Notes under the pieces: generated by a model | What the model saw: only the letters and a program-made list of their open reading frames with translations | Told to the model about the DNA's origin: nothing | Databases searched by the model: none | Shown: one piece after another, positions 1 through 64,000 of the stretch | How the letters are laid out: the number at the start of each line of letters is the position of its first letter | Position numbering within the stretch: the stretch's first letter is position 1 | Program-made: the position numbers and the translations under genes | Assembly (NCBI GenBank): GCA_040389985.1 | Contig: JAZJZH010000012.1 | Location: 35,027 to 99,026, forward strand | Reading direction: 5' to 3' | DNA: 64,000 bases | DNA from: Pseudomonadota bacterium | GTDB taxonomy: Bacteria; Pseudomonadota; Alphaproteobacteria; Sphingomonadales; Sphingomonadaceae

Positions 1-1535
1 AGGCGGCTGTCGGCGGACGCATATTTGGTGCCGATTTCATAGGTCCAGGCGGAATCGCCCTTATAGACGCGGATCGGCGCGGTCACGGCGTTGAAGCCGC
101 CGCCGCGATAGCCGCGCGCGACCGAGGCGTAGGACATCAACTCGCGATTCCAGTGGCGCGTGACCGACAGGCGCGGTTCGACCTCGTTGGATTTCAGGCC
201 GACCGGCGACGGCGCGCCGCCATTGACGGAGCCGACGGACGAGCGATCCTCATGGTCGTAACGCAGGCCGAGCGCGACTTCCCAGTCCGCATTGGGCTTC
301 CAGAAGGCGGTGCCGAACGCGGCATAGGTGTCCGCCTTGGTCGCATTCTGCGCGCGATTGTTGATCGTGACGGGGAACGGTCCGGTCGGCAGGGGCAAGG
401 TCAGCTGGATATTGGTCAGCTGGTTCGCCCGCGTCGTCTCGCGGCTGTAGAACAGGCCGACCAGCGTGGAGAACTGGTCGCTATATTCGGTGTCGAAGCG
501 CAGTTCGAGCGTCTTGGTGCGCAGGTGGTCGCTGCTGCTCTGCCGCACGGCGGGGACAGGCGTGGTCGCGTCGCTGGCACCAAAATCGCCGTCGGTGTCG
601 GGCGAGCTGGTGTCTCGCGCGTCGTAGGCGGCCAGCAACGAAACTTTGGTGTTGATCGCGTCGATCGGCGTTTCGATGCGGGCGTTGACCCCGCGATATT
701 TGTAGCGGGTGGTGCCCAGCGAATCGAACTGGTTGTTGCGCGAATAGTCGGTCGGCCCGGCGACGCGGGCATAGGGGACGTTGGCGCCCTTCACCCAGTC
801 ATAATAGCCGTTCACGACGATGGTCAGCTCTTCGCTGGGGGTGGCGCGGATGGTGGTGTTGAGCGAATCGGTGTTGAAGCGGTTCGCCTTGCCGCCGATG
901 TTTATATTGTTGATGAATCCGTCCTGCTCGCGGTGCGACCCGCCGACGCGGATCGCCAGCTTGTCCTGCACGATCGGTGCGGACACCGAACCGGACACCA
1001 ACCAGCTATTATCAGGACCGGCATAGCTGGCCGCGCCCCGCGCCTCGAAATCATTGCCCGGCTGGCGGGTGATGACGTTGATCGCGCCGCCCAGCGTATT
1101 CTTGCCATAGAGCGTACCGTGCGGCCCGCGCAGCACCTCGACCCGTTCGACGTCGAGCAGCGGGTTGTTGAGATAGGCGGTGTTGGGGCGATAGATGCCG
1201 TCGACGAAGAGGCCGACGCCCGGCTGCACCGACGACACCAGGGTGACGCCGACGCCGCGGATCGAAACAAAGGCCCGGCCAGCGCCGTCGCTGGAGATAT
1301 TGAGGCCGGGCGACAAGGCGGCGGCTTCGCGCACCGAATTGATATTGCGCCGCGCGAGCGTGTCGCCGCTGATCGCCGTCACCGCGACCGGCACGTCGAG
1401 CAGCGTTTCCTGCCGCTTGCGCGCGGTGACGATGATGTCGGACGATCGTGCGTCAGCGGCGGGCACCTGCTGCGCCTGCGCCGCAAAAGGAAAAGGCACC
1501 GCGATCGCGACACCGGCAAACAAGAGGGCCTTCAA
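1..1535 (-). CDS. TonB-dependent outer-membrane receptor (N-terminal ~511 codons; 3' end lies beyond position 1)
   Basis: Absent from the ORF track because no stop falls inside the window. My translation of the minus strand from TTG 1535 (purine-rich GGGAGGAGAAAAAGGA just upstream) reads MKALLFAGVAIAVPFPFAAQAQQ (signal peptide) ...SSDIIVTARKRQETLLDVPVAVTAISGDTL... LDVERVEVLRGPHGTLYGKNTLGGAINVITRQP (plug-domain motifs). The frame stays open to position 1. An in-frame ATG at 1574 is an alternative start. The 471-aa + ORF 153..1568 is its antisense shadow. Confidence 0.85.
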   Translation of the reverse strand, partial: MKALLFAGVAIAVPFPFAAQAQQVPAADARSSDIIVTARKRQETLLDVPVAVTAISGDTLARRNINSVREAAALSPGLNISSDGAGRAFVSIRGVGVTLVSSVQPGVGLFVDGIYRPNTAYLNNPLLDVERVEVLRGPHGTLYGKNTLGGAINVITRQPGNDFEARGAASYAGPDNSWLVSGSVSAPIVQDKLAIRVGGSHREQDGFINNINIGGKANRFNTDSLNTTIRATPSEELTIVVNGYYDWVKGANVPYARVAGPTDYSRNNQFDSLGTTRYKYRGVNARIETPIDAINTKVSLLAAYDARDTSSPDTDGDFGASDATTPVPAVRQSSSDHLRTKTLELRFDTEYSDQFSTLVGLFYSRETTRANQLTNIQLTLPLPTGPFPVTINNRAQNATKADTYAAFGTAFWKPNADWEVALGLRYDHEDRSSVGSVNGGAPSPVGLKSNEVEPRLSVTRHWNRELMSYASVARGYRGGGFNAVTAPIRVYKGDSAWTYEIGTKYASADSR

Positions 1536-1723
1536 CGTAATCCTTTTTCTCCTCCCGGCGTCCGGTGATATCATGTCCAACGGATCGCCTATGGGCCTAT
1601 CTGATAGGTAAAGCTTTCAGATAGGTTTGGCGAGATAGACCATTATGCCGTCCGGGTCGATCGCTTCGCCGATCGGATTCGGCATAGCGGAGAAGCTGTC
1701 TGACTCCCTGTCTCTTTTATGCG

Positions 1724-1816
1724 TCACAAGCAGCTATAGCCGCCGTCGGCCAGCACGATGCTGCCGGTCATCAGGCCGGCCGCGCCGGACGCGAGGAAGG
1801 CGACTTCCTCCAGCCA
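1724..1816 (-). pseudogene. C-terminal remnant of a short-chain dehydrogenase/reductase (about 30 codons, no N-terminal part)
   Basis: The minus-strand frame reads WLEEVAFLASGAAGLMTGSIVLADGGYSCL-stop. This matches the conserved SDR C-terminus (..EVA..V.FLASD.AS..TG....VDGG..). Upstream, the frame runs into the 3' end of the esterase gene in a different frame, so no Rossmann/catalytic part is present. Confidence 0.45.
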
Positions 1817-1833
1817 AATAAATGGGTTTCTTG

Positions 1834-3327
1834 TCAGGGCAGGTACGGCGCGCAGGGCATGGGCGGTTCATAGGCCGCCTCCCCGTCTGCGAGTTGATAG
1901 ACCAGCCGATTGTCGCGCGTGAACGCATCCCAAGGCATGCGGCCGTCGGTGGCGAAATCGACCCAGATGCGATGCACCCGGTCGGCCAGCGATTGCGGCG
2001 GCGCGTCGCCGCATATGCCTTCGGGGCCGGTTGTGCTGGTGAGCGTGTCGAAGACGAACGGCAATTCCATCGCGTGCGCCGCGCCCAGGCCGATGGAAGT
2101 TGGGGTGGCGAACAGCGGCGATCGCCATGCGAACTCGTACATATGCGTGCGGCCGCGATGTTCCTCGGCAAAGCGGCGGGCGGGCCAGCGGAACACCAGA
2201 TCGTGCAAGGCGTCGGTGAAGGCGTGGCCGGGCTTCACGCCCTTCGTCCCCATGCCATAGGCCTTGAGCAGTTTGCGGGCCTGCGGCTGATGCTTGTGGA
2301 CGGACCAGGTCGAGAGCCACCGGCCGAGCTCTTCCCGCACGCCGGTCGGCACGAAATAGAGGTTCATTTCCTCCGCATTGGTGCCGATCAGCAGGTCGAT
2401 CTCTGCCCCCGCCCCCGTCTTCAACGCGTCGAGCGGCTTTTGCGGCAGGACGTCGTCGCCATGGACGGGCACGAAGCGGCTGATGCCGAACACCGGCTCC
2501 CGCCCGTCAGCGTCGCGCAGGTCGAGCCGCGCGGTCGGCTTGCTAACCGCCTCCATCGCGTCCAGCATGTCGCCCGGCGCGACCGACCGGAAGCCAGCTG
2601 CATCCGGCGCGATCTTGAGCCGCTTCGCCAGCGCCTTGACCAGCCGTTGCGCGACGCCAATGTCGCGGGTCATCGCGCCATGGCCGCTTTGCACGATGGC
2701 GCGGCGAAACAGTCCCTTGGCCAGCGGCGATGCGATCAGGTTCGCGACCGACATGGCCCCGGCGGATTCGCCGAAGACAGTGACGTTGGCGGGATCGCCG
2801 CCAAAGGCCGCGATACTGTCCCGCACCCATTGGAGCGCGAAAATCTGGTCGCGCAGGCCCAGATTGGTCGGAATGCCGGGGATGGGCAGGAATCCTTCGA
2901 CGCCGAGCCGATAGTTGATCGCCACCATCAGCACGCCGTCGCGGGCGAACGCGCTGCCGTCCTGCACCGGCGCATCCTTGCTGCCCAGCACGAAGCCGCC
3001 GCCATGGATGAAGACCATGACCGGCAGCGCCGTCGAACCGTCGGCGGGTTTCCAGATGTTGAGCGTCAGATAATCGTCGCCGGGCATCCAGCCCTTGCCC
3101 ACTAGCGCCTCGACATCGACCCCTGGCACGCCGCGCACCCGCTGCGGCGCGCTGGCGCCGGGGTCCAGCGCATCGCGCACGCCATCCCAGCGTTCGGGCG
3201 GTTGCGGCGGGGCGAAGCGGCGGTCGCCGGTCGGCGGCGCTGCATAGGGGACGCCGAGGAAGCGGGCGATGCCGTCCATCACGGTCCCGCGCACCAGGCC
3301 GGCCCCTGTCGGCACGATCATGTCCAT
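1834..3327 (-). CDS. carboxylesterase/lipase type B (para-nitrobenzyl-esterase-like)
   Basis: This is the inner part of ORF 1834..3849. Motifs: FLGVPYAAPP, VMVFIHGGGF, nucleophile elbow FGESAGA. I take the start at ATG 3327 (MDMIVPTGAGL) with GAGGAG 6 nt upstream. The 174-codon upstream extension is Arg/Pro-rich junk that overlaps the next operon. Confidence 0.9.
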   Translation of the reverse strand: MDMIVPTGAGLVRGTVMDGIARFLGVPYAAPPTGDRRFAPPQPPERWDGVRDALDPGASAPQRVRGVPGVDVEALVGKGWMPGDDYLTLNIWKPADGSTALPVMVFIHGGGFVLGSKDAPVQDGSAFARDGVLMVAINYRLGVEGFLPIPGIPTNLGLRDQIFALQWVRDSIAAFGGDPANVTVFGESAGAMSVANLIASPLAKGLFRRAIVQSGHGAMTRDIGVAQRLVKALAKRLKIAPDAAGFRSVAPGDMLDAMEAVSKPTARLDLRDADGREPVFGISRFVPVHGDDVLPQKPLDALKTGAGAEIDLLIGTNAEEMNLYFVPTGVREELGRWLSTWSVHKHQPQARKLLKAYGMGTKGVKPGHAFTDALHDLVFRWPARRFAEEHRGRTHMYEFAWRSPLFATPTSIGLGAAHAMELPFVFDTLTSTTGPEGICGDAPPQSLADRVHRIWVDFATDGRMPWDAFTRDNRLVYQLADGEAAYEPPMPCAPYLP

Positions 3328-3552
3328 CCCATCGGCTCCTCTCGTTCTTGCGCGGCAGCATAGAGGGTGGACGATGCAAGCAGGAGGGAAAAGCCTTTGC
3401 CGTGCGGCACGGCCATGGTGCCGAACGGCTGGGCTTGCCGTTTCGAACAGGCTTTTGCGTCGCAGAGAATTATGCATATATGCTGCTAATGCGATTGACT
3501 TGCATGATGCGGGTCGGATAATCCCATCATCGTTTTGACGAGGAGTGTTCCG

Positions 3553-3858
3553 ATGGCCCCGCCCATCCATTATCGGGCGAGCCGCTGGCGATACCGCGCC
3601 AATGTCGCTTTGCGCACGATCGCCGGGACGCTCGGCGCCTATGGCGTGGCAGCCCTGGGCGCTGCGGCGCTGGCGCGCACATTGCCTATGGCGCGGGTGG
3701 AGGCGGTGACCTTCGCCACCATGATCGCCTATCTGATCGCGCCCGGCGTCACCATCTGGGCCTTTCTGGCGCGCGGGCCGTGGCGCGCGGTCGCGGGCGT
3801 CATGCTGGCGGCGGTGGCGCTGGGCGGCATCGCCTGGATCGCGGGGCAACCGGCATGA
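3553..3858 (+). CDS. DUF3649-type small membrane protein (first gene of the PepSY module)
   Basis: ORF 3535..3858. ATG 3553 is preceded by AGGAG. It has two or three hydrophobic helices (GAYGVAALGAAALA, FATMIAYLIAPGVTIWAFLA, VMLAAVALGGIAWIA). Its stop overlaps the next start (ATGA). Position and size are typical of DUF3649 genes that precede PepSY-TM proteins. Confidence 0.7.
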   Translation: MAPPIHYRASRWRYRANVALRTIAGTLGAYGVAALGAAALARTLPMARVEAVTFATMIAYLIAPGVTIWAFLARGPWRAVAGVMLAAVALGGIAWIAGQPA

Positions 3859-5363
3859 GCGGGACGAGCGCCATGGTGCGCGACGGCGCGCGGCAAGCGA
3901 TGGCCTGGCTGCATGGCTGGACCGGGCTGCTGCTCGGCCATATCCTCTTCATCATCTGCCTGGCCGGGACGCTGACCGTGTTCAAGCCGGAGATCAGCCG
4001 CTGGATGCGCCCGGAAATCAGCGGGCAGGCCGATCCGGTCCGGGCGATCACGGCCGCGACCGAGTGGCTGTCGGCCAATACGACGGGATCGACAGGCTGG
4101 TATCTGTCCGCACCTGACGGCCGGTCGAACGTGGTCGATGCCAATTATGACAGCGGCGGCGCCTATATGAGCCGCGCGCTCGATCCGGTGAGCGGCGCGC
4201 CGGTGGCGCGCGACACGCTGGGCGGGGAATTTTTCTACCGCCTGCATTTCGAACTGGAGCTGCCCTATCCCTGGGGACGGTTGCTGGCGTCGCTGGCGGC
4301 GATGCTGATGCTGGTGGCGATCGTGACCGGCATCATCGCGCATAAGCGCTTCTTCAAGGACATCTTCACCTTCCGCCCCGGCAAGGGGCAAAGATCGTGG
4401 CTGGACGGGCATAATGCGCTGGGCGTGCTATCCCTGCCCTTCCACATCATGATCACTTTCACCGGGCTGCTGACGCTGGCGTCGCTCAACATGCCCTGGG
4501 GGATTGCGGCCGGCTATGGCGCGGATGTGGCGACGCTCTACAGCGACCTGACGCCCGGCACTGTCAGCCGGGAAGCGAGCGGGACCAAGGCGCCGCTGGC
4601 CCCGGTCGGGCCAATGCTGGCGCAGGCGCAACGCTATTTTGGCGGCGCGCCGGTGAGCCGGGTCTATATCTTCAATCCTGGCGATGCCGCCGCGGTGGTG
4701 ACCATCTACCCGGTCGAGGCGGGGGCGATCGGCACTCTGCCGGCAGAGATCAGCTTCGACGGCGCGACCGGCAAGATACTGAAAGCCTGGACGGAAAAGC
4801 GGGCGGGCGTGCGCGCCTACCAGACTATCTATGGGCTGCACATGGCCCATTTCGCACCGCTGCTGACGCGCTGGCTCTATTTTCTGGGCGGCGCGATGCT
4901 GACCTTGGCGATCGCGAGCGGGATGGTCCTGTGGATCGTCAAGCGGCGGGAACGCGCGCCCTTGTCGATCGGCAACCGGCTGCTGGAGCGGTTGAACGTC
5001 GGTGGCCTTGTGGGCGTGCCGATCGGCATGACGGCCTTCCTGATCGCCAATCGTCTGTTGCCGCTGGACGTGGCGGAACGCGCGCAGCAGGAGGTGTCGG
5101 TCGCTCTGTGGAGCGCGGGCGCGGCGCTGCTGCTGGGGCTGGTCCTGCCGCCTGCATTGGGCTGGCCGCTCCTGCTTGGCCTGCTGGCGCTGCTCTGCGC
5201 GCTTGCCGCTGCATTGGGACCGATCTGGGCGGGGGACGGGGTGATCCTGTCGGGCAATATGCTGCTGACGGCGACGGCGGTTGGATTAGCCCTGCTGGTC
5301 TGGAAGCAGGTTCGCCGCAGCAGCGCACCGACGCCTGTGCGCCGCCGGATGGCGCCGGCATGA
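3855..5363 (+). CDS. PepSY-associated TM-helix protein (PiuB/FoxB-like, putative ferric-siderophore reductase family)
   Basis: Inner part of ORF 3780..5363. Start ATG 3855 overlaps the previous stop. Family-typical N-terminus MAWLHGWTGLLLGHILFIICLAGTLTVFKPEI, then FFYRLHFELELP, HKRFFKDIFTFRPGKGQRSWLDGHNALGVLSLPFHIMITFTGL and YGLHMAHFAPLLTRWLYFLGG. Confidence 0.85.
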   Translation: MSGTSAMVRDGARQAMAWLHGWTGLLLGHILFIICLAGTLTVFKPEISRWMRPEISGQADPVRAITAATEWLSANTTGSTGWYLSAPDGRSNVVDANYDSGGAYMSRALDPVSGAPVARDTLGGEFFYRLHFELELPYPWGRLLASLAAMLMLVAIVTGIIAHKRFFKDIFTFRPGKGQRSWLDGHNALGVLSLPFHIMITFTGLLTLASLNMPWGIAAGYGADVATLYSDLTPGTVSREASGTKAPLAPVGPMLAQAQRYFGGAPVSRVYIFNPGDAAAVVTIYPVEAGAIGTLPAEISFDGATGKILKAWTEKRAGVRAYQTIYGLHMAHFAPLLTRWLYFLGGAMLTLAIASGMVLWIVKRRERAPLSIGNRLLERLNVGGLVGVPIGMTAFLIANRLLPLDVAERAQQEVSVALWSAGAALLLGLVLPPALGWPLLLGLLALLCALAAALGPIWAGDGVILSGNMLLTATAVGLALLVWKQVRRSSAPTPVRRRMAPA

Positions 5364-5680
5364 CGCTCACCATTGGCCTCCTATACCTCGCCCTGTTCGC
5401 TCTGGCGGGGCGGATGCAGCGGCATCGGCCGGTGCTGCTCAATAGCTGGCAGCGGCGTCCGTGGGTCACCCATCTGCCATTGGCGGGATGGACGCTGCTG
5501 GGCCTGTCGCTGCTCAGCCTGATGCTGTGGGCCGATTTCGGCATGGCGCTTGTCGCCTGGATCGGGCTGGCGCCGCTGCTGGGCGGGGTCGTAGTGTTTG
5601 GCATGACCTATCGTCCGGCGGTGGCGCGGGCGGGCGTGCCGGTTGCGGCCGTCCTGTTGGTTGCCGGGTTGCTGGTTTAG
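5360..5680 (+). CDS. DUF3325-type small membrane protein
   Basis: 3' part of ORF 4931..5680. ATG 5360 overlaps the PepSY stop (ATGA). 106 aa with three hydrophobic helices (MTLTIGLLYLALFALAG.., PLAGWTLLGLSLLSLMLW.., LLGGVVVFGMTY). This is the usual third gene of the module. Confidence 0.7.
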   Translation: MTLTIGLLYLALFALAGRMQRHRPVLLNSWQRRPWVTHLPLAGWTLLGLSLLSLMLWADFGMALVAWIGLAPLLGGVVVFGMTYRPAVARAGVPVAAVLLVAGLLV

Positions 5681-7044
5681 GCCTTCATGTCGATGGTGGC
5701 GATCAGGCCGCCGTCCTCGGCATTGCGCAGGCGCACCGACGCTTCGAAACTCATCGCCAGCGACCGGCTGATGGTGAGGCCAATGCCAGTGCCATGACGC
5801 CCGCCCGGCTGGCTGCTGACGCCGCGGGTGAAGGGTTCGAACATCTGGTCGAGTTGGTCGACGGGGATGCCGGGGCCATGATCGCGCACATGGATCAGCA
5901 GCCTGCCGCCCGATCGCGCGCAGCTAATCTCTGCGCTGCCGCCATAGCGCACGGCATTGTCGACCAGGTTGGCGATGCAGCGGGTCAGCGCGTTGGGCTT
6001 GACCCGCACCGTGCCGCCGCACCCGCTGAGAAAACGGACGGGCGCGCCCAGTTCCTCGGCATCCTCCGCCATGCTGGTAAGCAGCGAATCGATGTCGAGC
6101 GCCGACCATTCCTCGCGTGTCTCGATGCTGCTGGCCAGGTCGAGCCCCTCGCGCACCAGCGTCTGCATCGCCTGATGATCCTGGAGCAGCCGCGCACGCA
6201 ATTCCTCATTCTCGACCAGTTCCAGCCGCAGCCGCAGGCGGGTCAGCGGGGTCTGAAGATCATGGCTGATCGCGGCGAGCAATTGCGTCCGTTCGGCAAA
6301 GCCCGCCCGCGCGCGGCGCTGCATCAGGTTGAAGGTGGACAGGGCGGCGCGCACCTCCTCTGGCCCGCGTTCGGGAATCTCCTCCGGGTCGAGCGACACG
6401 GAAAAGGCCTCGGCCGCCTGTTCCAGCCGCCGCAGCGGCGTGGCCACGATGCGGGCGACCAGAATGCCCAGACCCGCCGAGGCGGCGATGATGACGATCA
6501 GGTAGAGCGGATTGAAGATAGTGCTGGGCGGTTTGGCGATGCGCGGAAAGCTGAGCGCGATCGCCCGGCGCTGGCCGATTCCATCGGTATAGCGCACCAC
6601 CCAGCAGTCCGGGCGGGGCGCGTCGATCAGCCCGGCGACCAGTTCCTTCGACCTGTAGCGATCGGGAAAGCAGAGGCCGACCGGCACCTGTCCCGCTTCG
6701 GGTTGGGATTGCGGGCCGAGCCGCGCGCGCAGAAGGGATTGGAGGTCGTCATCCGGCTCGTTCAGACTGATGCCTTCGGGCGCGGGCGCTGCGCCGATGA
6801 TGCTATGCGTCGCCATCATTTTTTCGATGCGCCTGGGATCGCGGCGGAACCTATCGGCGACGTCGACCGCGCTGGCAAATACGCGCTGGCGGCGCACCCG
6901 TTCGAAATCGTGCCGGCGCGTCTGTTCCGCCACCAGCAGCGCGATGATCGCGGCGACCGACATGCCGAGCGTCAGGATCAGGAAAATCTGTCCCGCCATC
7001 GACCGGAAGAAGGAGTGGGTGCGGCCGGTGATCTTGCGGATCAT
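5677..7044 (-). CDS. sensor histidine kinase (2 TM, periplasmic domain, HAMP, HisKA, HATPase_c)
   Basis: H-box LLAAISHDLQTPLTRL, N-box IANLVDNAVRYG, G-boxes DHGPGI and GTGIGLTISR. TM helices at residues ~20-40 and ~175-195. Confidence 0.93.
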   Translation of the reverse strand: MIRKITGRTHSFFRSMAGQIFLILTLGMSVAAIIALLVAEQTRRHDFERVRRQRVFASAVDVADRFRRDPRRIEKMMATHSIIGAAPAPEGISLNEPDDDLQSLLRARLGPQSQPEAGQVPVGLCFPDRYRSKELVAGLIDAPRPDCWVVRYTDGIGQRRAIALSFPRIAKPPSTIFNPLYLIVIIAASAGLGILVARIVATPLRRLEQAAEAFSVSLDPEEIPERGPEEVRAALSTFNLMQRRARAGFAERTQLLAAISHDLQTPLTRLRLRLELVENEELRARLLQDHQAMQTLVREGLDLASSIETREEWSALDIDSLLTSMAEDAEELGAPVRFLSGCGGTVRVKPNALTRCIANLVDNAVRYGGSAEISCARSGGRLLIHVRDHGPGIPVDQLDQMFEPFTRGVSSQPGGRHGTGIGLTISRSLAMSFEASVRLRNAEDGGLIATIDMKA

Positions 7045-7769
7045 GAATGATCGACCGAACAGGCAAGGACATAGCCTTCGCCGCGCACCGTCAGGATCAG
7101 ATCCTCGCCGCCCGGCAGACTCGACAGCTTATGCCGCAAGCGGCTGATCTGGAGGTCGATCGAGCGGTCGAAGGCGGCGGTGGCGCGGCGTTCTGGCAGC
7201 AATGTCTCCCGGTCCAGAACGACATTGGGTTCGTCGATGAAGCGGCTAAGCAGCCGAAATTCGGCCGAGGACAGCATCACCAGCCGATCGTCGGGCGCGA
7301 CGAGACGGCGTTGCACCAGGTCGACGCGCCAGGGACCGATATGGGCATAGCGCATCGCGCCGGTGCGCGCGGCCGACCCGCTACGCGGGCGGCGCAGCAG
7401 GTTGCGGATGCGCACCAGCAATTCGCGCGGCTCGAACGGCTTGGTCAGATAATCGTCCGCGCCCAGTTCCAGCCCCAGCACCCTGTCGATCGCGCTGCCC
7501 CGCGCGGTTACCATGATGATCTGGACGTCCGATCCCTCCGCCCGCAATTCGCGACACAGCGACAGGCCGTCGCCGTCGGGCAGGTTGAGGTCGAGCACGA
7601 TGAGATCGACAGCCTCGTCGCGCAATGTCTGACGCAGGTCGGCCAGATTGGCGGCGGCCAGCAGGCGGTAATTTTCCTGCCGCAACTGGCCGACGATCAG
7701 GTCGCGGATATCGGCGTCGTCATCGACCACCAGCACCGTGGCGGGACGGAAGGATGCAGCATCGGCCAT
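7041..7769 (-). CDS. OmpR-family response regulator
   Basis: Inner part of ORF 7041..7982, starting at ATG 7769 (MADAASFRPATVLVVDDDADIRDL). Receiver motifs LIVLDLNLPDGDG and KPF. Winged-helix C-terminus (SAEFRLLSRF.., ILTVRGEGYVL). Its stop overlaps the kinase start (ATGA). Confidence 0.93.
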   Translation of the reverse strand: MADAASFRPATVLVVDDDADIRDLIVGQLRQENYRLLAAANLADLRQTLRDEAVDLIVLDLNLPDGDGLSLCRELRAEGSDVQIIMVTARGSAIDRVLGLELGADDYLTKPFEPRELLVRIRNLLRRPRSGSAARTGAMRYAHIGPWRVDLVQRRLVAPDDRLVMLSSAEFRLLSRFIDEPNVVLDRETLLPERRATAAFDRSIDLQISRLRHKLSSLPGGEDLILTVRGEGYVLACSVDHS

Positions 7770-7817
7770 GACCCGTCCTAGCGCGCGGCGCGTTAAAAGT
7801 CTGCGCTTCTTCTTCGT

Positions 7818-7843
7818 CGATACAGGCCGATACACAGCGATAC
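7818..7843. promoter_or_regulatory. three direct CGATAC repeats with exact 10-bp phasing (candidate OmpR-type response-regulator box)
   Basis: The sequence tCGATACaggcCGATACacagCGATACgaag has repeats starting at 7818, 7828 and 7838. They lie 49-74 bp upstream of the response-regulator start, in the 359-bp divergent region shared with the RND operon. Confidence 0.4.
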
Positions 7844-7857
7844 GAAGATGCGCGGTC

Positions 7858-7876
7858 ATGCGACATATCGTCGCAT
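7858..7876. promoter_or_regulatory. 19-bp palindrome ATGCGAC-ATATC-GTCGCAT (candidate operator)
   Basis: Perfect 7-bp inverted arms read directly in the divergent TCS/RND intergenic region, 15 bp from the CGATAC repeats. Confidence 0.3.
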
Positions 7877-8128
7877 TCCGAAAAACAGTCGCTCTACCAT
7901 GAGACGGGCAAAGCCGCGAAGAGGGCCGTGTCGGCTCCCCTGCCGACGCCAACGGAGTCCTTGCGATGCCTAACCCTGCCATCCTGGCTGGAAACCCGGT
8001 GCAACGGCCCGAATCGGTCGCGCACGTCCCTCCCCCCTCCCCCTCGTGCGCCCGGTTCGGTTTCCTTCATGCGTCGGCGGGCATCGCAGGGGCCTGTCCG
8101 GCAGAGTTTCGAGGATAAGCGTCAGACC

Positions 8129-9262
8129 ATGTTCCTTTCCGCCACTTTGCGCAGCCTTCGGGTCGCACCGATCGCTCTTGGCCTGTCGCTTGCGGCCTGT
8201 GGTCAGCAAAAGCCGCCGCAAAAAGGGCCGGTGGAAGTGGGCGTGGTCACGCTGAGCACGCAGGACGCCACGGTGTCCAGCGAACTGCCCGGCCGCACCG
8301 TATCGACCATGATGTCGGAAGTGCGGCCGCAGGTGGTGGGCCTGATCCAGAAGCGGCTGTTCACCGAAGGATCGATGGTCAGCGCCGGCCAGCCGCTCTA
8401 CCAGATCGACGCCCGCCTCTATCGCGCCTCGCGCGACGAGGCGCAGGCCAGCCTGGCGAGCGCGCAGGCGACGGCGGTGGCGGCGCAGGCCAAGGCGCAG
8501 CGCTATCGCAGCCTGGGCGATACCGAAGCGGTCAGCGCACAGGACCGCGACGATGTGATCGCGACTGCGCGCCAGGCGAGCGCCGCGGTGCAACAGGCGC
8601 GCGCCAGCCTTCAGACCAGCAGCGTCAACCTGGACTTCACGCTGGTTCGGGCACCAATCAGCGGGCGGATCGGCCGCACCCTGTTCACGCCGGGCGCGCT
8701 GGTGACCACCAGCCAGACCGACCCGTTGACCACGATCCAGCAGCTCGACCCCATCTATGTCGACGTGACCCAGTCCAGCTCGCAAATCCTGGCGCTGCGC
8801 CGGTCCTTGGCGGCAGGCAAGACGCTGGCGGCCAGCGCGACCATCCGGCTGAAGCTGGAGGATGGCACCGACTATCCCCAGGAAGGACGGATCGAGTTTG
8901 CCGAGCCGATCGTCGACGTCAACAGCGGAACGGTGACGTTGCGGGCGCGCTTTCCCAATCCTGACGGGCTGTTGATGCCCGGCATGTTCGTGCGCGTGGT
9001 CGCGCCGCAATCGGTGGTGCCCGGCGCTATCCTTGCGCCGCAACAGGGCATCAACCGCGATCCCAAGGGCAACGCAACAGCGCTGGTCGTGAACAAGGCG
9101 AACAAGGTGGAACGCCGCATCGTCACCGCGACCCAGGCGATCGGCGACAAATGGCTGATCACCGCGGGCCTCAAGGCCGGCGACCGCCTGATCGTCGAGG
9201 GCACCGACAAGGTGAAAGCCGACGACGTCGTGAAGCCTGTCGCCGTCAAGTCGACGAAGTAG
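8129..9262 (+). CDS. RND efflux periplasmic adaptor (membrane-fusion protein, AcrA/MexA family), lipoprotein
   Basis: Inner part of ORF 7928..9262. ATG 8129 gives MFLSATLRSLRVAPIALGLSLAACGQQ (lipobox LAAC). Family motifs YQIDARLYRA, coiled-coil AQA..AQAKAQRY, VRAPISGRIGR. ATG 8069 is an alternative start. Confidence 0.9.
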   Translation: MFLSATLRSLRVAPIALGLSLAACGQQKPPQKGPVEVGVVTLSTQDATVSSELPGRTVSTMMSEVRPQVVGLIQKRLFTEGSMVSAGQPLYQIDARLYRASRDEAQASLASAQATAVAAQAKAQRYRSLGDTEAVSAQDRDDVIATARQASAAVQQARASLQTSSVNLDFTLVRAPISGRIGRTLFTPGALVTTSQTDPLTTIQQLDPIYVDVTQSSSQILALRRSLAAGKTLAASATIRLKLEDGTDYPQEGRIEFAEPIVDVNSGTVTLRARFPNPDGLLMPGMFVRVVAPQSVVPGAILAPQQGINRDPKGNATALVVNKANKVERRIVTATQAIGDKWLITAGLKAGDRLIVEGTDKVKADDVVKPVAVKSTK

Positions 9263-9272
9263 GAGCCGACCT

Positions 9273-12200
9273 TTGCTCAGTCGCTATTTCATCGAACGGC
9301 CGATCTTCGCCTGGGTCATCGCCATCGGCATCATGCTGGCGGGCCTGGGCGCGATGTTGTCGCTCCCCATCGCCCAATATCCCGACATCGCCCCGCCCGG
9401 CGTCGGCATCAGCGCCACCTATCCCGGTGCATCGGCGGAAACCGTCGAGACGAGCGTGACGCAGGTGCTGGAACAGCAGCTGACCGGCATCGACGGATTG
9501 ATGTATTTCTCCTCCTCGTCCTCTGCAACGGGACAGGCGCGGATCACCGTGACATTCCAGAAGGGCACCGATCCAGACACCGCGCAGGTGCAGGTGCAGA
9601 ACCGGGTGCAGCAGGCGCTGAGCCGCCTGCCCAATGCGGTGCAGCAGCAGGGCCTGTCCGTCACCAAGCAGCAGACCGACTTCCTGATGCTGGTCGGCCT
9701 GTATGACGAGACGGATACGGCGACGCAGGCGGATATCGCCGATTATCTGGTGAATAATTTCCAGGACCCGATCGCGCGCATCGACGGCATCGGCGCGACC
9801 CAGATCTTCGGTTCGCAATATGCGATGCGGGTGTGGCTGGACCCCTATAAGCTGGCCGCCGTCAAATTGATGCCGTCCGATGTGCAGAGCGCGATTTCGG
9901 CGCAGAATGTCGAAGTGTCGGCCGGCCAGATCGGCGCCGATCCAGCGCCCGCCGGGCAGCAGATCAACGCGACCGTGACGGCGCGCGCGCGGCTGCAAAC
10001 GCCCGAACAATTCCGCAACATCATCGTCAAGACGCAGACCGACGGATCGATCGTCCATCTGTCCGACGTGGCGCGGGTGGAACTTGGCAATGAAAGCTAT
10101 ACTACGGCGGCGCGGTTGAACGGCCATCCCGCGTCCGGCGTCGCCTTGCAACTCGCGCCGGGCGCCGACGCGCTCAAAACCGCCGAACTGGTCAAGGCCA
10201 AAGTCGCCGAACTGTCCGGCAGCCTGCCGCACGGCTACAAGGTCGTCTTTCCACGCGACACGACGCCCTTCATACAATTGTCGGTCGAGGAAGTCATCAA
10301 GACGCTGATCGAAGCGGTCGCGCTGGTCGTGGTGGTGATGTTCGTTTTCCTGCAGAGCTGGCGCGCGACGCTGATCCCGGCCATTGCCGTGCCGGTGGTG
10401 CTGCTGGGCACGTTCGGCATTCTTGCCCTGTTCGGCTATTCGATCAACACGCTGACCCTGTTCGGCATGGTGCTGTCCATCGGCCTGCTGGTCGATGACG
10501 CGATCGTCGTGGTCGAAAATGTCGAGCGCATCATGGAGGAGGAGGGGCTTTCCCCGCGTGAGGCGACGATCAAGTCTATGGAGGAGATCGGCAGCGCGCT
10601 GGTCGGCATCGCCCTGGTCCTGTCGGCGGTGTTGCTGCCCATGGCCTTTTTCGGCGGATCGACCGGCGTCATCTATCGGCAATTTTCCATCACAATCGTG
10701 TCATCGATGCTGCTGTCGGTGGTGGTTGCGCTCATCCTCTCGCCAGCGCTTTGCGCCACCATCCTCAAATCCGCGAGCGAGGAGCATCGCGACAAGGGCT
10801 GGGCCGGCAAGTTCAATCGCTGGTTCGAACGGCTGACCGGCGGCTATGTCCGCCGCACGCAGCAGATGCTGGGGCGGCGCAAGCTGTTCTGGGGGCTGTA
10901 TGTCGTGGTGCTGGCGCTGCTGGTGCTCATCTTCGTCCGCCTGCCGTCCAGCTTCCTGCCGGTCGAGGACCAGGGCCAGGTGATGGTGCAGGTTACCCTG
11001 CCCGCCGGCGCCAAATCCAGCCGGACCAACGCCGTCATCGATCAGGTGCAGAATTATTTCCTGAACGATGAAAAGGACAATGTCGCCTACGCCTTCATCA
11101 TGACCGGGTTCAGTTTCCAGGGGCAGGGCGAAAATGTCGGACAGGGCTTCATCAACCTGGCACCATGGGACGAGCGCAAGGGGACGGCAAACACGGCGGG
11201 GACCATTGCCGGACGCGCGACCAAACAACTCGCGGCGATCCGCGATGCCAAAGTGCTGGGCATGACGCCGCCGGCCATCCGGGGCCTGGGCCAATCGAAC
11301 GGTTTTACTTTCGAATTGCTTAACAATGGCAGCCTCAGCCGCGCGCGTTTTCTGGAACTGCGCAACCAGTTGATCGACGCAGCGTCAAAAGACCCGGTGC
11401 TGGCCGGCGTGCGCGCCGCATCGCTGGAGGATACGCCCCAGCTCAAGGTCGATATCGACAATGAGAAGCTGGCGGTGCTGGGCCTGACGCAGAGCGATGT
11501 GGACGATGTGCTCAGTTCCGCCTGGGGCAGCACCTATATCAACGATTTCGTCGATCGCGGCCGGGTGAAGCGCGTCTACATGCAGGCCGATGCGGCCTAT
11601 CGCGCGCTGCCCACCGATATCGACAATTGGATGGTGCGGTCCAGCAGCACGGGGCAAATGGTGCCCTTCTCCGCCTTTGCCACCACGCATTGGACGATGG
11701 GGCCAAGCACGATGGCGCGCTTCAACGGCCTGTCCTCGTTCGAAATTCAGGGCCAAGCAGGTGCGGGCGCCAGTTCGGGCGATGCGATGGACCGGATGGT
11801 CGAACTGCAAAAGCAGCTGCCCGCCGGCACCAGCTATGCGTGGAGCGGCCTGTCCTATCAGGAGCAATTGTCCGGTGGACAGGCGCCGCTGCTCTACGGC
11901 CTGTCGGTGCTGGTCGTGTTCCTGTGCCTGGCCGCGCTCTATGAAAGCTGGTCGATCCCGCTGGCGGTGCTGCTGGTCATCCCCCTCGGCCTGATCGGCG
12001 CGGTGATCGCGGTGTGGGCGCGAGGGCTGGAGAATAATATCTTCTTCCAGGTCGGCTTGCTCACGACGATGGGCCTGGCGGCGAAGAATGCGATCCTGAT
12101 CGTGGAATTCGCCGAATTGGCGCACAAGCAGGGCAAGGATCCGGTGACTGCGGCGCTGGAGGCGGCGCGGCTGCGCTTCCGTCCTATCCTGATGACCAGC

Positions 12201-12422
12201 CTTGCCTTCATCGCCGGCGTCATTCCGCTGGCGATCGCGACAGGCGCGGGCGCGCAGAGCCGCGTGGCCATCGGCACGGCGGTCGTCGGTGGCATGACGA
12301 CCGCGACGGTGCTGGCCATCTTTTACGTGCCGCTGTTCTTCGTCACGATTGCGGGCCTGTTCGCCGGTAAAAAGAACGCCGTGCCGCCGGCCCCGGCGCC
12401 AGGCGCAGGAGTTCCGGCATGA
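9273..12422 (+). CDS. RND multidrug/hydrophobe-amphiphile efflux permease (AcrB/MexB family, HAE1)
   Basis: 1049 aa. Canonical N-terminus MLSRYFIERPIFAWVIAIGIMLAG (TTG start). Contains LSIGLLVDDAIVVVENVERIM and 12 TM segments with two large periplasmic loops. Confidence 0.95.
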   Translation: MLSRYFIERPIFAWVIAIGIMLAGLGAMLSLPIAQYPDIAPPGVGISATYPGASAETVETSVTQVLEQQLTGIDGLMYFSSSSSATGQARITVTFQKGTDPDTAQVQVQNRVQQALSRLPNAVQQQGLSVTKQQTDFLMLVGLYDETDTATQADIADYLVNNFQDPIARIDGIGATQIFGSQYAMRVWLDPYKLAAVKLMPSDVQSAISAQNVEVSAGQIGADPAPAGQQINATVTARARLQTPEQFRNIIVKTQTDGSIVHLSDVARVELGNESYTTAARLNGHPASGVALQLAPGADALKTAELVKAKVAELSGSLPHGYKVVFPRDTTPFIQLSVEEVIKTLIEAVALVVVVMFVFLQSWRATLIPAIAVPVVLLGTFGILALFGYSINTLTLFGMVLSIGLLVDDAIVVVENVERIMEEEGLSPREATIKSMEEIGSALVGIALVLSAVLLPMAFFGGSTGVIYRQFSITIVSSMLLSVVVALILSPALCATILKSASEEHRDKGWAGKFNRWFERLTGGYVRRTQQMLGRRKLFWGLYVVVLALLVLIFVRLPSSFLPVEDQGQVMVQVTLPAGAKSSRTNAVIDQVQNYFLNDEKDNVAYAFIMTGFSFQGQGENVGQGFINLAPWDERKGTANTAGTIAGRATKQLAAIRDAKVLGMTPPAIRGLGQSNGFTFELLNNGSLSRARFLELRNQLIDAASKDPVLAGVRAASLEDTPQLKVDIDNEKLAVLGLTQSDVDDVLSSAWGSTYINDFVDRGRVKRVYMQADAAYRALPTDIDNWMVRSSSTGQMVPFSAFATTHWTMGPSTMARFNGLSSFEIQGQAGAGASSGDAMDRMVELQKQLPAGTSYAWSGLSYQEQLSGGQAPLLYGLSVLVVFLCLAALYESWSIPLAVLLVIPLGLIGAVIAVWARGLENNIFFQVGLLTTMGLAAKNAILIVEFAELAHKQGKDPVTAALEAARLRFRPILMTSLAFIAGVIPLAIATGAGAQSRVAIGTAVVGGMTTATVLAIFYVPLFFVTIAGLFAGKKNAVPPAPAPGAGVPA

Positions 12423-13786
12423 TCCGCCTTTCACTGTCGGCTGTATCGCTGCTGGCGCTGGCCGGATGCAACATGGCGCCGACCTATGTGCGACCGACAG
12501 CGCCAGTGCCCGCCACCCTACCCAGCGGTGAAGCCTATGCGCCTGTGCAGGCTGGACAAAAAGCGGGCCTGGCCTGGACCGAGCTGGTCGGCGACACAAA
12601 GCTGCGTAGCGTGATCGAGCTTGCGCTGGCCAATAATCGCGACCTGCGCGTTGCAATAGCGAACATCCAGTCGGCGCGGGCGCAATATAAGGTCCAACGC
12701 GCCGCCCAGCTGCCGACCGTCACGGCCGACGCCGGGGCCAGCTTCATTCGCCAGAATGACAATCGGCAGAATAGTTACAGCGCCGACATCGGTTTCAGCG
12801 CGTTCGAGATCGACCTGTTCGGCCGCGTGCGTAACCTGACCCAGTCGGCGCTCGAAACCTATCTGGCGACCGAGGAAGGCGCGCGATCGACCCGGATCAC
12901 GCTGATCGCCGAGACGGCGACCGCTTATGCGACGCTGGCCGCTGACCAGGAATTGCTGGCGGTTTCGCGCCAGACACAGGCGAGCGCCCAGCGCACGCTG
13001 GACATCACCCGCCGGCTCAATGCCGCGGGTTTGATCGGGAAACTCGACGTCCATCAGGCTGAAACGACGGTCGAGCAGGCAGCGTCCGACGTCGCCGCCA
13101 CCGTCACCCAGGTCGCGCAGGATCGCAACGCGCTCGACCTGCTGGCAGGCGCCCCGGTGGAAGAGGCCTTGCTGCCCGCCTCGCTCGACAGCCTGATCGC
13201 GGGCGTGGCGAAGGTGCCGGCCGGCCTGTCATCGGACGTGCTGCTCCAGCGGCCCGACGTGCTTCAGGGGGAACATCAGCTCAAGGCCGCCAATGCCGAT
13301 ATCGGCGCGGCGCGCGCGGCGATGTTTCCCACGATCAGCCTGACGTCGGCGATCGGCGTGGCCAGTTCGGCCCTGTCGTCGCTTTTCACTGGCGGCGGCT
13401 TCGCCTGGTCGACCAGCCCGTCCGCCAGCCTGCCGATCTTCGGCGGCCCGAACCGCGGGAATCTGGAGTATAGCAAGGCGCAACGCGACCTGTATGTCGC
13501 CCAATATGAAAAGGCGGTGCAGACCGCCTTCCGCGAAGTCGCCGACGGACTGGCGCGCGAGGGGACGATCGATGCGCAGCAGGCAGCGCAGCGGCGGCTG
13601 GTGACGGCCAGCCAGCGCGCTTATGACCTGGCGGATCAGCGCTATCGATCGGGGATCGACACATTCCTGACCGCACTGACCAGCCAGCGCACCCTTTACA
13701 GCGCGCGGCAGTCGGCCATCGCCACAGACCTCGCCCTGGTGAGCAACCGGGTGCTGCTCTATCGCGTGATCGGCTCGGATCAATAA
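12419..13786 (+). CDS. RND efflux outer-membrane factor lipoprotein (NodT/OprM family)
   Basis: Lipobox LLALAGCNMAP. Family motif ALANNRDLRVAIANIQSARAQY. 455 aa. ATGA overlap with the permease stop. Confidence 0.93.
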   Translation: MIRLSLSAVSLLALAGCNMAPTYVRPTAPVPATLPSGEAYAPVQAGQKAGLAWTELVGDTKLRSVIELALANNRDLRVAIANIQSARAQYKVQRAAQLPTVTADAGASFIRQNDNRQNSYSADIGFSAFEIDLFGRVRNLTQSALETYLATEEGARSTRITLIAETATAYATLAADQELLAVSRQTQASAQRTLDITRRLNAAGLIGKLDVHQAETTVEQAASDVAATVTQVAQDRNALDLLAGAPVEEALLPASLDSLIAGVAKVPAGLSSDVLLQRPDVLQGEHQLKAANADIGAARAAMFPTISLTSAIGVASSALSSLFTGGGFAWSTSPSASLPIFGGPNRGNLEYSKAQRDLYVAQYEKAVQTAFREVADGLAREGTIDAQQAAQRRLVTASQRAYDLADQRYRSGIDTFLTALTSQRTLYSARQSAIATDLALVSNRVLLYRVIGSDQ

Positions 13787-14085
13787 GCAGCTATAGTATT
13801 TCTCTCCCTCTTCTACTGCGGCGCGAATCTGTTATGATGCGCTGATAATAAGGGAGAGGAACCATGCTGCTACTGGCACGGTGTCTGGATTGGCTCTGCC
13901 AATTATTTGCGTCGGGCGCGCAGGATGAAGTGCGTCTGAACCAGTTAATCTCGCGCTGCGGCGCGCGCGACAATAGGCCGCGCCGCCCCTGACGGGTTCA
14001 GCTTCGGGTGCGCAGCGATCAATCGGTTTAGGTGGAGCCGACTGGCTTATCCAAAGTCGGCCCCCAGCCTTTACCACATGATGAG

Positions 14086-14778
14086 TTAGCGCGTTCCGCT
14101 CGGCCGTTCCGCCAATGCCAGCCGCTTGGCCGTCGTCAGCGTCTGGCCGATGAACAGCAGCACCAGGATGGCGCCGATCACGCCCACGAACAGGTCGAAT
14201 CCAGACACCGCACCGAACCAGCCGGGGGCATAGCCCAACAGCATCATCGCGATCGTAAGCCCGATCAGCAGCAGCCGCAATTCAGTGGGTCCGGCGGCAA
14301 GATAGGATAGTTTGAACTCCCCCAATACCCGCGCCGACAGGTAAGCGTGGATCGAGAGCAGCAGATAACCCGCCAGTGCCACCAGCGCGACGTCCATGCG
14401 AATATAGGGACTGGCCCCCATGCCGGCGAGGATCAACAGGGTCGCCAGACCATCGCAGCTATGGTCGATGAAATAGCCATAGGATGGCCGCTCGATATGG
14501 CGGAAACGAGCCAGGCTGCCGTCCAGGGAATCGCCGAACCATTGCAGCGCATAGCCCGCAATCGCCAGCCACAGCCAGTCGACGCCCCAATTGCTGCCCG
14601 CATAACCCACGAAAATGGCGAAGGCACCGACCATGCCCAGTGCGGTGAGCATGTCTGGCGTGACCCAGCGCGGCATATGCGCGCACAGCCAGTTGAGCAG
14701 GTGCCTTTCTGCTACGGCGAGAATATTCTGTTGGATACGGGCGATGGGTGGGGCCGATTGGCCGGAAGGCAATGACAT
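14086..14778 (-). CDS. CDP-alcohol phosphatidyltransferase family membrane protein (orphan)
   Basis: Signature D-G-x2-A-R...G-x3-D-x3-D seen as FGDSLDGSLARFRHIERPSYGYFIDHSCDG. Multiple TM helices. Monocistronic, flanked by AT-richer non-coding DNA. Confidence 0.85.
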   Translation of the reverse strand: MSLPSGQSAPPIARIQQNILAVAERHLLNWLCAHMPRWVTPDMLTALGMVGAFAIFVGYAGSNWGVDWLWLAIAGYALQWFGDSLDGSLARFRHIERPSYGYFIDHSCDGLATLLILAGMGASPYIRMDVALVALAGYLLLSIHAYLSARVLGEFKLSYLAAGPTELRLLLIGLTIAMMLLGYAPGWFGAVSGFDLFVGVIGAILVLLFIGQTLTTAKRLALAERPSGTR

Positions 14779-14905
14779 GGCGCTTTATGACGGAAGGATG
14801 ACAAATAGACAATATTCGTTGCACCGCACGTCACAAGGTCATTGCCTGTCCACCGCCTTCCGGGCCAAAGGCGGCGACCGGGCGGGATGCCCCGTGGAGG
14901 AGCAT

Positions 14906-15163
14906 ATGAGCAAGGACCGGCCCCAGGATGTGCGCGATATCGTGGTGCGGATGGAGCAGCGACCCTCCAACCCAGTGCGCCGTGCGCGGCTGATGGTGGA
15001 GCAGGAAGTGCCGTCCGCCCGCCGCGGGCCGGGATGGGACCGGCATTGGCGCGAGCTGGAAGCCTATCTGGACGAGGGCATCGCCTGGACGATGCCGCAG
15101 GGTCTGGACGATACGCAATCCGAAGACGACAAAAAAAGGGCCGATCCGAAGACCAGCCCGTAA
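14906..15163 (+). CDS. hypothetical small acidic/basic protein (85 aa)
   Basis: Inner part of ORF 14615..15163. ATG 14906 is preceded by GGAGGAG at good spacing, and third-position GC is high like neighbouring genes. I recognise no motif (MSKDRPQDVRDIVVRMEQRPSNPV...). Confidence 0.4.
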   Translation: MSKDRPQDVRDIVVRMEQRPSNPVRRARLMVEQEVPSARRGPGWDRHWRELEAYLDEGIAWTMPQGLDDTQSEDDKKRADPKTSP

Positions 15164-15364
15164 AGTTTTAGGAGAGGATGCCTGAAAGGCACGATCTTTG
15201 TGTACCGGATGGTGAGTTGCCGCAAGTGCGAACGGCTGCTTTGCGATTGCAAAAATTGCATTCGTAGCGATACGCAACGCTTTCCGTAGGGGAAGACCTT
15301 ATTATGGTCGGACCAAATTAGGGTGTTTGCCGCCGCCACAGGACGCCCGAATCGCTGCGTCGGC

Positions 15365-16840
15365 TCACGCCCTGATTCGCAGCGTCGCCAGCGCTGCCAG
15401 CAATAGCGTGGCTGCCGCGAAGGCCATGGTCCAGATTGGGTCACCGGGGAAGAAAGCCTTCATGATCGATCCCATCGCTGTCGCCACCAGCAATTGCGGC
15501 AGCACCACGAAGATGTTGAACACGCCCATATAGACCCCCAACTTCGCCTGCGGCAGGCTGGAGGCGAGCATGGCATAGGGCATGGCGAGGATGGAGGCCC
15601 ATGCGATGCCGATCCCGACTTCACTCAGCAGCAGCAGGTCGGGATCGCGCACGACCAGGAAGCTGGCGAAGCCCGCCGCGCCCGCGACCAGGCACAGCGC
15701 ATGGGCGCGCGCCTTGCCGATCCACGCCGCGACCCAGGGCAGAATCGTCAAGGCAGCGACTGCGGCGACGCCATTGTAGACCGAGAAGAGCACCCCGACC
15801 CAGTTGCCACCAGCCTGATAGGCGGCGCTGGCGGGATCGGCCGACCCGAACATATATTGGGCGACGACCGGCGTGGTGTGAATCCACATGATGAAGAGCG
15901 CCGACCAGCTGAAGAACTGGATCCATCCCAGCTGTCGCATGATCGGCGGCATGTCGCCGATATCGCCGACGATATGCGCCAGCATATGCGCGCTTCGCCC
16001 CGCACGGGCCAGCAGGATCGCGATCAGGCTGGCCAGGCCATAGCCCGCTAGAAGCGCGGCGAGCAGATAGACTTCCTTTTCCATCGCCCAAAGCGTGACA
16101 AGCAACGCGACGACGGCCCCGGCGCTAATCCAGATAAGGCAGGGACCGATGGCGTGGCTTCCTAGATCGGGTGCCGCGGCGGCGGCGGCGTCAGCATCGG
16201 CAAAGGCGCGCATCTGGTCCGGCGCATATTCGCGCGTCGTCAACACTGTCCAGAGCACTGCTGCCAGCAACGCTGCGCCCCCCGCCCAGAAGCTGTAGCG
16301 GACGGTATCGGGCACCTGCCCCGCCGCCGCGACGTTGGCGACCCCCAGATGGTCGAGCATATAGGGAAAGAGCGATCCCACCACTGCGCCCGCGCCGATG
16401 AAGGCGGTTTGCACGGCATAGCCGATGATATGCTGGTCCTTGCGCAGCATATCGCCGACAAAGGCGCGGAACGGCTCCATCGAGATATTGAGGCTGGCGT
16501 CGAGCATCCATAGCAGCAACGCGGCCATCAGCAGCCCGTCACTCTGTGGCATCCCCAGCAATGCCAGTGCGGAGAGGATCGCACCCGCCAGAAAATAAGG
16601 GCGGCGGCGGCCGAGGCGGCCGAGCCAGGTTCGATCGGAAAGATGCCCGACGATCGGCTGGACCAGCAATCCGGTAAGCGGGGCGGCGACCCATAAGGCG
16701 GACAGATCGTCGATTCTGGAACCGAGCGACTGGAAGACCCGGCTCATATTGGCGTTTTGCAGCGCGAAGCCGATCTGGATGCCGAAAAAGCCGAAGCTGA
16801 TATTCCACAATCCGGCAAAGCCCTGTTTCGGCTTGTCCAT
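15365..16840 (-). CDS. MFS transporter, GPH/SLC45 (sucrose/maltose carrier-like) type
   Basis: Inner part of ORF 15365..17032. ATG 16840 (MDKPKQGFAGLWNISFGFFGIQIGFALQ) has GGAAGGG upstream. Family motif LSDRTWLGRLGRRRPYF. 12 predicted TM helices. Confidence 0.85.
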   Translation of the reverse strand: MDKPKQGFAGLWNISFGFFGIQIGFALQNANMSRVFQSLGSRIDDLSALWVAAPLTGLLVQPIVGHLSDRTWLGRLGRRRPYFLAGAILSALALLGMPQSDGLLMAALLLWMLDASLNISMEPFRAFVGDMLRKDQHIIGYAVQTAFIGAGAVVGSLFPYMLDHLGVANVAAAGQVPDTVRYSFWAGGAALLAAVLWTVLTTREYAPDQMRAFADADAAAAAAPDLGSHAIGPCLIWISAGAVVALLVTLWAMEKEVYLLAALLAGYGLASLIAILLARAGRSAHMLAHIVGDIGDMPPIMRQLGWIQFFSWSALFIMWIHTTPVVAQYMFGSADPASAAYQAGGNWVGVLFSVYNGVAAVAALTILPWVAAWIGKARAHALCLVAGAAGFASFLVVRDPDLLLLSEVGIGIAWASILAMPYAMLASSLPQAKLGVYMGVFNIFVVLPQLLVATAMGSIMKAFFPGDPIWTMAFAAATLLLAALATLRIRA

Positions 16841-17107
16841 GCCCATCCCTTCCCGTCGCGACGCGGCCGGCCTGTCGCCCGCCTGCATCAAACCGTGACC
16901 GCTCGCATGGCGTGGTGGGCAGGGCAAGCTACGCATACGAATACATTCGGATTCCGCAATTTGACCCAATGGTGCTGGACCAACTGGCCCACGTGTGATT
17001 CCTTGCCTCCGCATCGGCCGGGCGATAAGCATCCTAAGTTCCTAAGTTCCTTAGTCCGTTGGCCTCGCCGCTGACCGGCCCGTTATCTGTGGACGTCCCG
17101 CTCGGTC

Positions 17108-18112
17108 ATGAAATCAACAAATGCCTCCAGTCTCGTCACGCTGGCCCGAATCGCGGGCGTATCGGTGTCCACCGTGTCGCGCGCGCTTTCGGGCAATCCG
17201 ATGATTGCCCGCGCGACCCGCGAACGGATAGAGGCGCTGGCGCGCGACCATGGGTTTCAGATCAACCGCGCTGCCCGCAACCTGCGGTTGGGCCGCACCG
17301 GCGCGATCGGCGTCGTGCTGCCGCTTGGCCATGAAACCCAGCAGCATCTGTCCGACCCTTTCTTTATGAGCCTCATCGGCCCGCTGGCCGACGCGCTGGC
17401 CGATCGCGGCTACGACCTGCTGCTCTCGCGCGTCATTCCCACCGATGGCCAGTGGCTGGACCGGATCGTTGATGGCGGGCGGGTCGATGGCGTGCTGCTG
17501 ATCGGCCAGTCGGACCAGATCGACACGATCGAGCGGGTGGCCGCGCGCTATACGCCCCTGGTCGTCTGGGGCGCGGCGGTCGATGGCTATGCGCAGCTGA
17601 CCGTGGGGTCGGACAATGTCGCGGGCGGGCGCATGGCGGCCGATCATCTGCTGGCGCAGGGGCGCCGCCATCTGGCCTTTTTCGGCAATCCTGACGTGCC
17701 CGAATTCGCCGCCCGCCATGCTGGCTTTCGCGCGGCGCTGGCGCAGGCCGGCATGGGCGAAGGCCTGCTGCTGCCCGCGCATCTGACAACACAGGCATCC
17801 TATGACGCGATCCGCGCCTTGCTGGCCGATCATCCGCCGATCGACGGGATTGTCGCGGCGTCGGACGTCATCGCCATGAGCGCGCTGCGGGCGCTGGGTG
17901 ACGCCGGACTGCGCGTGCCGAGCGACGTCGCTGTCGTGGGCTATGACGATGTCATGGTCGCGTCGCAGACCACCCCGCCGCTCACGACCATCCGGCAGGA
18001 TGTCGCGCGCGGCGCGGCGCTGATGGTCGACCTGCTGTTCGACCGGCTGGCCGGAACGCCCGCCGCCTCGGCCTGCATGGCGCCGCATCTGGTGCAACGC
18101 GCGTCCGCCTGA
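17108..18112 (+). CDS. LacI-family transcriptional regulator (sux-type locus)
   Basis: HTH VTLARIAGVSVSTVSRALSG, followed by a periplasmic-binding-protein-like sugar-binding core (VVGYDDV...TTIRQD). Confidence 0.93.
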   Translation: MKSTNASSLVTLARIAGVSVSTVSRALSGNPMIARATRERIEALARDHGFQINRAARNLRLGRTGAIGVVLPLGHETQQHLSDPFFMSLIGPLADALADRGYDLLLSRVIPTDGQWLDRIVDGGRVDGVLLIGQSDQIDTIERVAARYTPLVVWGAAVDGYAQLTVGSDNVAGGRMAADHLLAQGRRHLAFFGNPDVPEFAARHAGFRAALAQAGMGEGLLLPAHLTTQASYDAIRALLADHPPIDGIVAASDVIAMSALRALGDAGLRVPSDVAVVGYDDVMVASQTTPPLTTIRQDVARGAALMVDLLFDRLAGTPAASACMAPHLVQRASA

Positions 18113-18115
18113 CGA

Positions 18116-19441
18116 TCAGGCCGCGCGTGCCGCCGGTCGCTCCCGAATGGCCAGCGTCGCAACCGCCGCCAACAGCATCAATATCCCCGCCAGCATCAGC
18201 ACATGACGCGGATCGCCGCCCAGCAGCGGGCGATAGATCAACGGCATGGTAAGGCTTTCGATCATCATCGGGATGACGATGAACATGTTGAAAATGCCCA
18301 TATAGATGCCGGTGCGGGCAGGCGGGATGCTGTCGGCCAGGATGATATAGGGATTGCCCATCATGCTCGCCCAGCCAAGGCCGATGCCGATCATCGGCAC
18401 GAACAGCATCGCCTGGCTCGAACACCAGGGCAAGGCGAGCATGGCGATGCCCGACGCCGCCACGCTGACGGCATGAACCGGCCGCGCGCCGATCCTGCGG
18501 GCGATCGGCACCATGGCGAAGGCGGCGACGAAGGCGATGAAATTGTAGAAGCCGCCGATCTGGCCGTTGACCAGCACCGCCTGACGAAAGCCCGCGCTGC
18601 TCGCGTCCGCCGTGTCGTAGAGCGACCGCGCGATGGCGAAGGCGACGAACTGCCAGTAACAGAACATGGCATACCATTGGAATAGCATGGCGATCGCCAG
18701 TTGGCGCATCGGCACGGGCATCTCGACGATCGCCTGCTTGAGGTCGCGCAGCGTCGTGCGGGCGGACAGCGGCTCGGCCCGCATCGCTGCGATCTCCTGG
18801 GCGCTCAGCGGCAATTCCGGCACGCGCAATACCGACCAGAGGATGGTCGACAGCGACAGCACCGCGCCGACGATGAAGGCGATCCGCGTGATGACCGGAA
18901 TGCCCGACGGATCGATCGCATCGGCGTTCAGCCCGCCCCACACCAGCAGGGACGGTGCCAGATAGGACAGCGTCTGGGCCAAGCCCGTAAAGGCGCTCTG
19001 CGTCAGGAAACCGAGCGGCCTTTGCGCCGGGTCCAGCCGGTCGCTGACATAGGCGCGATAGGGCTCCATCGTCACATTGTTAGCCGCGTCCAGCACCCAG
19101 AGCAGGCTGGCCGCCACCCACAGCGCCCGGCTATAGGGCATGGCGAACAGGCACAGGCTGCACAGCACCGCGCCGATCAGGAAATAGGGGGTGCGCCGAC
19201 CAAAGCGGGTGACGGTGCGATCGCTCATCGCGCCGATGATCGGCTGGATCAGCAATCCGGTCATCGGCCCGGCCAGCCACAGCAGCGGCAGCGAAGCCTC
19301 GTCCGCGCCCAGATAGGAGTAGATCGGCCCCATATTGCTTTGCTGCAAACCGAAGCTGAACTGAAGCCCCAGGAAGCCCAGGTTCATCTGCACGATCCGC
19401 CCCAGCGAAAGGTGCGGCTTACGGGATATCGGCTCGCTCAT
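18116..19441 (-). CDS. MFS transporter, GPH/SLC45 type (SuxC-like inner-membrane sugar carrier)
   Basis: Inner part of ORF 18116..19525. ATG 19441 ([33 protein letters not shown]) has AGGAGAGG upstream. Motif [16 protein letters not shown]. It is a paralogue of 15365..16840. Confidence 0.88.
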
Positions 19442-19506
19442 GATCTTTGCCTCTCCTGTCCGGCGGACTGTTGCCGTCCTTGACGGATTTGTCAGTATAG
19501 ATGTTA

Positions 19507-19551
19507 GCAAACGATTGCAATCCATCCATCATGCCTGTTGCAATCGTTTGC
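19507..19551. promoter_or_regulatory. pair of inverted LacI-type operator sites GCAAACGATTGC / GCAATCGTTTGC
   Basis: Two 12-mers (19507..19518 and 19540..19551) are exact reverse complements of each other. Each is a near-palindrome around a central CG (compare the generic LacI-family operator TGNAAACGNTTNCA). They sit in the 163-bp divergent region between the MFS gene and the TonB receptor, just downstream of a possible promoter (TTGCCG-N17-AGTATA, 19471..19499). Confidence 0.6.
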
Positions 19552-19604
19552 GAAAAGGATCATCACAAATTCAAGCCGAAACGAATCGGCGTGGGAGAGA
19601 GACA

Positions 19605-22082
19605 ATGAAAAGGCAGTTTCAGACATTTCTGCTGACGTCGGCGACCCTGATCGTGGCCAACGCAGCGCAGGCGCAAGCGCAGTCCGCCGCCGCGCCCCAG
19701 TCGGCAACCGACGGCGCGTCGCCCGTCGCCCCCGACGATGAAATCGTCGTCACGGCGGTCGCCCGCGGCCAGAACCGGCTCAACAGCAGCGTCACCGTCA
19801 GCTCGCTCAGCAGCGACGACATCGCCAAGGCCGCGCCCCGCTCGGTCGCCGAAATTTTCCGCAACCTGCCCGGCATCCGTTCCGAATCCTCGGGCGGCGA
19901 AGGCAATGCCAACATTTCCGTGCGCGGCCTGCCGGTCGCATCGGGCGGCGCGAAGTTCCTGCAATTGCAGGAGGACGGCCTGCCCGTGCTGGAATTTGGC
20001 GACATCACCTTTGGCAATGCCGACATATTCCTGCGTTCGGACTTCAACATCGGCCGGGTCGAATCGGTCCGCGGCGGATCGGCCTCCACCTTCGCGTCCA
20101 ACGCGCCGGGCGGCGTCATCAACATGATCTCCAAGACCGGCGAGCAGGAAGGCGGCGCGATCCAGGCGACGGCGGGCATCGACTATGAGGAATATCGCCT
20201 CGATTTCGATTATGGCGGCCGGATCAGCGACAGCCTGCGCTACCATGTCGGCGGTTTCTACCGCCAGGGTGAAGGGCCGCGCAAGGCGGGCTATGACGCC
20301 AACAAGGGCGGCCAGATCAAGGCGAACATCACCAAGGAATTTGCCGGCGGCTATATCCGCCTCTACGGCAAATATCTCAATGACCGCGCCATTGGCTACC
20401 TGCCCAATCCGGTGCTGGTGACGGGCAGCAACAGCAATCCCAAATATCAGGATCTGCCCGGTTTCAGCATCAATGGCGACACGCTCCATTCGCGCTATTT
20501 CCGCGACAATGTGACGCTGGACGGCAGCAACAACCCGGTCACGCGCGACATTCGCGATGGCCAGCATCCCGTCGTTTATGCCGTCGGCCTGGAATCGCAA
20601 TTCGAACTGGGCGACGGCTGGAACGTCACCGAACGCTTCCGCTATTCGGACGTGTCGGGCGGCTTCACCTCGCCCTTCCCCTCTGCGGTCGACACCGGAT
20701 CGGCGATCGCGACCGCTCTGGGCGGCGCGGGATCGACCCTGACCTATGCCAATGGTCCCAATGCGGGCCAGGCGTTCAACGGCAGCAACTATCTGGCCCA
20801 GATCGTGCTGTTCGACGTGAAGATCAACAGCCTGAACAACATCACCAACGACCTGCGCGTCAGCCGCGATTTCGACACCGGCGCTGGCAAGCTGACCGCG
20901 ACCGCCGGCTTCTACAAATCGCGCCAGACGATCGCCACCGACTGGCTGTGGACGTCGCACCTGCTCGAAGTGACCGGCGGCGGCAATGCGGCGCTGGTCA
21001 ACCTGACCAACGCGGCGGGTCAGGCGCTCACGCAAAATGGAACCTACGGCTATGGCGCGACCTTCTTCGGCAATTGCTGCCGCCGCAGCTACGATGTCGA
21101 CTATGACACCGACGCCCCCTTCGCGTCCCTGAGCCTGGCCACCGGCGCGCTGACGCTGGACGGCAGCCTGCGCTACGATTTCGGCAGCGCCAAGGGCACG
21201 ATCGCCGGATCTGACCTGGGCGGCGGGCGCGTTGGCGTCATCAGCCGCGACATGAACGGCGATGGGGTCATCTCCATCCCCGAAACCAATGTCGCGGTGG
21301 TCCCGACGCTGACGGCGCCGGTCGACTATAGCTATGAATATCTGTCCTATTCCTTCGGCGCCAACTATCGCTTGGCCGACGACATCGCCTTGTTCGCCCG
21401 CTACAGCCGGGGCGCGCGCGCCAATGCCGATCGTCTGCTGTTCGGCCCCGCCGTCAGCACCACCACCGGCAATCTGACCGACAGCGGCGCTGCGGTCGAT
21501 TTCGTCAAGCAACTGGAAGGCGGCGTCAAATATCGCAATGGCGGCCTGACCCTCAACGCCACGGCGTTCCACGCCAGGACCGAGGAACAGAATTTCGAGG
21601 CGACGACCCAGACCTTCTTCAACCGCAACTATCGCGCCTATGGCCTGGAACTGGAGGGCGGCTACCGCACCGGCCGGTTCAGCATCACGGCGGGCGGCAC
21701 CTATACCGATGCCAAGATCGCCAGCGATGTGCTCAACCCCGCGGTGGTCGGCAACCGCCCCCGCCGCCAGGCCAAATTCCTCTACCAGATAACACCGCAA
21801 TATGATGCCGGCCTCTTCTCCGTTGGCGCCAACGTCATCGGCACCTCCAGCAGCTATGCGCAGGACAGCAACCAGTTGAAACTGCCCGGCTATACGCAGG
21901 TCAACGCCTTCCTGACGGTCAAGCCGATGGATCGCGTCCAACTCTCGCTCAACGCCAACAACCTGTTCGACGTGAAGGGCTTCACCGAAGCGGAGGATGC
22001 CGCCATCCCCGCCAACGGCATCGTCCGCGCCCGCTCGATCAACGGTCGCACCGTCTCCGCCTCGGTCCGGTTCGACTTCTGA
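19605..22082 (+). CDS. TonB-dependent receptor (SuxA-like carbohydrate type)
   Basis: Inner part of ORF 19440..22082. ATG 19605 has GGGAGAGAG upstream. Signal peptide MKRQFQTFLLTSATLIVANAAQAQA. TonB-box/plug DDEIVVTAVARGQN..VAEIFRNLPGIRSE..NISVRGLP. C-terminal ..SASVRFDF. Confidence 0.92.
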   Translation: MKRQFQTFLLTSATLIVANAAQAQAQSAAAPQSATDGASPVAPDDEIVVTAVARGQNRLNSSVTVSSLSSDDIAKAAPRSVAEIFRNLPGIRSESSGGEGNANISVRGLPVASGGAKFLQLQEDGLPVLEFGDITFGNADIFLRSDFNIGRVESVRGGSASTFASNAPGGVINMISKTGEQEGGAIQATAGIDYEEYRLDFDYGGRISDSLRYHVGGFYRQGEGPRKAGYDANKGGQIKANITKEFAGGYIRLYGKYLNDRAIGYLPNPVLVTGSNSNPKYQDLPGFSINGDTLHSRYFRDNVTLDGSNNPVTRDIRDGQHPVVYAVGLESQFELGDGWNVTERFRYSDVSGGFTSPFPSAVDTGSAIATALGGAGSTLTYANGPNAGQAFNGSNYLAQIVLFDVKINSLNNITNDLRVSRDFDTGAGKLTATAGFYKSRQTIATDWLWTSHLLEVTGGGNAALVNLTNAAGQALTQNGTYGYGATFFGNCCRRSYDVDYDTDAPFASLSLATGALTLDGSLRYDFGSAKGTIAGSDLGGGRVGVISRDMNGDGVISIPETNVAVVPTLTAPVDYSYEYLSYSFGANYRLADDIALFARYSRGARANADRLLFGPAVSTTTGNLTDSGAAVDFVKQLEGGVKYRNGGLTLNATAFHARTEEQNFEATTQTFFNRNYRAYGLELEGGYRTGRFSITAGGTYTDAKIASDVLNPAVVGNRPRRQAKFLYQITPQYDAGLFSVGANVIGTSSSYAQDSNQLKLPGYTQVNAFLTVKPMDRVQLSLNANNLFDVKGFTEAEDAAIPANGIVRARSINGRTVSASVRFDF

Positions 22083-22119
22083 TCCCCGTCTTTCCGGGGC
22101 GTTTCACGCCCGTGGAAAT

Positions 22120-22161
22120 CATGGTCTTCGCCGGTGACTGCACGCACCGGCGAAGATCATG
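22120..22161 (+). other. 17-bp-stem RNA hairpin between the receptor and GH68 genes, burying ATG 22159
   Basis: CATGGTCTTCGCCGGTG (22120..22136), loop ACTGCACG, CACCGGCGAAGATCATG (22145..22161). There are 16 Watson-Crick pairs plus one G-U, and no U-tract follows. Confidence 0.6.
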
Positions 22162-23301
22162 GCCCAACTTCCTGCCCATGGATGCCCGATGATGACAAGC
22201 CACTGGACCGCCGCCCATGTCGCCGGGATCGACCGTGCGACCATGGCCTGCGCGCCGATCCTGCCCAAGCCGCAGGCCCTGATCGCGGGCGTCGACCTGT
22301 GGGATTATTGGCCGGTGCAGGCGGAGGACGGGTCGCAGGCGGCAATTGCAGGCGGCACCCTGTTCATTTTGCTGTCCGCCCCCGCGCTGCTGGACCCGGA
22401 CGGCCGCCATGGCATGGCCCGGCTGCGCCTGATGCACCGGGTAGGGGACAAATGGCGCGATCTTGGATTGTTGTTCGATGATGGTTTTTCACCTGGCAGC
22501 CGCGAATGGTCGGGGTCTGCGATCCTGTCGCCCGACCATGGCCATATCACCCTCTATTACACCGTCGCGGGCACCCACGGCGAAGACGTGCTCAGCTTCA
22601 GCCAGCGCCTGTTCGAAACCCGCGCCGCATTGTCGGTGGAGGGCGACGCGATCGCCCTGTCGCCCTGGTCGACGCCAGTGGAAATGCTGGTCCCCGACGG
22701 CATCGACTATGTGCGCGATATGGAGGGGGGCGGGGCGATCGGCACCATCAAGGCCTTCCGCGATCCCGCCTTCTTCCGCGATCCCGCCGATGGCGCGGCC
22801 TATGTCTTCTTCGCCGCGTCCCTGGCCCGATCGACCTCCTTCTGGAACGGCGCGGTCGGCATGGCGCGGCGCGCGCCGGACGGGCAATGGGATCTTTTGC
22901 CACCGCTCATCGCCGCCGATGGCCTCAACAATGAACTGGAACGGCCGCACGTCATCGTCCATGACGGGCGCTATTATCTCTTCTGGTCCACCCAGCAAAA
23001 GGTGTTTGCCGATGACGGCCCGGCCGGTCCCAATGGCCTTTACGGCATGACGTCCGACAGTGTGGCCGGCCCATGGCGGCCGATCAACGGCACTGGCCTC
23101 GCCTTCGCCAATCCGCCCCAGGCCCCTTTCCAGGCCTATAGCTGGTTCGTGCTGCCAGACCTGACGGTGCAGAGTTTCGCCGACATGACCGGCATCGCGC
23201 ATGTCCCGGCCGATCCTGCGCAGGCCCGCCGCCATTTCGGCGGTTCCCCCGCACCCGAACTGCGGCTGGGAATGGAAGGAGACAGGATATGGCTGGCATG
23301 A
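22159..23301 (+). CDS. glycoside hydrolase family 68 (levansucrase / sucrose-6-fructosyl hydrolase-like)
   Basis: GH68 blocks as in Gram-negative levansucrases: HWTAAHV, DLWDYWPV, REWSGSA, FRDPAFFRDP, NELERPHV, GPNGLYGMTSDS..GPWRPINGTGLAFANPPQAPFQAYSWFVL. No signal peptide. The start is uncertain: ATG 22159 lies inside the hairpin stem, and ATGATG at 22189 is the alternative. Confidence 0.85.
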   Translation: MAQLPAHGCPMMTSHWTAAHVAGIDRATMACAPILPKPQALIAGVDLWDYWPVQAEDGSQAAIAGGTLFILLSAPALLDPDGRHGMARLRLMHRVGDKWRDLGLLFDDGFSPGSREWSGSAILSPDHGHITLYYTVAGTHGEDVLSFSQRLFETRAALSVEGDAIALSPWSTPVEMLVPDGIDYVRDMEGGGAIGTIKAFRDPAFFRDPADGAAYVFFAASLARSTSFWNGAVGMARRAPDGQWDLLPPLIAADGLNNELERPHVIVHDGRYYLFWSTQQKVFADDGPAGPNGLYGMTSDSVAGPWRPINGTGLAFANPPQAPFQAYSWFVLPDLTVQSFADMTGIAHVPADPAQARRHFGGSPAPELRLGMEGDRIWLA

Positions 23302-24206
23302 CCATGGACGAGCCACTCATCGTCGGGCTTGAACTGGGCGGCACCAAATGTATCGCCACGCTGGCGCATGGCCGCACGATCCTGCGCCAGCAACGCTGGC
23401 CGACCGGCGCGGCGGACACGCTCCACGCCCTGTCGGACGCGCTGACCCTCTGGCAGCGCGAAACCCCGTTCGCCGCGATCGGCATCGCCAGTTTCGGGCC
23501 CTTGCACCTGAACCCGAACACGCCCGATTTCGGCCATATGGGCAATACGCCCAAGCCCGGCTGGGCGAGCGTCGACATTTATGGCCATTTCGCCAGCCGC
23601 TTCGCCGTGCCGATCGCCATCGACACCGACGTCGCGGGCGCTGCCCTGGCGGAGGGGATGTGGGGCGCGTCGCAGGGATGCACGGTCCACGCCTATGCCA
23701 CCATCGGCACCGGGGTCGGCCTGGGACTCGTGGTGAATGGACAGGCGGTGCACGGGCATCTGCATCCCGAAGCCGGACATATGCGGGTCCGGCGCCAGCC
23801 CGATGACCCTTTCGCGGGCGTGTGCCCCAGCCATGGCGATTGCCTGGAAGGGCTGGTCGGCGGCCCGGCGCTGGCCGCACGATCGCCGATTCCCGCGGCC
23901 GACATGGCGGACGATGATCCCCTGTGGCACCGCGTCGCCGCCGATCTGGCCGAATGGACGACAATGCTGATCCTGGCCCTTTCGCCCGAGCGGCTGGTGC
24001 TGGGGGGCGGCGTGATCCAATCGCGACCGATGCTGCTGCCGCTGATCGCCCGCCGATCGGCCGACTTGCTAAACCTGTATATCGAGGATTTGGACCCCTT
24101 GGCGCTGGAGCAACTGATCGTTCCCCCCGGTCTGGGCGCTGACGCCGGTCCGTTGGGTGCCGTTCTGCTCGGCCAGCGGGCCGCCATAGCGCGCAGTAGC
24201 CTATAA
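23289..24206 (+). CDS. ROK-family sugar kinase (fructokinase/Mak-like)
   Basis: ATP-binding N-terminus VGLELGGTKC. Contains DTDVAGAALAE and IGTGVGLG. ROK zinc motif GHLHPEAGHM...CPSHGDCLEG. AGGAG lies 7 nt upstream of the start. It overlaps the GH68 end by 13 nt. Confidence 0.85.
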   Translation: MAGMTMDEPLIVGLELGGTKCIATLAHGRTILRQQRWPTGAADTLHALSDALTLWQRETPFAAIGIASFGPLHLNPNTPDFGHMGNTPKPGWASVDIYGHFASRFAVPIAIDTDVAGAALAEGMWGASQGCTVHAYATIGTGVGLGLVVNGQAVHGHLHPEAGHMRVRRQPDDPFAGVCPSHGDCLEGLVGGPALAARSPIPAADMADDDPLWHRVAADLAEWTTMLILALSPERLVLGGGVIQSRPMLLPLIARRSADLLNLYIEDLDPLALEQLIVPPGLGADAGPLGAVLLGQRAAIARSSL

Positions 24207-24263
24207 GCGAGACGAACAAGCAAGTCGGCGTGGTAAGGCGCGCCAATACCAAGCAAAGTCGCA

Positions 24264-24308
24264 AGCGCCGATCGTCTTCTCACGGAGGATTTCGGCGCTC
24301 TATTTTTT
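24264..24308 (+). terminator. rho-independent terminator of the sugar operon
   Basis: Stem AGCGCCGA (24264..24271) / TCGGCGCT (24292..24299), followed by CTATTTTTTG. Confidence 0.6.
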
Positions 24309-24369
24309 GCAACGATCCGTTGAAGTCATTCTAGTGGATCGGTAGGGGCAAGACGAGCATAAGGCCGCC

Positions 24370-25539
24370 ATGGCGCGCCTGACCCCTTCTATCCTGCGGA
24401 GTGACCCATTTCTCTTGTGGCTGATCGGCACGGTGGGCGTCGCGTCGCTATTGCCTGCCAGCGGGCAGGCCGCGGGCTGGATCGATGTGCTGGCCGATAT
24501 CGCCGTCGCCCTGCTATTTTTTCTCCATGGCGCAAAGCTGTCGCGCGCGGCGATTCTCCAGGGGATAGGCAACTGGCGGTTGCATTTGCTGGTCTTTGCT
24601 TCGACCTACATGCTGTTCCCGGCTGTTGGCATCGCGCTGACGTCGCTGATGCGGGGCTGGGCCGATCCGGTCCTCATGTCGGGCCTGCTCTATCTGACTC
24701 TTTTGCCGTCCACGGTCCAATCGTCGATCGCCTTTACGGCGATGGCGGGCGGCAATGTCGCCGCCGCCCTGTGCAGCGCGTCGCTGTCCAATCTGATTGG
24801 CATTCTGCTGACGCCCCTGCTCGTCACTTTGACCCTGAATGTGGAGGGACATGGCGGCACGGCCACGCTGCATTCCGTTCAGAATATCGCCCTGCAACTG
24901 CTGGTCCCCTTCGTCGCGGGCCATGTATTGCGCCCCTATATCGGCGGCTTCATCGACCGGCATAAGGGGTTGTTGATGCCGGTGGATCGCGGCGCGATAT
25001 TATTGGTCGTCTATTCCGCTTTCAGCGCCGCCGTGGCGGGCGGCATATGGATGCAGGTCGGTGTGGGCGACTTGCTGGTGCTGCTGGGCCTCAGTGCGCT
25101 CGTCCTGGCTATCGTCATGAGCGTCAACATGGGCGTCGCGCGGCTGGCCGGATTGCCGCGCCAGGACGCGATCGTGCTGCTGTTCTGCGGGTCCAAGAAA
25201 AGCCTGGTATCCGGCGTGCCGATGGCCGGCGCTCTGTTCCCGCCCGCGCAAGTCGGCCTGCTGATCCTGCCGCTGATGATATTCCACCAGTTGCAACTGC
25301 TTGTCTGTGCCGCGCTGGCCGGGCGGTTCGCGCGGCAAACTGAAGCTCCCCTGGCCCCGGTCCTGACCTCAACGCCCATCCCCCCGCTGCCCCGCAGCGA
25401 AGCGGACATTCATCGGGCGGCGGACGCCATCGGCCTGCCGATCGACGCGGCCTGCATGCCCGGCGTGGTCGCGAACATGGCCTTGCTCGATCGTCATGCC
25501 GGCCTGTTGCTGGACCGTCATGAAAGTGACGCGCCATGA
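24370..25539 (+). CDS. bile-acid:sodium symporter (BASS/SBF-like) family transporter with a C-terminal GatC/AtzG-like (DUF4089-type) soluble extension
   Basis: Residues 1-~325 are a multi-TM SBF-like core (FLHGAKLSR, LLPSTVQSSIAFTAMAGGN, GSKKSLVSGVPMA, IFHQLQLLVCA). A Pro-rich linker follows, then the tail EADIHRAADAIGLPIDAACMPGVVANMALLDRHAGLLLD. Its stop overlaps the amidase start. Confidence 0.8.
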   Translation: MARLTPSILRSDPFLLWLIGTVGVASLLPASGQAAGWIDVLADIAVALLFFLHGAKLSRAAILQGIGNWRLHLLVFASTYMLFPAVGIALTSLMRGWADPVLMSGLLYLTLLPSTVQSSIAFTAMAGGNVAAALCSASLSNLIGILLTPLLVTLTLNVEGHGGTATLHSVQNIALQLLVPFVAGHVLRPYIGGFIDRHKGLLMPVDRGAILLVVYSAFSAAVAGGIWMQVGVGDLLVLLGLSALVLAIVMSVNMGVARLAGLPRQDAIVLLFCGSKKSLVSGVPMAGALFPPAQVGLLILPLMIFHQLQLLVCAALAGRFARQTEAPLAPVLTSTPIPPLPRSEADIHRAADAIGLPIDAACMPGVVANMALLDRHAGLLLDRHESDAP

Positions 25540-26876
25540 CCAGCGCCATGGCGATCGCCCAGTCCGTGCGCAGCGGCCAGCAATCCGCCACGCAGATACT
25601 CGATCAATGTTTGGCGGCGCTGGCGAAGAAAGCAGCGCCGCTCTGCGCCGTCACCCGCATCATGGCCGGACCGGCGCGCGTGGATGCGGAGAGGATCGAC
25701 GCGCTGGTCGCCGGCGGGCGCGATCCAGGGCCGCTGGCGGGCGTGCCCTTTGGCGTCAAGGATCTGTTCGACATCGCCGGCCTGCCCACCACCGCCGGGT
25801 CGCGCCTTTATGCCGATGCGCCGCCAGCGACGCAGGATGCAGAAGCGATCCATCGCCTGAAAGCCGCAGGCGCGGTGCTGGTGGCGAGCCTCAACATGGA
25901 CGAGTTCGCCTATGGCTTTGCAACCATCAACGCGCTGCATGGCACCACCCGCAATCCGCATGACCCGACCCGGCTGGCCGGTGGATCGTCGGGCGGATCG
26001 GCGGCGGTGGTTGCGGCTGGGCTGTTGCCTTTTTCGCTGGGGTCGGACACCAATGGGTCGATCCGGGTGCCGGCCAGCCTGACCGGTCTGTACGGCCTGA
26101 AGCCTACGCATGGCGATTTGCCGATGGCGGGGGTCTTTCCCTTCGCCGACAGTTTCGACGATATAGGCCCGTTCACCGCGTCGCTGGCCGACATGGTGAC
26201 GATCTGGGAAATACTGAGCGGGCGATCCGCCCAGCCGGGCGACACGCCGATCCGCCTCGCCCGGCTGGGCGGCCGCTTCGCGCAGAATAGCGACCCCGAC
26301 CAGAGCGCTGCGATCGACGCCATCGCGCCCCATGCGCCGGTCGTGACTGTGCCAGACATAGCCCGCGCGCGGTCCGCCGCCTTCCTGATTACGGCCAGCG
26401 AAGGCGGGCGACTGCACCGCACGGCGCTGGCGCGCGACGCCATGGCGTTCGATCCCCAAGTGCGCGACCGGCTGATCGCCGGCACCTTGTTGCCCGATGG
26501 CCTGTATGCAGAAGCGCAGGCGTTCCGCGCCAGTTTCCGCACCACGATGCTGAATCTGATCGCGCCTTATGACGTGCTGATCGCGCCCGCGACGCCCTGC
26601 ACCGCGCCGTCGATCGACGATCCCCGTATCCTGATCGACGGGGCGATGGCGCCGGCGCGCGCGGATCTGGGCATCCATACCCAGCCGATCAGCTTCACCG
26701 GCTTCCCTTCGCTCAGCATTCCACTCTATCGTCCGGGGCGGTTGCCATTGGGGCTGCAACTGATCGGCAAGCCGGGGGGCGAACCGACCTTGTTTCGCCT
26801 GGCCGCCATGTTGGAGCAACGGGGCATCACCGGCGTCACCATGCCGGGACATCAACATTCGGGGGACATTGCATGA
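25536..26876 (+). CDS. amidase-signature hydrolase, AtzE-like (GatA-related)
   Basis: Catalytic Lys context GVPFGVKDLFD. Signature GGSSGGSAAVVAAGLLPFSLGSDTNGSIRVPASLTGLYGLKPT. 446 aa. It lies directly behind an AtzG-like segment. Confidence 0.85.
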   Translation: MTSAMAIAQSVRSGQQSATQILDQCLAALAKKAAPLCAVTRIMAGPARVDAERIDALVAGGRDPGPLAGVPFGVKDLFDIAGLPTTAGSRLYADAPPATQDAEAIHRLKAAGAVLVASLNMDEFAYGFATINALHGTTRNPHDPTRLAGGSSGGSAAVVAAGLLPFSLGSDTNGSIRVPASLTGLYGLKPTHGDLPMAGVFPFADSFDDIGPFTASLADMVTIWEILSGRSAQPGDTPIRLARLGGRFAQNSDPDQSAAIDAIAPHAPVVTVPDIARARSAAFLITASEGGRLHRTALARDAMAFDPQVRDRLIAGTLLPDGLYAEAQAFRASFRTTMLNLIAPYDVLIAPATPCTAPSIDDPRILIDGAMAPARADLGIHTQPISFTGFPSLSIPLYRPGRLPLGLQLIGKPGGEPTLFRLAAMLEQRGITGVTMPGHQHSGDIA

Positions 26877-28240
26877 CGCCATCGCAGGTCGCGGATCACC
26901 ATCCGCCAGAAGCGCCGACAGGCAGGCTGGACCGCTATTTCGCGCTCAGCCAGCGCGGCACATCGGCGCGAACGGAGGTGTTGGCCGGGATCACCACTTT
27001 CCTGACGATGGCCTATATCGTGCTGGTCAATCCGGCGATCCTGGGTTCGACCGGCATGCCCTTCGCCTCAGTCGCGGCGGCGACCTGCTTCGCCGCCGCC
27101 TTCGCCTCGATCCTGATGGGCCTGACCGCCAATGTCCCGCTGGCGCTGGCGCCGGGCATGGGGTTGAACGCCTACTTCGCCTTCACCGTGGTCGGGCAGA
27201 TGGGCGTGCCCTGGCCGATTGCGCTGGGCTGCGTCTTCCTGTCGGGCGTCGCCTTCCTGATCCTGACGCTGACCGGCGTGCGGCAGTTGATCGTTGCGGT
27301 CATCCCCACCTATTTATTCGCAGCGGTGGCGGGCGGCATTGGCCTGTTCATTGGCTTTATCGGCCTGAAAAATGCAGGGATCGTGGGCGCGAACCCGGCG
27401 ACCTTCGTGGCGCTGGGCGACCTCAAAGCCCCCGGTGCGGCGCTGGCGCTGCTGGGCCTTTTGGTGATCGGCACGCTCAGTGTCTGGAATGTGCGCGGCG
27501 CAATGCTGATCGGCATTGTCGCCACCACGATCGTCGGCTGGCTGACGGGCATGGTGACGGTCAAGCCCGAACCCTATAGTCTGGACGCGCTGACCGGCAC
27601 GGCGTTTCAGCTGGACCTGCCCGGCGTGTTCGGCCTGACCGGCACCCATGGCCTCGGCCTGCTGGAAATCCTGTTCGTCTTCCTGTTCGTGGATCTGTTC
27701 GATAATATCGGGACGCTGGTGGCGGTGACCAAGCGCGCCGGGTTGATGGATGCAGCAGGAAAGATTCCGGGCCTCAACCGCATATTGATGACCGACGCGG
27801 TCGCCACCATCGTTGGGTCGATGGCGGGCACCAGCACCGTCACGTCCTATGTCGAAAGCGCGGCGGGCGTGCAGGCGGGCGGGCGCACCGGCCTGACCGC
27901 TATCGTCACCGGCATACTGTTCCTATTGACCATGTTCGTCGCCCCCTATGCGCAACTCGTGCCGCTGGCCGCGACCGCGCCTGCGCTCATCATCGTCGGC
28001 GGCCTTATGCTGGTGCCGCTGACCGAGGTGGAGTGGGAAGACCCTATGTCGGCGATCCCCGCCTTCCTCACCGTGGCGATGATCCCGCTCACCTTTTCGA
28101 TCGCCAATGGCCTGGCCTTTGGCATCACCGCCCATGCGGCGCTCAAGGCGCTGCGCGGCACGGCCACGCGCAAGGACTGGTTCCTGTTCCTGCTGGCCGG
28201 CCTTTTCGTCGTTCGCTTCGTCTGGATGGGAGCAGCCTGA
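26873..28240 (+). CDS. NCS2 family, AzgA-type adenine/guanine/hypoxanthine permease
   Basis: Typical N-terminus LDRYFALSQRGTSARTEVLAGITTFLTMAYIVLVNPAIL. About 13 TM helices. ATGA overlap upstream. Confidence 0.88.
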   Translation: MTPSQVADHHPPEAPTGRLDRYFALSQRGTSARTEVLAGITTFLTMAYIVLVNPAILGSTGMPFASVAAATCFAAAFASILMGLTANVPLALAPGMGLNAYFAFTVVGQMGVPWPIALGCVFLSGVAFLILTLTGVRQLIVAVIPTYLFAAVAGGIGLFIGFIGLKNAGIVGANPATFVALGDLKAPGAALALLGLLVIGTLSVWNVRGAMLIGIVATTIVGWLTGMVTVKPEPYSLDALTGTAFQLDLPGVFGLTGTHGLGLLEILFVFLFVDLFDNIGTLVAVTKRAGLMDAAGKIPGLNRILMTDAVATIVGSMAGTSTVTSYVESAAGVQAGGRTGLTAIVTGILFLLTMFVAPYAQLVPLAATAPALIIVGGLMLVPLTEVEWEDPMSAIPAFLTVAMIPLTFSIANGLAFGITAHAALKALRGTATRKDWFLFLLAGLFVVRFVWMGAA

Positions 28241-29154
28241 TGCGTTTTATTGCCCTCGCGCTGCTGGCGCTCGCCTTGCCCTCTCAAGCCCTGGCGCGCA
28301 AGGCGGACAGCACGCCGCGCACCGTTGTCATGACCGCCTTCCTGCCCGAATGGGATGCGCTGGAAAAATCCGTCGATAGGCCCAAGCGGCACCAGATCAA
28401 CGGCATGACCTTCCTGACCGGCAGGATGGCGGGCAAGCCGGTGCTGCTGATGCAGAGCGGCGTGTCGATGGTGAATGCCGCGATGAACACGCAACTGGTG
28501 CTGGATCGCTTTACCGTGCGGCGAATCGTCTTTTCCGGCATTGCCGGTGGGGTTGATCCCGGCCTGTCGATCGGCGACGTCATCGTGCCGCAGGATTGGG
28601 CGCAGTATCTGGAAGTCTCCTTCGCGCGCAAAAATGGCGACGGCTGGACCGTGCCCGAAGCGGTCGATGCCACAGCGCCGGCCAATTGGGGCATGATGTT
28701 CCCGCGCGGCGTGCGCATCGGCAATGCGAACGAGCCGGTGAAGCGCCATTATAGTTTCGCCGTCGATCCCGCCTTGCTGCAACTGGCGCAGAATGTGGCG
28801 GCCGACGTTAAATTGGAACGCTGCGTCCAAAATGAGGGTGCGGCCCCAGCGTGCCTGCCGCATGATCCCAAGATCGTGATCGGCGGCACTGGTGTCAGCG
28901 CGGGCGTCTTCGCAGACAATGCCGAGTTTCGCGACTATCTGAGCAGCGCATGGAAGGCGCGCGTGCTGGACATGGAAAGCGCAGCGGTGGCGCAGGTCGC
29001 CTATGCAAATGACGTCCCAGTCATCGTTTTCCGCAGCCTTTCCGACCTGGCCGGCGGCGATGCGGGCGAGAACCAGATGGTCGCCTTCATGGCCTTGGCC
29101 TCGGTCAACAGCGCCCATGTCGTGCGCGCCTTCGTCGCGGCGCTGCCCGACTGA
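28240..29154 (+). CDS. secreted PNP/MTAN-superfamily nucleosidase/phosphorylase-like protein
   Basis: Inner part of ORF 28033..29154. ATG 28240 (TGATG junction) gives the signal peptide MRFIALALLALALPSQALA. PNP_UDP_1-type blocks FSGIAGG and VLDMESAAVAQVA..VIVFRSLSDLAGG. Confidence 0.75.
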   Translation: MRFIALALLALALPSQALARKADSTPRTVVMTAFLPEWDALEKSVDRPKRHQINGMTFLTGRMAGKPVLLMQSGVSMVNAAMNTQLVLDRFTVRRIVFSGIAGGVDPGLSIGDVIVPQDWAQYLEVSFARKNGDGWTVPEAVDATAPANWGMMFPRGVRIGNANEPVKRHYSFAVDPALLQLAQNVAADVKLERCVQNEGAAPACLPHDPKIVIGGTGVSAGVFADNAEFRDYLSSAWKARVLDMESAAVAQVAYANDVPVIVFRSLSDLAGGDAGENQMVAFMALASVNSAHVVRAFVAALPD

Positions 29155-30740
29155 TGGCGCTTTCGACCGTATCTGGCCGGCACGGCATGGTCACGGCACC
29201 GCATCATCTGGCGAGCGCGGCGGGGCTGGACGTGCTGCGCGAGGGCGGCAACGCGGTGGAGGCGTGCGTCGCGGTCGCGGCGACGCTGGCAGTGGTCTAT
29301 CCGCACATGACCGGCATCGGCGGCGATGGCTTCTGGCTGATCCACCCTGGTCCGGGTTCCGATGTTGTAAGTATTCACGGTTGCGGCGGCGCGGCGGCCA
29401 AGGCGGACCTGTCGCTTTACGCAGGCCTCGACATGATCCCGAACCGCGGACCGCTGGCCGCCAATACGGTAGCGGGCACGATATCGGGCTGGGCAGCGGC
29501 CCTGGACAGCATTTGGGGCGACATGCCGCTCGCACGGTTGCTGCGCGACGCCATCGGCCACGCGCGGACGGGCGTGGCTGTCACGGCGGGCGGCGCGGGA
29601 ATCGCGGCGGCCAAGGGCGACGAATTGCGGGGGCAATCCGGCGCCTATGCGACGACCTTCGAACCCGAAGGTCGCCCGCTGCGCGAGGGCGATCTGCTGC
29701 GCCAGCCTGCGCTGGCCGACACGCTGGAACGGCTGGCGACGGAAGGTCTGGACAACTTCTACACAGGAACATTGGCCACTGACATCGCGGCTGATCTGGA
29801 AGCGCTGGGCAGTCCGCTGACCGCAGCAGATATGGCCGCGCACGACGCCTTTATAGCGACACCGTTGCACACACGGATCAGTGGCGCGACCCTCTATAAC
29901 AGCGCGCCGCCGACCCAGGGCTTCGCCTCACTGCTGATCCTCGCCCTGTTTGACCGGCTGCGCGCTGGGAGCCCCGATGGGTTCGACCATGTGCATGGGC
30001 TGGTCGAAGCGACCAAACAGGCCTTCCTGATCCGCGACATGCATGTCGGCGACCCGGCGTTCCATGATTATGACTGGCAGGGATTGCTGGACGATCCCAC
30101 CGCGCTGGACGCGCTGGCAGCGAAAGTCGATCCGGCCCGAGCCCTCCCATGGCCGCAGCCGCCGCAATGGGGTGACACCTGCTGGTTCGCGGCCGCCGAT
30201 GGCGACGGGCGCGTCGTATCCTGCATCCAGTCCACCTATTTCGAGTTCGGATCGGGCCTGGTGCTGCCGCGCACCGGCATCACCTGGCAGAATCGCGGCA
30301 GCAGCTTCCGATTGGCGCAGAGCGGCTGGAATGCGCTCAAGCCCGGTCGCAAGCCTTTCCACACACTCAATCCCGCGTTCGCCTGTTTCGAGGATGGCCG
30401 GGTCATGGCCTATGGCACAATGGGCGGCGAGGGCCAGCCGCAGACGCAGGCGGCCTTGTTCACGCGCTACGCCCGCTATGGCATGGACTTGCAGGAGGCG
30501 ATCAGTGCGCCGCGCTGGCTGCTGGGGCGGACCTGGGGCGACCCATCGACCACGCTCAAGCTGGAGGACGGGTTCGACGAGAGCCTTTACGCTGAACTCG
30601 CGGCCGCCGGTCATGATGTCGAACGAGTCGGGCCGATAACTGCGACCATGGGTCATGCCGGGGCGATTCTGCGTCATCCTGACGGCAGGCTGGACGGCGC
30701 GACCGACCCGCGTAGCGACGGCGCGGTGGCTGCATGCTGA
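29154..30740 (+). CDS. gamma-glutamyltransferase-fold Ntn hydrolase (candidate HpxW-like oxamate amidohydrolase)
   Basis: GGT-family N-terminus GMVTAPHHLASAAGLDVLREGGNAVEACVAVAATLAVVYPHMTGIGGDGFWL, and APPTQGF around the expected autoprocessing Thr. No signal peptide. The specific function is inferred from context only. Confidence 0.75.
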   Translation: MALSTVSGRHGMVTAPHHLASAAGLDVLREGGNAVEACVAVAATLAVVYPHMTGIGGDGFWLIHPGPGSDVVSIHGCGGAAAKADLSLYAGLDMIPNRGPLAANTVAGTISGWAAALDSIWGDMPLARLLRDAIGHARTGVAVTAGGAGIAAAKGDELRGQSGAYATTFEPEGRPLREGDLLRQPALADTLERLATEGLDNFYTGTLATDIAADLEALGSPLTAADMAAHDAFIATPLHTRISGATLYNSAPPTQGFASLLILALFDRLRAGSPDGFDHVHGLVEATKQAFLIRDMHVGDPAFHDYDWQGLLDDPTALDALAAKVDPARALPWPQPPQWGDTCWFAAADGDGRVVSCIQSTYFEFGSGLVLPRTGITWQNRGSSFRLAQSGWNALKPGRKPFHTLNPAFACFEDGRVMAYGTMGGEGQPQTQAALFTRYARYGMDLQEAISAPRWLLGRTWGDPSTTLKLEDGFDESLYAELAAAGHDVERVGPITATMGHAGAILRHPDGRLDGATDPRSDGAVAAC

Positions 30741-31969
30741 GCGGCGGAGCGAGAGCGGTCGCGCGCTGCGATGCGCTGGGCATAGCGCCCTATAGCGACA
30801 TGGCGGACGGCCTGTATCGTGGCTATCTGACGCCGGCCTATGCCCAAGCACAAGCGACGCTGGCCGGGTGGATGGAGGAGGCGGGGATGGGTGTGCGGCG
30901 CGACCCGGCCGCCAACCTGATCGGCCGCTATGAGGGGCTGGACCCGGCCGCGCCCGCGCTGCTGATCGGCAGCCATCTCGACAGCGTGAAGGATGCGGGG
31001 CGCTATGACGGGCCGCTGGGCATCATGCTGGGCGTGGAGGCGGTCGCGGCGCTGCACCGCGCCGGGCGACGCCTGCCCTTCCCGATCGAGGTGATCGCCT
31101 TTGGCGACGAGGAGGGATCGCGCTTTCCCGCCGCAATGCTGACCAGCCGGGCGGTGGCGGGTACGCTGGTGGCTGAGGCGCTGGGGCTGCGCGATGGGAA
31201 CGGCGTTGCATTGGCGGATGCAGGTGTCGATGTCGGTGCCTATCTCTCCGCAGCGCGTGCGCCTGCCACCACCCTCGCCTATCTCGAAGCGCATATCGAA
31301 CAGGGTCCGGTACTGGAGGCGCAGGGTTTGGCGCTCGGCACCGTTACCGGCATCGCGGCGCAACTGCGCTATCAGGTGACGCTGCGGGGCATGGCAGGCC
31401 ATGCCGGCACGACGTCGATGCCCTTGCGGCGCGACGCGCTCGCGGGCGCGGCGGAAGCGATGCTGGCGATCGAGGGACTGGCGCGCGATGCCGCATCCGA
31501 TCTCGTGGCCACGGTGGGGCGGATCGAGGCGCTGCCCGGTGCGGCCAATGTCATCCCCGGCAAAGTGCGCTTCACCATCGACGTGCGGTCTGGCGATGCG
31601 GCTCGGCGCGATAGCGCCGCGGAGGCGATGATCGACGCCATCACCGCCATCGCCGGCCGCCGCCGGCTGGATGTGGCAACGACGCTGGTCCACGACTTGC
31701 CCGCCAGTCCGTGCGATCCTTTGTTGATGACCCTGATGGACGCCGCCATCGCGGGGACGGGGCAGCAACCCTTCCGGCTTGTGTCGGGCGCGGGCCATGA
31801 TGCCATGGTGATGGCGGCGCTGTGCCCGACGGCCATGCTGTTCATTCGTTGCAAGGACGGGATCAGCCATAATCCTGCCGAACATGTCGATCCGGCCGAT
31901 GCGGAACGCGCGTTACACGCCATGCTGGGCTTCATAGAGAGATTGGGAGAGTGTGTTGTTGCCGCTTGA
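30734..31969 (+). CDS. allC: allantoate amidohydrolase (M20 family Zn/Mn hydrolase)
   Basis: Motifs LAGWMEEAGMGVRRDPAANLIGRYEG, IGSHLDSVKDAGRYDGPLGI, AFGDEEGSRF, GAGHDAM. It lies in the purine operon. Confidence 0.8.
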   Translation: MLSGGARAVARCDALGIAPYSDMADGLYRGYLTPAYAQAQATLAGWMEEAGMGVRRDPAANLIGRYEGLDPAAPALLIGSHLDSVKDAGRYDGPLGIMLGVEAVAALHRAGRRLPFPIEVIAFGDEEGSRFPAAMLTSRAVAGTLVAEALGLRDGNGVALADAGVDVGAYLSAARAPATTLAYLEAHIEQGPVLEAQGLALGTVTGIAAQLRYQVTLRGMAGHAGTTSMPLRRDALAGAAEAMLAIEGLARDAASDLVATVGRIEALPGAANVIPGKVRFTIDVRSGDAARRDSAAEAMIDAITAIAGRRRLDVATTLVHDLPASPCDPLLMTLMDAAIAGTGQQPFRLVSGAGHDAMVMAALCPTAMLFIRCKDGISHNPAEHVDPADAERALHAMLGFIERLGECVVAA

Positions 31970-33194
31970 TCCGAACTTATTTGGCGACATCGACCCACCC
32001 CAGCGGCTGCTGATGGGGCCGGGGCCGGTTAATGCCCATCCCCGCGTGCTGCGCGCCATGTCCGCCGATCTGCTGGGCCAGTTCGACCCGGAAATGACCG
32101 GCTATATGAACCAGGTCATGGCGCTCTATCGTCCGATCTTCGACACGCAGAATCAATGGACGATGCTGGTCGATGGCACTGCGCGGGCGGGGATCGAAGC
32201 GGCGCTGGTCAGCCTGGTCGCGCCGGGCGACACCGTGCTGGTGGTCAATTTCGGCCGCTTCGGCCTGCTGCTCACGGAAATATTGGGCCGCATCGGCGCG
32301 CAGGTCGAAACGGTGGAGGCGTCCTGGGGCGACGTCGTGCCGATGGACGCCATCGCCGCCGCGATCGAACGGGTGCAGCCCAAGGTGGTCGCGACCATCC
32401 ATGGCGATACCTCCACCACCATGACGCAACCGCTCGACGGGTTGGGCGCGCTGTGCGCGGCGGCGGGGGCGCTGCTCTATGTCGATGCGACCGCGACGAT
32501 CGGCGGCATGGCAATTGCCGCCGATCGCTGGGGCGCGGACATCGTCACCGGCGGCTTGCAGAAATGCCTCGGCGGGCCTTCCGGCTCGGCGCCGATCACC
32601 ATCTCCGACAAGGCGGCGGCGTTGATCCAGGGCCGCAAGCGGGTCGAAGCGGGCATCCGCCGCGACGACATCAGCGACGGCGCGGGACCGCGCATCAGCT
32701 CCAACTATTTCGACCTCGCCATGATTATGGATTATTGGAGCGACAAGCGTCTCAATCATCATACCGAGGCGACGTCCATGCTCTACGCCGCGCGCGAATG
32801 TGCGCGGATCATGCTGGGCGAAGGGCTGGAGGCACGCTACGCCCGCCACGAAGCCGCCGGGCGCGCCATGACCGCCGGGCTGCGCGCCATGGGGCTGACC
32901 GTCTTTGGCGACGACGCGCATCGCATGACCAATGTGACCGGCGTCTTCATGCCTCAGGGTGTAGACGGCGAGCGGGTCCGCACGATGATGCGCGATGCGT
33001 TCGAGATCGAGATCGGCACTGCCTTTGGTCCGTTGCAGGGCCGCATCTGGCGGATCGGCGCGATGGGCTATAACGCAATGAAGCATAAGGTTCTGATCAC
33101 GCTCGGCGCGCTGGAGGCCTGCCTGCGGCGGGAGGGATTTGCGCTGCCCGCGGGCGAGGCTGTCAACGCCGCGATGGCGACGTGGGACGCATGA
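31953..33194 (+). CDS. class-V pyridoxal-phosphate aminotransferase (PucG/HpxJ-like ureidoglycine-glyoxylate or Ser/Ala-glyoxylate type)
   Basis: Motifs MGPGPVNAHPRVLRAM and GDTSTT. PLP-Lys context GGLQKCLGGPSGSAP. The start is one of GTG 31953, TTG 31956 or TTG 31959, behind GGGAGAG. Confidence 0.8.
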   Translation: MLLPLDPNLFGDIDPPQRLLMGPGPVNAHPRVLRAMSADLLGQFDPEMTGYMNQVMALYRPIFDTQNQWTMLVDGTARAGIEAALVSLVAPGDTVLVVNFGRFGLLLTEILGRIGAQVETVEASWGDVVPMDAIAAAIERVQPKVVATIHGDTSTTMTQPLDGLGALCAAAGALLYVDATATIGGMAIAADRWGADIVTGGLQKCLGGPSGSAPITISDKAAALIQGRKRVEAGIRRDDISDGAGPRISSNYFDLAMIMDYWSDKRLNHHTEATSMLYAARECARIMLGEGLEARYARHEAAGRAMTAGLRAMGLTVFGDDAHRMTNVTGVFMPQGVDGERVRTMMRDAFEIEIGTAFGPLQGRIWRIGAMGYNAMKHKVLITLGALEACLRREGFALPAGEAVNAAMATWDA

Positions 33195-34066
33195 CCCCGC
33201 CCCGCGACCTCATAGGCTATGGCGCGTCGCCGCCCGATCCGCGCTGGCCCGGCGGCGCGCGGGTCGCGGTGCAGTGCGTCGTCAATTATGAGGAAGGCGC
33301 GGAAAACAGCGTCCTCAACGGCGACAAGGGCTCCGAAGCCTTTCTGTCCGAAATGGTCGGCGCGCAGAGCCATCCCGACCGGGCGATGGCGATGGAAAGC
33401 CTGTATGAATATGGCGCGCGCGTCGGTTTCTGGCGGCTGCACCGGATCTTCACGCAGCGCGGCCTGCCGGTCACGGTCTTTGGCGTAGCGAAAGCGATGG
33501 CGATGAACCCCGCAGCGGTCGAGGCGATGCTGGCGGCGGACTGGGAAATCGCCAGTCACGGCCTGAAATGGATCGACTATCAAACCGTGCCCGAAGACGT
33601 CGAGCGCGCGCATATTACCGAAGCGATCGCGCTGCACACCAGCCTGACCGGCAGCCGCCCCTTGGGCTGGTATCAAGGCCGCACATCGCCCAACACCGCC
33701 CGGCTGATGCGGGAGGAAGGCGGCTTCGTCTATGATGCGGACAGCTATGCCGACGACCTACCCTATTATGATCGCGGGCAGTTGATCGTCCCCTACACGC
33801 TGGACGCCAACGACATGAAGATGGTCGCTTATAACGGCTTTACCGAGGGCGAGCAGTTCTTCCGCTATCTGTGCGACACGTTCGATCAGTTGCGGGAGGA
33901 AGGTGGGCGGATGATGTCGGTCGGCCTGCATGGCCGCATCGCCGGTCGCCCTGCGCGCGCGCGCGCGCTGGCCCGTTTCCTCGATCATGTCATCGCGTCC
34001 GGCGACGCTTGGGTCGCGCGCCGCATCGATATCGCCCGCCACTGGATGGAGGTTCACCCCGCATGA
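33191..34066 (+). CDS. puuE: allantoinase, PuuE type (polysaccharide-deacetylase fold)
   Basis: Motifs RDLIGYGASPPDPRWPGGARVAVQCVVNYEEGAE, YEYGARVGFWR, HGLKWIDY. I prefer ATG 33191 (ATGA overlap) over GTG 33182. Confidence 0.88.
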   Translation: MTPPRDLIGYGASPPDPRWPGGARVAVQCVVNYEEGAENSVLNGDKGSEAFLSEMVGAQSHPDRAMAMESLYEYGARVGFWRLHRIFTQRGLPVTVFGVAKAMAMNPAAVEAMLAADWEIASHGLKWIDYQTVPEDVERAHITEAIALHTSLTGSRPLGWYQGRTSPNTARLMREEGGFVYDADSYADDLPYYDRGQLIVPYTLDANDMKMVAYNGFTEGEQFFRYLCDTFDQLREEGGRMMSVGLHGRIAGRPARARALARFLDHVIASGDAWVARRIDIARHWMEVHPA

Positions 34067-34443
34067 CGATAGACGATCCCATATTGCTCGCCGAAATCAC
34101 CGCGGCCTTCGCCGCCTATGAGCGCGCGTTGATGGCGGACGACGTGCCCGCCATGGATGCGCTGTTCCATGATGCGCCGACCACCAACCGCTATGGCGTG
34201 GGCGAGGTGCTTTACGGCATCGAGGAGATACGGGCGTTCCGCAAGGGTCGCGGCGGATCGCCGCAGCGCACATTGGGGAAGGTCGCAATCACCGTCTATG
34301 GCGACGCTTTCGCCACCGCCGACGCCGAATTTTTCCGTGAGAATAGCGACCGGCGCGGTCGCCAGACGCAAAGCTGGGTCAAGTTCGCCGATGGCTGGAA
34401 AGTCGTGTCGGCGCATGTCTCGCTGGAGGGGAACACGCATTGA
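34063..34443 (+). CDS. NTF2-like DUF3225 / AtzH-like protein
   Basis: 3' part of ORF 33871..34443. ATG 34063 overlaps the puuE stop. 126 aa: MTIDDPILLAEITAAFAAYERALMADDVPAMDALF... RGRQTQSWVKFADGWKVVSAHVS, a SnoaL/NTF2-like pattern as in AtzH-like proteins. Confidence 0.65.
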   Translation: MTIDDPILLAEITAAFAAYERALMADDVPAMDALFHDAPTTNRYGVGEVLYGIEEIRAFRKGRGGSPQRTLGKVAITVYGDAFATADAEFFRENSDRRGRQTQSWVKFADGWKVVSAHVSLEGNTH

Positions 34444-34895
34444 CCGGCCCCCAACAAGCGTTGTTCGAACATAGCCCTTGGATAGAGGCGCGGGCCGATG
34501 CGCGCCCGTCGTCCGGGGACCGCTGGGCGGACCTGATGGCGGTGGTCCGCAGCGCCAGCGGCGAGGAGCAATTGGCCCTGATCCGCGCCCATCCTGAACT
34601 GGCGGGCAAGGCGGCGATTGACCGGACGCTGACCGACGCATCGGCGGCGGAACAGGCGTCGGCCGGGCTGGATCGGCTGACGCCGCAAGACTATGCGCAC
34701 TTCCATGCGCTCAACACCGCCTACCGGGAGCGCTTCGGCTTCCCCTTCATCATCTGCGTGCGGCTGACCGACAAGGCGGGGATATTGGCGGCCATGGAGC
34801 AGCGTCTGGCGCATGAGCGGGACGAGGAGATCGCGACCGCGATCGAGCAGATTGGGCAGATCGTCCGGCTACGGTTGGGGGATATGGAGGCATGA
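34440..34895 (+). CDS. uraD: 2-oxo-4-hydroxy-4-carboxy-5-ureidoimidazoline (OHCU) decarboxylase
   Basis: Motifs FEHSPWIEARA, LIRAHPELAGK, RFGFPFIICVR. TTG start overlapping the upstream stop (TTGA). The N-terminus is about 10 residues shorter than I would expect for the family. Confidence 0.85.
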   Translation: MTGPQQALFEHSPWIEARADARPSSGDRWADLMAVVRSASGEEQLALIRAHPELAGKAAIDRTLTDASAAEQASAGLDRLTPQDYAHFHALNTAYRERFGFPFIICVRLTDKAGILAAMEQRLAHERDEEIATAIEQIGQIVRLRLGDMEA

Positions 34896-36310
34896 TCGGC
34901 CTGCCCGCCCTGGAAGCGGACCTCGCTCGCCAATTGTCGCTGATCGGTTTCGGCGGCGCGGACTGGACCCGGCCGCGCGCCCATCCCGACGGTCACGTCC
35001 ATGACGTCGTGATCGTGGGCGGGGGGCAGAGCGGGCTTGCCGCGGCCTTCGGCCTGCTCCGCGAGCGGGTGTCCAACATCCTGGTCATCGACGAAAGCCC
35101 GGCGGGTCTGGAGGGGCCATGGGACAGCTATGCGCGGATGATTACGCTGCGCACGCCCAAGATGCTGAACCCGATCGACTTCGGCGTTCCCGCCCTCACC
35201 TATCGCGCCTGGTGGGAGGCGCAGCACGGGAGGGCAGGCTGGGACGCGGTCGACAAGATCGCGCGCGGCGACTGGATGGCCTATCTGCGCTGGTATCGGC
35301 GGGTGCTGGCGCTGCCGGTGCGCAACGATACGCGCCTGACGCTGATCGAGCCGATCGGGGACGGGCTGCACCGGTTGCATCTGGACGGGCAAGCGCCACT
35401 ACTGGCGCGCAAGGTCGTGCTGGCGACCGGCATCCAGGGCGGCGGGCAGTGGCATACCCCCGCGATGGTCCGCGAGGCCCTGCCCCGCCACCTCTACGCC
35501 CACACCAGCGAACCAATCGACTATGCCGCGCTGGCGGGCAAGCGGATCGGCATATTGGGTGGCGGTGCGTCGGCCTTCGACAATGCCCATGCGGCGATGC
35601 GCCTGGGCGTGGCGGAGGCGCATGTTTTCATCCGGCGCAAGAGCCTGCCGCGGATCAACCCCATTCGCTTCATGGAGCGGGTCGGCTTCACTGGCCGCTA
35701 TCCTGCGCTCGATGACGCGACCAAATATCGGGTGATGGCGAGTTTCCTGGGCCATAACCAGCCGCCCACTAACGACACCTTCGATCGCGCGGCAGCCTGG
35801 CCGGGTTTCGCGCTGCATCTAGGCGCGCCATGGCTAGATGTGAGACAGCGAGATGGACAGGTCTGCGTGAACACGCCGCAGGGCGAACAGATGTTCGATT
35901 TCGTGGTCCTATCAACTGGCCTCATCAGCGATCCCGGCCTGCGCCCCGAATTGCGGCTAGTGGCGGACGGGATCGCGCGCTGGGCCGATCGCTTCACCCC
36001 GCCGCCGGGCCAAGGCAACGCGGTGATAGACGCGCATCCCTATCTTGGCCCCGGCTTTCAACTGCTGCCGCGCGACGCGGCGGGCGACGCTGCGCTGCAC
36101 GGCCTGTTCGCCTTCAATTATTCGGCGCTCATCAGCCTAGGCCTCTCCGCCTCGGCGCTGTCGGGGTTGCAGACCGCCCTGCCCCGGCTGGTCCGCGGCG
36201 TCACCGACCAGCTGTTTCTGGACGATGGGGAGGCGCTGGTCGCCGACCTGATCGCCTATGACGAAGCGGAGTTTATCGGCCAATGGCCGCGCCAGGAGGC
36301 GGCCGAATGA
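34892..36310 (+). CDS. FAD/NAD(P)-binding two-dinucleotide-domain oxidoreductase (candidate HpyO-like urate hydroxylase)
   Basis: Two dinucleotide-binding motifs: VVIVGGGQSGLAAAFGL (FAD) and IGILGGGASAFDNA (NAD(P)H). It sits between uraD and uraH with ATGA overlaps on both sides. No other urate oxidase is present in the window. Confidence 0.6.
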   Translation: MIGLPALEADLARQLSLIGFGGADWTRPRAHPDGHVHDVVIVGGGQSGLAAAFGLLRERVSNILVIDESPAGLEGPWDSYARMITLRTPKMLNPIDFGVPALTYRAWWEAQHGRAGWDAVDKIARGDWMAYLRWYRRVLALPVRNDTRLTLIEPIGDGLHRLHLDGQAPLLARKVVLATGIQGGGQWHTPAMVREALPRHLYAHTSEPIDYAALAGKRIGILGGGASAFDNAHAAMRLGVAEAHVFIRRKSLPRINPIRFMERVGFTGRYPALDDATKYRVMASFLGHNQPPTNDTFDRAAAWPGFALHLGAPWLDVRQRDGQVCVNTPQGEQMFDFVVLSTGLISDPGLRPELRLVADGIARWADRFTPPPGQGNAVIDAHPYLGPGFQLLPRDAAGDAALHGLFAFNYSALISLGLSASALSGLQTALPRLVRGVTDQLFLDDGEALVADLIAYDEAEFIGQWPRQEAAE

Positions 36311-36636
36311 CCAGCCTGTCCACCCATGTTCTCGACACCGCCCATGGCTGCCCCGCCGAAGGCATGGCGATCCAATTGCTGTCAGCGGACGGCGCGCTAT
36401 TGTTCGCAGGCGCGACCAATGCGGACGGCCGCTGCCCCGGCCTGCCGCCAATCCAGCCCGGCCGCTATCAGCTGACATTCGCGGTCGCGGCCTATTATCG
36501 GGTGCGCGGGACCGCGCTGGCTGACCCGCCTTTCCTTGACGTTATAGCTGTCCATTTCGGTGTCTCAGACGATGGCCATTATCATGTCCCGTTGCTGCTA
36601 TCGCCCTATGGCTATTCAACCTATCGGGGGAGTTGA
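36307..36636 (+). CDS. uraH: 5-hydroxyisourate hydrolase (transthyretin-like)
   Basis: N-terminal LSTHVLDTAHGCPA. HVPLLLSPYGYSTYRGS with the C-terminal YRGS signature. ATG 36307 overlaps the upstream stop. Confidence 0.92.
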   Translation: MTSLSTHVLDTAHGCPAEGMAIQLLSADGALLFAGATNADGRCPGLPPIQPGRYQLTFAVAAYYRVRGTALADPPFLDVIAVHFGVSDDGHYHVPLLLSPYGYSTYRGS

Positions 36637-36637
36637 G

Positions 36638-38060
<1,423 letters not shown>

Positions 38061-38068
<8 letters not shown>

Positions 38069-40370
38069 GGGCGATCCCGGCTTGGCGGCGCTGGCGAAGC
38101 CCTCCAACCCGCATGACAGCGCGGCGCTGCATGTCAGCGGTCGCGCCCACTATGCCGACGACCTGCCGGAACCGGCCGCCATGCTGCACCTGGCTTTCGG
38201 CCAGAGCAAGGAGGCCCATGCGCGGATTACGGCCATCGATCTGACCGCCGTGCGCGCCGCGCCGGGGGTGGTGGCGGTCTATACCGCCATCGACATAAGC
38301 GGCACCAATGACGTCAGCCCGGTCGCGGGCGACGACCGGCTGCTGGCGGACGGCGAGGTCATCTGCATCGGCCAGCCGATCTTCCTGGTGGCTGCGACCA
38401 GCCAGCGCGCCGCGCGGCAGGCGGCGCGGCTGGGCGAGATCGCTTACGCCCGCTTGCCCGCGCATCTGACGATCGCCGATGCCCGTGCCGCTAGATCACT
38501 GATCGAACCGACCCAGCGCATGGCGCGGGGCGATGCCGCAGCCGCGCTGGCGCAGGCACCCCGGCGCCTGACGGGCGGTTTCGACATGGGCGGACAGGAT
38601 CATTTTTATCTGGAGGGCCAGGTCGCGATCGCGACGCCGGGTGAGGATCGACAGATGCATGTCCTGTCGTCCACCCAGCATCCCAGCGAAGTGCAGCATC
38701 TGGTCGCGCATATGCTCTGTCGCCGTTCCGCCGACGTGACGGTCGAGGTCCGGCGCATGGGCGGCGCGTTTGGGGGGAAGGAGACGCAGGCCGCTCTCTT
38801 CGCCGCTGCCGCTGCTCTGGTGGCGGACAAGACGGGACGCCCCGCCAAGTTCCGCTGCGACCGCGACGACGATATGGTGATGACTGGCAAGCGGCATGAC
38901 TTCCGGGTCGATTATGAGACGGGCTTTGACGCACAGGGCCGCGTACTGGCGCTCAAGCTGCGGCTCGCTTCCCGCTGCGGCGCGACCGTCGACCTCTCCC
39001 CCGCGATCAACGACCGGGCGATGTTCCATGCTGACAATTGCTATCACCTCCCCGCGATCGAGATTATTTCGGAACGGCTGAAAACCCACACAGTCTCCGC
39101 AACAGCCTTTCGCGGCTTTGGCGGGCCGCAGGGGATGCTGGCGATCGAACGGGTCATGGATGATGTCGCCGCGCATCTGGGCGTCGATCCGATCGAAGTG
39201 CGGATCGCCAATCTCTACGGCCCCGGCCGCGACATCACCCCCTATGACATGCCGCTCACAGACAATATCGCGCCGCAACTGATCGCCCGGCTGCGCGCGG
39301 ACGCCTGCTATGATGCAAGGCGGCAGGCGATCGCCGCGTTCAACACGCGCAATCCGGTGCTGAAGAAGGGGATCGCGCTGACCCCGGTCAAGTTCGGCAT
39401 CAGCTTCACCACCACCCACCTTAATCAGGCCGGCGCGCTGGTCCATGTCTATGCCGATGGCAGCATCCAGATCAACCATGGCGGCACGGAGATGGGCCAG
39501 GGCCTGTATATCAAGGTGGCGCAGGTGGTGGCGGACGTGTTCGCCGTGCCGGTGGGGCAGGTGCGGATCACCGCGACGCGGACGGACAAGGTGCCCAATA
39601 CCTCCGCGACCGCGGCGTCATCGGGCGCGGATTTGAATGGCATGGCGGCCTACAACGCCGCGATGACGATCCGGGACCGGCTGACCGACTTTGCCGCGCG
39701 CAGCTTCGGTTGCGACGCCGATGATGTGCGGTTCACGCAGGACGGCGTGCAGGTCGGCGCGGACCGGCTGCGCTTTGGCGACCTTTGCCGCAAGGCGCAT
39801 ATGGGCCGCGTTTCGCTGTCCTCGACCGGCTATTACGCCACGCCCGACATCGCCTATGACCGCGCCGCGCATAAGGGCCGCCCCTTCTATTATTTCGCTT
39901 ACGGCGCGGCGGTGGCGGAGGTCGCGATCGACACGCTGACTGGCGAGCATAGAGTGCTGGCGGTCGATATATTGCACGATGTCGGCAAGTCGTTGAACCC
40001 GGTCATCGATATCGGCCAGATCGAGGGCGGCTTCCTCCAGGGGCAGGGCTGGCTCACCACTGAAGAACTGGTCTGGGATGACAAGGGCCGGCTGCTGACC
40101 CATTCGCCCGCAACCTACAAGATCCCGACCGCGTCGGACCGGCCGCGCCATCTGTCGATCCGACTGTGGGACGGGGAGAATGTGCAGCCGACGATCAATC
40201 GGTCCAAGGCGGTGGGCGAGCCGCCCTTCATGCTGGCGATTTCGGTCTTTTCCGCGCTTCATCAGGCGATCGCCGCCGTCGCGCCCGACAAGCGCGCTTT
40301 GCCCCCGCTGGATGCGCCAGCAACGCCGGAGCGGATTTTGCGCGCGATTAAGGATCATCGCGCCGCATGA
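38061..40370 (+). CDS. xdhB: xanthine dehydrogenase molybdopterin-binding large subunit
   Basis: ATG 38061 (8-nt overlap with xdhA). Motifs RRMGGAFGGKETQ, TAFRGFGGPQG, GGTEMGQGL, AVGEPPF. Confidence 0.93.
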
Positions 40371-41287
40371 GCGAATGGCTGGCATGGATGAAGGAGGTGG
40401 CGTCGAGCGAACCGGCTGCGCTGGTCAGCGTACTGGCGAGCGAGGGGTCGGCGCCGCGGGGCGCGGGCACGCGGATGCTGGTAAGCGCAAACCGGCTGTT
40501 CGGGACGATCGGCGGGGGTCAATTGGAGCACCGCGCGATCGAACAGGCGCGGACCATATTGGCGCTGCCGCCGGGTAGCTGGCGGGTGCAGGATTATCCG
40601 CTGGGACCGTTACTGGGCCAATGTTGCGGCGGGCGGGTGCGGTTGCTGATCGAGCATGTCGATCCCGCTGCGCTCGACTGGCTGGCTGATGCGGCAGAGG
40701 AGCGCGTGCTGGTGTCCATGCTCTCGCCCGGCCGGATCGAGCGCCATGTCAGTGCGAAGGCCGCGCCCACCGCCCTGTCGGCGCGGGGCGACCGGCCGCG
40801 GGAGGGCGCGACCTTCGCCGAGATGATCGGCCAGCGCCGCCGCCCGCTCTATCTGTTCGGCGCCGGCCATGTCGGCCAGGCGATCGCCCGCCATGCCCAG
40901 GCGCTACCGCTACGCCTCGCCTGGTTCGACACGCGGCCCTTGTTCGAGACGATCGACGGCGTCGCCATCGTGCCGGAGGATGCGATCGCGCAATGCGTCG
41001 CAGAAGCGCCAGATGACGCCGCGATGTTGATCCTGACCCATGACCATGCGCTCGACTATCGGCTGACCCGCGCGGCGCTGGAGCGGGGACCGATCGCCTT
41101 TGTGGGCCTCATCGGATCGCAGACCAAGCGTGCGCGCTTCCATAGTCGGCTGGAGCGCGACGGCGTTTCGCAAACGGCGCGCGCGCGGCTGACCTGCCCG
41201 ATCGGCATCAGTGGCGTGGCCGGCAAGGAACCGGATGTGATCGCCATCGCTGCGTTGGCCCAATTGCTGCAACTGGAGCGGCCATGA
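40367..41287 (+). CDS. xdhC: xanthine dehydrogenase accessory/maturation protein XdhC
   Basis: Motifs GSAPRGAGTRMLV, GTIGGGQLE, QCCGG, LYLFGAGHVG. ATGA overlap upstream. Confidence 0.9.
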   Translation: MSEWLAWMKEVASSEPAALVSVLASEGSAPRGAGTRMLVSANRLFGTIGGGQLEHRAIEQARTILALPPGSWRVQDYPLGPLLGQCCGGRVRLLIEHVDPAALDWLADAAEERVLVSMLSPGRIERHVSAKAAPTALSARGDRPREGATFAEMIGQRRRPLYLFGAGHVGQAIARHAQALPLRLAWFDTRPLFETIDGVAIVPEDAIAQCVAEAPDDAAMLILTHDHALDYRLTRAALERGPIAFVGLIGSQTKRARFHSRLERDGVSQTARARLTCPIGISGVAGKEPDVIAIAALAQLLQLERP

Positions 41288-42564
41288 CTATCCGGGCCTT
41301 TCGCGGCGAAATCCTGTCGGTGGCGGATGATCCGCTCACCTGCGCCGACGCCGTGCGGCATGAGCCGGACGGGCTGCTGGTGGTGGAGAATGGCATCATC
41401 GTAGCGCGCGGCACCTATGCCGACCTCGCGCCGGTTCATGCCGATGTGGCGGTCGAGACGCTGCCGGGACTGATCGTGCCGGGCTTCATCGACGCCCATG
41501 TCCATTATCCGCAGATGGACCGGATCGCCTCGCATGGCGAACAACTGCTGGACTGGCTTGATCGTCATATCTTCCCGGCGGAAAAAGCCTTCGCCGATCG
41601 CGCCCATGGCGACCTTGTCGCCGGGCTGTTTCTGGACGAACTGCTGCGGAATGGCACCACCAGCGCCCTGGTCTTCCCGACCGTCCATGCTCATTCGGTC
41701 GATGCGCTGTTCGACGCGGCATTGGCGCGCAACATGCGGATAATTTCCGGCAAGGTACTGATGGACTTGGGACCGGAGGGGCTGGCCGATACGCCGGAAA
41801 CGGCACGTACCGAGAGCGAGGCGCTGATCGGCCGGTGGCGCGGCAGGGGGCGGCTGGGTTACGCCGTGACGCCGCGTTTCGCGCTTACCTCGTCCGATAA
41901 GCAACTCCATGTAGCGGGCGCTCTGCTGGCGGATCATGCCGATGTACTTCTGCACACCCATCTGGCGGAAAATGAACGCGAATGTGCGGCGGTGGCGGCG
42001 CGCTTTCCCGATGCGGCCGACTATCTGGACGCCTATGACCGCTTCGGGCTGGTGGGTGCGCGTTCGGTCTTCGCCCATGGCGTCCATCTGTCCGATCGCG
42101 CCTGCGCCAGGATGGGAGAGAGCGGCGCGGGGATCGCCGTTTGCCCGACCTCCAACCTGTTTCTGGGGTCGGGCTTTTTCGACTTCAGCCAAGCCGCGCG
42201 GCATGGGATGAAGCTGGGCCTTGGCACCGATGTTGGCGCGGGCACCAGCTTTGCAATGCTGCACACCGCCGGGATCGCCTATCAGGCGGCTCTGATGCGC
42301 GGGCATCGGCTCGATCCGTTTCGAGCGCTGTATCTGGCGACGGCGGGCAGCGCGGCGCTGCTGCATATCGGCGACAAGGTCGGCGGATTGCTGCCAGGGC
42401 AGGAGGCCGATTTCGTGGTGCTGGACTGCGCCGCCACGCCCCTGCTGGCGCGCCGTACCGCCGACGCGGGCCTTGCCGAACGGCTGTTCGCGTTGCAGAT
42501 ATTGGCCGATGACCGGGCCGTCGCGGGCACCTATATCATGGGGCGGCGCGTCGACTGCGCATGA
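41284..42564 (+). CDS. guaD: guanine deaminase
   Basis: Amidohydrolase HxH motif PGFIDAHVHYPQ. Also HLAENEREC and GTDVGAG. ATGA overlap upstream. Confidence 0.88.
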   Translation: MTIRAFRGEILSVADDPLTCADAVRHEPDGLLVVENGIIVARGTYADLAPVHADVAVETLPGLIVPGFIDAHVHYPQMDRIASHGEQLLDWLDRHIFPAEKAFADRAHGDLVAGLFLDELLRNGTTSALVFPTVHAHSVDALFDAALARNMRIISGKVLMDLGPEGLADTPETARTESEALIGRWRGRGRLGYAVTPRFALTSSDKQLHVAGALLADHADVLLHTHLAENERECAAVAARFPDAADYLDAYDRFGLVGARSVFAHGVHLSDRACARMGESGAGIAVCPTSNLFLGSGFFDFSQAARHGMKLGLGTDVGAGTSFAMLHTAGIAYQAALMRGHRLDPFRALYLATAGSAALLHIGDKVGGLLPGQEADFVVLDCAATPLLARRTADAGLAERLFALQILADDRAVAGTYIMGRRVDCA

Positions 42565-42574
42565 TGGAAAGACG

Positions 42575-43270
42575 ATGACGATCAAGCTTATCTGCCTCGA
42601 TGCCGATGACACGCTCTGGCACAATATGCGCCATTTCAATGCCACCGAAGAAGCGCTGGTGGCGATGTTGCAGCCCTTCGCCGACGATCATGTCACGCGC
42701 GACCGGCTGATCGCGTGCGAAACGCGCAACCTCAAACTTTATGGCTATGGGGCCAAGGGCTTCACTTTGTCGATGATCGAGACGGCGGTGGAACTGGCGG
42801 GCGACAATCTCTCAAAGTCGCTGGTTTCTGACATTCTGGCGGCCGGGCGCACCCTGCTCGCCCATCCGGTCGAACTGTTCGATGATGTGCTGGAGACGCT
42901 GGAGGCGTTGTCGCATCTGGGCAAGGTCGTGCTGGTGACGAAAGGTGACCTGCTGCACCAGGAAAGCAAGCTGGCGGCCTCCGGGCTGGGCGATCTGTTC
43001 AGCGGGATCGAAATCGTCAGCGACAAGAAGCCGGACACCTTCACCCGCATTTTCACCCAATATGGGGTCGCTGCGGAACAGGCGGTGATGGCCGGCGATT
43101 CGCTGCGGTCGGATATCAATCCTGCGCTAGAGGCGGGGGCCTGGGCGGCGTATATCCCGCAGGACGGTGCGTGGGCGCATGAAATGGGCCGGGTGCCCGA
43201 TGACCATGCGCGCTTCCGCCTGCTGGACCGGCTAGGCGATTTGCCGGATTGGGTGCGGTCGATCCATTGA
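42575..43270 (+). CDS. HAD-superfamily hydrolase (possible nucleotidase/phosphatase)
   Basis: ATG 42575. Motif I LICLDADDTLW, motif II VLVTKGD, motif III/IV KKPD ... MAGDSLRSDI. The substrate is unknown. Confidence 0.75.
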   Translation: MTIKLICLDADDTLWHNMRHFNATEEALVAMLQPFADDHVTRDRLIACETRNLKLYGYGAKGFTLSMIETAVELAGDNLSKSLVSDILAAGRTLLAHPVELFDDVLETLEALSHLGKVVLVTKGDLLHQESKLAASGLGDLFSGIEIVSDKKPDTFTRIFTQYGVAAEQAVMAGDSLRSDINPALEAGAWAAYIPQDGAWAHEMGRVPDDHARFRLLDRLGDLPDWVRSIH

Positions 43271-43345
43271 TGCGCGCATTGCGGCAACAAGCCGTCGCCG
43301 GGATTGCATTTGCGGGCGGCGGCGTGCCCGCCTAGAGTCGGGGCC

Positions 43346-44362
43346 ATGACCGATCTCGACGCCTTCATCACTAGCCTGCCCAAGGCCGAACTCCATCTCC
43401 ATATCGAGGGTAGCCTGGAGCCGGAACTGATGTTCGCCCTCGCCCGGCGCAATGGCGTCGCCATCCCTTATGCGGATGTGGAAGCGGTGCGCGCTGCCTA
43501 TGCGTTCGGCAATTTGCAGGATTTCCTCGACATCTATTATGCCGGGGCGGACGTGCTGCGGACGCAGCAGGATTTCCACGACCTCGCCACCGCCTATTTC
43601 GATCGCGCCGCGGCCGACGGCGTTGCCCATGCCGAAATCATGTTCGACCCGCAGACCCACACAGCGCGCGGCATCCCCTTCGCCGCGGTGATCGAGGGGC
43701 TGTTGTCCGCTTGTGCCGAAGCGCAGGCGCGTCATGGCATGACCAGCCTGCTGATCCTGAGCTTCCTGCGCCACCTGAGCGAGAAGGACGCCGTTGCGAC
43801 GCTGGCGGAAGCCGAACCCTGGCTTGATCGGATCGGAGCGGTCGGACTCGATTCCTCGGAAATGGGCCACCCGCCCGAGAAATTCGCGCGCGTGTTCGCC
43901 ACGGCGCGGGAGAAGGGCCTCCGCCTGGTCGCCCACGCCGGGGAGGAAGGCCCGCCTGCCTATGTGATGCAAGCGCTCGATTTGCTGAAAGTTGACCGGA
44001 TCGACCATGGCAACCGCGCGCTGGAAGATGCTGCGCTCGTCGAACGGCTGGCGCGCGAAGGCATGACGCTGACCGTCTGCCCGCTTTCCAACCTCAAGCT
44101 CTGCGTGATTGATGCGATTGAAGATCATCCGATCGATCACATGCTGGCGCTGGGCCTGAAAGCGACCATCAACTCGGACGACCCCGCCTATTTCGGTGGC
44201 TATGTCGCGGACAATTATCGCGCGGTGGCGGGGGCACGCGGGCTGGACCGGGGTCAACTGGCGACATTGGCGCGCAACAGCTTTACCGGCTCGTTCCTGC
44301 CGGAGGAGGCCGTTGCCGCGCATCTGGCTCGGCTGGACGACTATCTGGCAGAACAGGCTTAA
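43346..44362 (+). CDS. adenosine/adenine deaminase family protein (cytosolic, ~338 aa)
   Basis: Motifs [31 protein letters not shown]. It is the last gene of the purine operon. Confidence 0.88.
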
Positions 44363-44373
44363 AATCGCATGCT

Positions 44374-44403
44374 GCCATGCTCTGGCGAAGGCCGGAGCAT
44401 GGC
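44374..44403. terminator. hairpin between convergent genes (candidate bidirectional terminator)
   Basis: GCCATGCTC (44374..44382) / GAGCATGGC (44395..44403), a 9-bp stem with a 12-nt loop. There is no clear U-tract, hence the low confidence. Confidence 0.35.
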
Positions 44404-44407
44404 TTAC

Positions 44408-44986
44408 CTAAACATCACCGTCGCCCAGCCAATGTTCGGTCCGGGGCGGCAGATATTGGGCGATTCGATCAAGCATCAGTTCGGGATCGCGCTCGATCAG
44501 CAGCATGGCGCGATGGTCGGGCTTCAGGAACCCCTCCGCCACGACATGATCGATAAAGCCCGACATGCCGCTGTAGAAGCCGTTGACGTCCAGCATCCCC
44601 ACCGGCTTTTCATGATAGCCCAGTTGCGACCAGCACCAAGCCTCGAACATCTCTTCAAAGGTGCCGATGCCGCCGGGCAGCGTCACGAATCCATCCGCCA
44701 GCTTCGCCATCAGCGCCTTGCGCTCATGCATGGTCTGGACGACATGCAGTTCGCTGATCCCCTGATGGTCATGTTCGCGGGCGCGCAGCGCTTCGGGGAT
44801 GACGCCGATCACCTCGCCGCCCGCTGCGCAGGCTGCATCGGCGACCACGCCCATCAGGCCGACGGTGCCGCCGCCATAGACCAGGCCAATGCCGCGCTGT
44901 GCGAGCAGGGTGCCAAAGGCTTCTGCCGCCTCCCGATAGACCGGCAGCCGTCCCGGCGACGAACCGAGGAACACGCAGATTCGCAT
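44408..44986 (-). CDS. LOG-family (TIGR00730-type) nucleotide 5'-monophosphate nucleosidase / cytokinin riboside-5'-P phosphoribohydrolase-like
   Basis: Motifs VYGGGTVGLMG and the signature PGGIGTFEEMFE. 192 aa. Confidence 0.88.
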   Translation of the reverse strand: MRICVFLGSSPGRLPVYREAAEAFGTLLAQRGIGLVYGGGTVGLMGVVADAACAAGGEVIGVIPEALRAREHDHQGISELHVVQTMHERKALMAKLADGFVTLPGGIGTFEEMFEAWCWSQLGYHEKPVGMLDVNGFYSGMSGFIDHVVAEGFLKPDHRAMLLIERDPELMLDRIAQYLPPRTEHWLGDGDV

Positions 44987-45015
44987 CCGCCCATCCCGCT
45001 GATTGCCGGGCGGGC

Positions 45016-45546
45016 TCAGGACAGGCGCTCAGGCACCGACAGCGCCTCCTCCACGATGTCGTCGCTGGCGCCGACCGATTCCCAAGGAAAGACGAACCAG
45101 CGCTTGTCGCTGTCGCGATCGATCATGCTCGCCCAATAATCGACCGTCTGGCGCGACCGGCTGTTGGACATCAGCACGGCGAAGCGCAGATTGCTGGCGT
45201 CGCAGCGATTGTCGGCCAGCAGGCGGCGGATATAGTCGATCGTGCCACCGCTGTCGTTGATGTCGTCCACGAACAGCAGTTTCACGCCAGCCGCGCTCTT
45301 GGCCGCGACCTTGCCCAGCAGTTCGTCGGCAAAGCCCGGCACCTTGCTGCTATGGTCGATCGAGAGCATCGGCAGTTTGAGCTGGTGCGAGATATAGACC
45401 GCCGGGACCAGTCCGCCGCGGCCGATGCCGATGATGAAGTCGGGCGTCCAGTCGTCCTCCCCCACTTGGCGCGCAACGGTCTGCACGTCGGCGAGGAAGG
45501 CGTCATAGCCGATGTAGAAAAGTTCGGGTTCAGCGGTGCTGCTCAT
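45016..45546 (-). CDS. type-I phosphoribosyltransferase (xanthine/guanine PRT-like)
   Basis: Inner part of ORF 45016..45960. PRPP loop LLFVDDINDSGGT. Also IIGIGRGGLVPA. I take the start at ATG 45546 (MSSTAEPELFYIGYDAF); ATG 45579 and 45585 are alternatives. Confidence 0.8.
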   Translation of the reverse strand: MSSTAEPELFYIGYDAFLADVQTVARQVGEDDWTPDFIIGIGRGGLVPAVYISHQLKLPMLSIDHSSKVPGFADELLGKVAAKSAAGVKLLFVDDINDSGGTIDYIRRLLADNRCDASNLRFAVLMSNSRSRQTVDYWASMIDRDSDKRWFVFPWESVGASDDIVEEALSVPERLS

Positions 45547-45632
45547 GAAAAGCGAATCCAGTTGGCCGGGAATGGACATGACCATGCCGATTATCCCGCC
45601 CGCGCCAAGGGGGCAATCGGCCGTAACGCGGA

Positions 45633-46565
45633 TCAGAGGTCGGCGCGCTCGATCGAGACGGGATAGCTCAGTTGCGCAAAGCCGCTCTCTATCTCGCCCA
45701 GCACGATCCCGGCGGCATAGGAAGGGGTGCGCGCCGCCGCGGTGCAAAGCGCCAGCGTCATCGGCCGTAGGATCGGATCGGAAATGCGGGTGAAGGAGAG
45801 GAGACCGCGCTGCACCTCCGTAATCACGTCGAGCGAGGTCAATATGCCGATGCCGACGCCCTGCATGACAAGGGAAATGAGCATCTGGATATTGTCGGAC
45901 GTGGCGGCGGGGTCGATCATGAGGCCGCTGGTCCCTTCCAGCACGGCGATCTGCTGACACACCGCCAGTGGTTCGGCCGGAACGATCAACGGCGATCCGG
46001 CGCAGGCAGAAAAACGCGCCTCGCGCTGCTCGCCGAAGGGGTGGCCGGCGGGCGTGAGGAAGCCTAGGACGACCTCGACAAAGGACCGCACGGTCAGGTC
46101 GCGATAGGATTGCGGTTCGAACACTATGCCGAAATCCGCTTCGCCGCTTGCGATGGCGTCGCGCACCCGGTCATTTTCCAACACGCGCACGCCGATGGTG
46201 ATGCCCGGATAGCGGCTCTGGATCGCGCGGATCGCGCCGGGGATATAGCCCTTCGCCAGCGCGTCAATGATGGCGATATCGACATGGCCGCGCTTGAGGC
46301 CGCGCAGATCCTCTATCTGCGCGCGCACGTCGGCCAGATTCTTCTGCCAGCGCCCGCCCGCCGCCATCATGATTTCGCCGGCCGCCGTCAGGCGCAAGCC
46401 CGTCGGCAATCGTTCGAACAGCGGCATCCCCAGGTCCGCCTCCACATTCAGAATCTGCCGGTCGATGGCCGACGCGGAGATATTGAGTTCATCCGCCGCC
46501 TTGCGGATCGACCCCAGTCGGCCGACCGCCATGAAGTAACGCAGAAAACGCGAAAATGCCGGCAT
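45633..46565 (-). CDS. LysR-family transcriptional regulator
   Basis: HTH FMAVGRLGSIRKAADELNISASAIDRQILNVEADLGMPLFERL plus a LysR substrate-binding domain. It is divergent from the nucleoside locus. Confidence 0.93.
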   Translation of the reverse strand: MPAFSRFLRYFMAVGRLGSIRKAADELNISASAIDRQILNVEADLGMPLFERLPTGLRLTAAGEIMMAAGGRWQKNLADVRAQIEDLRGLKRGHVDIAIIDALAKGYIPGAIRAIQSRYPGITIGVRVLENDRVRDAIASGEADFGIVFEPQSYRDLTVRSFVEVVLGFLTPAGHPFGEQREARFSACAGSPLIVPAEPLAVCQQIAVLEGTSGLMIDPAATSDNIQMLISLVMQGVGIGILTSLDVITEVQRGLLSFTRISDPILRPMTLALCTAAARTPSYAAGIVLGEIESGFAQLSYPVSIERADL

Positions 46566-46669
46566 GGACCCACCCTAATTTTTGCAACACTGCGTAGGAT
46601 TCATTGCGTTTGATCGCATCAGGTCAAGCCCCTACTCGCACCGCAGAGTGAAATAATGGGGATGCACGG

Positions 46670-47800
46670 GTGGTAGGGTCCGCAAGACAGGCGATGATGG
46701 CGATAGCCGCGACAGTCGCCGTGCTGGCCTATCCGTCGTTGGGCCGGGCCGCTGAACCGCCCGTTCCAGCGCTGCCGTCCGTCAAGCCGATACCGGTCAA
46801 GGTCATCGTCGTCGCCAATTTCGAGCCGGGCGCGGATATGGGCGATGTGCCTGGCGAGTTCCAGCTTTGGGCCGAGCGCGAAAAGCTGACCGAGGTGATC
46901 CCGATCAAGGGGGCGCTGCACCCGCTGCGTCGCAATGCGGACGGATTGTACGGCATGTGCTGGGGCAGCCCGGACACGATGCTGGGCGGGGTCGCCGAGC
47001 AGTTGATGAGCCTATTGCTCGATCCACGCTTCGATTTCAGCAAGACCTATTGGCTGTTTACCGGCATATCGGGCGTCGATCCGCAAATCGCATCGGTCGG
47101 CAGCGCCGCCTGGTCGCGCTGGGTGGTGCAGGGCGACACATTGCGGGAATTTGACGACCGCGAAGTGGGCAAGGACTGGCCCTATGGCCTGTTCGCGATC
47201 GGTGCCAACGCGCCCAACAAGCTGCCCCAGAATACTGAGAGCTTCGCTGGCTTCACCGATACCGGCAAGCTGACCATGTCGGTGAAGCTGAACCAGAGCT
47301 TGGCGCAATGGGCCTATGATCGCACCAAGGATGTGACCATTCCCGACAGCCCGGCGCTGCAAAAGGCGCGGGCAGCCTGGGCGGGCTATCCCAATGCGCA
47401 AAAGCCGCCTTTCGTGCTGATGGGCGAGACACTGGGGTCAGTCCGCTACTGGCATGGCCCCGGCCGCACCCAATGGGCGCGCGACTGGGTGAAGCTGTGG
47501 ACCGGCGGCAAGGGTCGTTTCGCCATGACCAACATGGAAAGCCAATCGCTGGCCGGTGCGATGGCGATCGCCGCGAAACAGGGGCTGGTCGATCCGGCGC
47601 GCGTACTGGTGCTGCGCACCGGCAGCAATCCGTCGATGCCGCCGCCGGGCCGATCGGCCGTCGAAAGCGTCGCCGATGAAGGCGCGGGCCAAGTCGCGGC
47701 GTTCGAAGCCAATTATCGCGTCGGCGTGCCGGTGGTGCATGAATTGCTGAGCCATTGGGATAGCTACAAGAATCATGTGCCGGGAACCGATCCGCAATGA
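46670..47800 (+). CDS. secreted NUP-family protein ('purine nucleoside permease' family, nucleoside-phosphorylase-like fold), copy 1
   Basis: Signal peptide ..MMAIAATVAVLAYPSLGRAAEP. Family blocks VIVVANFEPGADMGDVPGEFQLW, DPRFDFSKTYWLFTGISGVDP, GSAAWSRW, VLVLRTGSNPSMPPPG. No TM helices after the signal peptide. The start is GTG 46670 or ATG 46694. Confidence 0.8.
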   Translation: MVGSARQAMMAIAATVAVLAYPSLGRAAEPPVPALPSVKPIPVKVIVVANFEPGADMGDVPGEFQLWAEREKLTEVIPIKGALHPLRRNADGLYGMCWGSPDTMLGGVAEQLMSLLLDPRFDFSKTYWLFTGISGVDPQIASVGSAAWSRWVVQGDTLREFDDREVGKDWPYGLFAIGANAPNKLPQNTESFAGFTDTGKLTMSVKLNQSLAQWAYDRTKDVTIPDSPALQKARAAWAGYPNAQKPPFVLMGETLGSVRYWHGPGRTQWARDWVKLWTGGKGRFAMTNMESQSLAGAMAIAAKQGLVDPARVLVLRTGSNPSMPPPGRSAVESVADEGAGQVAAFEANYRVGVPVVHELLSHWDSYKNHVPGTDPQ

Positions 47801-49326
47801 AGCGCGGCCTGGCCCTCATGACCTCGCTCGCCGTGCTGTCGCCGGCAGCGGCGCAGACGACGAGCGGGGAAGCGGCCGCCGCCGCCCTGTTCGACCGGCT
47901 GGCGGACAGTCCGCCTGCGCAGCGGCTGTTCCTCAAGGCGATGCCCAAGGGCGGCGACCTGCACAATCATTTGGGTGGCACACCCTATGCGGAAGATTAT
48001 CTGCGCTGGGCGGCGCAGGCGGGCCTGTGCGTGGACGACAGCGGCACCCGCGTCGTCGCGCCGCCCTGCCCGGCAGCGCAGGCGGTCAAACATGTGGGCG
48101 AACAGACCCCTTTCGCCTTCGCCCGGCTGGTCGATGCCATGTCAACGCGCGGCGTGCAGCAGGGCGTGGGCGCGAATGACGCATCGGGCCATACGCAGTT
48201 TTTCGGCAGTTTCGACCGGTTCGGCCCGACTGGCCCGGCCGCGGACGCCGGCGCCTTGGTTGTTGCGCGGCAGGTCGCGGCGGGCGATCGGGTCGGCTAT
48301 CTGGAACTGATCCATAATCCTGACGCACTGATCGCGGCGACGCTGGGCGCGGCGGACGTAAAGCTGGACGCCAGCGGCCTGGCCGCCTTCTACCGCCGGA
48401 CGATCAAGGAAGCGAAGCCCGTCATCGATCGGGCGATTGCGGAACTGGATGCGAACGAGGCCGCGGCGGGCAAGGCGCTGGCCTGTCGCGGCGCGAACGC
48501 CGATCCTGGCTGCGGCGTTGCGATCCGCTATCTCGCCTGGGGCTGGCGCGATCTGCCTCCCGCGCAGGCCTTCACTTCGTTGATCCTCGCCTTCGCGCTG
48601 GCCGATCGCGATCCGCGCTATGTCGGCATCAACATCGTCCAGCCGGAAGATTGGGTGATCGCGCTGCGCGACTATGACCTTCACATGGCGATGCTCCGCT
48701 TTCTGGCGGAACGGCACCCCCGCGTGCATCGCACCCTGCACGCGGGCGAACTGGCGTTCGGCCTGGTGCCGCCCGCCGCCCTGCGCGACCATATCGCCAA
48801 GGCGCTGGACGCCGGCGCGGAACGGATCGGCCATGGCACCGCCATCGCTTACGAGGACGACGCCATCGCCACGCTGGCGCGGATGGCGCGCGACGATGTC
48901 GCGGTGGAAATCAACCTGACCAGCAATGCGGTGATATTGGGGGTGAAGGGCGACGATCACCCGCTGCGCCTCTATCGCCGGGCGGGCGTTGCGACGCTGC
49001 TATCGACCGACGATCAGGGCATATTGCGGACTGACATGACCCAGGAATATCTGCGCGCCGCGCGCGAACAGGGCATGGGCTATGCGGATCTCAAGCAGAT
49101 GGCGCGCACCAGCCTGGAGCAGGCGTTCGTCGACGGGGCCAGCATTTGGGCGGACAGGCATGTTGGCACACGCGCCCCGCCCTGCGCCGCGGGCTGGACC
49201 GACGATCGCTGTCGCAGTCTCGCACGATCCAGTTCCAAGGCCGCACTTCAAATCCAATTGGAGGAAGATTTCGATATTTTCGAAGATGTTACCGTTGCCA
49301 ACCTGCATAGATCGATCGGGCCGTAG
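47797..49326 (+). CDS. secreted long-form adenosine deaminase (ADGF/ADA2-like)
   Basis: Signal peptide MKRGLALMTSLAVLSPAAAQ. Metal motifs KGGDLHNHLGG, LHAGE, LSTDDQG. 509 aa, versus about 335 for cytosolic forms. ATGA overlap with NUP copy 1. Confidence 0.8.
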   Translation: MKRGLALMTSLAVLSPAAAQTTSGEAAAAALFDRLADSPPAQRLFLKAMPKGGDLHNHLGGTPYAEDYLRWAAQAGLCVDDSGTRVVAPPCPAAQAVKHVGEQTPFAFARLVDAMSTRGVQQGVGANDASGHTQFFGSFDRFGPTGPAADAGALVVARQVAAGDRVGYLELIHNPDALIAATLGAADVKLDASGLAAFYRRTIKEAKPVIDRAIAELDANEAAAGKALACRGANADPGCGVAIRYLAWGWRDLPPAQAFTSLILAFALADRDPRYVGINIVQPEDWVIALRDYDLHMAMLRFLAERHPRVHRTLHAGELAFGLVPPAALRDHIAKALDAGAERIGHGTAIAYEDDAIATLARMARDDVAVEINLTSNAVILGVKGDDHPLRLYRRAGVATLLSTDDQGILRTDMTQEYLRAAREQGMGYADLKQMARTSLEQAFVDGASIWADRHVGTRAPPCAAGWTDDRCRSLARSSSKAALQIQLEEDFDIFEDVTVANLHRSIGP

Positions 49327-49377
49327 CGAGCCTACCGATCACTGGCAGAAGAACGATAAAAAATAAGACATTTTCTT

Positions 49378-49419
49378 TGCTGCGCCGCGTCAAGACTATT
49401 AGCATGACGCATTGCAGCA
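49378..49419. promoter_or_regulatory. composite palindrome TGCTGC-gcc-GCGTCA-N12-TGACGC-att-GCAGCA upstream of the receptor gene
   Basis: Read directly in the AT-rich 188-bp leader, followed by the A/T tract TCAAAAAATTTTATAGG (a possible -10 region). It could be a dyad operator or an RNA hairpin. Confidence 0.35.
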
Positions 49420-49514
49420 TCAAAAAATTTTATAGGAGAGGCAGACAGCAGGGACAACCGGCTGGCGAAGCCGTGGGGATTTACGCTTCGTCGCCATTAT
49501 AAAGGGGGCTCAAC

Positions 49515-52025
49515 ATGGCGCATTATCTGCCTTTTCATCGTTCTAATATTCATGCTGCGCGGCAACATCGTTCGCGACCTGGATCGACCGCCATCGCCAC
49601 GCTGGCGTTGCTGTCCTGCACCGCCCTAAGTCCTGGGCTGAGTTCCGCCGCCTGGGCGCAGACTCCCGCGCCGGAGGATGCGCCGGAGCCGACCGCTGAA
49701 ATCGTGGTGACGGGCGCGCTCGATGCGTTGCCGATTAAAAATGTCGGTTCCATCTTTGGCTTCGACAAGACGATCCTCGAAACCCCGCGCTCCGCATCGA
49801 CCATCAGCAGCGAGCAGATGGAGCGGTTCGGCATCACCGACATTTATGACCTGGTCGCGCAGGCGCCCGGCACCTTCACCAACAGTTTCTTCGGCGTAGG
49901 CGGCGCGCTCGACATTCGCGGCACGCCCGGCGAAGTCTATTTTCGCGGCATGCGCCGCCTGGATAATCCGGGCAACTATCCCACGCCCATCGGCGCATCG
50001 GACCGCATCGACATCGTCCGCGGCCCCGCATCGCCGATTTTCGGCCCGTCCAAGACCGGCGGCTACATGAATTTCGTGCCGAAGTCGGCGCGCGTTGCCG
50101 ACGGCAAGTTGCGCGACAAGGCGAGTGGCGAAATCAGCTATACCCGCGGTAGCTGGGACATGAACGTCGTCAAGGGCAATGTCTCCGGCCCGCTCAAGAT
50201 CGGCGAGCAGGAATTCGGCTACAGCCTGTTCGGCCAATATGAGGATGACGGCAGCTATTATCGCAACATGTCGACCAAGCAGACCATCCTGCAAGGCTCC
50301 TTCGACACCGACCTGTCGGACCATGTCCGCATCGAATTTGGCGGCCAATATCAGAACTATAAGGGTCAGCAAAATGGCGGCTGGAACCGCCTGACCCAGG
50401 CGCTGGTCGATGACGGCACCTATATCACCGGCCAGGCGCAGCCGCTGGATACCAGCGGCGACGGGCAGATTTCGCAGCAGGAAATCAAGGCTTCGGTGCC
50501 CGGCGGATTCTCGATTTTCGGCAACTTCTCCTGCCCCAACAGCACGTTCAGCCCCTTTGCCAGCGGCTTTACCGACGCCTGCTTCACGTCGACCTATCCC
50601 AGCTTGGCGCTGACCAATACCGGCACGACAAAGCTCAGCCGCCGCGATGTGCTGACCGGAAAGGACGACCGTTTGGTCAACCGGGGTTCGACCTTCTACT
50701 TCGACGCTATCTATACGGCCGACAGCGGTTTCGAGTTGAAGAACCAGTGGTTCTACGACAGCTATGAAAATATGAACGAGAACGCCTATGGCTTCTCGCA
50801 ATTCCATGACAGCTGGGTGATCGAGGACAAGATTGTCGCGTCCAAGACGCTGGAAAGCAGCGCGGGCAAATTCTCCTTCCAGCTGTCGCCGTCGGTCCGC
50901 TACACCAAGTTCGCGCATGGCGACGACTTCAATTATGAATATTTCCACCGCGTCGACCTGACGGTGGGCTATGATGCGTTGTCGGACCGCCTGCTGTCGA
51001 CCGAATGCGACTGCGACTACACCAATTATGTCGTCGGTCATTATAGCGACCTGGCGCTGGCGGGGCTGGTCGATCTCGACTTCGCTTTCGGCCTGGATGT
51101 GACGCTGGGTGCGCGCTACGACCATCTGGACGTCAAGGCGACCAACATCACGTCGAAGATGGAAGCGCCCGCCGTCGGCCTGGCGGCGAATAACGCCAGC
51201 GGCAGCAAGGGCGCCTGGTCCTGGTCGGGCAGCGCATCCTACAAGCTGCCCTTCGGCCTGATCCCCTATGGCACCATCGCCAAGCAATCGACGGTGATTG
51301 CGGGTCAGGGCGCGGAAATCTATCCGGCCGATGTCGCCGGCGGCACTTTCCTCTCCGCCTCCAAACTTTATGAAGGTGGGATCAAGGGCAGTTGGCTCGA
51401 CAACAAGCTCTATGCGGCCGTGTCGGTTTACAAGCAGAAGCGCACCGACTTTAACATCCAGTCGATCACGGTGAACCAGTCGGTCGAAACCAAGGGGCTG
51501 GAGGCGGAATTCCGCTGGTCGGTTGATCGTCACCTACTCATTACCGGCGCCTACACCCACACCAATGTCTATAATCTGACCGCGTTGCAGGACGGCAGCC
51601 TGTTCAGCTTCTTTGGCATCGAGGATCTGGTGAACGTGTCCGATCCGACCCTCTATCTGGGCGGCCAGCCGATCGGGTTGGTGCCGATCAACAGCAAGAA
51701 CGATTCCAAGCGCGCGGGTATTCCTGAAAATATGTATTCGGCCACCGCAACCTATGCGTTCGACTTCGGCCTCGCTTTGTCGGGCAGCCTGGTGCATGTC
51801 GAGTCGGTCTATTCGGGCCAAAGCCAGGCAGTGAAGCTACCGGCCTATACCACCGTGGACCTGGGCGTATCGTTCGAAACCGGACCGATGCTGTTGCGCC
51901 TGGTGGTGAAGAACGCGACCAACGAGAAATATTTCCGCGCCAACTTCACCGAATTGTTCGGCAGCACCATCGTCCTGCCGGAACGGCCGCGCAGCTTCCA
52001 GGCGTCCGCCGTCTATAAATTCTGA
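49515..52025 (+). CDS. TonB-dependent receptor (nucleoside-locus associated)
   Basis: AAGGGGG RBS. Long signal region ..TLALLSCTALSPGLSSAAWAQ. Plug AEIVVTGALD..ILETPRSASTISSEQMERFGITDIYDLV..DIRG..IDIVRGPASPIFG. C-terminal ..SAVYKF. Confidence 0.92.
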   Translation: MAHYLPFHRSNIHAARQHRSRPGSTAIATLALLSCTALSPGLSSAAWAQTPAPEDAPEPTAEIVVTGALDALPIKNVGSIFGFDKTILETPRSASTISSEQMERFGITDIYDLVAQAPGTFTNSFFGVGGALDIRGTPGEVYFRGMRRLDNPGNYPTPIGASDRIDIVRGPASPIFGPSKTGGYMNFVPKSARVADGKLRDKASGEISYTRGSWDMNVVKGNVSGPLKIGEQEFGYSLFGQYEDDGSYYRNMSTKQTILQGSFDTDLSDHVRIEFGGQYQNYKGQQNGGWNRLTQALVDDGTYITGQAQPLDTSGDGQISQQEIKASVPGGFSIFGNFSCPNSTFSPFASGFTDACFTSTYPSLALTNTGTTKLSRRDVLTGKDDRLVNRGSTFYFDAIYTADSGFELKNQWFYDSYENMNENAYGFSQFHDSWVIEDKIVASKTLESSAGKFSFQLSPSVRYTKFAHGDDFNYEYFHRVDLTVGYDALSDRLLSTECDCDYTNYVVGHYSDLALAGLVDLDFAFGLDVTLGARYDHLDVKATNITSKMEAPAVGLAANNASGSKGAWSWSGSASYKLPFGLIPYGTIAKQSTVIAGQGAEIYPADVAGGTFLSASKLYEGGIKGSWLDNKLYAAVSVYKQKRTDFNIQSITVNQSVETKGLEAEFRWSVDRHLLITGAYTHTNVYNLTALQDGSLFSFFGIEDLVNVSDPTLYLGGQPIGLVPINSKNDSKRAGIPENMYSATATYAFDFGLALSGSLVHVESVYSGQSQAVKLPAYTTVDLGVSFETGPMLLRLVVKNATNEKYFRANFTELFGSTIVLPERPRSFQASAVYKF

Positions 52026-52032
52026 TCTGTTT

Positions 52033-52069
52033 CGGGGAGCGCAGCATCTCTGTGCTCCCCGTCCCTTTT
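52033..52069 (+). terminator. rho-independent terminator after the receptor gene
   Basis: CGGGGAGC (52033..52040) / GCTCCCCG (52054..52061), followed by TCCCTTTTA. Confidence 0.55.
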
Positions 52070-52088
52070 ACCGGAAGGCCCTGCGCCG

Positions 52089-53198
52089 ATGCCATTTGCT
52101 GCCCGCCGCCTGATTGGGACTGTCTGGGCCTGCCTTGCCCTGTTTGGGGTCGGGACCGCCGGGGCCGCGTCACCAGCGGTCGATGCCGTTCTTGCCTGTG
52201 TGCCCGGCAAGCCGTGCGCCACGAGCCTGCCCGTCCGCATGGTCATCGTCACCATGTTCGAAATCGGCGCGGATGAGGGCGATGCGCCCGGCGAGTTCCA
52301 GTTGTGGAAGGAAAGGCGGCAGCTCAATGTCCGCATCCCCTTCACCCAATCCTGGCACGACCTCTATTACAACCCAGACACCCAGATATTGGCGATGGTG
52401 ACCGGCGTCGGCACCGCGCGGTCCGCCACCGCGACCATGGCGTTGGGCCTCGACCCACGCTTCGACCTGTCCAAAGCTTATTGGCTGGTCGCAGGCATTG
52501 CCGGCATCGACCCGCAGGATGCATCAATCGGATCGGCTGCCTGGGCGCGCTACAGCGTCGACGGCGATCTGGTCCATGAAATTGACGCACGCGAAATACC
52601 CAAAGGCTGGGCATCGGGCTTCTTCGCGCTCGACCGCAAGGGACCGGACGACCTCAATCCGCCTGATACCGATGGCCGGACCTTCGCCATGAACCCCAAG
52701 CTGGTCGACTGGGCCTATGCCCTGACCAAAGATACGCCCCTACCCGACGATCCGGGCGTGGCGGCGGCGCGTGCAGCCTATAAGGGCTATCCCAATGCCC
52801 AGCGCCCGCCCTTCGTCCTGATCGGCGACCAATTGTCGGCCATGACCTTCTGGCACGGCAAGCTGATGAACGACTGGGCCAATGACTGGGTCAAGCGCGC
52901 CACCCAGGGCAAGGGCGAGTTCGTCACCTCCGCCATGGAAGAAACCGGTACGTTCCAGGCGCTGACCTATCTCGACAAAGTCGGACGGGCGGACAAGCAG
53001 CGGGTCATGCTGTTGCGATCGGGCAGCAACTATTCCATGCCGCCGCCCGGCGTGACCGCAGCCGACAATCTACTGCGTGAAAATGAAGGCTATTCCGGCA
53101 TGCGGGCATCGCTCGAAAGCCTGTATCTGGTCGGATCGAAAGTCGTGGACGAATTGCTGGATCATTGGGACCGCTACGAGCAGGCGCCGCCGCAATGA
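52089..53198 (+). CDS. secreted NUP-family protein, copy 2
   Basis: Signal peptide MPFAARRLIGTVWACLALFGVGTAGAAS. Same family blocks as copy 1 (VIVTMFEIGADEGDAPGEFQLW, DPRFDLSKAYWLVAGIAGIDP, GSAAWARY, VMLLRSGSNYSMPPPG). Confidence 0.85.
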   Translation: MPFAARRLIGTVWACLALFGVGTAGAASPAVDAVLACVPGKPCATSLPVRMVIVTMFEIGADEGDAPGEFQLWKERRQLNVRIPFTQSWHDLYYNPDTQILAMVTGVGTARSATATMALGLDPRFDLSKAYWLVAGIAGIDPQDASIGSAAWARYSVDGDLVHEIDAREIPKGWASGFFALDRKGPDDLNPPDTDGRTFAMNPKLVDWAYALTKDTPLPDDPGVAAARAAYKGYPNAQRPPFVLIGDQLSAMTFWHGKLMNDWANDWVKRATQGKGEFVTSAMEETGTFQALTYLDKVGRADKQRVMLLRSGSNYSMPPPGVTAADNLLRENEGYSGMRASLESLYLVGSKVVDELLDHWDRYEQAPPQ

Positions 53199-54586
53199 CC
53201 GCAGCACCGTTCGCCATCCCGCAGGCTGCGCCTGAGCAACCGACGGGAATGACGGCGGCGCAAGCGCGCGATCCCGATCACTTCCCCGGCCTGGCCATCG
53301 CCATCACGCTGGGCATCCAGCATGTGCTGGCCATGTTCGTCAGCAACATCACGCCCGCCATCATCATCGCGGGCGCCGCCGGGTTCGGCTATGGATCGGC
53401 GGACCCCGGCGCGCTCATCTACATGATCCAGATGGCGATGTTGTTCGCCGGCCTGACCACCCTGCTTCAGACGGTAGGCGTGGGACCGGTGGGTGCGCGC
53501 CTGCCCCTGGTGCAGGGCACCAGCTTTGCCTTTCTCCCGGTCATCATCCCGATCTGCGCCGGGCGCGGGGTGGACGCCATGGCGGAACTGACCGCTGCGG
53601 CGCTGTGCGGCGGGCTGTTCCATGCGGTATTGAGCATGTTTGTCGGCCGTATCCGCTTCGCCTTGCCGCCGCTGGTCACGGGCTTGGTCGTGCTGATGAT
53701 CGCCCTGTCGCTGATGCGGGTCGGCATCCAATATGCCGCCGGCGGGGTCATGGCGCAGGGAACGCCGGCCTATGGCGCGGGGGCTGGCTGGCTGCTGGCG
53801 GGCGTGGTCATCGTCACGACGCTGGGGCTCAGCTTTTTCGCGCGAGGGCTGTGGTCCACCGCGTCTGTGCTGCTGGGACTGCTGGCGGGCTATGCCCTCG
53901 CCGCCGCCATGGGCCGGGTGTCGCTGGCCCCGATTGGCGCCGCGCCTGTCGTTATGCTGCCCGACCCGTTCCATTTCGGCTTCGCCCTGTCCGCGTCCGC
54001 CATATTGGGCTTCTGCCTGATGGGCTTCATCTCCGCGATCGAATCGATCGCCGACGTGTCGGCCATCTGCGAAGCCAATGTCGGTCGGCGGGCACGCGAC
54101 AGCGAATTGATCGGCGCAACGGCCGCCGATGGCGTCGGGACCGCGATCGGAGCGCTGTTCGGGGCCATGCCCAATACGAGCTTCAGCCAGAATGTAGGAT
54201 TGATCGCCATTACCGGCATCGTCAGCCGCCATGTCGTGACGGTCGGCGCGCTGTTTCTGGTCCTGTGCGGATTGGTGCCCAAGATCGGCGCGGCCATCAC
54301 CACCATTCCGATCGAGGTGCTGGGCGGCGGGGTCATTTTGATGTTCGGCATGGTCGCGTCGGCCGCCCTGTCCATGCTGTCGGCGGTCGCATGGACGCAG
54401 CGCAACATGTTAATCTTCGGCCTCGCCTTGTCACTGGGCATCGGGCTGGAGCTTGAACCCGATGCGCTGTCGCATGTGCCCACGTCCGCGCGCATCATTC
54501 TGGCGTCCGGCGTGCTGCCGGCTGCCCTGATCGCCGTCATACTCAACCTGATCGTGCCGGGCCGCACGCCTCTGCGGCAGAACTGA
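53195..54586 (+). CDS. NCS2 nucleobase:cation symporter (xanthine/uracil/urate permease type)
   Basis: ATG 53195 overlaps the NUP stop (ATGA). Motif ITLGIQHVLAMFVSNITPAIII. About 13 TM helices. Confidence 0.88.
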   Translation: MTAAPFAIPQAAPEQPTGMTAAQARDPDHFPGLAIAITLGIQHVLAMFVSNITPAIIIAGAAGFGYGSADPGALIYMIQMAMLFAGLTTLLQTVGVGPVGARLPLVQGTSFAFLPVIIPICAGRGVDAMAELTAAALCGGLFHAVLSMFVGRIRFALPPLVTGLVVLMIALSLMRVGIQYAAGGVMAQGTPAYGAGAGWLLAGVVIVTTLGLSFFARGLWSTASVLLGLLAGYALAAAMGRVSLAPIGAAPVVMLPDPFHFGFALSASAILGFCLMGFISAIESIADVSAICEANVGRRARDSELIGATAADGVGTAIGALFGAMPNTSFSQNVGLIAITGIVSRHVVTVGALFLVLCGLVPKIGAAITTIPIEVLGGGVILMFGMVASAALSMLSAVAWTQRNMLIFGLALSLGIGLELEPDALSHVPTSARIILASGVLPAALIAVILNLIVPGRTPLRQN

Positions 54587-54593
54587 CCCTGCG

Positions 54594-55628
54594 CTATCCG
54601 GCCGTGCTCCGCCGCACGACCAGCCTGGTGCCCAGCGTGCAGGGCGGCAGCGGCCGATCCTCCACCTGCGCGACCAGCGTATCGACCAACAATTGCCCGG
54701 CCCCCTTCATGTCCTGCATGATGGTGGTCAGCGGCGGCGTGGTCAGGCTGGCGGCCGGTATATCGTCGAAGCCTATAATGGCGACGTCGCCCGGAACGGA
54801 CAGGCCCGCCTCCGCCAGCGCGCGCATCGCGCCGATTGCGATCAGGTCGCTCGCCGCAAAGATGGCGTCGAAGGGCTTGGCCCGCGCAATCAGGGTTCGG
54901 GCCGCGGTATGGCCGGCATCCTCGGCCGTCAGCGCATCTACCTGCAACGCGGGGTCAAGGGCAACGCCGACCGCTGCCATCGCCTGGCACAGGCCGCGAT
55001 AGCGATCGGCAAATTCGGGATAATGTTCGTCCGCCTGACCTAGAAAGGCGATGCGACGGCGGCCGATACTGAGCAGATGCTCGCCGGCCAGGCGGCCCGC
55101 CCCGACATTGTCCGATCCCACGGTCGGCCCGATCGTGTCCTCCCCCGCCGACCCCCAGCGGACGAAATGCGTGCCATGATCAACCAGTTCGGTCAGTCGC
55201 CGGGCGTAGAGCGTATAGTCGCCATAGCCGAGCAGGATGAGGCCGTCGGCGCGGTGACTGTCCTGGTAACGGACATGCCAGTCATACTCCATCTTCTGGA
55301 AGGAAATGAGCAGGTCCAGTCCGCGCACGCCGCATTGCCGGGTGATCGATCCCAGCATGGCCAGGAAGAAGGGATTGATGTTGGATTCATCGGGGGTGGG
55401 ATCTTCGAAGAACAGCAGCGCGATGGTGTTCGATCGTTGCGACCGGAGCGAGGACGCATTTTTATCGACCGAATAGTTGAGTTCGCGCGCGATCGCCTCG
55501 ATCCGCTGGCGCGTGGCCAGGCTGACCGATCGCGATCCGCGCAGCGCGCGGCTGACAGTTGGCTGCGACACGCCCGCCAGATAGGCGATGTCGAAGCTCG
55601 TCGGCTTGCTGCTGGGCTGGCGCCCCAT
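54594..55628 (-). CDS. LacI-family transcriptional regulator (maltodextrin locus)
   Basis: HTH TSFDIAYLAGVSQPTVSRALRG. Sugar-binding core ..IIGFDDIPAASLTTPPLTTIMQD. Confidence 0.93.
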   Translation of the reverse strand: MGRQPSSKPTSFDIAYLAGVSQPTVSRALRGSRSVSLATRQRIEAIARELNYSVDKNASSLRSQRSNTIALLFFEDPTPDESNINPFFLAMLGSITRQCGVRGLDLLISFQKMEYDWHVRYQDSHRADGLILLGYGDYTLYARRLTELVDHGTHFVRWGSAGEDTIGPTVGSDNVGAGRLAGEHLLSIGRRRIAFLGQADEHYPEFADRYRGLCQAMAAVGVALDPALQVDALTAEDAGHTAARTLIARAKPFDAIFAASDLIAIGAMRALAEAGLSVPGDVAIIGFDDIPAASLTTPPLTTIMQDMKGAGQLLVDTLVAQVEDRPLPPCTLGTRLVVRRSTAG

Positions 55629-55758
55629 CTCTCTCCTCCCGGCGCGTTGGATGCGCCACAGCCATGCTAGGGATCATCCCAAAACAAGGCAATTGCGCCC
55701 TGGGCGATCACGTCCCCCGTTGCATAGCAGCCACAGGCCGTGGCCATGCATAATATGC

Positions 55759-55770
55759 GCATACGTATGC
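55759..55770. promoter_or_regulatory. perfect 12-bp palindrome GCATACGTATGC (candidate LacI operator)
   Basis: Central-CG palindrome in the 277-bp divergent region between LacI and the TonB receptor. It is embedded in ATGCATAATATGCGCATACGTATGC, which also contains the palindrome ATGCGCAT. Confidence 0.5.
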
Positions 55771-55905
55771 CTGCTGGCGGGGCGAGGCGAGCGGGGCGTA
55801 AGAGGCCTCATCCGCAGGAACGTGGCGCTGCACAGCCACGCCTGCGGCCAGGGTTCCAGCACCGGCGAACAGGGTCTGCCGGTGTCCATGGGGGAGAGGA
55901 TAAAA

Positions 55906-58587
55906 GTGGCTCATCATCATAACCGCGTCCGTTTGTTCGGCGCATCGCTTCTGGCCATTATGGCGACCGCCGGTCCAGCCTTCGCGCAGGACCCGCCGCA
56001 GGATGCGGCCGGTGACACAATCGTCGTCACCGGCTTTCGCGCCGCGCTCCAAAGCGCCGTCAACGTAAAGAAGAACGCCGCGCAGATCGTGGAATCGGTG
56101 TCCGCCGAGGATATCGGCCGGTTGCCCGACGCATCGATCGGCGAGTCCATAGCCCGCCTTCCCGGCCTGACGTCGCAGCGCCTGTTCGGCCGCGCCAATT
56201 CGATCGCGATCCGCGGCGCCAGCGCCGACCTCTCCTCCACCACGCTCAATGGCCGTCCGCAGACGTCGACCGGCGAACAGCGCAATGTCGAGTTCGACCA
56301 GTATCCCTCCGAAGTCGTGAGCCGCGTGGACGTGTTCAAGTCGCCGCAGGCCAACCTCATCAACCAGGGCCTCGCCGGCACCGTCGATATCCGCACCATC
56401 CGCCCGCTCGACTATGGCAAAGAACTGTTCTCGGTCGGCGCGCGCGGCGTCTATACCGACCTGGGCAAGGTCAATGCCGACAGCAAGGACAAGGGCTATC
56501 GCCTGACCGGCACCTATGTCGGCCAGTTCGCGGGCGACCGCATCGGCGTGTCGCTGTCCGCCGCCTATAATGACGAACCCTATCAGTCGAAGGAGTTCGA
56601 AGCCTGGGGCTATGCCGACGGGCCGAACGGCGACAAGGTCATCGGCGGGATCAAGCCGTTCGGCGTTTCGACGCAGTTGAAGCGCCTGGGCATCCAGGGC
56701 GCAGTGCAGGTGCAGGCGACCGACACGCTGCTGCTGACCTTCGATGGCTTTTATGGCGATTTCAAGGAAAAGCAGATCAAGCGCGGCGTCGAATTTCCGC
56801 TCTACTGGAGCGGCGCGACGCTGGTGCCCGCCAGCATCGGCACCGACGGCGATTTCATCAACAAGGGCACCTTCACCGGGGTCGAGGCGGTGGTCAACAA
56901 CCATGGTTATGAGCGCAAGTCGACCATTGTTTCGGGCGGCTTCAACGGCAAATATACCGGCGACGATGGCTGGTCGACCAGTTTCGATTTCGGCTATTCG
57001 CGCACCGACCGCAGCGAATTGTCGCTCGAATCCAATGCGGGCACCGGCTATGGTCCCGGCAATGGCGCCACCGACACGCTGGATTTCGTGAGCGGGGCCA
57101 AGGGCACGCGCTTTACCTCCAGCCTGCTCGACTATAGCGATCCCAATCTGATGGTGCTGACCGACCCGCTGGGTTGGGGTGCCGGCGCGCCGCTGGGCCA
57201 TCAGGAGGGCTATTATAACAACCGCATAATCGATGATGAGATCAAGAGCTACCAGTTGGAGTTCGGCAAGGAGATCGAGGGCGGCTTCCTGTCGAAGATC
57301 ACGGCGGGGCTGGGCTATGTCGACCGGACCAAGGCGAAGACGCCGGAAGAATATGTGCTGAACCTGGCCAATGGCGCGACGTCGCTGGTGCTGCCGGAAC
57401 AATATCGCCTGGCCGCGACCGACCTGAGCTTTATCGGCATAGGCCCGATCCTGTCCTACGACCCGTTCAAGCTGCTGGCCGACGGCGTCTATATCAAGAC
57501 GCTCAATCCCAGCAAGGACGTGCCGGCCAAGGCCTATTCGGTGACCGAGCGGGTGATGTCCGCCTATCTGATGGCCAATATCAAATCGGACGTTGGATCG
57601 GCGGAACTGACCGGCAATATCGGCGTACTCGCGCAGAATACCGAACAGAAGTCGCGCGGTTTCGTCAACCTGGCGGCGGCCGACCTGGTGCCCACGACGC
57701 GCGGCGACAATTATTGGGACGTGCTGCCCAGCATGAACATGTCGCTGCGCTTTCCCAGCGACTTCATCGTCCGCCTGGCGGCCGCGCGCGAAATCCAGCG
57801 CCCCCGGTTCGAGGATATGAAGGTCAGCCTGGATTATGGCTACAACACCGCCAGCGGCGTCATCACCGGCACCGGCGGCAATCCCACGCTGCGCCCCTAT
57901 CGCGCCTGGGCGGCGGACCTGAATTTCGAGAAATATTTCGGGACCAAGGGCTATGTCAGCCTGCAACTCTTCGCCAAGAAGCTGCAAAGCTATGTCTATC
58001 GCAAAACCGAAGCGTTCGATTATAGCGGCCTGCCGGTGGTCCTGCCGCCAGGCGTCGTCGATCCCGCCGGCACGATCACCCGGCCGGTCAATGGCAAAGG
58101 CGGCAAGCTATACGGCTTCGAAGTCGCTGGCACGGTGCCGTTCGACATCGTGACGCCCGCGCTGCAGGGCTTTGGCCTGACGGGCGGCGTGGGCTATACC
58201 AAGACCAGCATCAAACCGGGCGTGGGCGCGGCGGCCGAAGACCTGCCCGACTATTCGCGCTGGGTCGCCAACGGCACGTTGTTCTTCGAAAAATGGGGCT
58301 TCAACGCGCGTGGTTCGGTGCGCTACCGCTCGTCCTTCGTCGGCCAGTTCGTCGGTTTTGGCGGTGAACGGGAATTGCGTAGGGCCTTGAGCGAAACCAT
58401 CGTCGACGCGCAGGTCGGCTATGATTTCCAGAAGGGCAGCGCATTGGATGGCCTGTCGATCTTCGTCCAGGGCCAGAATCTGACCGACGAACCGTTCGTA
58501 TCGGTCGATACCGGCGCGTCGATCCAGGTCCGCAACTATCAAAGCTATGGCCGCCGTTTCATGGCGGGCTTCAACTACCGCTTCTGA
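55906..58587 (+). CDS. TonB-dependent receptor (MalA-like carbohydrate type)
   Basis: Inner part of ORF 55588..58587. GTG 55906 is preceded by GGAGAGGA (ATG 55888 is the alternative). Signal peptide (M)AHHHNRVRLFGASLLAIMATAGPAFAQ. Plug TIVVTGFRAALQSAVNVKKNAAQIVESVSAEDIGRLPDASIGESIARLPG. C-terminal ..GFNYRF. Confidence 0.92.
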   Translation: MAHHHNRVRLFGASLLAIMATAGPAFAQDPPQDAAGDTIVVTGFRAALQSAVNVKKNAAQIVESVSAEDIGRLPDASIGESIARLPGLTSQRLFGRANSIAIRGASADLSSTTLNGRPQTSTGEQRNVEFDQYPSEVVSRVDVFKSPQANLINQGLAGTVDIRTIRPLDYGKELFSVGARGVYTDLGKVNADSKDKGYRLTGTYVGQFAGDRIGVSLSAAYNDEPYQSKEFEAWGYADGPNGDKVIGGIKPFGVSTQLKRLGIQGAVQVQATDTLLLTFDGFYGDFKEKQIKRGVEFPLYWSGATLVPASIGTDGDFINKGTFTGVEAVVNNHGYERKSTIVSGGFNGKYTGDDGWSTSFDFGYSRTDRSELSLESNAGTGYGPGNGATDTLDFVSGAKGTRFTSSLLDYSDPNLMVLTDPLGWGAGAPLGHQEGYYNNRIIDDEIKSYQLEFGKEIEGGFLSKITAGLGYVDRTKAKTPEEYVLNLANGATSLVLPEQYRLAATDLSFIGIGPILSYDPFKLLADGVYIKTLNPSKDVPAKAYSVTERVMSAYLMANIKSDVGSAELTGNIGVLAQNTEQKSRGFVNLAAADLVPTTRGDNYWDVLPSMNMSLRFPSDFIVRLAAAREIQRPRFEDMKVSLDYGYNTASGVITGTGGNPTLRPYRAWAADLNFEKYFGTKGYVSLQLFAKKLQSYVYRKTEAFDYSGLPVVLPPGVVDPAGTITRPVNGKGGKLYGFEVAGTVPFDIVTPALQGFGLTGGVGYTKTSIKPGVGAAAEDLPDYSRWVANGTLFFEKWGFNARGSVRYRSSFVGQFVGFGGERELRRALSETIVDAQVGYDFQKGSALDGLSIFVQGQNLTDEPFVSVDTGASIQVRNYQSYGRRFMAGFNYRF

Positions 58588-58597
58588 TGTGTAGAGT

Positions 58598-58631
58598 GGC
58601 CCGGCGGCCTTGTCGTCGCCGGGCCTTTTTT
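58598..58631 (+). terminator. rho-independent terminator
   Basis: GGCCCGGCG (58598..58606) / CGCCGGGCC (58617..58625), followed by TTTTTT (58626..58631), 11 nt after the receptor stop. Confidence 0.8.
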
Positions 58632-58658
58632 CAAGGTTCAAGTAAAGGGGTGCCCGTG

Positions 58659-60488
58659 ATGGGTCGAACGGCCACGAGATTGTTCGTGACGGCCGCCGGG
58701 GTCGGTGCGGCTCTTCTGGGCGCGCCGCTGGCGATCGCCGACACGCTGGGCGACTTGCGCGCCCGCACGCCCGAACAGGAGATCGTCTATTTCGTCCTGC
58801 CCGACCGCTTCGCCAATGGCGACCGCAAGAATGACAAGGGCGGCCTGAAGGGCGGGCCGCTCCAGACCGGCTATGATCCCACTTCGCGCGCCTTCTATCA
58901 TGGCGGTGACCTCAAAGGGCTGACCGCGAAGCTGGATTATATCCAGGGGCTGGGCGCGACCGCGATCTGGCTGGCGCCGGTGTTCAAGAACAAGCCGGTG
59001 CAGGGCACCAAAGGGCAGGAAAGCGCAGGCTATCACGGCTATTGGGTGACCGACTTCACCACCGTCGATCCGCATTTCGGCAGCGACGCCGACTTCAAGG
59101 CGCTGGTCGATGCCGCCCACGGGCGCGGCATGAAAGTCTATATGGACATCATCGCCAACCATACGGCCGATGTGATCCAGTATCGCGAAAGCCCGACCAG
59201 CGCGGCGCCCTATCGCAATAAGGCCGACTATCCCTGGTCGCGGCGTGGCGGCGTGGCTGGCCCGCCGATCAATGCAGGCTTTGTCGGCGACCAGGACGGT
59301 AGCGCCGCCAATTGGGCGAAGCTGACCGATCCGGCCTTCGCCTACACCCCGGTCGTGCCGAAGGGCGAGGAGACGGTCAAAGTCCCCGCCTGGCTCAACG
59401 ACCCCCTCTATTATCATAATCGCGGCGACACCGACTGGAAGGGCGAGAGTTCGCAATATGGCGATTTCGTCGGATTGGACGACCTGGCGACCGAAGACCC
59501 GCGGGTGGTGGATGGCTTCATCGCCATATATAAAGGCTGGATCGATCGCTTCGGCATTGACGGATACCGCATCGACACCGCGCGCCATGTGAATGCGGCA
59601 TTCTGGCGCGCCTTCATCCCAGCCATCCGCGCCCATGCCGCGGCGAAAGGCATCCCCAACTTCCATGTGTTCGGCGAAGTCGCGACCGATGCCTATGATC
59701 CCGCGCTGCTGGCCAGTTGGACGCGCAACGCCGGATTTCCCGCCGTACTCGACTTCGCCTTCATGCGCGCGGCGGTCGATGCGGCCAGTGGCAAGAGCGG
59801 CACGGACATGCTGGCGCGGTTGGGGGAGGATGATGCCCTTTATGAAGGCGGCAAGGCGGCGGCGCTGCAACTCCCGACCTTCCTGGGCAATCATGACGCG
59901 GGCCGCTTCGCCTGGTTCCTGCGGCAGGCGAAGCCGGGCATGAGCGTGGAGGAGGAATTGGCGCGCGCCCTGCTCGGCCATGCGATGCTGTTGACGCTGC
60001 GCGGCGTGCCCACGCTGTATTATGGCGACGAGCAGGGTTTCGCCGGCACTGGCAACGACCAGCAGGCGCGGCAGGACATGTTTGCCTCGAAAGTCGCCGA
60101 ATATAATGCGGACAGGCTGGTCGGCACCGCATCGACCACCGCAACCGATAATTTCCATGCCGATCATCCACTCTATCGCGCGATAGCAAAGCTGGCGAAA
60201 ATTCGCCGCGATACCCCCGCTTTGTCGCGCGGCGCGACTGTGCTGCGCGCCAGTTCGGACAAGCCCGGCCTGTTCGCCGTGTCGCGCATAGACCCCGATA
60301 CCGGCCGCGAAGTGCTGGTGGCGTTCAATACGTCGTCCGCGCCGCTATCAACCAATGTCGCGGTCGATCCCGCCAGCGGCGGCTTCACGACGCTGGCGGG
60401 CGCCTGCCCCGCAACCCCGGCCGCACCGGGCAGCATCGCCCTCTCCCTCCCCGCTTTCGGCTATGCCGTCTGCGCCGCCCACCCCTAA
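58659..60488 (+). CDS. secreted GH13 alpha-amylase family enzyme
   Basis: ATG 58659 with signal peptide MGRTATRLFVTAAGVGAALLGAPLAIA. GH13 regions DRFANGD, GYHGYW, VYMDIIANHTA, GIDGYRIDTARHV, FGEV, FLGNHD. Confidence 0.9.
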   Translation: MGRTATRLFVTAAGVGAALLGAPLAIADTLGDLRARTPEQEIVYFVLPDRFANGDRKNDKGGLKGGPLQTGYDPTSRAFYHGGDLKGLTAKLDYIQGLGATAIWLAPVFKNKPVQGTKGQESAGYHGYWVTDFTTVDPHFGSDADFKALVDAAHGRGMKVYMDIIANHTADVIQYRESPTSAAPYRNKADYPWSRRGGVAGPPINAGFVGDQDGSAANWAKLTDPAFAYTPVVPKGEETVKVPAWLNDPLYYHNRGDTDWKGESSQYGDFVGLDDLATEDPRVVDGFIAIYKGWIDRFGIDGYRIDTARHVNAAFWRAFIPAIRAHAAAKGIPNFHVFGEVATDAYDPALLASWTRNAGFPAVLDFAFMRAAVDAASGKSGTDMLARLGEDDALYEGGKAAALQLPTFLGNHDAGRFAWFLRQAKPGMSVEEELARALLGHAMLLTLRGVPTLYYGDEQGFAGTGNDQQARQDMFASKVAEYNADRLVGTASTTATDNFHADHPLYRAIAKLAKIRRDTPALSRGATVLRASSDKPGLFAVSRIDPDTGREVLVAFNTSSAPLSTNVAVDPASGGFTTLAGACPATPAAPGSIALSLPAFGYAVCAAHP

Positions 60489-60505
60489 CCGCCGGAACGC
60501 CCCCT

Positions 60506-62113
60506 ATGACGCTTGCGACGACATCGACCGATCAGCCCTGGTGGAAGGGGGCGGTGATCTATCAAATCTATCCGCGCAGTTTTCAGGACAGCAATCACGA
60601 CGGCATCGGCGACCTGAACGGGATCACCCAGCGACTGGAGCATATCGCTCGGCTCGGCGCGGACGCGATCTGGATTTCGCCTTTCTTCACCTCGCCCATG
60701 CGCGATTTCGGCTATGACATTGCCGATTATTGCGGCGTCGACCCTATTTTCGGCACCCTGGCCGATTTCGATGCGCTGGTGGCGCGCGCCCATGCGCTGG
60801 GCCTCAAAGTCACGATCGACCAGGTCTATGCCCATACGTCCGACCTGCACGACTGGTTCGTGGACAGCCGCGCCAGCGGCAGCGGTGACAAGGCGGACTG
60901 GTATGTCTGGGCCGATCCCAAGGAAGACGGCACCCCGCCCAATAATTGGCAGTCGGTGTTCGGCGGCCCGGCCTGGACCTGGGACGGGCGGCGCGGCCAA
61001 TATTATATGCATCAGTTTCTGACCAGCCAGCCGCAACTCAACGTCCATGTGCCAGCGGTGCAGGACGCATTGCTCGGCGCGATGCGCTTCTGGCTGGATC
61101 GCGGGGTGGACGGCTTCCGCCTCGATGCGCTTAACCATTCGATGCACGATCCTTTGCTGCGCGACAATCCGCCTGCGCCCGACACCGGCAAGCCGCGCAC
61201 CCGGTCGTTCGATTATCAGATCAAGACATATAGCCAGTCGCATCCCGGCGTGGTCGATTTCATCAAGCGCATCCGCACGCTCTGCGACGAATATGGCGCG
61301 ATCTTCACCGTGGCGGAGGTCGGCGGCGACCTGTCCGAGACGGAGATGAAGGCCTATACGGCGGGCGAGACGCATCTCAACAGCGCCTATGGCTTCAACT
61401 TCCTCTATGCCGACGCGCTGACGCCCGCTCTGGTGGCCGACACGGTCGATCGCTGGCCCGACGAACCGGGCATGGGCTGGCCAAGCTGGGCGTTCGAGAA
61501 TCATGATGCGCCGCGCGCGCTGTCGCGCTGGTGCGCGCCGCAGGATCGCCCGGCGTTCGGACGGCTGAAGGCGATGCTGCTGGTTGCGCTGCGCGGCAAC
61601 GCCATCCTCTATCAAGGCGAGGAACTGGGGATCACCCAGGTCGATATTCCCTTCGAAAAGCTGCAAGACCCCGAAGCGATCGCCAATTGGCCGCTGACCC
61701 TGTCGCGCGACGGCGCGCGCACGCCGCTGCCTTGGGCCGCCGATGCGGCGCAGGCGGGCTTTTCCAGCGTCGAACCTTGGTTACCCCATGGTGCGGATCA
61801 TTTGACGCTGGCGGTTGACGCGCAGGAGGCTGATCCTGCTTCACTGCTGCACCACACCCGCGCGATGCTGGCGCTGCGCAAGGCGAACCCGGCGCTGCGG
61901 CATGGCAGCCTGGAGATACTCATCGCCGACGACCAGCGACTGCTGTTCCGCCGCACCGCCTACGGCCAGTCGCTGCTCTGCTTGTTCAACCTGTCCGCCG
62001 AGCTGGCGGCGTGGCCCGAAGCCATAGCTCCCACCAACAAACTGCTGTCCGCCGTCAATGGCGCCACGCCCGGCACCCTGCCGCCCTTCGGCGCGCTGAT
62101 CATCGAAGAATAA
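60506..62113 (+). CDS. GH13 alpha-glucosidase (oligo-1,6-glucosidase/AglA-like), cytoplasmic
   Basis: Motifs WWKGAVIYQIYPRSFQDSNHDGIGDLNGI, DIADYCGVDP, GVDGFRLDALNH, AEVGG, ENHDAPR. Confidence 0.92.
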   Translation: MTLATTSTDQPWWKGAVIYQIYPRSFQDSNHDGIGDLNGITQRLEHIARLGADAIWISPFFTSPMRDFGYDIADYCGVDPIFGTLADFDALVARAHALGLKVTIDQVYAHTSDLHDWFVDSRASGSGDKADWYVWADPKEDGTPPNNWQSVFGGPAWTWDGRRGQYYMHQFLTSQPQLNVHVPAVQDALLGAMRFWLDRGVDGFRLDALNHSMHDPLLRDNPPAPDTGKPRTRSFDYQIKTYSQSHPGVVDFIKRIRTLCDEYGAIFTVAEVGGDLSETEMKAYTAGETHLNSAYGFNFLYADALTPALVADTVDRWPDEPGMGWPSWAFENHDAPRALSRWCAPQDRPAFGRLKAMLLVALRGNAILYQGEELGITQVDIPFEKLQDPEAIANWPLTLSRDGARTPLPWAADAAQAGFSSVEPWLPHGADHLTLAVDAQEADPASLLHHTRAMLALRKANPALRHGSLEILIADDQRLLFRRTAYGQSLLCLFNLSAELAAWPEAIAPTNKLLSAVNGATPGTLPPFGALIIEE

Positions 62114-62125
62114 GGAGACGCCCCA

Positions 62126-64000
62126 ATGCTGAACCTGTCGCTGCGCGCTTGCGCGCTGACCCTTCCGTTCGTCTTCATGACGCCGGTCCTTGCGCAGGAG
62201 GCGCGCCCTGCCGTCACCGCCGCCTCGCCCGACGGGTCTATCGTGCTGACCGTTTCCACCGACAATGACAGCCGCCCCACCTGGTCGTTGTCACGCAAGG
62301 GCAAGCTGCTGATCGCGCCGTCGAAGCTGGGCTTCATTCTGACCGACGGGCTCAACATGGTGCGCGGCTTTTCCATCGCCGGGTCAGCCACGGGCCAGGG
62401 CGACAATCGCTGGGAGCAGCCCTGGGGCGAGCGCCGTTTCGTGACCGATCGGCATAATGCAGTCACGGTCCGTTTCCGCCAGTCCGCAATCCAGGGCGGG
62501 CGGTTGATGAACGTGCATTTCCGCCTGTTCGACGACGGCGTCGGCTTTCGCTACGAATTGCCGGAGCAACCCGGCCTCAAAACGATGAAGATCGCCGACG
62601 AGACGACCGAGTTCGATATCGCGCCCAAGGGGCAGGCCTGGTGGATACCGGGCGGCGAATGGAACCGCTACGAACAGGTTTATCAGAAGACGCCGATCGA
62701 CGCTGTGTCCACCGCCCACACGCCCATCACCATGCGGCTGGACCATGGCACGCACCTGAGTTTCCACGAAGCGGCGCTGGTAGATTATTCGGCCTATTTG
62801 CTGAAACGCGCAACCGGCCAGATCTTCCGCACAACCCTCTCCCCTTCCTCGCAGGGCGCGCGGGTGATCCGCGACCTGCCGTTCAACACGCCGTGGCGCA
62901 CCATCCGCATCGCCGACGATGCGGCGGGGCTGGTCGAGAATGATCTGGAATTGAACCTCAACGAACCCAATAAACTGGGCGATGTCAGCTGGTTCAAGCC
63001 CGCCAAATATATCGGCCTCTGGTGGGGCATGATCCGGGGCGACTGGACATGGGCGGAGGGACCAAAACACGGCGCCACCACCGCAAGGACGAAGCAATAT
63101 ATCGACTTTGCGGCCAAGCACGGCTTTCGCGGCGTACTGGTCGAAGGGTGGGACAAGGGCTGGAACGGCGACTGGTTCGGCCATGGCGACGATTTCAGCT
63201 ACACCCAGTCCACGCCCGACTTCGATCTGCCGGGCCTGGCCAACTATGCGAAAAAGAAGGGCGTCTACCTGATCGGCCATCATGAGACGGGCGGCAATAT
63301 CGCCAATTATGAAGCGCAATTGGACGACGCGATGAAGCTCTATGGCGGCCTGGGCGTCGATGTCGTCAAGACCGGCTATGTCGCGGACGCGGGCGGGATC
63401 ATCGCGTCCGGCGATACGCCGGGTCAGACCCGCATGGAATATCATGACGGTCAGCGCATGGCGCAGCATCATCTGCGCGTCGTGGAGACGGCGGCCAAAT
63501 ATCATGTCGCGATCAATGCGCATGAGCCGATCAAGGACACCGGCCTGCGCCGCACCTATCCTAATTGGGTCGGGCGCGAAGGCGCGCGCGGCATGGAATA
63601 TAATGCCTGGGGCATATTTGCGAACGGGCCGGACCATGAACCCACGCTGGTCTACACGCGGATGCTGTCCGGGCCGATGGACTTCACGCCGGGCGTGCTG
63701 AGCCTGGAGGGGGCGGACCATGCGCCGCTGGCGTCCACGCTGGCGAAGCAACTCGGCCTATATCTCGCCATTTACTCGCCGATCCAGATGGCGGCGGATT
63801 TTGTCGAGACGCTGGCCAAATATCCCATGGAACTGGATTTCATATCCAAGGTGCCCGCCGACTGGAGCGAAAGCCATCTGATCGCGGGCGAAGTGGGTGA
63901 CTATGCCATGTTCGCGCGCAAGGACCGTAACAGCGCGAACTGGTATGTCGGCGGCGTCAACGACGCGACCGCGCGGACGGTGACGCTCAGCTTCGACTAT
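62126..64000 (+). CDS. GH97 alpha-glucosidase (SusB-like), N-terminal 625 codons; 3' end beyond the window
   Basis: Not in the ORF track (no stop in the window). ATG 62126 follows AAGGAGA. My translation reads MLNLSLRACALTLPFVFMTPVLAQE (signal peptide) ..SPDGSIVLTVSTDNDSRPTWSLSRKGKLLIAPSKLGFIL.. WFKPAKYIGLWWGM.. GFRGVLVEGWDKGWNGDW.. GHHETGGN.. NAHEPIKDTGLRRTYPNW..REGARGMEYNAW. The frame stays open to position 64000. Confidence 0.88.
   Translation, partial: MLNLSLRACALTLPFVFMTPVLAQEARPAVTAASPDGSIVLTVSTDNDSRPTWSLSRKGKLLIAPSKLGFILTDGLNMVRGFSIAGSATGQGDNRWEQPWGERRFVTDRHNAVTVRFRQSAIQGGRLMNVHFRLFDDGVGFRYELPEQPGLKTMKIADETTEFDIAPKGQAWWIPGGEWNRYEQVYQKTPIDAVSTAHTPITMRLDHGTHLSFHEAALVDYSAYLLKRATGQIFRTTLSPSSQGARVIRDLPFNTPWRTIRIADDAAGLVENDLELNLNEPNKLGDVSWFKPAKYIGLWWGMIRGDWTWAEGPKHGATTARTKQYIDFAAKHGFRGVLVEGWDKGWNGDWFGHGDDFSYTQSTPDFDLPGLANYAKKKGVYLIGHHETGGNIANYEAQLDDAMKLYGGLGVDVVKTGYVADAGGIIASGDTPGQTRMEYHDGQRMAQHHLRVVETAAKYHVAINAHEPIKDTGLRRTYPNWVGREGARGMEYNAWGIFANGPDHEPTLVYTRMLSGPMDFTPGVLSLEGADHAPLASTLAKQLGLYLAIYSPIQMAADFVETLAKYPMELDFISKVPADWSESHLIAGEVGDYAMFARKDRNSANWYVGGVNDATARTVTLSFDY

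Follow-up and report, generated by a model that had tools for sequence, protein, structure and literature searches.

The stretch of DNA analysed here (the window, 64,000 nucleotides) was assigned to Sphingobium, the closest genome being that of S. cupriresistens (91% amidase identity). It carries an operon for purine catabolism, with all features described below on the forward strand. The first gene of this operon (24370..25539) encodes a 389-amino-acid protein that combines a transporter of the SBF_like type (DUF4137, SLC10A7/YfeH-type; Pfam SBF_like, 322.8 bits, aa 12-322) with a C-terminal HpxX/AtzG-like domain (Pfam AtzG-like, aa 348-381). The open reading frame is continuous from 24370 to 25539, with neither a stop codon nor an in-frame ATG, GTG or TTG between the two parts, and position 25396 reads AGC, which is no start codon; the AtzG-like segment is therefore a C-terminal domain and not a separate coding sequence. 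The original prediction had placed an AtzG-like segment of about 45 residues immediately upstream of an amidase gene, which the Pfam match bears out, but it overlooked the fusion to the transporter.

A Pro/Ala-rich linker (25336..25389) connects the last transmembrane helix to the HpxX-like domain; in alignment A1 it is variable in both length and sequence, with conserved flanks on either side. In the AlphaFold2 model of the fusion, which is of moderate quality (mean pLDDT 64), residues 329-343 have no secondary structure and the pLDDT falls below 50 at residues 327-335. This disordered linker is followed by two helices (aa 344-353 and 360-382), modelled as a GatC-like helix-loop-helix domain (25390..25536), presumably the docking site of the amidase. 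The tail scores 22.3 bits against PF13318 in the context of the full protein and 26.4-26.6 bits when scanned alone (gathering score, 24). It covers positions 2-36 of the 50 in this profile, the C-terminal third being missing. PF13318 was matched by all of the 42 orthologous tails, and alignment A1 shows seven invariant tail residues (P341, C362, G365, V366, N369, L373 and H376). The NCBIfam HpxX model did not match the tail, hhalign produced no alignment between the tail and Klebsiella HpxX, and a profile of the tails searched against the PDB did not recover the AtzG chain. By these comparisons, the tail is a divergent, shortened AtzG-like domain.

The amidase-signature gene hpxY (25536..26876, 446 amino acids) follows directly, its ATG overlapping the upstream stop codon as ATGA (25536-25539), as had been predicted. 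The protein exceeds the NCBIfam cutoffs for the AtzE family (NF006631 ‘AtzE family amidohydrolase’, 542 bits for a cutoff of 461; TIGR02715, 532 bits), scores 285.9 bits against Pfam Amidase, and contains the lysine and two serine motifs (GVKDLFD at aa 73, GGSSGGS at aa 149 and GSDTNGSIRVPA at aa 169). Its best PDB match is AtzE (6c62_A, 335 bits) and it shares 46% identity with Klebsiella HpxY; it is about equally similar to both, and a substrate cannot be assigned to this candidate oxalurate amidohydrolase from its sequence alone. The third member of the set, hpxZ (34063..34443), encodes an AtzH-like NTF2-fold protein and lies between puuE and uraD, where the original prediction had located it. 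HpxZ scores 150.1 bits against the NCBIfam HpxZ model NF033625 (cutoff 135) and 164 bits against Pfam AtzH-like, and is 51% identical to Klebsiella HpxZ. Alignment shows that it retains 9/9 of the AtzH pocket residues listed in PMC6219798.

All the other purine genes that had been listed were also recovered, and all steps from xdh to hpxW are encoded in one operon. Downstream of hpxY come a transporter of the xanthine/uracil permease family (26873..28240; Pfam Xan_ur_permease, 147.9 bits), whose position is unchanged in relatives, and a nucleosidase/phosphorylase-like protein (28240..29154; Pfam PNP_UDP_1, 140.7 bits) with a signal-peptide-like N-terminus, MRFIALALLALALPSQALA; in relatives this slot holds products of 306-314 amino acids. 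The GGT-fold Ntn hydrolase encoded by the next gene (29154..30740; Pfam G_glu_transpept, 416.5 bits) is HpxW-like, with 5hft as its top PDB match (301 bits for chain A, 245 bits for chain B) and Thr342 aligned with residue 1 of the 5hft small chain, and is a candidate oxamate amidohydrolase. It is followed by an allantoate amidohydrolase of the AllC/HpxK type (30734..31969; NCBIfam NF006775, 575.9 bits, cutoff 479), a ureidoglycine-glyoxylate aminotransferase of the HpxJ/PucG type (31953..33194; best PDB match 3nnk, 511.6 bits, then PucG 3isl, 433 bits) and the PuuE allantoinase (33182..34066; NCBIfam TIGR03212, 489.8 bits, cutoff 424.6). Beyond hpxZ lie uraD for the OHCU decarboxylase (34440..34895; Pfam OHCU_decarbox, 145.2 bits), an FAD-dependent monooxygenase that is a candidate urate hydroxylase (34892..36310; Pfam NAD_binding_9, Pyr_redox_3 and DAO) and uraH for the 5-hydroxyisourate hydrolase (36283..36636; Pfam Transthyretin, 112.4 bits). 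The last segment (36560..42564, starts approximate) encodes XdhA, XdhB and XdhC, identified by their Pfam domains (Fer2, Fer2_2, FAD_binding_5 and CO_deh_flav_C; Ald_Xan_dh_C and MoCoBD_1/2; XdhC_CoxI and XdhC_C), and a guanine deaminase-like amidohydrolase (Amidohydro_1). Gene order is kept across Sphingobium, Sphingomonas, Novosphingobium and Altererythrobacter. In two loci (L001 and L003) nothing matches the FAD monooxygenase, and a PF06181 Urate_ox_N gene lies directly after uraH in its stead, which we read as a non-orthologous replacement.

The region is the opening part of a Sphingobium purine-catabolic operon with translational coupling, and we consider it reasonably probable that this operon encodes the HPX route and that its amidase is docked at the membrane. 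XdhABC, the FAD urate hydroxylase, UraH, UraD and PuuE would convert xanthine to allantoate, beyond which the operon would follow the lower ‘HPX’ route as in Klebsiella. The allantoate amidohydrolase would yield ureidoglycine, which the HpxJ-type aminotransferase would convert to oxalurate; HpxY, with its GatC/AtzG-like partner HpxX, would then deamidate the ureido group of oxalurate, HpxZ would strip off the N-carboxyl group so formed, leaving oxamate, and HpxW would release oxalate and ammonia. The original proposal of an oxalurate-to-oxamate conversion by the AtzE/G/H-like set is reasonable and fits both orthology and gene context, given the 46% and 51% identity to HpxY and HpxZ and neighbours whose closest solved structures are HpxJ (3nnk) and HpxW (5hft); the set is the sphingomonad counterpart of Klebsiella hpxXYZ. 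The Pfam families of ureidoglycine aminohydrolase, ureidoglycolate lyase, oxamate carbamoyltransferase and carbamate kinase were absent among the scanned ORFs of the 64-kb window; the claim that the ureidoglycolate branch is lacking holds for these ORFs but was overstated beyond the window.

The route itself had been put forward as undescribed, a claim that fails. The HPX pathway is named in Klebsiella, where the neighbours of hpxY are annotated ‘oxalurate catabolism protein HpxX/HpxZ’, and NCBIfam provides one equivalog model each for HpxX and HpxZ, both called ‘oxalurate catabolism protein’. PMC3560190 cites the hpxWXYZ operon from work of 2009, PMC12625717 calls hpxY an ‘oxalurate amidohydrolase’, citing Huynh & Stewart 2023, and Esquirol et al. 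2018 (PMC6219798) describe ggt-atzG-atzE-atzH clusters beside allantoate amidohydrolase and transaminase genes. The lower purine route found here is already known; the unusual part is the fusion of HpxX to a transporter.

Klebsiella shares with the present operon the same set of amidase, GatC/AtzG-like, NTF2, GGT-fold, class-V aminotransferase and allantoate amidohydrolase genes (hpxWXYZ with hpxJ and hpxK), and its 4-nt hpxX-hpxY overlap equals that between the tail and hpxY. In contrast to Klebsiella, the HpxX part is here shortened and fused to the SBF_like transporter, hpxZ lies apart from hpxY, hpxW is downstream rather than upstream of hpxY, and everything from xdh to hpxW is in one operon; the Klebsiella cluster has an ABC transporter instead. 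Instead of being a free protein of 55-60 amino acids, HpxX is here a transporter domain. The clusters of PMC6219798 have a free atzG and occur in Enterobacteriaceae and other Proteobacteria; that source does not assign oxalurate, and the passages covered here mention neither a transporter fusion nor the sphingomonad operon layout.

The fused form occurs in 28 loci, 25 of them among 80 amidase-anchored genome loci. In 81/84 loci the amidase start coincides with the end of an AtzG-like domain, and in one library protein (P0241) this type of tail is joined directly to an amidase N-terminus, which ties the tail to the amidase. The SBF_like gene was also found adjacent but split (4 loci), adjacent and divergent (4) or at the 3' end of the operon (1), so that the transporter is tied to the pathway even where it is not fused; in many genomes of the same amidase clade, hpxX is split or free and SBF genes are missing within 10 kb. 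The pathway could be right and the fusion functionally meaningless, a stop having been lost between coupled SBF_like and hpxX genes to leave a tail like free HpxX, tethered without any channelling benefit. Such an origin would suit the split forms of close relatives (L005, L013, L016 and L027), in which hpxX starts at an ATG of its own and likewise overlaps the amidase gene by 4 nt, and the many free hpxX genes; these forms indicate that the fused state is easily lost, and the fusion is dispensable. We nevertheless judge this reading unlikely. The fused form predominates in the core sphingomonad clade and is still found, with its tail conserved, at 63% protein identity; more distant lineages keep the SBF_like gene beside hpxXY in three further layouts, pointing to a functional connection of the transporter with the amidase module.

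A rather improbable alternative is that the substrate of the amidase, the tail and the AtzH-like protein is not oxalurate but another ureide or amide, such as 1-carboxybiuret or triuret-type urate oxidation products, allophanate or ureidoglycolate. The same protein families form the AtzE-AtzG-AtzH system of cyanuric acid catabolism in Pseudomonas sp. ADP (PDB 6c62, 6bjt), whose AtzE is, among solved structures, the closest to HpxY and matches it about as well as Klebsiella HpxY does. AtzH in turn is strongly matched by HpxZ, which retains every AtzH pocket residue that binds 1,3-dicarboxyurea according to PMC6219798. In the literature searched, no assay of HpxXY or HpxZ with oxalurate as substrate was found, and their assignment to this compound comes from naming and gene context. 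However, no atzD, atzF, biuH or trtA-type gene was present among the scanned window ORFs, and the context is one of purine rather than s-triazine catabolism, with oxalurate, not 1-carboxybiuret, as presumed substrate. HpxZ also exceeds the equivalog cutoff, and the module co-occurs with HpxJ and HpxW in dozens of genomes; HpxJ makes oxalurate and HpxW consumes oxamate, exactly the steps flanking the gap. An assembly or sequencing artefact, e.g. a missed frameshift or stop, is scarcely credible as the source of the fusion: the two parts do lie in different frames in some relatives, but the same in-frame architecture recurs in the 28 independent loci and in 120/120 of the best database homologues (374-420 amino acids, from isolates and metagenomes), and the frame is always open though linker lengths differ.

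In the GatCAB amidotransferase, GatC is the small helical subunit that wraps around the amidase-signature subunit and stabilises it. The HpxX-like tail would be a similar partner, and PMC6219798 traces AtzEG to this origin; unlike GatC, the tail has no GatB or tRNA context and forms part of the same polypeptide as a membrane transporter. In the preferred reading, the HpxX partner would be the C-terminal domain of the SBF_like transporter and face the cytoplasm, so that HpxY is most likely docked on this tail at the inner face of the membrane. The cargo of the transporter is probably a small anionic intermediate, e.g. oxalurate, oxamate, oxalate or allantoate.

The plus strand of the window, whose G+C content is about 65%, carries a long gene array with 4-nt overlaps at most of its gene junctions (ATGA at 25536, 26873, 34063 and 34892), which is therefore considered a translationally coupled operon. 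Profile searches identified, all on the plus strand, a transporter of the SBF_like family (DUF4137) with a C-terminal AtzG-like match (24370-25539), an AtzE-family amidase (HpxY, 25536-26876), a xanthine/uracil-type permease (26873-28240), a PNP_UDP_1 protein (28240-29154), a GGT-fold protein (HpxW, 29154-30740), an allantoate amidohydrolase (30734-31969; NF006775, 576 bits), a class-V aminotransferase (31953-33194), the allantoinase PuuE (33182-34066), an AtzH-like protein of the NTF2 type (HpxZ, 34063-34443), an OHCU decarboxylase (34440-34895), a FAD monooxygenase (34892-36310), a HIU hydrolase (36283-36636), and xdhA, xdhB and xdhC together with an amidohydrolase (36560-42564). These searches confirmed the urate-to-allantoate genes and the set typical of the HPX pathway (the lower purine route of Klebsiella) that had been read in the original prediction. 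The ureidoglycolate branch, which the same prediction had reported missing, was indeed not found in the window, as none of the ORFs scanned there matched the families of ureidoglycine aminohydrolase, ureidoglycolate lyase, oxamate carbamoyltransferase or carbamate kinase.

The PNP_UDP_1 protein displays a signal-peptide-like N-terminus (MRFIALALLALALPSQALA), which suggests that nucleosides are cleaved in the periplasm; the protein has a weak match to the NUP 'purine nucleoside permease' family as well, and its gene is found in many, not all, related operons. Opposite the amidase, an open frame of 454 aa runs along the minus strand (25518-26882); long antisense open frames opposite real genes are a usual feature of high-GC DNA. 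Between 24000 and 43500, the scans for promoters and terminators stayed at chance level, and the Rfam scan returned no match inside the operon, its sole match in the window being to the mmgR/suhB sRNA family RF00519 at 15123-15197 on the minus strand (52.6 bits, gathering score 41). The region directly upstream (17108-24206) is probably a sucrose or levan utilisation cluster, featuring a LacI regulator, an MFS transporter, a TonB-dependent receptor, a GH68 levansucrase/invertase and a ROK kinase. Downstream of the operon lies a second purine/nucleoside scavenging block (43304-54586) with an adenosine deaminase, a LysR regulator, two NUP-family genes, an adenosine-deaminase-like protein, a TonB-dependent receptor and a second xanthine/uracil permease, and within which a LOG/Lysine_decarbox-family protein is encoded on the minus strand (44408-44986).

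The relatedness to AtzE and AtzH on which the original prediction was built was borne out by profile searches for both enzymes. HpxY passed two AtzE-family models over aa 3-436 (NF006631, 542.4 bits for a cutoff of 461; TIGR02715, 531.6 for 425.75) and possesses the Ser-cisSer-Lys amidase-signature motifs GVKDLFD (aa 73), GGSSGGS (aa 149) and GSDTNGSIRVPA (aa 169), which align with the catalytic motifs of its closest solved structure, AtzE (6c62_A, 335 bits). HpxZ exceeded the equivalog cutoff of the NCBIfam HpxZ model NF033625 (150.1 bits versus 135) and the cutoff of the Pfam AtzH-like family PF11533 (164.1 versus 27), and matched the solved structures 2rcd, 2owp and AtzH. The nine AtzH pocket residues named in a section of PMC6219798 (Tyr22, Arg46, Arg63, Arg66, Arg73, Phe94, Arg96, Gln106 and Gln108, the numbering being fixed with the R73K variant entry) are all identical in the aligned HpxZ, the first five corresponding to Tyr19, Arg43, Arg60, Arg63 and Arg69.

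The two remaining enzymes were compared with solved structures in the same way. Both chains of 5hft, the Klebsiella HpxW entry, were the top PDB matches of the GGT-fold protein (301 and 245 bits), ranking above GGTs and cephalosporin acylase; Thr342 is present at the chain (autoprocessing) boundary, and the score with the NCBIfam GGT model, 339.3 bits, falls below its cutoff of 357.85. On these scores, the protein is closer to HpxW than to true gamma-glutamyltransferases. The class-V aminotransferase matched HpxJ, a ureidoglycine-glyoxylate aminotransferase (3nnk, 511.6 bits), and then PucG (3isl, 433.3 bits), which are its nearest solved relatives by score, the next PDB match reaching 268.9 bits. 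Judged by sequence, each enzyme compared with solved structures falls beside its HPX-pathway or Atz counterpart.

The Klebsiella pneumoniae record retrieved by tblastn encodes a 61-aa 'oxalurate catabolism protein HpxX', an AtzE-family amidohydrolase and the 'oxalurate catabolism protein HpxZ', and this hpx locus adjoins an aminotransferase-family gene. The match to the HpxW of the window lies directly upstream of hpxX, and the overlap between hpxX and the amidase gene is of 4 nt, the same as between the AtzG-like segment and the amidase in the window. Identity with the window proteins amounts to 46% for HpxY and 51% for HpxZ. Based on the orthology to Klebsiella HpxY and on the HpxJ/HpxW context, it is reasonable to regard the window amidase as a candidate HpxY-type oxalurate amidohydrolase. 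The proposal that the AtzE/G/H-like set converts oxalurate to oxamate is thus a reasonable one but not a new one, and the claim that such a route was undescribed does not stand. A passage of PMC12625717, citing Huynh & Stewart 2023 on the ALL and HPX pathways, terms hpxY 'oxalurate amidohydrolase'; PMC13518431 lists pucG, hpxY and hpxW as leading from ureidoglycine to oxalurate and oxalate; NCBIfam equivalog models carry oxalurate-catabolism names; and a section of PMC6219798 describes ggt-atzG-atzE-atzH clusters near an allantoate amidohydrolase and a transaminase in Enterobacteriaceae, oxalurate going unnamed in that section. Our literature search found no assay of HpxXY or HpxZ on oxalurate. 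The conversion of oxalurate to oxamate and then oxalate, fully hydrolytic and requiring neither urea nor ATP, is already known from annotation and reviews under the name HPX pathway, of which the window case is a sphingomonad member with one new architectural variant. In this scheme, HpxY would deamidate the ureido group of oxalurate, HpxZ would remove the N-carboxyl group to yield oxamate, and HpxW would convert oxamate to oxalate, a chemistry that we infer in Sphingobium as elsewhere.

The architectural variant concerns the partner of the amidase. An AtzG-like segment had been predicted before the amidase, with an ATGA overlap; both are present, and what had been overlooked is that the domain ending at the amidase start is here not a free protein but the C-terminal tail of the SBF_like transporter. 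The segment is in frame with the transporter and no stop separates it from the last transmembrane helix; the codon at 25396 is AGC. Translation of the segment from an internal start was rejected because the stretch from the last transmembrane helix to the domain contains no ATG, GTG or TTG and because no fused orthologue has an interrupted frame. The 389-aa fusion is composed of a transporter core (aa 12-322), a Pro/Ala-rich linker and a tail of 45-50 aa. The core covers profile positions 1-313 of 313 of SBF_like (PF13593, DUF4137; SLC10A7/YfeH-type) with 322.8 bits, and it has no sequence relative among solved structures. The AlphaFold2 model of the fusion, with a mean pLDDT of 64, predicts some ten membrane helices, no structure for aa 329-343, and tail helices at 344-353 and 360-382. 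No transporter fusion of an AtzG-like domain was found in the literature mentioning AtzG or DUF4089.

The tail is present in all of the best 120 database homologues of the fusion, which belong to Sphingobium, Sphingomonas, Novosphingobium and Altererythrobacter, have 374-420 aa and share 63-96% identity with it. Linker length and sequence differ among the aligned homologues. The tail is conserved; its consensus is LPRTEAEIxxAAxAxGLxIPxACMPGVxANLALLDRHA, in which P341, C362, G365, V366, N369, L373 and H376 are invariant. All 42 orthologous tails tested matched the Pfam AtzG-like family PF13318 (gathering score 24). The window tail scored 26.4-26.6 bits when scanned alone and 22.3 bits inside the full protein, matching only profile positions 2-36 of 50, versus positions 1-50 and 67.6 bits for Klebsiella HpxX. 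The segment predicted as AtzG-like thus passes the Pfam gathering score when scanned alone and stays below it within the full protein. It is not recovered by the NCBIfam HpxX model NF033624, which gave no match to the tail even at E<=10 and scores 101.7 bits for Klebsiella HpxX. Likewise, hhalign produced no alignment between the tail profile and the single Klebsiella HpxX sequence, and the 42-tail profile searched against PDB sequences returned weak ferredoxin noise only, the AtzG chain of 6c62 not being retrieved. For these reasons, the tail is classed, from its sequence, as a divergent member of the AtzG-like family. The sphingomonad type also lacks the C-terminal 'PLPxxCEPAxEY' stretch, which Acetobacteraceae HpxX retains.

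An amidase-based genome scan, limited to one genome per species, yielded 80 loci, the closest amidases being those of a MAG (92%) and of Sphingobium cupriresistens (91%). Taken together with five amidase-bearing loci fetched earlier, 84 loci displayed the amidase on the plus strand, and in 81 of them an AtzG-like domain ends at the amidase start. This domain is fused to SBF_like in 28 of the 81 (25 among the 80 genome loci). A separate hpxX of 55-61 aa is adjacent to an SBF_like gene on the same strand in four, the SBF_like gene is divergent and adjacent in four and located at the operon 3' end in one, and a free hpxX has no SBF_like gene within 10 kb in 44. In the natural split versions, found in the relatives' loci L013, L016, L027 (about 9750-10004) and L005 (3015-3200), transporter and hpxX are adjacent in different frames, and hpxX has its own ATG and overlaps the amidase gene by 4 nt, as in the window. 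When the amidases are arranged in a neighbour-joining tree, one sphingomonad clade consists predominantly of fused loci, among which split and free forms are scattered, and hpxX is free outside that clade; at one locus with a free hpxX (L020), a remnant of the last transmembrane helix is still found upstream. As the fused state has been repeatedly lost, tethering would be helpful at most, not essential. The tail profile gave 275 matches among 1.84 billion representative proteins, most of them of 46-130 aa. In the library protein P0241 (142 aa, truncated), a sphingomonad-type AtzG-like sequence continues directly into the N-terminus of an amidase, which would be a second kind of fusion, of the tail type to the amidase. 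An apparent fusion in the locus L052 (8803-9999, plus strand) was discarded after a strand check exposed it as an antisense open frame opposite a real gene.

The order downstream of the amidase is kept in Sphingomonadales, namely permease, (PNP), hpxW, allC, hpxJ, puuE, hpxZ, uraD, (FAD monooxygenase), uraH and xdh, and related clusters were found in Komagataeibacter, Gluconacetobacter, Acetobacter and Xanthomonas. Two loci (L001 and L003) gave no match to the FAD monooxygenase of the window and harbor a Urate_ox_N (PF06181) membrane gene directly after uraH (20876-21146 and 21118-21167, respectively). This looks like a non-orthologous replacement of the urate-oxidising step and supports the earlier assignment of a putative urate hydroxylase.

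Our results support a lower purine pathway of the HPX type, with the putative HpxY adaptor covalently linked to an SBF_like transporter. The GatC-GatA and AtzG-AtzE pairs lead us to expect that the tail binds HpxY. As HpxY has no signal peptide, such binding would hold it against the inner side of the membrane if the transporter C-terminus is cytoplasmic, as we presume from the SLC10 fold. That the SBF_like gene repeatedly lies next to hpxXY where the two are not fused speaks for the transporter being part of the purine pathway, and obvious candidates for its role are oxalurate uptake or the export of oxamate or oxalate. Possibly, and we put this forward as a tentative and rather doubtful proposal, SBF_like is a dedicated carrier of oxalurate or of a neighbouring anion (oxamate, oxalate or allantoate), to which the attached HpxX recruits HpxY in a membrane-bound transport-and-hydrolysis complex. 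We know of no substrate assigned to the SLC10A7/YfeH-type SBF_like family, for which this would, if true, provide a first substrate clue; it would also mean that a GatC-like adaptor has been put to an unusual new use, docking an enzyme to a transporter.

In Sphingomonadales, a single conserved operon encodes the whole xanthine-to-oxalate pathway, and related clusters occur in Acetobacteraceae and Xanthomonas; the HPX lower branch is thus widespread outside enterobacteria. The occurrence of the HpxX-SBF_like fusion in many sphingomonads, along with the unfused adjacency, offers a testable hypothesis on the substrate of the transporter and on the membrane docking of the amidase, and the fused, split and free forms provide a natural system for asking what role the GatC/AtzG-like partner plays.

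Follow-up and report, generated by a model that had tools for sequence, protein, structure and literature searches.

A transporter with an AtzG-like C-terminal domain, encoded next to an AtzE-family amidase in a sphingomonad purine/oxalurate operon

INTRODUCTION

Is a transporter gene that ends in an AtzG-like peptide a genuine fusion, and if so, what might joining the two achieve? The question is raised by one gene in the 64-kb stretch of sphingomonad DNA analyzed here (the window), which encodes an SBF_like carrier followed by an AtzG-like tail and lies directly upstream of the gene for an AtzE-family amidase. In the AtzEG system of Pseudomonas, AtzG is the obligate partner of AtzE, which is insoluble without it, and the AtzG/AtzE pair has its evolutionary source in GatC-GatA of GatCAB (PMC6219798). 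An association of AtzG/AtzE with hpx genes has already been noted in Enterobacteriaceae (PMC6219798, PMC3560190); the biochemical role of HpxXY has only been inferred, and HpxY has been named both "oxalurate amidohydrolase" and "oxamate carbamoyltransferase" (PMC12625717). For the SBF_like subfamily, no member with an established substrate was found in the literature searched (PMC7190670, PMC11711720). The same literature yielded no published description of a transporter-AtzG fusion, no C-terminal enzyme-docking domain for any SBF_like carrier, and no mention of DUF4089.

RESULTS

Re-reading the ORF confirmed the layout given in an earlier note on this DNA: a 389-aa product with a multi-TM SBF-like/BASS core at residues 1 to about 325, a Pro-rich linker (TEAPLAPVLTSTPIPPLPRS) and a soluble tail (EADIHRAADAIGLPIDAACMPGVVANMALLDRHAGLLLDRHESDAP), both reading as quoted there, and a stop codon (TGA, 25537-25539) that overlaps the amidase start (ATG, 25536-25538) (Table 1). 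The Pfam SBF_like model spans residues 12-322 (322.8 bits against a cutoff of 25; E, 3e-96). In the AF2 model of the fused protein (pLDDT 85.9), TM4 (100-111/117-125) and TM9 (264-273/279-289) are discontinuous, and Foldseek gave the core TM-scores of 0.83 to 0.86 to ASBT_Yf and ASBT_NM (7cyg, 4n7w, 3zux), with SbtA-SbtB structures also among the fold matches. The pLDDT falls to about 69 in the linker, and the tail is modeled as two helices, 344-353 and 360-380, at 94-95. Lysine and arginine residues in the predicted loops number 7 inside versus 1 outside, with means of 9.0 versus 2.1 over 77 homologs. Because these counts follow the positive-inside rule and agree with the published N-in/C-in model of SLC10A7 (PMC8521665), the C-terminus of the carrier, and hence the AtzG-like tail, is predicted to be cytoplasmic. 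Current annotation calls the fused proteins "bile acid:sodium symporter" only, and NCBIfam contains no model matching the fused protein or its tail.

Table 1. Features of the fused gene and the surrounding operon, in window coordinates
Feature	Position	Strand	Evidence
Conserved upstream element, ~55 nt, TTTTTGCAACGATCCGT-N5-TCATT-N4-T.GATCG.TAGGGG	24303..24358	+	Alignment A7, 12 loci
Fused gene, SBF_like transporter + linker + AtzG-like tail	24370..25539	+	ORF, ATG start, 389 aa
Transporter core, residues 12-322, 10-TM BASS/ASBT fold, SBF_like (SLC10A7/YfeH-type) subfamily	24403..25335	+	PF13593
Linker, residues 323-340, Pro/Ala-rich, variable in length and sequence	25336..25389	+	Alignments A1 and A4
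AtzG-like (HpxX-like, GatC-derived) tail, short form, residues 341-389 (49 aa)	25390..25536	+	PF13318
ATGA stop/start overlap, fused gene to atzE, translational coupling	25536..25539	+	ATGA/GTGA kept in 9/9 fused loci
AtzE-family (HpxY-like) amidase-signature amidohydrolase, 446 aa	25536..26876	+	NF006631, TIGR02715
NCS2 (xanthine/uracil family) permease	26873..28240	+	PF00860, 4e-43
PNP_UDP_1 nucleosidase/phosphorylase-like, signal-peptide-like N-terminus MRFIALALLALALPSQALA	28240..29154	+	PF01048, 1e-40
GGT-family Ntn-hydrolase, HpxW-like (candidate oxamate amidohydrolase), without signal peptide	29154..30740	+	PF01019, 2e-124
Allantoate amidohydrolase	30734..31969	+	NF006775, 576 bits (cutoff 479)
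Ureidoglycine-glyoxylate aminotransferase-like (HpxJ/PucG-like), oxalurate-making enzyme	31953..33194	+	3nnk, 1.3e-152; PucG 3isl, 8e-129
Allantoinase PuuE	33182..34066	+	TIGR03212, 490 bits (cutoff 425)
AtzH-like/HpxZ oxalurate catabolism protein	34063..34443	+	PF11533, 1.6e-48; NF033625, 148 bits (cutoff 135)
Rest of purine island	34440..44362	+	Pfam and NCBIfam matches
OHCU decarboxylase	from 34440	+	Pfam/NCBIfam
Flavin monooxygenase	from 34892	+	Pfam/NCBIfam
XdhA/B/C	from 36560, 37926, 40367	+	Pfam/NCBIfam
Guanine deaminase	from 41284	+	Pfam/NCBIfam
Adenosine deaminase	from 43304	+	Pfam/NCBIfam

The proposed likeness of the tail to AtzG was borne out at the level of families. Scanned alone, the tail matched PF13318 at 26.9 bits (cutoff, 24; E, 6e-6), and within the full protein at 22.3 bits, just under the cutoff; 25 of 30 homologous tails matched this family (E<=0.01) and no other. 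In hhalign, a profile built from tails only (A5) matched one built from stand-alone AtzG-like sequences (A6) over 42 columns (99.0%; E, 5.8e-18), and an HMM made from the stand-alone sequences only retrieved the tail at an E of 1.1e-12. Sequence searches of the PDB with the tail or the tails-only profile retrieved neither AtzG nor GatC chains, the matches being ferredoxin-like and due to chance, and the crystallized AtzG (6c62 chain C) was not matched at E<=10 by phmmer with the tail or hmmsearch with the tails-only profile, so the link was made through Pfam and profile-profile comparison. By way of the family profiles the tail aligns to AtzG residues 6-47; in a sequence alignment it shows 26% identity to pADP-1 AtzG, itself a divergent long-form member.

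Of the 50 positions in the Pfam model, the match spans 2-36. The tail stops after helix 2 and lacks the C-terminal LPD..EPA..FEP segment (Pfam positions about 37-50) of the long-form AtzG proteins, pADP-1 AtzG included; the same short form occurs in the stand-alone sphingomonad homologs L016, L030, L033, L035, L049, L092, and L093. Residues P341, A351, C362, G365, V366, N369, L372, L373, and H376 are invariant in alignment A1, and substitutions in the tail fall preferentially on the third base of the codon (458/453/777 by position). The tail is the sole AtzG-like sequence in the window, and rather than being a free protein of ~55-70 aa, it occupies residues 341-389 of a 389-aa membrane protein. 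This embedding in a transporter is the point of novelty and gives no ground for doubting homology to AtzG.

An in-frame tail was present in all 120 of the closest homologs (63-96% identity; 374-420 aa; 93-100% coverage), whose genera are Sphingobium, Sphingomonas, Novosphingobium, and Altererythrobacter. Counted over protein clusters at 90% identity, the fusion occurs in at least 120 clusters from four genera, and homolog alignments show a strongly conserved core and tail joined by a variable linker. Isolate genomes of S. fontiphilum, N. indicum, N. mangrovi, N. sediminis, and Sphingobium sp. V4 carry the fused gene, and the independent run SRR26324623 yielded an identical protein in the same gene order. 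To judge from the homolog count (120/120) and the profile match (99%; E, 6e-18), the conservation of the in-frame tail is far beyond chance, and these comparisons indicate that the fusion is genuine and anciently fixed, not an indel.

The separate BASS stop and DUF4089 start for which the earlier note suggested checking relatives are absent from the nine fused loci inspected as DNA and present in one relative, L009, which shows the split state. There, the stop is followed after 2 nt by an ATG and sits at a place equivalent to the 25341-25343 region. All fused loci fall into a single clade of the AtzE tree, which also contains, in nested positions, the split L009 and the stand-alone L010 and L011. 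Stop-codon loss is the likely evolutionary origin of the fusion; the lost stop put forward in the earlier note is thus retained as an origin and dismissed as an artifact. Some relatives encode only a TM10-like helix plus AtzG, the rest of the transporter being missing, and L010 and L011 have a soluble stand-alone AtzG with no adjoining transporter. Since these two manage with a soluble AtzG, tethering is not essential.

In most other lineages, stand-alone AtzG-like ORFs hold the position upstream of AtzE-like amidases, as had been said of stand-alone DUF4089 genes, and they show the same coupling to the amidase as the fused gene does. N-terminal extensions of the stand-alone AtzG proteins have a median length of 12 aa and reach about 50; the AtzG N-terminus thus tolerates extensions, and an N-terminal fusion would be easily accommodated. 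The counts from a search of 50%-identity representatives are not to be read as abundances, because fused proteins collapse into very few clusters and short peptides are spread over many; three giant proteins in that list were repeat-driven false positives.

As to a separate peptide, a codon check found three CTG codons and one ATC in the linker, in keeping with the earlier statement that in-frame ATG, GTG, and TTG are absent. In the DNA-level set of nine fused loci (the window plus eight other genomes), seven linkers are devoid of canonical in-frame starts; in L007, a GTG immediately precedes the conserved Pro. The residue preceding the invariant P341 is L, I, V, M, or P among homologs, so no start codon is conserved at this position and a conserved internal start there was ruled out. 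The 30 nt upstream contain no conserved Shine-Dalgarno-like motif, and a promoter/terminator scan across the fused gene found no site between core and tail.

The downstream amidase reached equivalog level in NCBIfam (NF006631, 542 bits against a cutoff of 461; TIGR02715, 532 against 426) and matched the AtzE structure 6c62_A at 7e-99 with 44% identity; GatA is also among its PDB and NCBIfam matches. Its Ser-cisSer-Lys triad is intact, comprising K75 (VKD), S151 (GGSSGGS), and S175 (NGSIRVP). It is the single amidase-signature gene in the 64-kb window, from which AtzD and AtzF are absent.

The genes that follow unite the HPX oxalurate-branch set in one operon, namely, HpxZ, the allantoate amidohydrolase, the ureidoglycine-glyoxylate aminotransferase, and the HpxW-like GGT-family protein. 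The operon gene order is conserved across fused loci, and the NCS2 permease gene adjoins atzE downstream in all related loci. The HpxW-like protein scored under the cutoff of the true-GGT equivalog (339 versus 358), and its top PDB match was 5hft (1e-88 and 1e-71 for two chains), which we take to be the HpxW entry. The start of the AtzH-like/HpxZ gene overlaps the puuE stop (ATGA), and the PNP_UDP_1 counterpart in L001 is a gene call of 304 aa. Because the operon is an HPX-type purine/urate-to-oxalurate island, the amidase is probably an oxalurate-branch enzyme equivalent to HpxX/HpxY. Neither this operon nor the short form of the tail was mentioned in the earlier note.

A second, unfused architecture was found in three genomes (L035, L092, and L093), in which atzG, atzE, atzH, and an SBF_like gene follow one another with overlapping stop and start codons. 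These carriers belong to an SBF_like clade different from that of the fused carriers, so that, on the evidence of gene order, the arrangement links the carrier family to the AtzG/E/H module independently. Among unfused SBF_like paralogs the linkage is restricted to the L035/L092/L093 subclade; a linkage of all such paralogs was ruled out, with P0386, P0308, and P0379 lying in unrelated contexts. This architecture, like the single-TM and split variants, had gone unremarked before.

DISCUSSION

We think it probable that the fused carrier, through its AtzG tail, tethers an oxalurate-branch amidase at the membrane while the carrier moves an anion of the pathway. The 10-TM SBF_like carrier would end on the cytoplasmic side and continue through a flexible linker of ~20 residues into the short-form AtzG-like peptide. 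A ribosome leaving the membrane-bound tail would re-initiate on atzE across the 4-nt ATGA overlap, so that, at the membrane, one amidase should assemble on each tail (1:1 stoichiometry). The fused gene and atzE stand first in an HPX-type operon that converts purines by way of urate, allantoin, allantoate, and ureidoglycine into oxalurate. The tethered amidase would work together with HpxZ and the HpxW-like oxamate amidohydrolase, and the solute carried would most likely be a small anion of this branch, such as oxalurate, oxamate, oxalate, or glyoxylate. Being conserved across sphingomonads, the fusion should hold the enzyme at the transporter, which hints at the transported solute.

The real fusion entertained in the earlier note thus stands at the genetic and evolutionary level (at least four genera and many independent assemblies, with the 4-nt overlap kept), and the neighboring genes point to oxalurate as the amidase substrate more than to one of the cyanuric-acid type. 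From the gene structure we infer that the amidase docks physically on the carrier via the tail. An uptake-coupled hydrolysis metabolon may likewise be inferred from the fusion, the translational coupling, and the second operonic linkage; as oxalurate is made intracellularly, the need for coupled uptake is not obvious. AtzE and AtzG form an AtzE2G2 heterotetramer, and by analogy we tentatively entertain an obligate membrane complex, probably of two carriers bridged by an AtzE dimer, in which an SLC10A7-type carrier would be coupled to ureido-acid hydrolysis. Such a complex could take up its solute and hydrolyze it at once (vectorial metabolism) or export the oxamate or oxalate end product directly.

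That an assembly or sequencing indel joined two genes in the window is hardly conceivable. A single base change would indeed restore a stop, and that of L009 lies at the equivalent place; the out-of-frame TGA noticed earlier at 25341-25343 exists but is without significance. Against an artifact stand the identical protein from an independent sequencing run, the tails of the 120 closest homologs, the fusions in eight further genomes that come from different projects, and the lack of a start codon for a separate gene. It is also quite improbable that the functional AtzG is a free peptide, arising by non-canonical internal initiation, as proposed in the earlier note, or by proteolysis of the linker, with no stable tethering. 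The linker is Pro/Ala-rich and unstructured and contains near-cognate CTG and ATC codons, relatives use stand-alone peptides of the same short form, and L007 has its GTG next to the conserved Pro; yet a canonical start is missing from seven of the nine loci, the residue before the Pro varies, neither a Shine-Dalgarno-like motif (30 nt) nor an intragenic promoter-like site was found, and the derived forms retain a TM10-like membrane helix instead of shedding it.

A fusion that is real but functionally neutral deserves more weight, although we doubt it on balance. An adjacent, co-expressed transporter and atzG would have merged by stop loss, leaving the amidase anchored without channeling or regulatory coupling and the carrier loosely related to the pathway, for example, in waste export. 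This would fit the split in L009, where the whole difference is a stop codon, 2 nt, and an ATG, the soluble AtzG of L010 and L011 without an adjoining transporter, the reduction of the transporter to a TM10-like relic in several lineages, and the tolerance of the AtzG N-terminus for extensions (see above). However, the fusion has been kept with a strongly conserved core and tail in the 90%-identity clusters of four genera, and a further association of SBF_like with AtzG/E/H exists that has a different gene order and involves another paralog clade, which speaks for a functional tie and against a chance event. Regulatory coupling without channeling, in the manner of SbtA-SbtB or AmtB-GlnK, with the bound amidase as a cytoplasmic sensor or gate of the carrier or the carrier regulating the amidase, seems very unlikely. 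SbtA, of related fold, binds a cytoplasmic regulator, with such structures among our fold matches; AF2 places the tail confidently (pLDDT 94-95); and the carrier substrate need not equal the enzyme substrate. On the other hand, a regulatory domain is absent, AtzE is without evidence of allostery, and the known role of AtzG is structural (PMC6219798).

Among known systems, the AtzG-AtzE 1-carboxybiuret hydrolase of Pseudomonas sp. ADP (6c62/6c6g; atzDGEHF) shares the small GatC-derived peptide directly upstream of an amidase-signature enzyme and an AtzH-like gene in the same operon. There, AtzG is a free, noncatalytic 68-aa protein, whereas here it forms the C-terminal part of a transporter with 10 TM helices and is shorter by the last 15-20 residues or so, and the context is purine/oxalurate rather than cyanuric acid, with no AtzD or AtzF. 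Klebsiella hpxWXYZ resembles our locus in its AtzG-like module, AtzE-family amidase, HpxZ, and GGT-family protein closest to 5hft, and the Klebsiella HPX pathway also in its allantoate amidohydrolase and ureidoglycine-glyoxylate aminotransferase; the gene order differs, and Klebsiella has a free small subunit and an ABC transporter in the cluster, in contrast to the small subunit fused to an SBF_like carrier. GatCAB likewise has a small helical subunit stabilizing an amidase-signature subunit, but it is not membrane associated, and our locus has no GatB and no tRNA-dependent function.

SLC10A7 and other SBF_like carriers, ASBT_NM, and ASBT_Yf share with the fused protein the Pfam SBF_like assignment, the ASBT fold, 10 TM helices, and N-in/C-in topology; for none of these orphan carriers was an enzyme-docking domain at the C-terminus found described. 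SbtA-SbtB, with an SbtA of related fold, and transporter-enzyme Rosetta-stone fusions also hold a cytoplasmic protein at a secondary transporter. Unlike in such transport metabolons, the tether here is neither the enzyme nor a regulator but the enzyme's obligate small subunit, the catalytic subunit being supplied through translational coupling.

Defects in human SLC10A7 cause a skeletal and glycosylation disorder, and the two connections to a purine-catabolism module, one covalent and conserved and the other operonic, offer a cheap and concrete lead for the SBF_like/SLC10A7 carriers, orphans from bacteria to humans. The role of AtzE/AtzG/AtzH is poorly defined outside herbicide degraders, and here the module lies within a complete urate-to-oxalurate operon. 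Recruitment of an enzyme by a transporter through its obligate GatC-like subunit would be an unusual way of building a complex, for which the fused, split, TM10-anchor-only, and soluble variants in related genomes provide natural controls. If true, the membrane complex would give SBF_like/SLC10A7 a first substrate class and reveal a new route to a transport metabolon by small-subunit fusion.

A minor observation concerns the DNA upstream of the fused gene, where the 3′ end of the conserved element lies 12-25 nt before the start codon. The element matched no Rfam family beyond a sub-threshold chance match to a CRISPR-DR, and no sigma-70 consensus. In alignment A7, which includes fused, split, single-TM, and stand-alone versions, TTTTTGCA, TCATT, and G/T positions are invariant. 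The element is a candidate for an operator, a promoter, or a leader sequence serving the operon.

The fused reading frame is genuine

The gene at 24370..25539 (+) encodes 389 amino acids, matching the sequence quoted in the earlier note, and it comprises an SBF_like transporter core and a soluble tail (residues 341-389) joined by a linker, as that note had described (see the table). Its stop does overlap the amidase start, and codon inspection found no in-frame ATG, GTG, or TTG in the linker. The out-of-frame TGA invoked as the trace of a lost stop is present at 25341-25343, but it proved irrelevant. The same protein, 100% identical and with the same neighbours, was found in an unrelated sequencing run, and 120/120 best database homologs, drawn from Sphingobium, Sphingomonas, Novosphingobium, Altererythrobacter, and many MAGs, carry the tail (lengths, 374-420 aa; query coverage, 93-100%; identity, 63-96%). 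When the window and eight other genomes, among them those of the isolates S. fontiphilum, N. indicum, N. mangrovi, N. sediminis, and Sphingobium sp. V4, were compared as DNA, the in-frame tail and an ATGA/GTGA overlap onto atzE, the amidase gene, were present in 9/9 sequences. The fusion is thus no artefact, and an assembly error, the indel or lost stop considered earlier, is next to inconceivable. Alignments of 18 and 77 sequences showed a linker variable in sequence and length and a conserved tail, with P341, A351, C362, G365, V366, N369, L372, L373, and H376 invariant among the 18. Substitutions in the tail were enriched at third codon positions (458/453/777).

Judged by its sequence, the tail is an AtzG-like module, as previously proposed. 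It scored 26.9 bits against PF13318 when searched alone versus 22.3 bits within the full protein (cutoff, 24), and 25/30 diverse tails matched this family individually, none of the 30 matching any other family. A tails-only profile matched one built from stand-alone AtzG-like ORFs that immediately precede AtzE in other lineages (probability 99%, E 6e-18; tail residues 5-46 paired with AtzG residues 6-47), and an HMM from the stand-alone sequences alone recovered the window tail at E 1e-12. Since that HMM found no second AtzG-like sequence in the 64-kb window, the amidase has no other local AtzG. The crystallised Pseudomonas AtzG chain, a divergent long-form member, was not reached by direct search with the tails-only profile. 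Alignments revealed a long AtzG form with a C-terminal LPD..EPA..FEP segment (cyanobacteria, Acetobacteraceae, Zymomonas, and pADP-1) and a short form ending after helix 2. Both the fused tails and the stand-alone sphingomonad genes (loci L016, L030, L033, L035, L049, L092, and L093) are of the short form, so the truncation is older than the fusion.

Predicted structure and topology

An AF2 model based on the 77-sequence alignment (pLDDT 85.9) showed a 10-TM ASBT-type fold with discontinuous TM4 and TM9, and Foldseek returned TM-scores of 0.83-0.86 against ASBT_Yf and ASBT_NM. TM10 reaches residue 334 and is followed by a short low-confidence linker and two tail helices (344-353 and 360-380) at pLDDT 94-95. 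With the model's helix boundaries, K+R residues number 7 in predicted inside loops versus 1 outside in the window protein, and average 9.0 versus 2.1 over 77 homologs, a pattern that agrees with the published N-in/C-in topology model of SLC10A7 (PMC8521665). Given this charge distribution and that model, the tail should lie in the cytoplasm, the compartment where the amidase is made; no signal peptide was found in the amidase.

A purine catabolism operon begins with the fused gene and atzE

The amidase was confirmed as an AtzE-family amidohydrolase at the equivalog level (NF006631, 542 bits versus a cutoff of 461), with a match to the solved AtzE structure 6c62_A at 7e-99 and the amidase-signature residues K75, S151, and S175 all present. 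It is the only amidase-signature gene in the 64-kb window, where neither AtzD nor AtzF is present. The fused gene and atzE are the first two members of a long cluster whose genes all run in one direction, and the order from the fused gene through atzE, the permease, PNP, the HpxW-like GGT-family gene, and allantoate amidohydrolase to the aminotransferase is kept in all fused loci. The gene set matches the Klebsiella HPX pathway with its hpxWXYZ oxalurate branch (PMC3560190), and Esquirol et al. noted that atzG-atzE-atzH occurs together with ggt and allantoate amidohydrolase (PMC6219798). From this context, the enzyme is most likely the oxalurate-branch amidase.

The purine-to-oxalurate island (26873-44362) is complete, its consecutive genes showing many 4-nt or short overlaps (for example, ATGA at 25536 and 34063). 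A transthyretin-like HIU hydrolase was not identified in the annotated part of the window and is present in L092 and L093. For the PNP_UDP_1 gene, the ORF listing gives 373 aa (GTG at 28033 to 29154), with an overlap onto the permease gene; read from 28240 instead, the 304-aa product opens with a typical signal peptide (MRFIALALLALALPSQALA), pointing to a nucleosidase or phosphorylase that is exported and belongs to an operon for purine uptake.

Features of the fused gene, its operon, and related loci
Feature	Coordinates	Strand	Basis or remark
Conserved ~55-nt element	24303-24358		TTTTTGCAACGATCCGT-N5-TCATT-N4-T.GATCG.TAGGGG
SBF_like	residues 12-322 of fused protein		PF13593, Pfam 3e-96
AtzG-like match	residues 348-381 of fused protein		PF13318, Pfam
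Stop/start overlap	25536-25539	+	ATGA, fused gene TGA on atzE ATG
NCS2 permease	start 26873		PF00860
PNP/nucleosidase-like	start 28240		PF01048; signal-peptide-like N-terminus
GGT-family protein	start 29154		under true-GGT cutoff; closest PDB entry 5hft
Allantoate amidohydrolase	start 30734		NF006775, 576 bits vs 479
Aminotransferase	start 31953		closest to ureidoglycine-glyoxylate aminotransferase 3nnk, 1e-152
Allantoinase PuuE	start 33182		TIGR03212
HpxZ/AtzH-like	start 34063		NF033625, 148 bits vs 135
OHCU decarboxylase	start 34440		TIGR03164
Flavin monooxygenase	start 34892		Pfam
XdhABC	36560-41284		Pfam
Guanine deaminase	start 41284		NF006679
Adenosine deaminase	start 43304		PF00962
Unfused locus	L035:5786-8727		S. 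rhizovicinum, second locus
Unfused locus	L092:4103-7014		TARA marine scaffold
Unfused locus	L093:4102-6987		S. boeckii
Single-helix AtzG-like P0148	L085:4001-4282
Single-helix AtzG-like P0133	L087:969-1271
Single-helix AtzG-like P0161	L088:343-687
Single-helix AtzG-like P0144
Single-helix AtzG-like P0168

Distribution and reduced variants

We classified 80 AtzE loci from a genome collection by AtzG arrangement. The transporter core and AtzG shared one reading frame in Sphingomonadales only; all other lineages (Acetobacteraceae, Xanthomonadaceae, ~45 cyanobacteria, Planctomycetota, and Acidobacteriota) had a stand-alone AtzG-like ORF or none detectable. On the AtzE tree, the fused loci form a single clade with three exceptions nested within. 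One, a Sphingobium MAG locus (L009:5833-6004), is a naturally split version, in which the transporter terminates with ...RYRRQMEAG-TGA (stop at 5833-5835), and an ATG 2 nt past it opens a 54-aa AtzG ORF overlapping atzE. In the others, L010 and L011, AtzG stands alone and the genes upstream of it are unrelated.

When 1.84 billion representatives were searched exhaustively with a profile, 271 matched at E<=1e-3, the best 147 of which included 127 plain stand-alone short peptides (median, 62 aa), 7 fused proteins or pieces of them, and 5-6 proteins in which one hydrophobic helix and then an Arg-rich stretch precede the AtzG core. These single-helix proteins (79-114 aa, helix N-terminal) are encoded immediately 5′ of AtzE, and no transporter gene is found close by. 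P0148 looks like a real gene, with an AGGAGG Shine-Dalgarno ~8 nt upstream of its start, a coding-type GC pattern in its N-terminal extension, and an overlap with an AtzE gene; downstream of the latter come permease, PNP, and GGT genes, as in fused loci. In the alignment, the single-helix segments are colinear with, and to graded degrees similar to, TM10 of the fused proteins, and they look like membrane-anchored AtzG relics that remained once TM1-9 had been lost. The simplest account has the fusion arising once, long ago, with fission or reduction now and then afterwards. Three giant proteins (P0121, P0185, and P0199; 2078-5636 aa) were rejected as repeat-driven false positives, ranking high only because profile positions 17-31 (13-15 residues) match 8-22 times. 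Another representative, P0245 (142 aa), has an AtzG-like core, a ~30-aa linker, and an AtzE-type amidase N-terminus (...GDPGVLAGVPY) and may represent AtzG and AtzE naturally joined in a single chain, cut off at a contig end.

A second, unfused architecture

At L035, L092, and L093, all within urate-catabolism clusters, the order is flavin monooxygenase, (HIU hydrolase), AtzG-like ORF (57-66 aa), AtzE, AtzH-like, and an unfused SBF_like transporter of 328-338 aa. Inspection of the DNA showed the SBF_like start overlapping the atzH stop in L092 and L093 (GTGA/ATGA), and the listed ORF coordinates overlap in L035 too. On the transporter-core tree, these carriers fall outside the fused clade, in an unfused paralog clade whose further members have unrelated contexts. 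SBF_like carriers are therefore linked to AtzG/E/H through two distinct arrangements, the strongest argument for a functional link and against an accident of gene order. S. rhizovicinum carries a fused version as well (P0009).

Proposed tethering of the amidase to the carrier

We propose that the amidase is probably tethered to the carrier through the fused AtzG-like tail; we hold the mechanistic details less firmly than the tethering. The carrier would insert with its C-terminus inside the cell, leaving the tail as the sole partner on hand for the amidase. At the ATGA overlap, a ribosome just done with the membrane-bound tail would re-initiate on atzE, and the amidase would assemble on the tail at the membrane with 1:1 stoichiometry; by analogy with AtzE2G2, a dimer of the amidase could link a pair of carriers. 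BASS-family carriers handle small organic anions, so the pathway anions are obvious candidates for the solute, which by this analogy might be oxalurate, oxamate, oxalate, or glyoxylate, transported either as end-product export or as ureide uptake. One such BASS-family carrier, ASBT_NM, has been crystallised with pantoate (8oyg).

The fusion could instead be a neutral anchor with no functional coupling, a reading that we consider possible but doubtful, as the recurrence of the link in two architectures speaks against it. Release of a free AtzG peptide through internal initiation or proteolysis is improbable: 7/9 fused DNA sequences lack a canonical in-frame start throughout the linker, and the residue preceding the invariant Pro varies among homologs (L, I, V, M, or P), which leaves the fused genes with no conserved internal start codon. 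A regulatory coupling after the manner of SbtA-SbtB seems very improbable. The component families are all known already; what is new is their covalent combination, its conservation, the reduced variants, and the parallel unfused operon. Within the limited coverage of the literature searched, no published account of a transporter-AtzG fusion was found, and the AtzG literature searched made no mention of DUF4089; databases label the fused proteins "bile acid:sodium symporter."

A conserved element upstream of the operon

The ~55-nt element, which includes the inverted hexamers CGATCC and GGATCG, also occurs upstream at L004-L012 (including L010 and L011), L015, L085, and L087, lying 5′ of the first operon gene in fused, split, single-TM, and stand-alone versions. 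It matched no Rfam family and no sigma-70 consensus, and we regard it as a candidate operator or leader through which purine catabolism might be controlled. In some gene calls it is translated as an N-terminal extension (e.g., "...FFCND..WIGRG..."), as in P0054, P0095, P0134, P0155, P0157, and P0205. The upstream flank (19440-24206) encodes a TonB-dependent receptor, a GH68 levansucrase/invertase-like protein, and a ROK kinase, a sugar module unrelated to the operon. An imperfect hairpin with a T-run behind it, at ~24264-24310, may terminate this module.

Follow-up and report, generated by a model that had tools for sequence, protein, structure and literature searches.

TonB-dependent transport is usually kept for molecules whose size or scarcity makes porins inadequate (PMC11658791). 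In Bacteroides, SusC-type loci serve ribose/nucleosides and DNA (10.1101/574913; PMC12478041), and a 2020 review listed two receptors of Sphingobium fuliginis under 'Nucleotide transport and metabolism' by gene context alone (PMC7142613); given that review, the link between receptor and purine genes has not gone wholly unnoticed. As the initial annotation of this DNA had supposed, no TonB-dependent transporter of Proteobacteria is described as characterised and nucleoside-specific in the literature that we searched. The Sphingobium cluster described here, part of a window of 64,000 nucleotides, places a TonB-dependent receptor, exported purine-processing proteins and a purine-base importer side by side (Table 1). 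Gene context and predicted folds support the earlier reading of this cluster as a PUL-like system for nucleosides, and we put the probability that it is a LysR-controlled, TonB-dependent purine-nucleoside utilisation system at roughly 0.6. Such a system would do for nucleosides in Proteobacteria what the 'CUT' loci do for carbohydrates.

Table 1. Features of the locus and the adjoining purine genes, numbered from the first nucleotide of the window.
Feature	Position	Strand	Basis or remark
Cytoplasmic purine catabolism genes	36307..44362	+	Hydroxyisourate hydrolase, xdhA, xdhB, xdhC, guanine deaminase, adenosine deaminase
LOG/TIGR00730 nucleotide phosphoribohydrolase-like gene	44408..44986	-	TIGR00730, 198 bits, above cut-off
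Xanthine-phosphoribosyltransferase-like gene	45016..45564	-	Weak match, 49 bits against a cut-off of 138
LysR-type transcriptional regulator	45633..46565	-	Pfam HTH_1 and LysR_substrate; divergent from the locus
Conserved box, LysR/NUP1 intergenic region	46577..46619	.	aaTTTTTGCAACactgcgtaggATTCATTGCgTTTGAtcgcat; candidate operator
NUP-family protein 1 (NUP1)	46670..47800	+	PF06516, 321 bits; start GTG 46670 or ATG 46694
Exported ADA2/ADGF-like adenosine (or AMP) deaminase, 509 aa	47797..49326	+	PF00962
Receptor leader, 188 nt	49327..49514	+	Sequence reading
TonB-dependent outer-membrane receptor, 836 aa	49515..52025	+	Plug domain
GC-rich 12-bp hairpin past the receptor stop codon	52033..52061	+	Terminator, attenuator or stabiliser
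NUP-family protein 2 (NUP2)	52089..53198	+	PF06516, 377 bits
NCS2 nucleobase:cation symporter, inner membrane	53195..54586	+	PF00860, TIGR00801; ORF from 53165, likely ATG 53195

Gene identities were assigned from Pfam and NCBIfam profile matches, and export was read heuristically from signal-peptide-like N-termini with a positive n-region, a hydrophobic core and an A-x-A site, as found in NUP1, the deaminase, the receptor and NUP2. The ATGA overlap CCGCAATGA was read directly both at 47797, between NUP1 and the deaminase, and at 53195, between NUP2 and the permease. The divergent regulator, the two coupled gene pairs and the signal peptides of the deaminase and both NUP proteins are thus in place as first annotated. 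The permease scores 303 bits against TIGR00801, above the cut-off, and 387.5 bits against TIGR03173 (pbuX), just under the cut-off of 414; with about 12 hydrophobic segments, it resembles a xanthine permease. The initial annotation had set the purine operon with xdh at 2 kb from the locus, which holds for the cytoplasmic adenosine deaminase (ending at 44362, about 2.3 kb from NUP1) but not for xdhABC (36560-41287) and guanine deaminase (41284-42564), which lie farther upstream. The intervening gap holds the LOG/TIGR00730, phosphoribosyltransferase and LysR genes. Within the locus itself there is no nucleoside transporter of the inner membrane, no ribose transporter and no ribokinase.

The initial annotation had proposed a check of gene-order conservation, and the linkage proved to be kept among 80 sphingomonad genomes and shuffled among 80 metagenome loci. 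The genomes carry receptor orthologues 66-99% identical, and counts refer to 75 informative loci, to 68 for NCS2 or to 65 full loci. The gene immediately downstream of the receptor belongs to the NUP family in 72/75, making NUP2 the conserved receptor partner; NUP1 is found upstream in only 17/75. The long deaminase directly precedes the receptor in 44/75 and is present in 50/65 full loci, an NCS2 orthologue follows within 5.5 kb in 51/68, and orthologues of guanine deaminase and xdh are found upstream in 46/65 and 32/65. The metagenome loci, whose receptors are 46-54% identical to that of the window, include a NUP gene in 55, the long deaminase in 38 and NCS2 in 39, in at least 14 gene orders and at 39-67% GC; where at least 3 kb was available on both sides (n=30), a NUP gene stood within 3.5 kb in 23. 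A receptor at 58% identity is found in the order NUP-deaminase-receptor-NUP, one at 41% in the order receptor-deaminase-PNP_UDP_1-NUP with ExbBD/TonB upstream, and one at 39% adjoins a long deaminase. In another phylum, Verrucomicrobia DG1235 combines a receptor and NCS2 with an adenine deaminase and an adenosine deaminase, beside a NUP-NUP fusion, PhoD and TonB/ExbBD, which by gene content is the same parts list as that of the Sphingobium locus. Two close receptor orthologues, at 72-73% identity in Sphingomonas naphthae and S. oleivorans, are solitary, without any purine genes. Purine genes accompany the receptor in nearly all of about 160 neighbourhoods and in many arrangements; judged from this gene context, the association is not due to chance, and the linkage is tight and proof against rearrangement.

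The LysR protein matched no NCBIfam equivalog at or above cut-off, and in 72/75 genomes its orthologue occupies the minus strand no more than 4 kb before the receptor. The conserved TTTTTTGCAAC...ATTCATTGCATTTGA box between LysR and NUP1 recurs in loci of Sphingobium, Sphingomonas and Phenylobacterium, where it adjoins the start codon of LysR whatever gene comes first, and may be the operator to which the LysR protein binds.

The receptor has a TonB-box-like EIVVTG and a C-terminal Phe, both invariant in 16 orthologues. In public annotation, the orthologues appear as 'TonB-dependent siderophore receptor' or as 'iron complex outermembrane receptor protein', and an ordinary siderophore or metal receptor in incidental purine surroundings would also be consistent with TIGR01783 as the best NCBIfam match and with CntO, FoxA, FauA and Fiu among the best PDB sequence matches. 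However, the TIGR01783 score of 137 bits is under the cut-off of 223.5, the PDB matches span the plug region only, and the roughly 160 neighbourhoods examined contain no iron-uptake genes. Nor was a Fur box found in the window or in 76 receptor leaders (that of the window included), where the best candidates reached 11-12/19, the level of shuffled sequence. An iron-related role is strongly disfavoured and, in our view, highly improbable; since neither a Fur box nor iron genes were found, the public name is probably wrong.

The receptor leader was described in the initial annotation as AT-rich, and it does sit in a stretch of 56% GC compared to roughly 64% in its surroundings, but this richness in AT is not kept in other genera. 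Besides an upstream GCAT...CATTGCAGCAT box and a local hairpin, it contains the true Shine-Dalgarno (AGGGGG, 49503-49508) and a Shine-Dalgarno-like GGAGAGG at 49435-49441 that has no start codon behind it; a box of the latter type is present 60 to 95 nt before the receptor start in 55/76 leaders, again counting that of the window. No Rfam family was matched in the leader at E up to 1, and so no riboswitch points to another ligand; RNAalifold found no consensus structure among the receptor leaders. The hairpin annotated after the receptor was also recovered, and its position is conserved, with a fold of -30 kcal/mol or below in 83% of orthologous loci compared to 9% of control windows, while its sequence varies. 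As its T-run is weak, read-through from the receptor into NUP2 is plausible.

The exported deaminase keeps all catalytic and metal residues of adenosine deaminase, with H56, H58, H315, E318, H346, D405 and D406 invariant in 24 orthologues, which also share three conserved Cys pairs and signal peptides. Its AlphaFold model (pLDDT 88) is nearest to the secreted ADA2/ADGF enzymes, the best PDB fold matches by Foldseek being Helix pomatia AMP deaminase, human ADA2 and ADGF. Because the closest of these is an AMP-preferring ADGF enzyme (9nte/9ntg), nucleotides are possible substrates, as the initial annotation had allowed, and the locus might instead salvage nucleic acids or modified purines, taking up nucleotides, short oligonucleotides or modified adenosines such as N6-substituted adenosines, cytokinin ribosides and NAD-derived or RNA-derived products. 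The model is also near an ADGF crystallised with pentostatin monophosphate, the Verrucomicrobial locus adds the phosphatase/phosphodiesterase PhoD, the LOG/TIGR00730 gene lies near the LysR gene, and substrates of this kind would fit the usual use of TonB-dependent transport for porin-excluded or scarce molecules (PMC11658791). Against this, ADA2 and AMP deaminase come out almost level in Foldseek, so that specificity is not readable from the fold; no signal peptide is seen when the N-termini of the LOG and phosphoribosyltransferase proteins are read by eye; and neither the sphingomonad locus nor most metagenome versions contain a nuclease, 5'-nucleotidase or phosphodiesterase. We consider nucleotides or modified purines as the main substrates unlikely, if still worth weighing.

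The proteins of the NUP family are named "purine nucleoside permeases", yet we propose from the predicted fold that they are soluble MTA/SAH-nucleosidase-like proteins and not permeases. NUP1 and NUP2 are 48% identical and have no membrane helices, the sole hydrophobic 19-mer of NUP2 being its signal peptide. The NUP2 model (pLDDT 84) finds MTA/SAH nucleosidases, including the periplasmic 5b7q, futalosine hydrolase, AMP nucleosidase and purine nucleoside phosphorylase as its top Foldseek matches. M283-E284 aligns with the ribose-binding M-E motif, which is thus retained, whereas S313-N314 stands where MTA/SAH nucleosidase-like proteins have S-D, an invariant Asn replacing the general-acid Asp. 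PDB entry 1z5o is an Asp197Asn mutant of MTA/SAH nucleosidase, presumably a substrate trap, crystallised with intact methylthioadenosine, and by this likeness NUP could bind a nucleoside without cleaving it, an option that the initial annotation had also left room for.

This replacement is also what one would expect if the receptor imported free purine bases of low solubility (xanthine, guanine, hypoxanthine or urate) and the NUP proteins were non-catalytic periplasmic binders passing base or nucleoside to NCS2. The sole inner-membrane carrier is a nucleobase symporter, the entire neighbourhood is devoted to base degradation, and 15/65 full genome loci have the receptor-NUP-NCS2 core without the long deaminase. 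However, the corresponding residue with which mammalian purine nucleoside phosphorylase handles 6-oxopurine nucleosides is likewise an Asn, so the Asn of NUP need not mean inactivity, and the fold and the M-E motif are traits of N-ribosyl-cleaving enzymes. Another exported MTA/SAH-nucleosidase-like protein, with the S-D motif kept, is encoded at 28252-29154 in the same purine region, and the adenosine/AMP deaminase linked in 50/65 genomes and 38/80 metagenome loci would be pointless for bases. Uptake of free bases is accordingly a rather unlikely account of the locus. In Candida, NUP allows an adenine-auxotrophic yeast to grow on adenosine, yet confers no toyocamycin sensitivity (PMC9431476), which would fit an extracellular nucleosidase supplying a base permease.

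In the purine-nucleoside system that we favour, the receptor, energised by TonB/ExbBD, would bring scarce adenosine, inosine, guanosine or xanthosine, and perhaps the corresponding 5'-phosphates, through the outer membrane. Porins admit nucleosides by size, and the case for an energised uptake step is one argued from lifestyle. Once in the periplasm, adenosine (or AMP) would be converted to the 6-oxo form by the ADA2/ADGF-like deaminase, and the NUP proteins, with their nucleoside phosphorylase/hydrolase fold, would capture the nucleoside and most probably cleave its N-ribosidic bond to release the base. Conversion to the base in the periplasm would be required because the locus lacks an inner-membrane nucleoside transporter. 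The NCS2 symporter would then carry the 6-oxopurine base into the cell, where guanine deaminase, xanthine dehydrogenase, hydroxyisourate hydrolase, a putative urate monooxygenase and the allantoin-pathway genes would break it down as a source of nitrogen. As the pairing of this receptor with purine genes recurs in many soil and marine bacteria, the locus probably represents an uncharacterised route of purine nucleoside scavenging.

ORF listing and profile searches recovered every gene named by the initial annotation: the divergent LysR gene, the two PF06516 proteins upstream and downstream of the receptor (NUP1 and NUP2), the long PF00962 deaminase, the TonB-dependent receptor and the NCS2 permease. 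The window matches Sphingobium psychrophilum AR-3-1, with a receptor 99% identical and neighbours 91-99% identical. The ATGA overlaps at NUP1/deaminase and NUP2/NCS2 were likewise found, with the sequence CCGCAATGA at each; the identical nonamer lies at 47793-47801 and 53191-53199. The N-termini of NUP1, the deaminase, the receptor and NUP2 are all signal-peptide-like, and the receptor does have its own leader (188 nt) and a GC-rich hairpin of 12 bp after its stop codon.

The region around the locus is a purine catabolism supercluster, whose features are collected in the table. The LysR gene is separated from the cytoplasmic adenosine deaminase by two genes absent from the initial annotation, a LOG/TIGR00730 gene and a phosphoribosyltransferase gene. 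A second purine module spans 26873-31969. The window also holds two further receptor-centred nutrient loci. The downstream one, at 54594-62113, is separate from the nucleoside locus; it has LacI, two alpha-amylases and a second, Xanthomonas/Caulobacter-type receptor, and its substrate is probably maltodextrin. The other, at 19440-24206, has a receptor, a GH68 levansucrase/invertase and a ROK kinase, and its substrate is probably sucrose or fructan. Long antisense ORFs within the receptor gene (49626-51533, minus strand) and the NCS2 gene (53174-54232, minus strand) have no family support and were taken as high-GC artefacts.

Features of the nucleoside locus and of the surrounding purine genes (window coordinates)
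Feature	Position	Strand	Basis or context
Second NCS2 permease	26873-28240		small module further upstream
Exported MTA/SAH-nucleosidase-like protein	28252-29154		upstream small module; TIGR01704 above cut-off
Gamma-glutamyltranspeptidase, M20 hydrolase, class-V aminotransferase, PuuE-like deacetylase			remaining genes of upstream small module
FAD-dependent oxidoreductase	34892-36310		purine supercluster
Hydroxyisourate hydrolase	36307-36636		purine supercluster
xdhA, xdhB, xdhC	36560-41287		purine supercluster
Guanine deaminase	41284-42564		purine supercluster
Cytoplasmic adenosine deaminase	end 44362		purine supercluster
LOG/TIGR00730 nucleotide phosphoribohydrolase-like gene	44408-44986	-	
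Xanthine-phosphoribosyltransferase-like gene	45016-45564	-	
LysR regulator	45633-46565	-	ORF listing and profile searches
NUP-family protein 1	46670-47800	+	PF06516, 320.6 bits vs cut-off 27
Adenosine-deaminase-like protein, 509 aa	47797-49326	+	ORF listing and profile searches (PF00962)
True Shine-Dalgarno of receptor	49503-49508	+	
TonB-dependent receptor	49515-52025	+	PF07715 Plug
NUP-family protein 2	52089-53198	+	PF06516, 376.6 bits vs cut-off 27
NCS2 permease	likely start ATG 53195, end 54586	+	TIGR00801

Conservation of the gene order in other sphingomonads, which the initial annotation had left to be checked, was examined in a genome set of 80 loci with receptors 66-99% identical, retrieved with an alignment of 16 orthologues and scored by tblastn with the window's proteins. 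These loci come from Sphingobium, Novosphingobium, Sphingomonas, Croceicoccus and one Phenylobacterium. A NUP gene lies immediately 3' of the receptor in 72/75 loci and an opposite-strand LysR gene upstream of it in 72/75. The long deaminase is immediately 5' of the receptor in 44/75 and at any position in 50 of the 65 full loci, the NCS2 permease follows within 5.5 kb downstream in 51/68, and NUP1 is found upstream in 17/75. The receptors of Sphingomonas naphthae and S. oleivorans (72-73% identical) stand alone, without purine neighbours. Most of the other genomes (loci L008, L011-L015, L017, L020, L023 and L026 among them) carry an extra amidohydrolase between NUP2 and NCS2, at about 13.6-15.0 kb in locus coordinates, which is missing in the window, where the two genes overlap directly. 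This protein shares about 30% identity with guanine deaminase and resembles 8-oxoguanine deaminase; a role as a periplasmic guanine deaminase was ruled out, as it has no signal peptide. One 3.7-kb contig labelled as a Vicinamibacterales MAG (L067, DATMJU010000499.1, Acidobacteriota bin) encodes a receptor with 66% identity to that of the window; the contig is probably mis-binned, its upstream sequence matching a Novosphingobium locus (L065).

Because shared ancestry could account for synteny among sphingomonads, the search was extended to distant relatives, with receptor identities of 58% and lower, from a search of 1.84 billion cluster representatives. At 58% identity the gene order is NUP, deaminase, receptor, NUP; at 41% it is receptor, deaminase, PNP_UDP_1, NUP, with ExbB/ExbD/TonB, gamma-glutamyltranspeptidase and M20 genes upstream; and at 39% it is TetR, receptor, long deaminase. 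A relative at 46% (L084) adjoins GTP cyclohydrolase I and one at 40% (L089) lies in a cluster with amidohydrolases, creatininase, isochorismatase and ABC/Bmp transport genes, contexts from which the wider receptor clade may be specialised for N-heterocycles; a relative at 43% has no evident link. A metagenome scan seeded with the distant receptors gave 80 loci with receptors 46-54% identical to the window's, of which 55 carry NUP, 38 the long deaminase and 39 the NCS2 permease. Among the 30 of these flanked by at least 3 kb on each side, NUP lies within 3.5 kb in 23, and NUP, deaminase or NCS2 is present in 26, in at least 14 gene orders or orientations and on contigs of 39 to 67% GC. The pair of gamma-glutamyltranspeptidase and M20 genes, present in the window's second purine module, adjoins receptor-deaminase-NUP clusters in several distant loci (L087, 3614-14152; metagenome L103, L116, L128, L133, L142, L146); M20 is found in 9/80 metagenome loci and gamma-glutamyltranspeptidase in 5/80.

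In Verrucomicrobia bacterium DG1235 (L092), a receptor about 26% identical to the window's over two aligned blocks, and sharing with it the motif GWNR.TQ.LVD.G.Y, occurs with adenine deaminase, adenosine deaminase and NCS2 genes, and with a NUP-NUP fusion, PhoD and TonB/ExbBD nearby. The tandem NUP-NUP fusion is 643 aa long (L092 8001-9932). The persistence of the linkage through such rearrangement and divergence is good evidence that the receptor and the purine genes are functionally coupled.

From this gene content we propose that nucleosides would be imported through the receptor in an energised step and deaminated in the periplasm by the exported deaminase, that the nucleoside would then be captured, and probably cleaved, by NUP, and that the base would be carried inward by NCS2 and oxidised by the adjacent pathway. 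We put the scheme as a whole at a probability of roughly 0.6. Cleavage would be expected in the periplasm because the locus encodes no inner-membrane nucleoside carrier, and as ribose genes are lacking, the likely purpose is nitrogen scavenging.

The first step depends on the nature of the receptor, whose orthologues are named siderophore or iron-complex receptors in public sources. The plug domain is clear (PF07715, residues 88-183; score 50.8 bits, Pfam cut-off 23.9), and by eye the usual motifs can be recognised in a TonB-box-like EIVVTG at residues 62-67 and a C-terminus ending in VYKF, with I63, V65, T66, G67 and F836 invariant among 16 orthologues. The barrel model PF00593 is below threshold for the window protein and precomputed for many orthologues. 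The NCBIfam models TIGR01785 and TIGR01783 align over residues 527-836, and the score against the siderophore-receptor model TIGR01783 is 136.6 bits, short of the cut-off of 223.5; matches to the PDB by sequence are restricted to the plug region. The best Fur-box match in the receptor leader is 11/19, the same as in shuffles, and never exceeds 12/19 across 76 leaders, the window's included. No iron-uptake genes occur in any neighbourhood examined around the receptor and its relatives, where the neighbours are purine genes. Apart from the public names, then, these observations argue against a siderophore receptor, and we consider it very improbable that the protein is an iron receptor.

The third step rests with the NUP proteins. 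PF06516 takes its name from a Candida gene that has been described as a purine nucleoside permease or transporter (PMC9431476). Besides the signal peptide, neither NUP1 nor NUP2 has a hydrophobic 19-mer, whereas the NCS2 protein has 12, and the predicted fold is globular alpha/beta; both observations speak against a membrane permease. In NUP1 and NUP2 the signal peptide is followed by a conserved CxPGxPC motif. A PDB sequence search with NUP2 gave no solved NUP structure, and its AlphaFold model (pLDDT 84) was compared with the PDB by Foldseek, giving matches of probability 1.00, E of about 5e-10 and target-normalised TM-score of about 0.7 to MTA/SAH nucleosidases, futalosine hydrolase, AMP nucleosidase and purine nucleoside phosphorylase. 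The best match is the MTA/SAH nucleosidase (MtnN) fold, including the periplasmic Aeromonas MtaN (5b7q), which is a precedent for a periplasmic protein of this kind. M283-E284 of NUP aligns with the ribose-binding M-E of the window's own MTA/SAH-nucleosidase-like protein, and S313-N314 with the S-D motif, placing Asn at the position of the general-acid Asp (MAFFT and a low-confidence hhalign alignment, E 0.005); neither E284 nor N314 varies among 22 NUP sequences. NUP differs from MTA/SAH nucleosidases in its identity of only 10-15%, in being about 130 residues longer with insertions, and in the Asn and the extra CxPGxPC. By its model, NUP is a soluble exported member of an N-ribosyl-cleaving fold with Asn at the general-acid position.

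There are two potential readings of this active site. The first is that NUP might be a binding protein: PDB 1z5o, among the matches of NUP2, is the Asp197Asn mutant of E. coli MTA/SAH nucleosidase, with intact substrate in the crystal. Such binding without cleavage would suit a locus for the uptake of free bases, which we regard as quite unlikely, as the fold is N-ribosyl-cleaving and the ribose-binding M-E is retained. The second is that NUP may be an enzyme cleaving 6-oxopurine nucleosides, by analogy with mammalian purine nucleoside phosphorylase, which has Asn at the equivalent position, and this reading would account for the co-export of the deaminase with NUP. Candida albicans NUP confers the use of external adenosine and guanosine, and in adenine-auxotrophic yeast it allows growth on adenosine, yet gives no sensitivity to toyocamycin (PMC9431476). 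These data would fit a secreted nucleosidase supplying the yeast base permease. The Candida protein, also of PF06516, is described as a transporter, whereas the bacterial ones have a nucleosidase fold and no helices beyond the signal peptide, and 'permease' is probably a misnomer as the family name.

The second step would fall to the long deaminase, in which H56, H58, H315, E318, H346, D405 and D406 are all invariant among 24 sequences; they belong to the motifs HxH, HAGE, GHG and TDD, which we take to be the metal-binding and catalytic residues of adenosine deaminases. All 24 orthologues have a signal-peptide-like N-terminus and three conserved Cys pairs (78/91, 230/239, 463/472). The nearest folds to its AlphaFold model (pLDDT 88) are Helix pomatia AMP deaminase (9nte), human ADA2 (3lgd) and a chimeric ADGF, with TM-scores of about 0.6, followed by the classical adenosine deaminases. 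Like ADA2 and the Helix enzyme, it is exported, has about 500 residues, extra helical parts around the barrel and Cys pairs. ADGF enzymes have been described as an animal family (10.1101/2023.05.16.541053); by contrast, the window deaminase reaches only 26 bits against the cut-off of 315 for the ADGF model TIGR01431, and its role would be nutritional. From its sequence and model, it is probably an active periplasmic adenosine deaminase, and AMP might also be a substrate. That the true substrates of the system are nucleotides or modified adenosines, as the nearness to the Helix AMP deaminase and the PhoD of the DG1235 locus would favour, appears unlikely to us; in the DG1235 lineage, PhoD may point to conversion of nucleotides into nucleosides. 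For the fourth step of the nucleoside scheme, the permease scores 303.1 with the NCS2 model TIGR00801 (cut-off 291.8) and falls slightly short of the xanthine subfamily TIGR03173 (387.5 against 414.15); it has about 12 hydrophobic segments.

How the locus is regulated was addressed through its non-coding sequence. A conserved box, TTTTTTGCAAC...ATTCATTGCATTTGA, adjoins the LysR start codon in several genera, regardless of which gene comes first on the other side, and is a candidate operator. Across the window the CATTGCR half-site occurs 22 times, with 40 expected, and thus shows no enrichment. An invariant GGAGAGG box at 49435-49441, about 80 nt 5' of the receptor start, recurs in 55/76 leaders, the window's included, from three genera and from stand-alone receptor genes among them. 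Since the two other receptor genes in the window (55892, 19593) have GGGAGAGG or GGGAGAGA as their actual Shine-Dalgarno, the box resembles a Shine-Dalgarno with no start codon after it and may serve in ribosome standby or as a regulatory element. No riboswitch was found by Rfam cmscan of 45500-55700 at E up to 1, and RNAalifold on a MAFFT alignment of 38 leaders gave zero consensus pairs; single-sequence folds place a hairpin ahead of the Shine-Dalgarno, variable in position and sequence. A sigma-70 promoter scan gave no match in either intergenic region. Terminator-like matches overall were at shuffle level, and among them the post-receptor hairpin alone gained support by conservation: its position is conserved, its sequence is not, and it occurs in 83% of loci against 9% of controls. 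This pattern suggests high expression of the receptor with attenuated read-through into NUP2-NCS2.

The closest known counterparts of the locus include the carbohydrate-utilisation (CUT) loci of Xanthomonas and Caulobacter, typified by SuxA for sucrose, MalA for maltodextrin and NagA for GlcNAc (PMC1790865). Like them, it groups a proteobacterial TonB-dependent receptor with an inner-membrane transporter, degradative enzymes of the periplasm and a regulator, and would scavenge a scarce small nutrient in receptor-rich bacteria. All four component classes are present and syntenic in the window locus; it is a CUT analogue and not a strict member, as its enzymes are not carbohydrate-active. CUT loci act on carbohydrates with glycoside hydrolases, whereas the window locus is predicted to act on purine nucleosides with a deaminase and nucleosidase-fold proteins and has a LysR-type regulator. 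The initial annotation had called it PUL-like, which holds for the clustering of a receptor with transporter, enzymes and regulator but not for the SusC/SusD pair of Bacteroidota PULs: no SusD-like partner was found among the genes adjoining the receptor, every one of which was identified with Pfam. The Bacteroides ribose utilisation system rus (10.1101/574913) and DNA-utilisation locus ddbABCDEF (PMC12478041), which target ribose or DNA, rely on SusC/SusD pairs and surface lipoprotein enzymes, together with an IUNH-type nucleoside hydrolase or nucleases and with ribokinases. The window locus instead has the NUP fold and an ADA2-like deaminase and would feed a nucleobase permease and xanthine dehydrogenase. 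E. coli Tsx (cited in PMC11658791) shares with the proposed receptor a dedicated passage for nucleosides through the outer membrane; Tsx is a small passive channel with neither plug nor TonB box, after which nucleosides enter intact via NupC/NupG, while the proposed receptor would import them with energy input, for breakdown in the periplasm. A sphingomonad TonB-dependent receptor with a catabolic small organic substrate that is neither iron nor glycan has a precedent in DdvT of Sphingobium sp. SYK-6 (PMC6874591). The lignin-derived biaryl substrate of DdvT was shown experimentally, whereas the role of the window receptor is predicted.

A 2024 review of TonB-dependent transporter substrates lists nucleosides only under the passive Tsx channel (PMC11658791), and a 2020 review of sphingomonad receptors files two S. 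fuliginis receptors under 'Nucleotide transport and metabolism' by gene context (PMC7142613). The main text of a fitness-data preprint does not mention the locus. In line with the initial annotation, our literature search gave no characterised nucleoside-specific TonB-dependent receptor in Proteobacteria, nor a periplasmic bacterial ADA2-like enzyme, nor a characterised case of a periplasmic adenosine deaminase or nucleosidase, nor a biochemical study of a bacterial PF06516 protein; as the search covered few subscription journals, these absences are weak evidence.

The known substrates of TonB-dependent transporters are iron complexes, cobalamin, metals, glycans and a few aromatics, and the novelty here would be a receptor locus of CUT/PUL style whose substrate class and enzyme families are both new. 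Taken jointly, and tentatively, at somewhat below even odds, the receptor clade would be the first energised purine-nucleoside importer of the outer membrane in Proteobacteria, PF06516 proteins would be secreted or periplasmic enzymes cleaving 6-oxopurine nucleosides, and receptor, NUP, deaminase and NCS2 together would give bacteria of soil, freshwater and marine settings a widespread route to dissolved purine nitrogen that has gone unrecognised. The Asn-for-Asp active site of NUP would then explain why an ADA2-like deaminase is exported alongside. As sphingomonads are genetically tractable, these proposals are directly testable. If they are true, a nucleoside-specific clade would be added to the substrate classes of TonB-dependent transporters, a widespread mis-annotation as 'siderophore receptor' would be corrected, Pfam NUP would move from 'permease' to a soluble exported nucleosidase-like family with the Candida data reinterpreted, and secreted deaminases of the ADA2/ADGF type would have bacterial counterparts in nutrition. 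Since the module recurs across many sphingomonads, and in metagenomes from soil and sea over a wide GC range, it could matter for the turnover of dissolved organic nitrogen.
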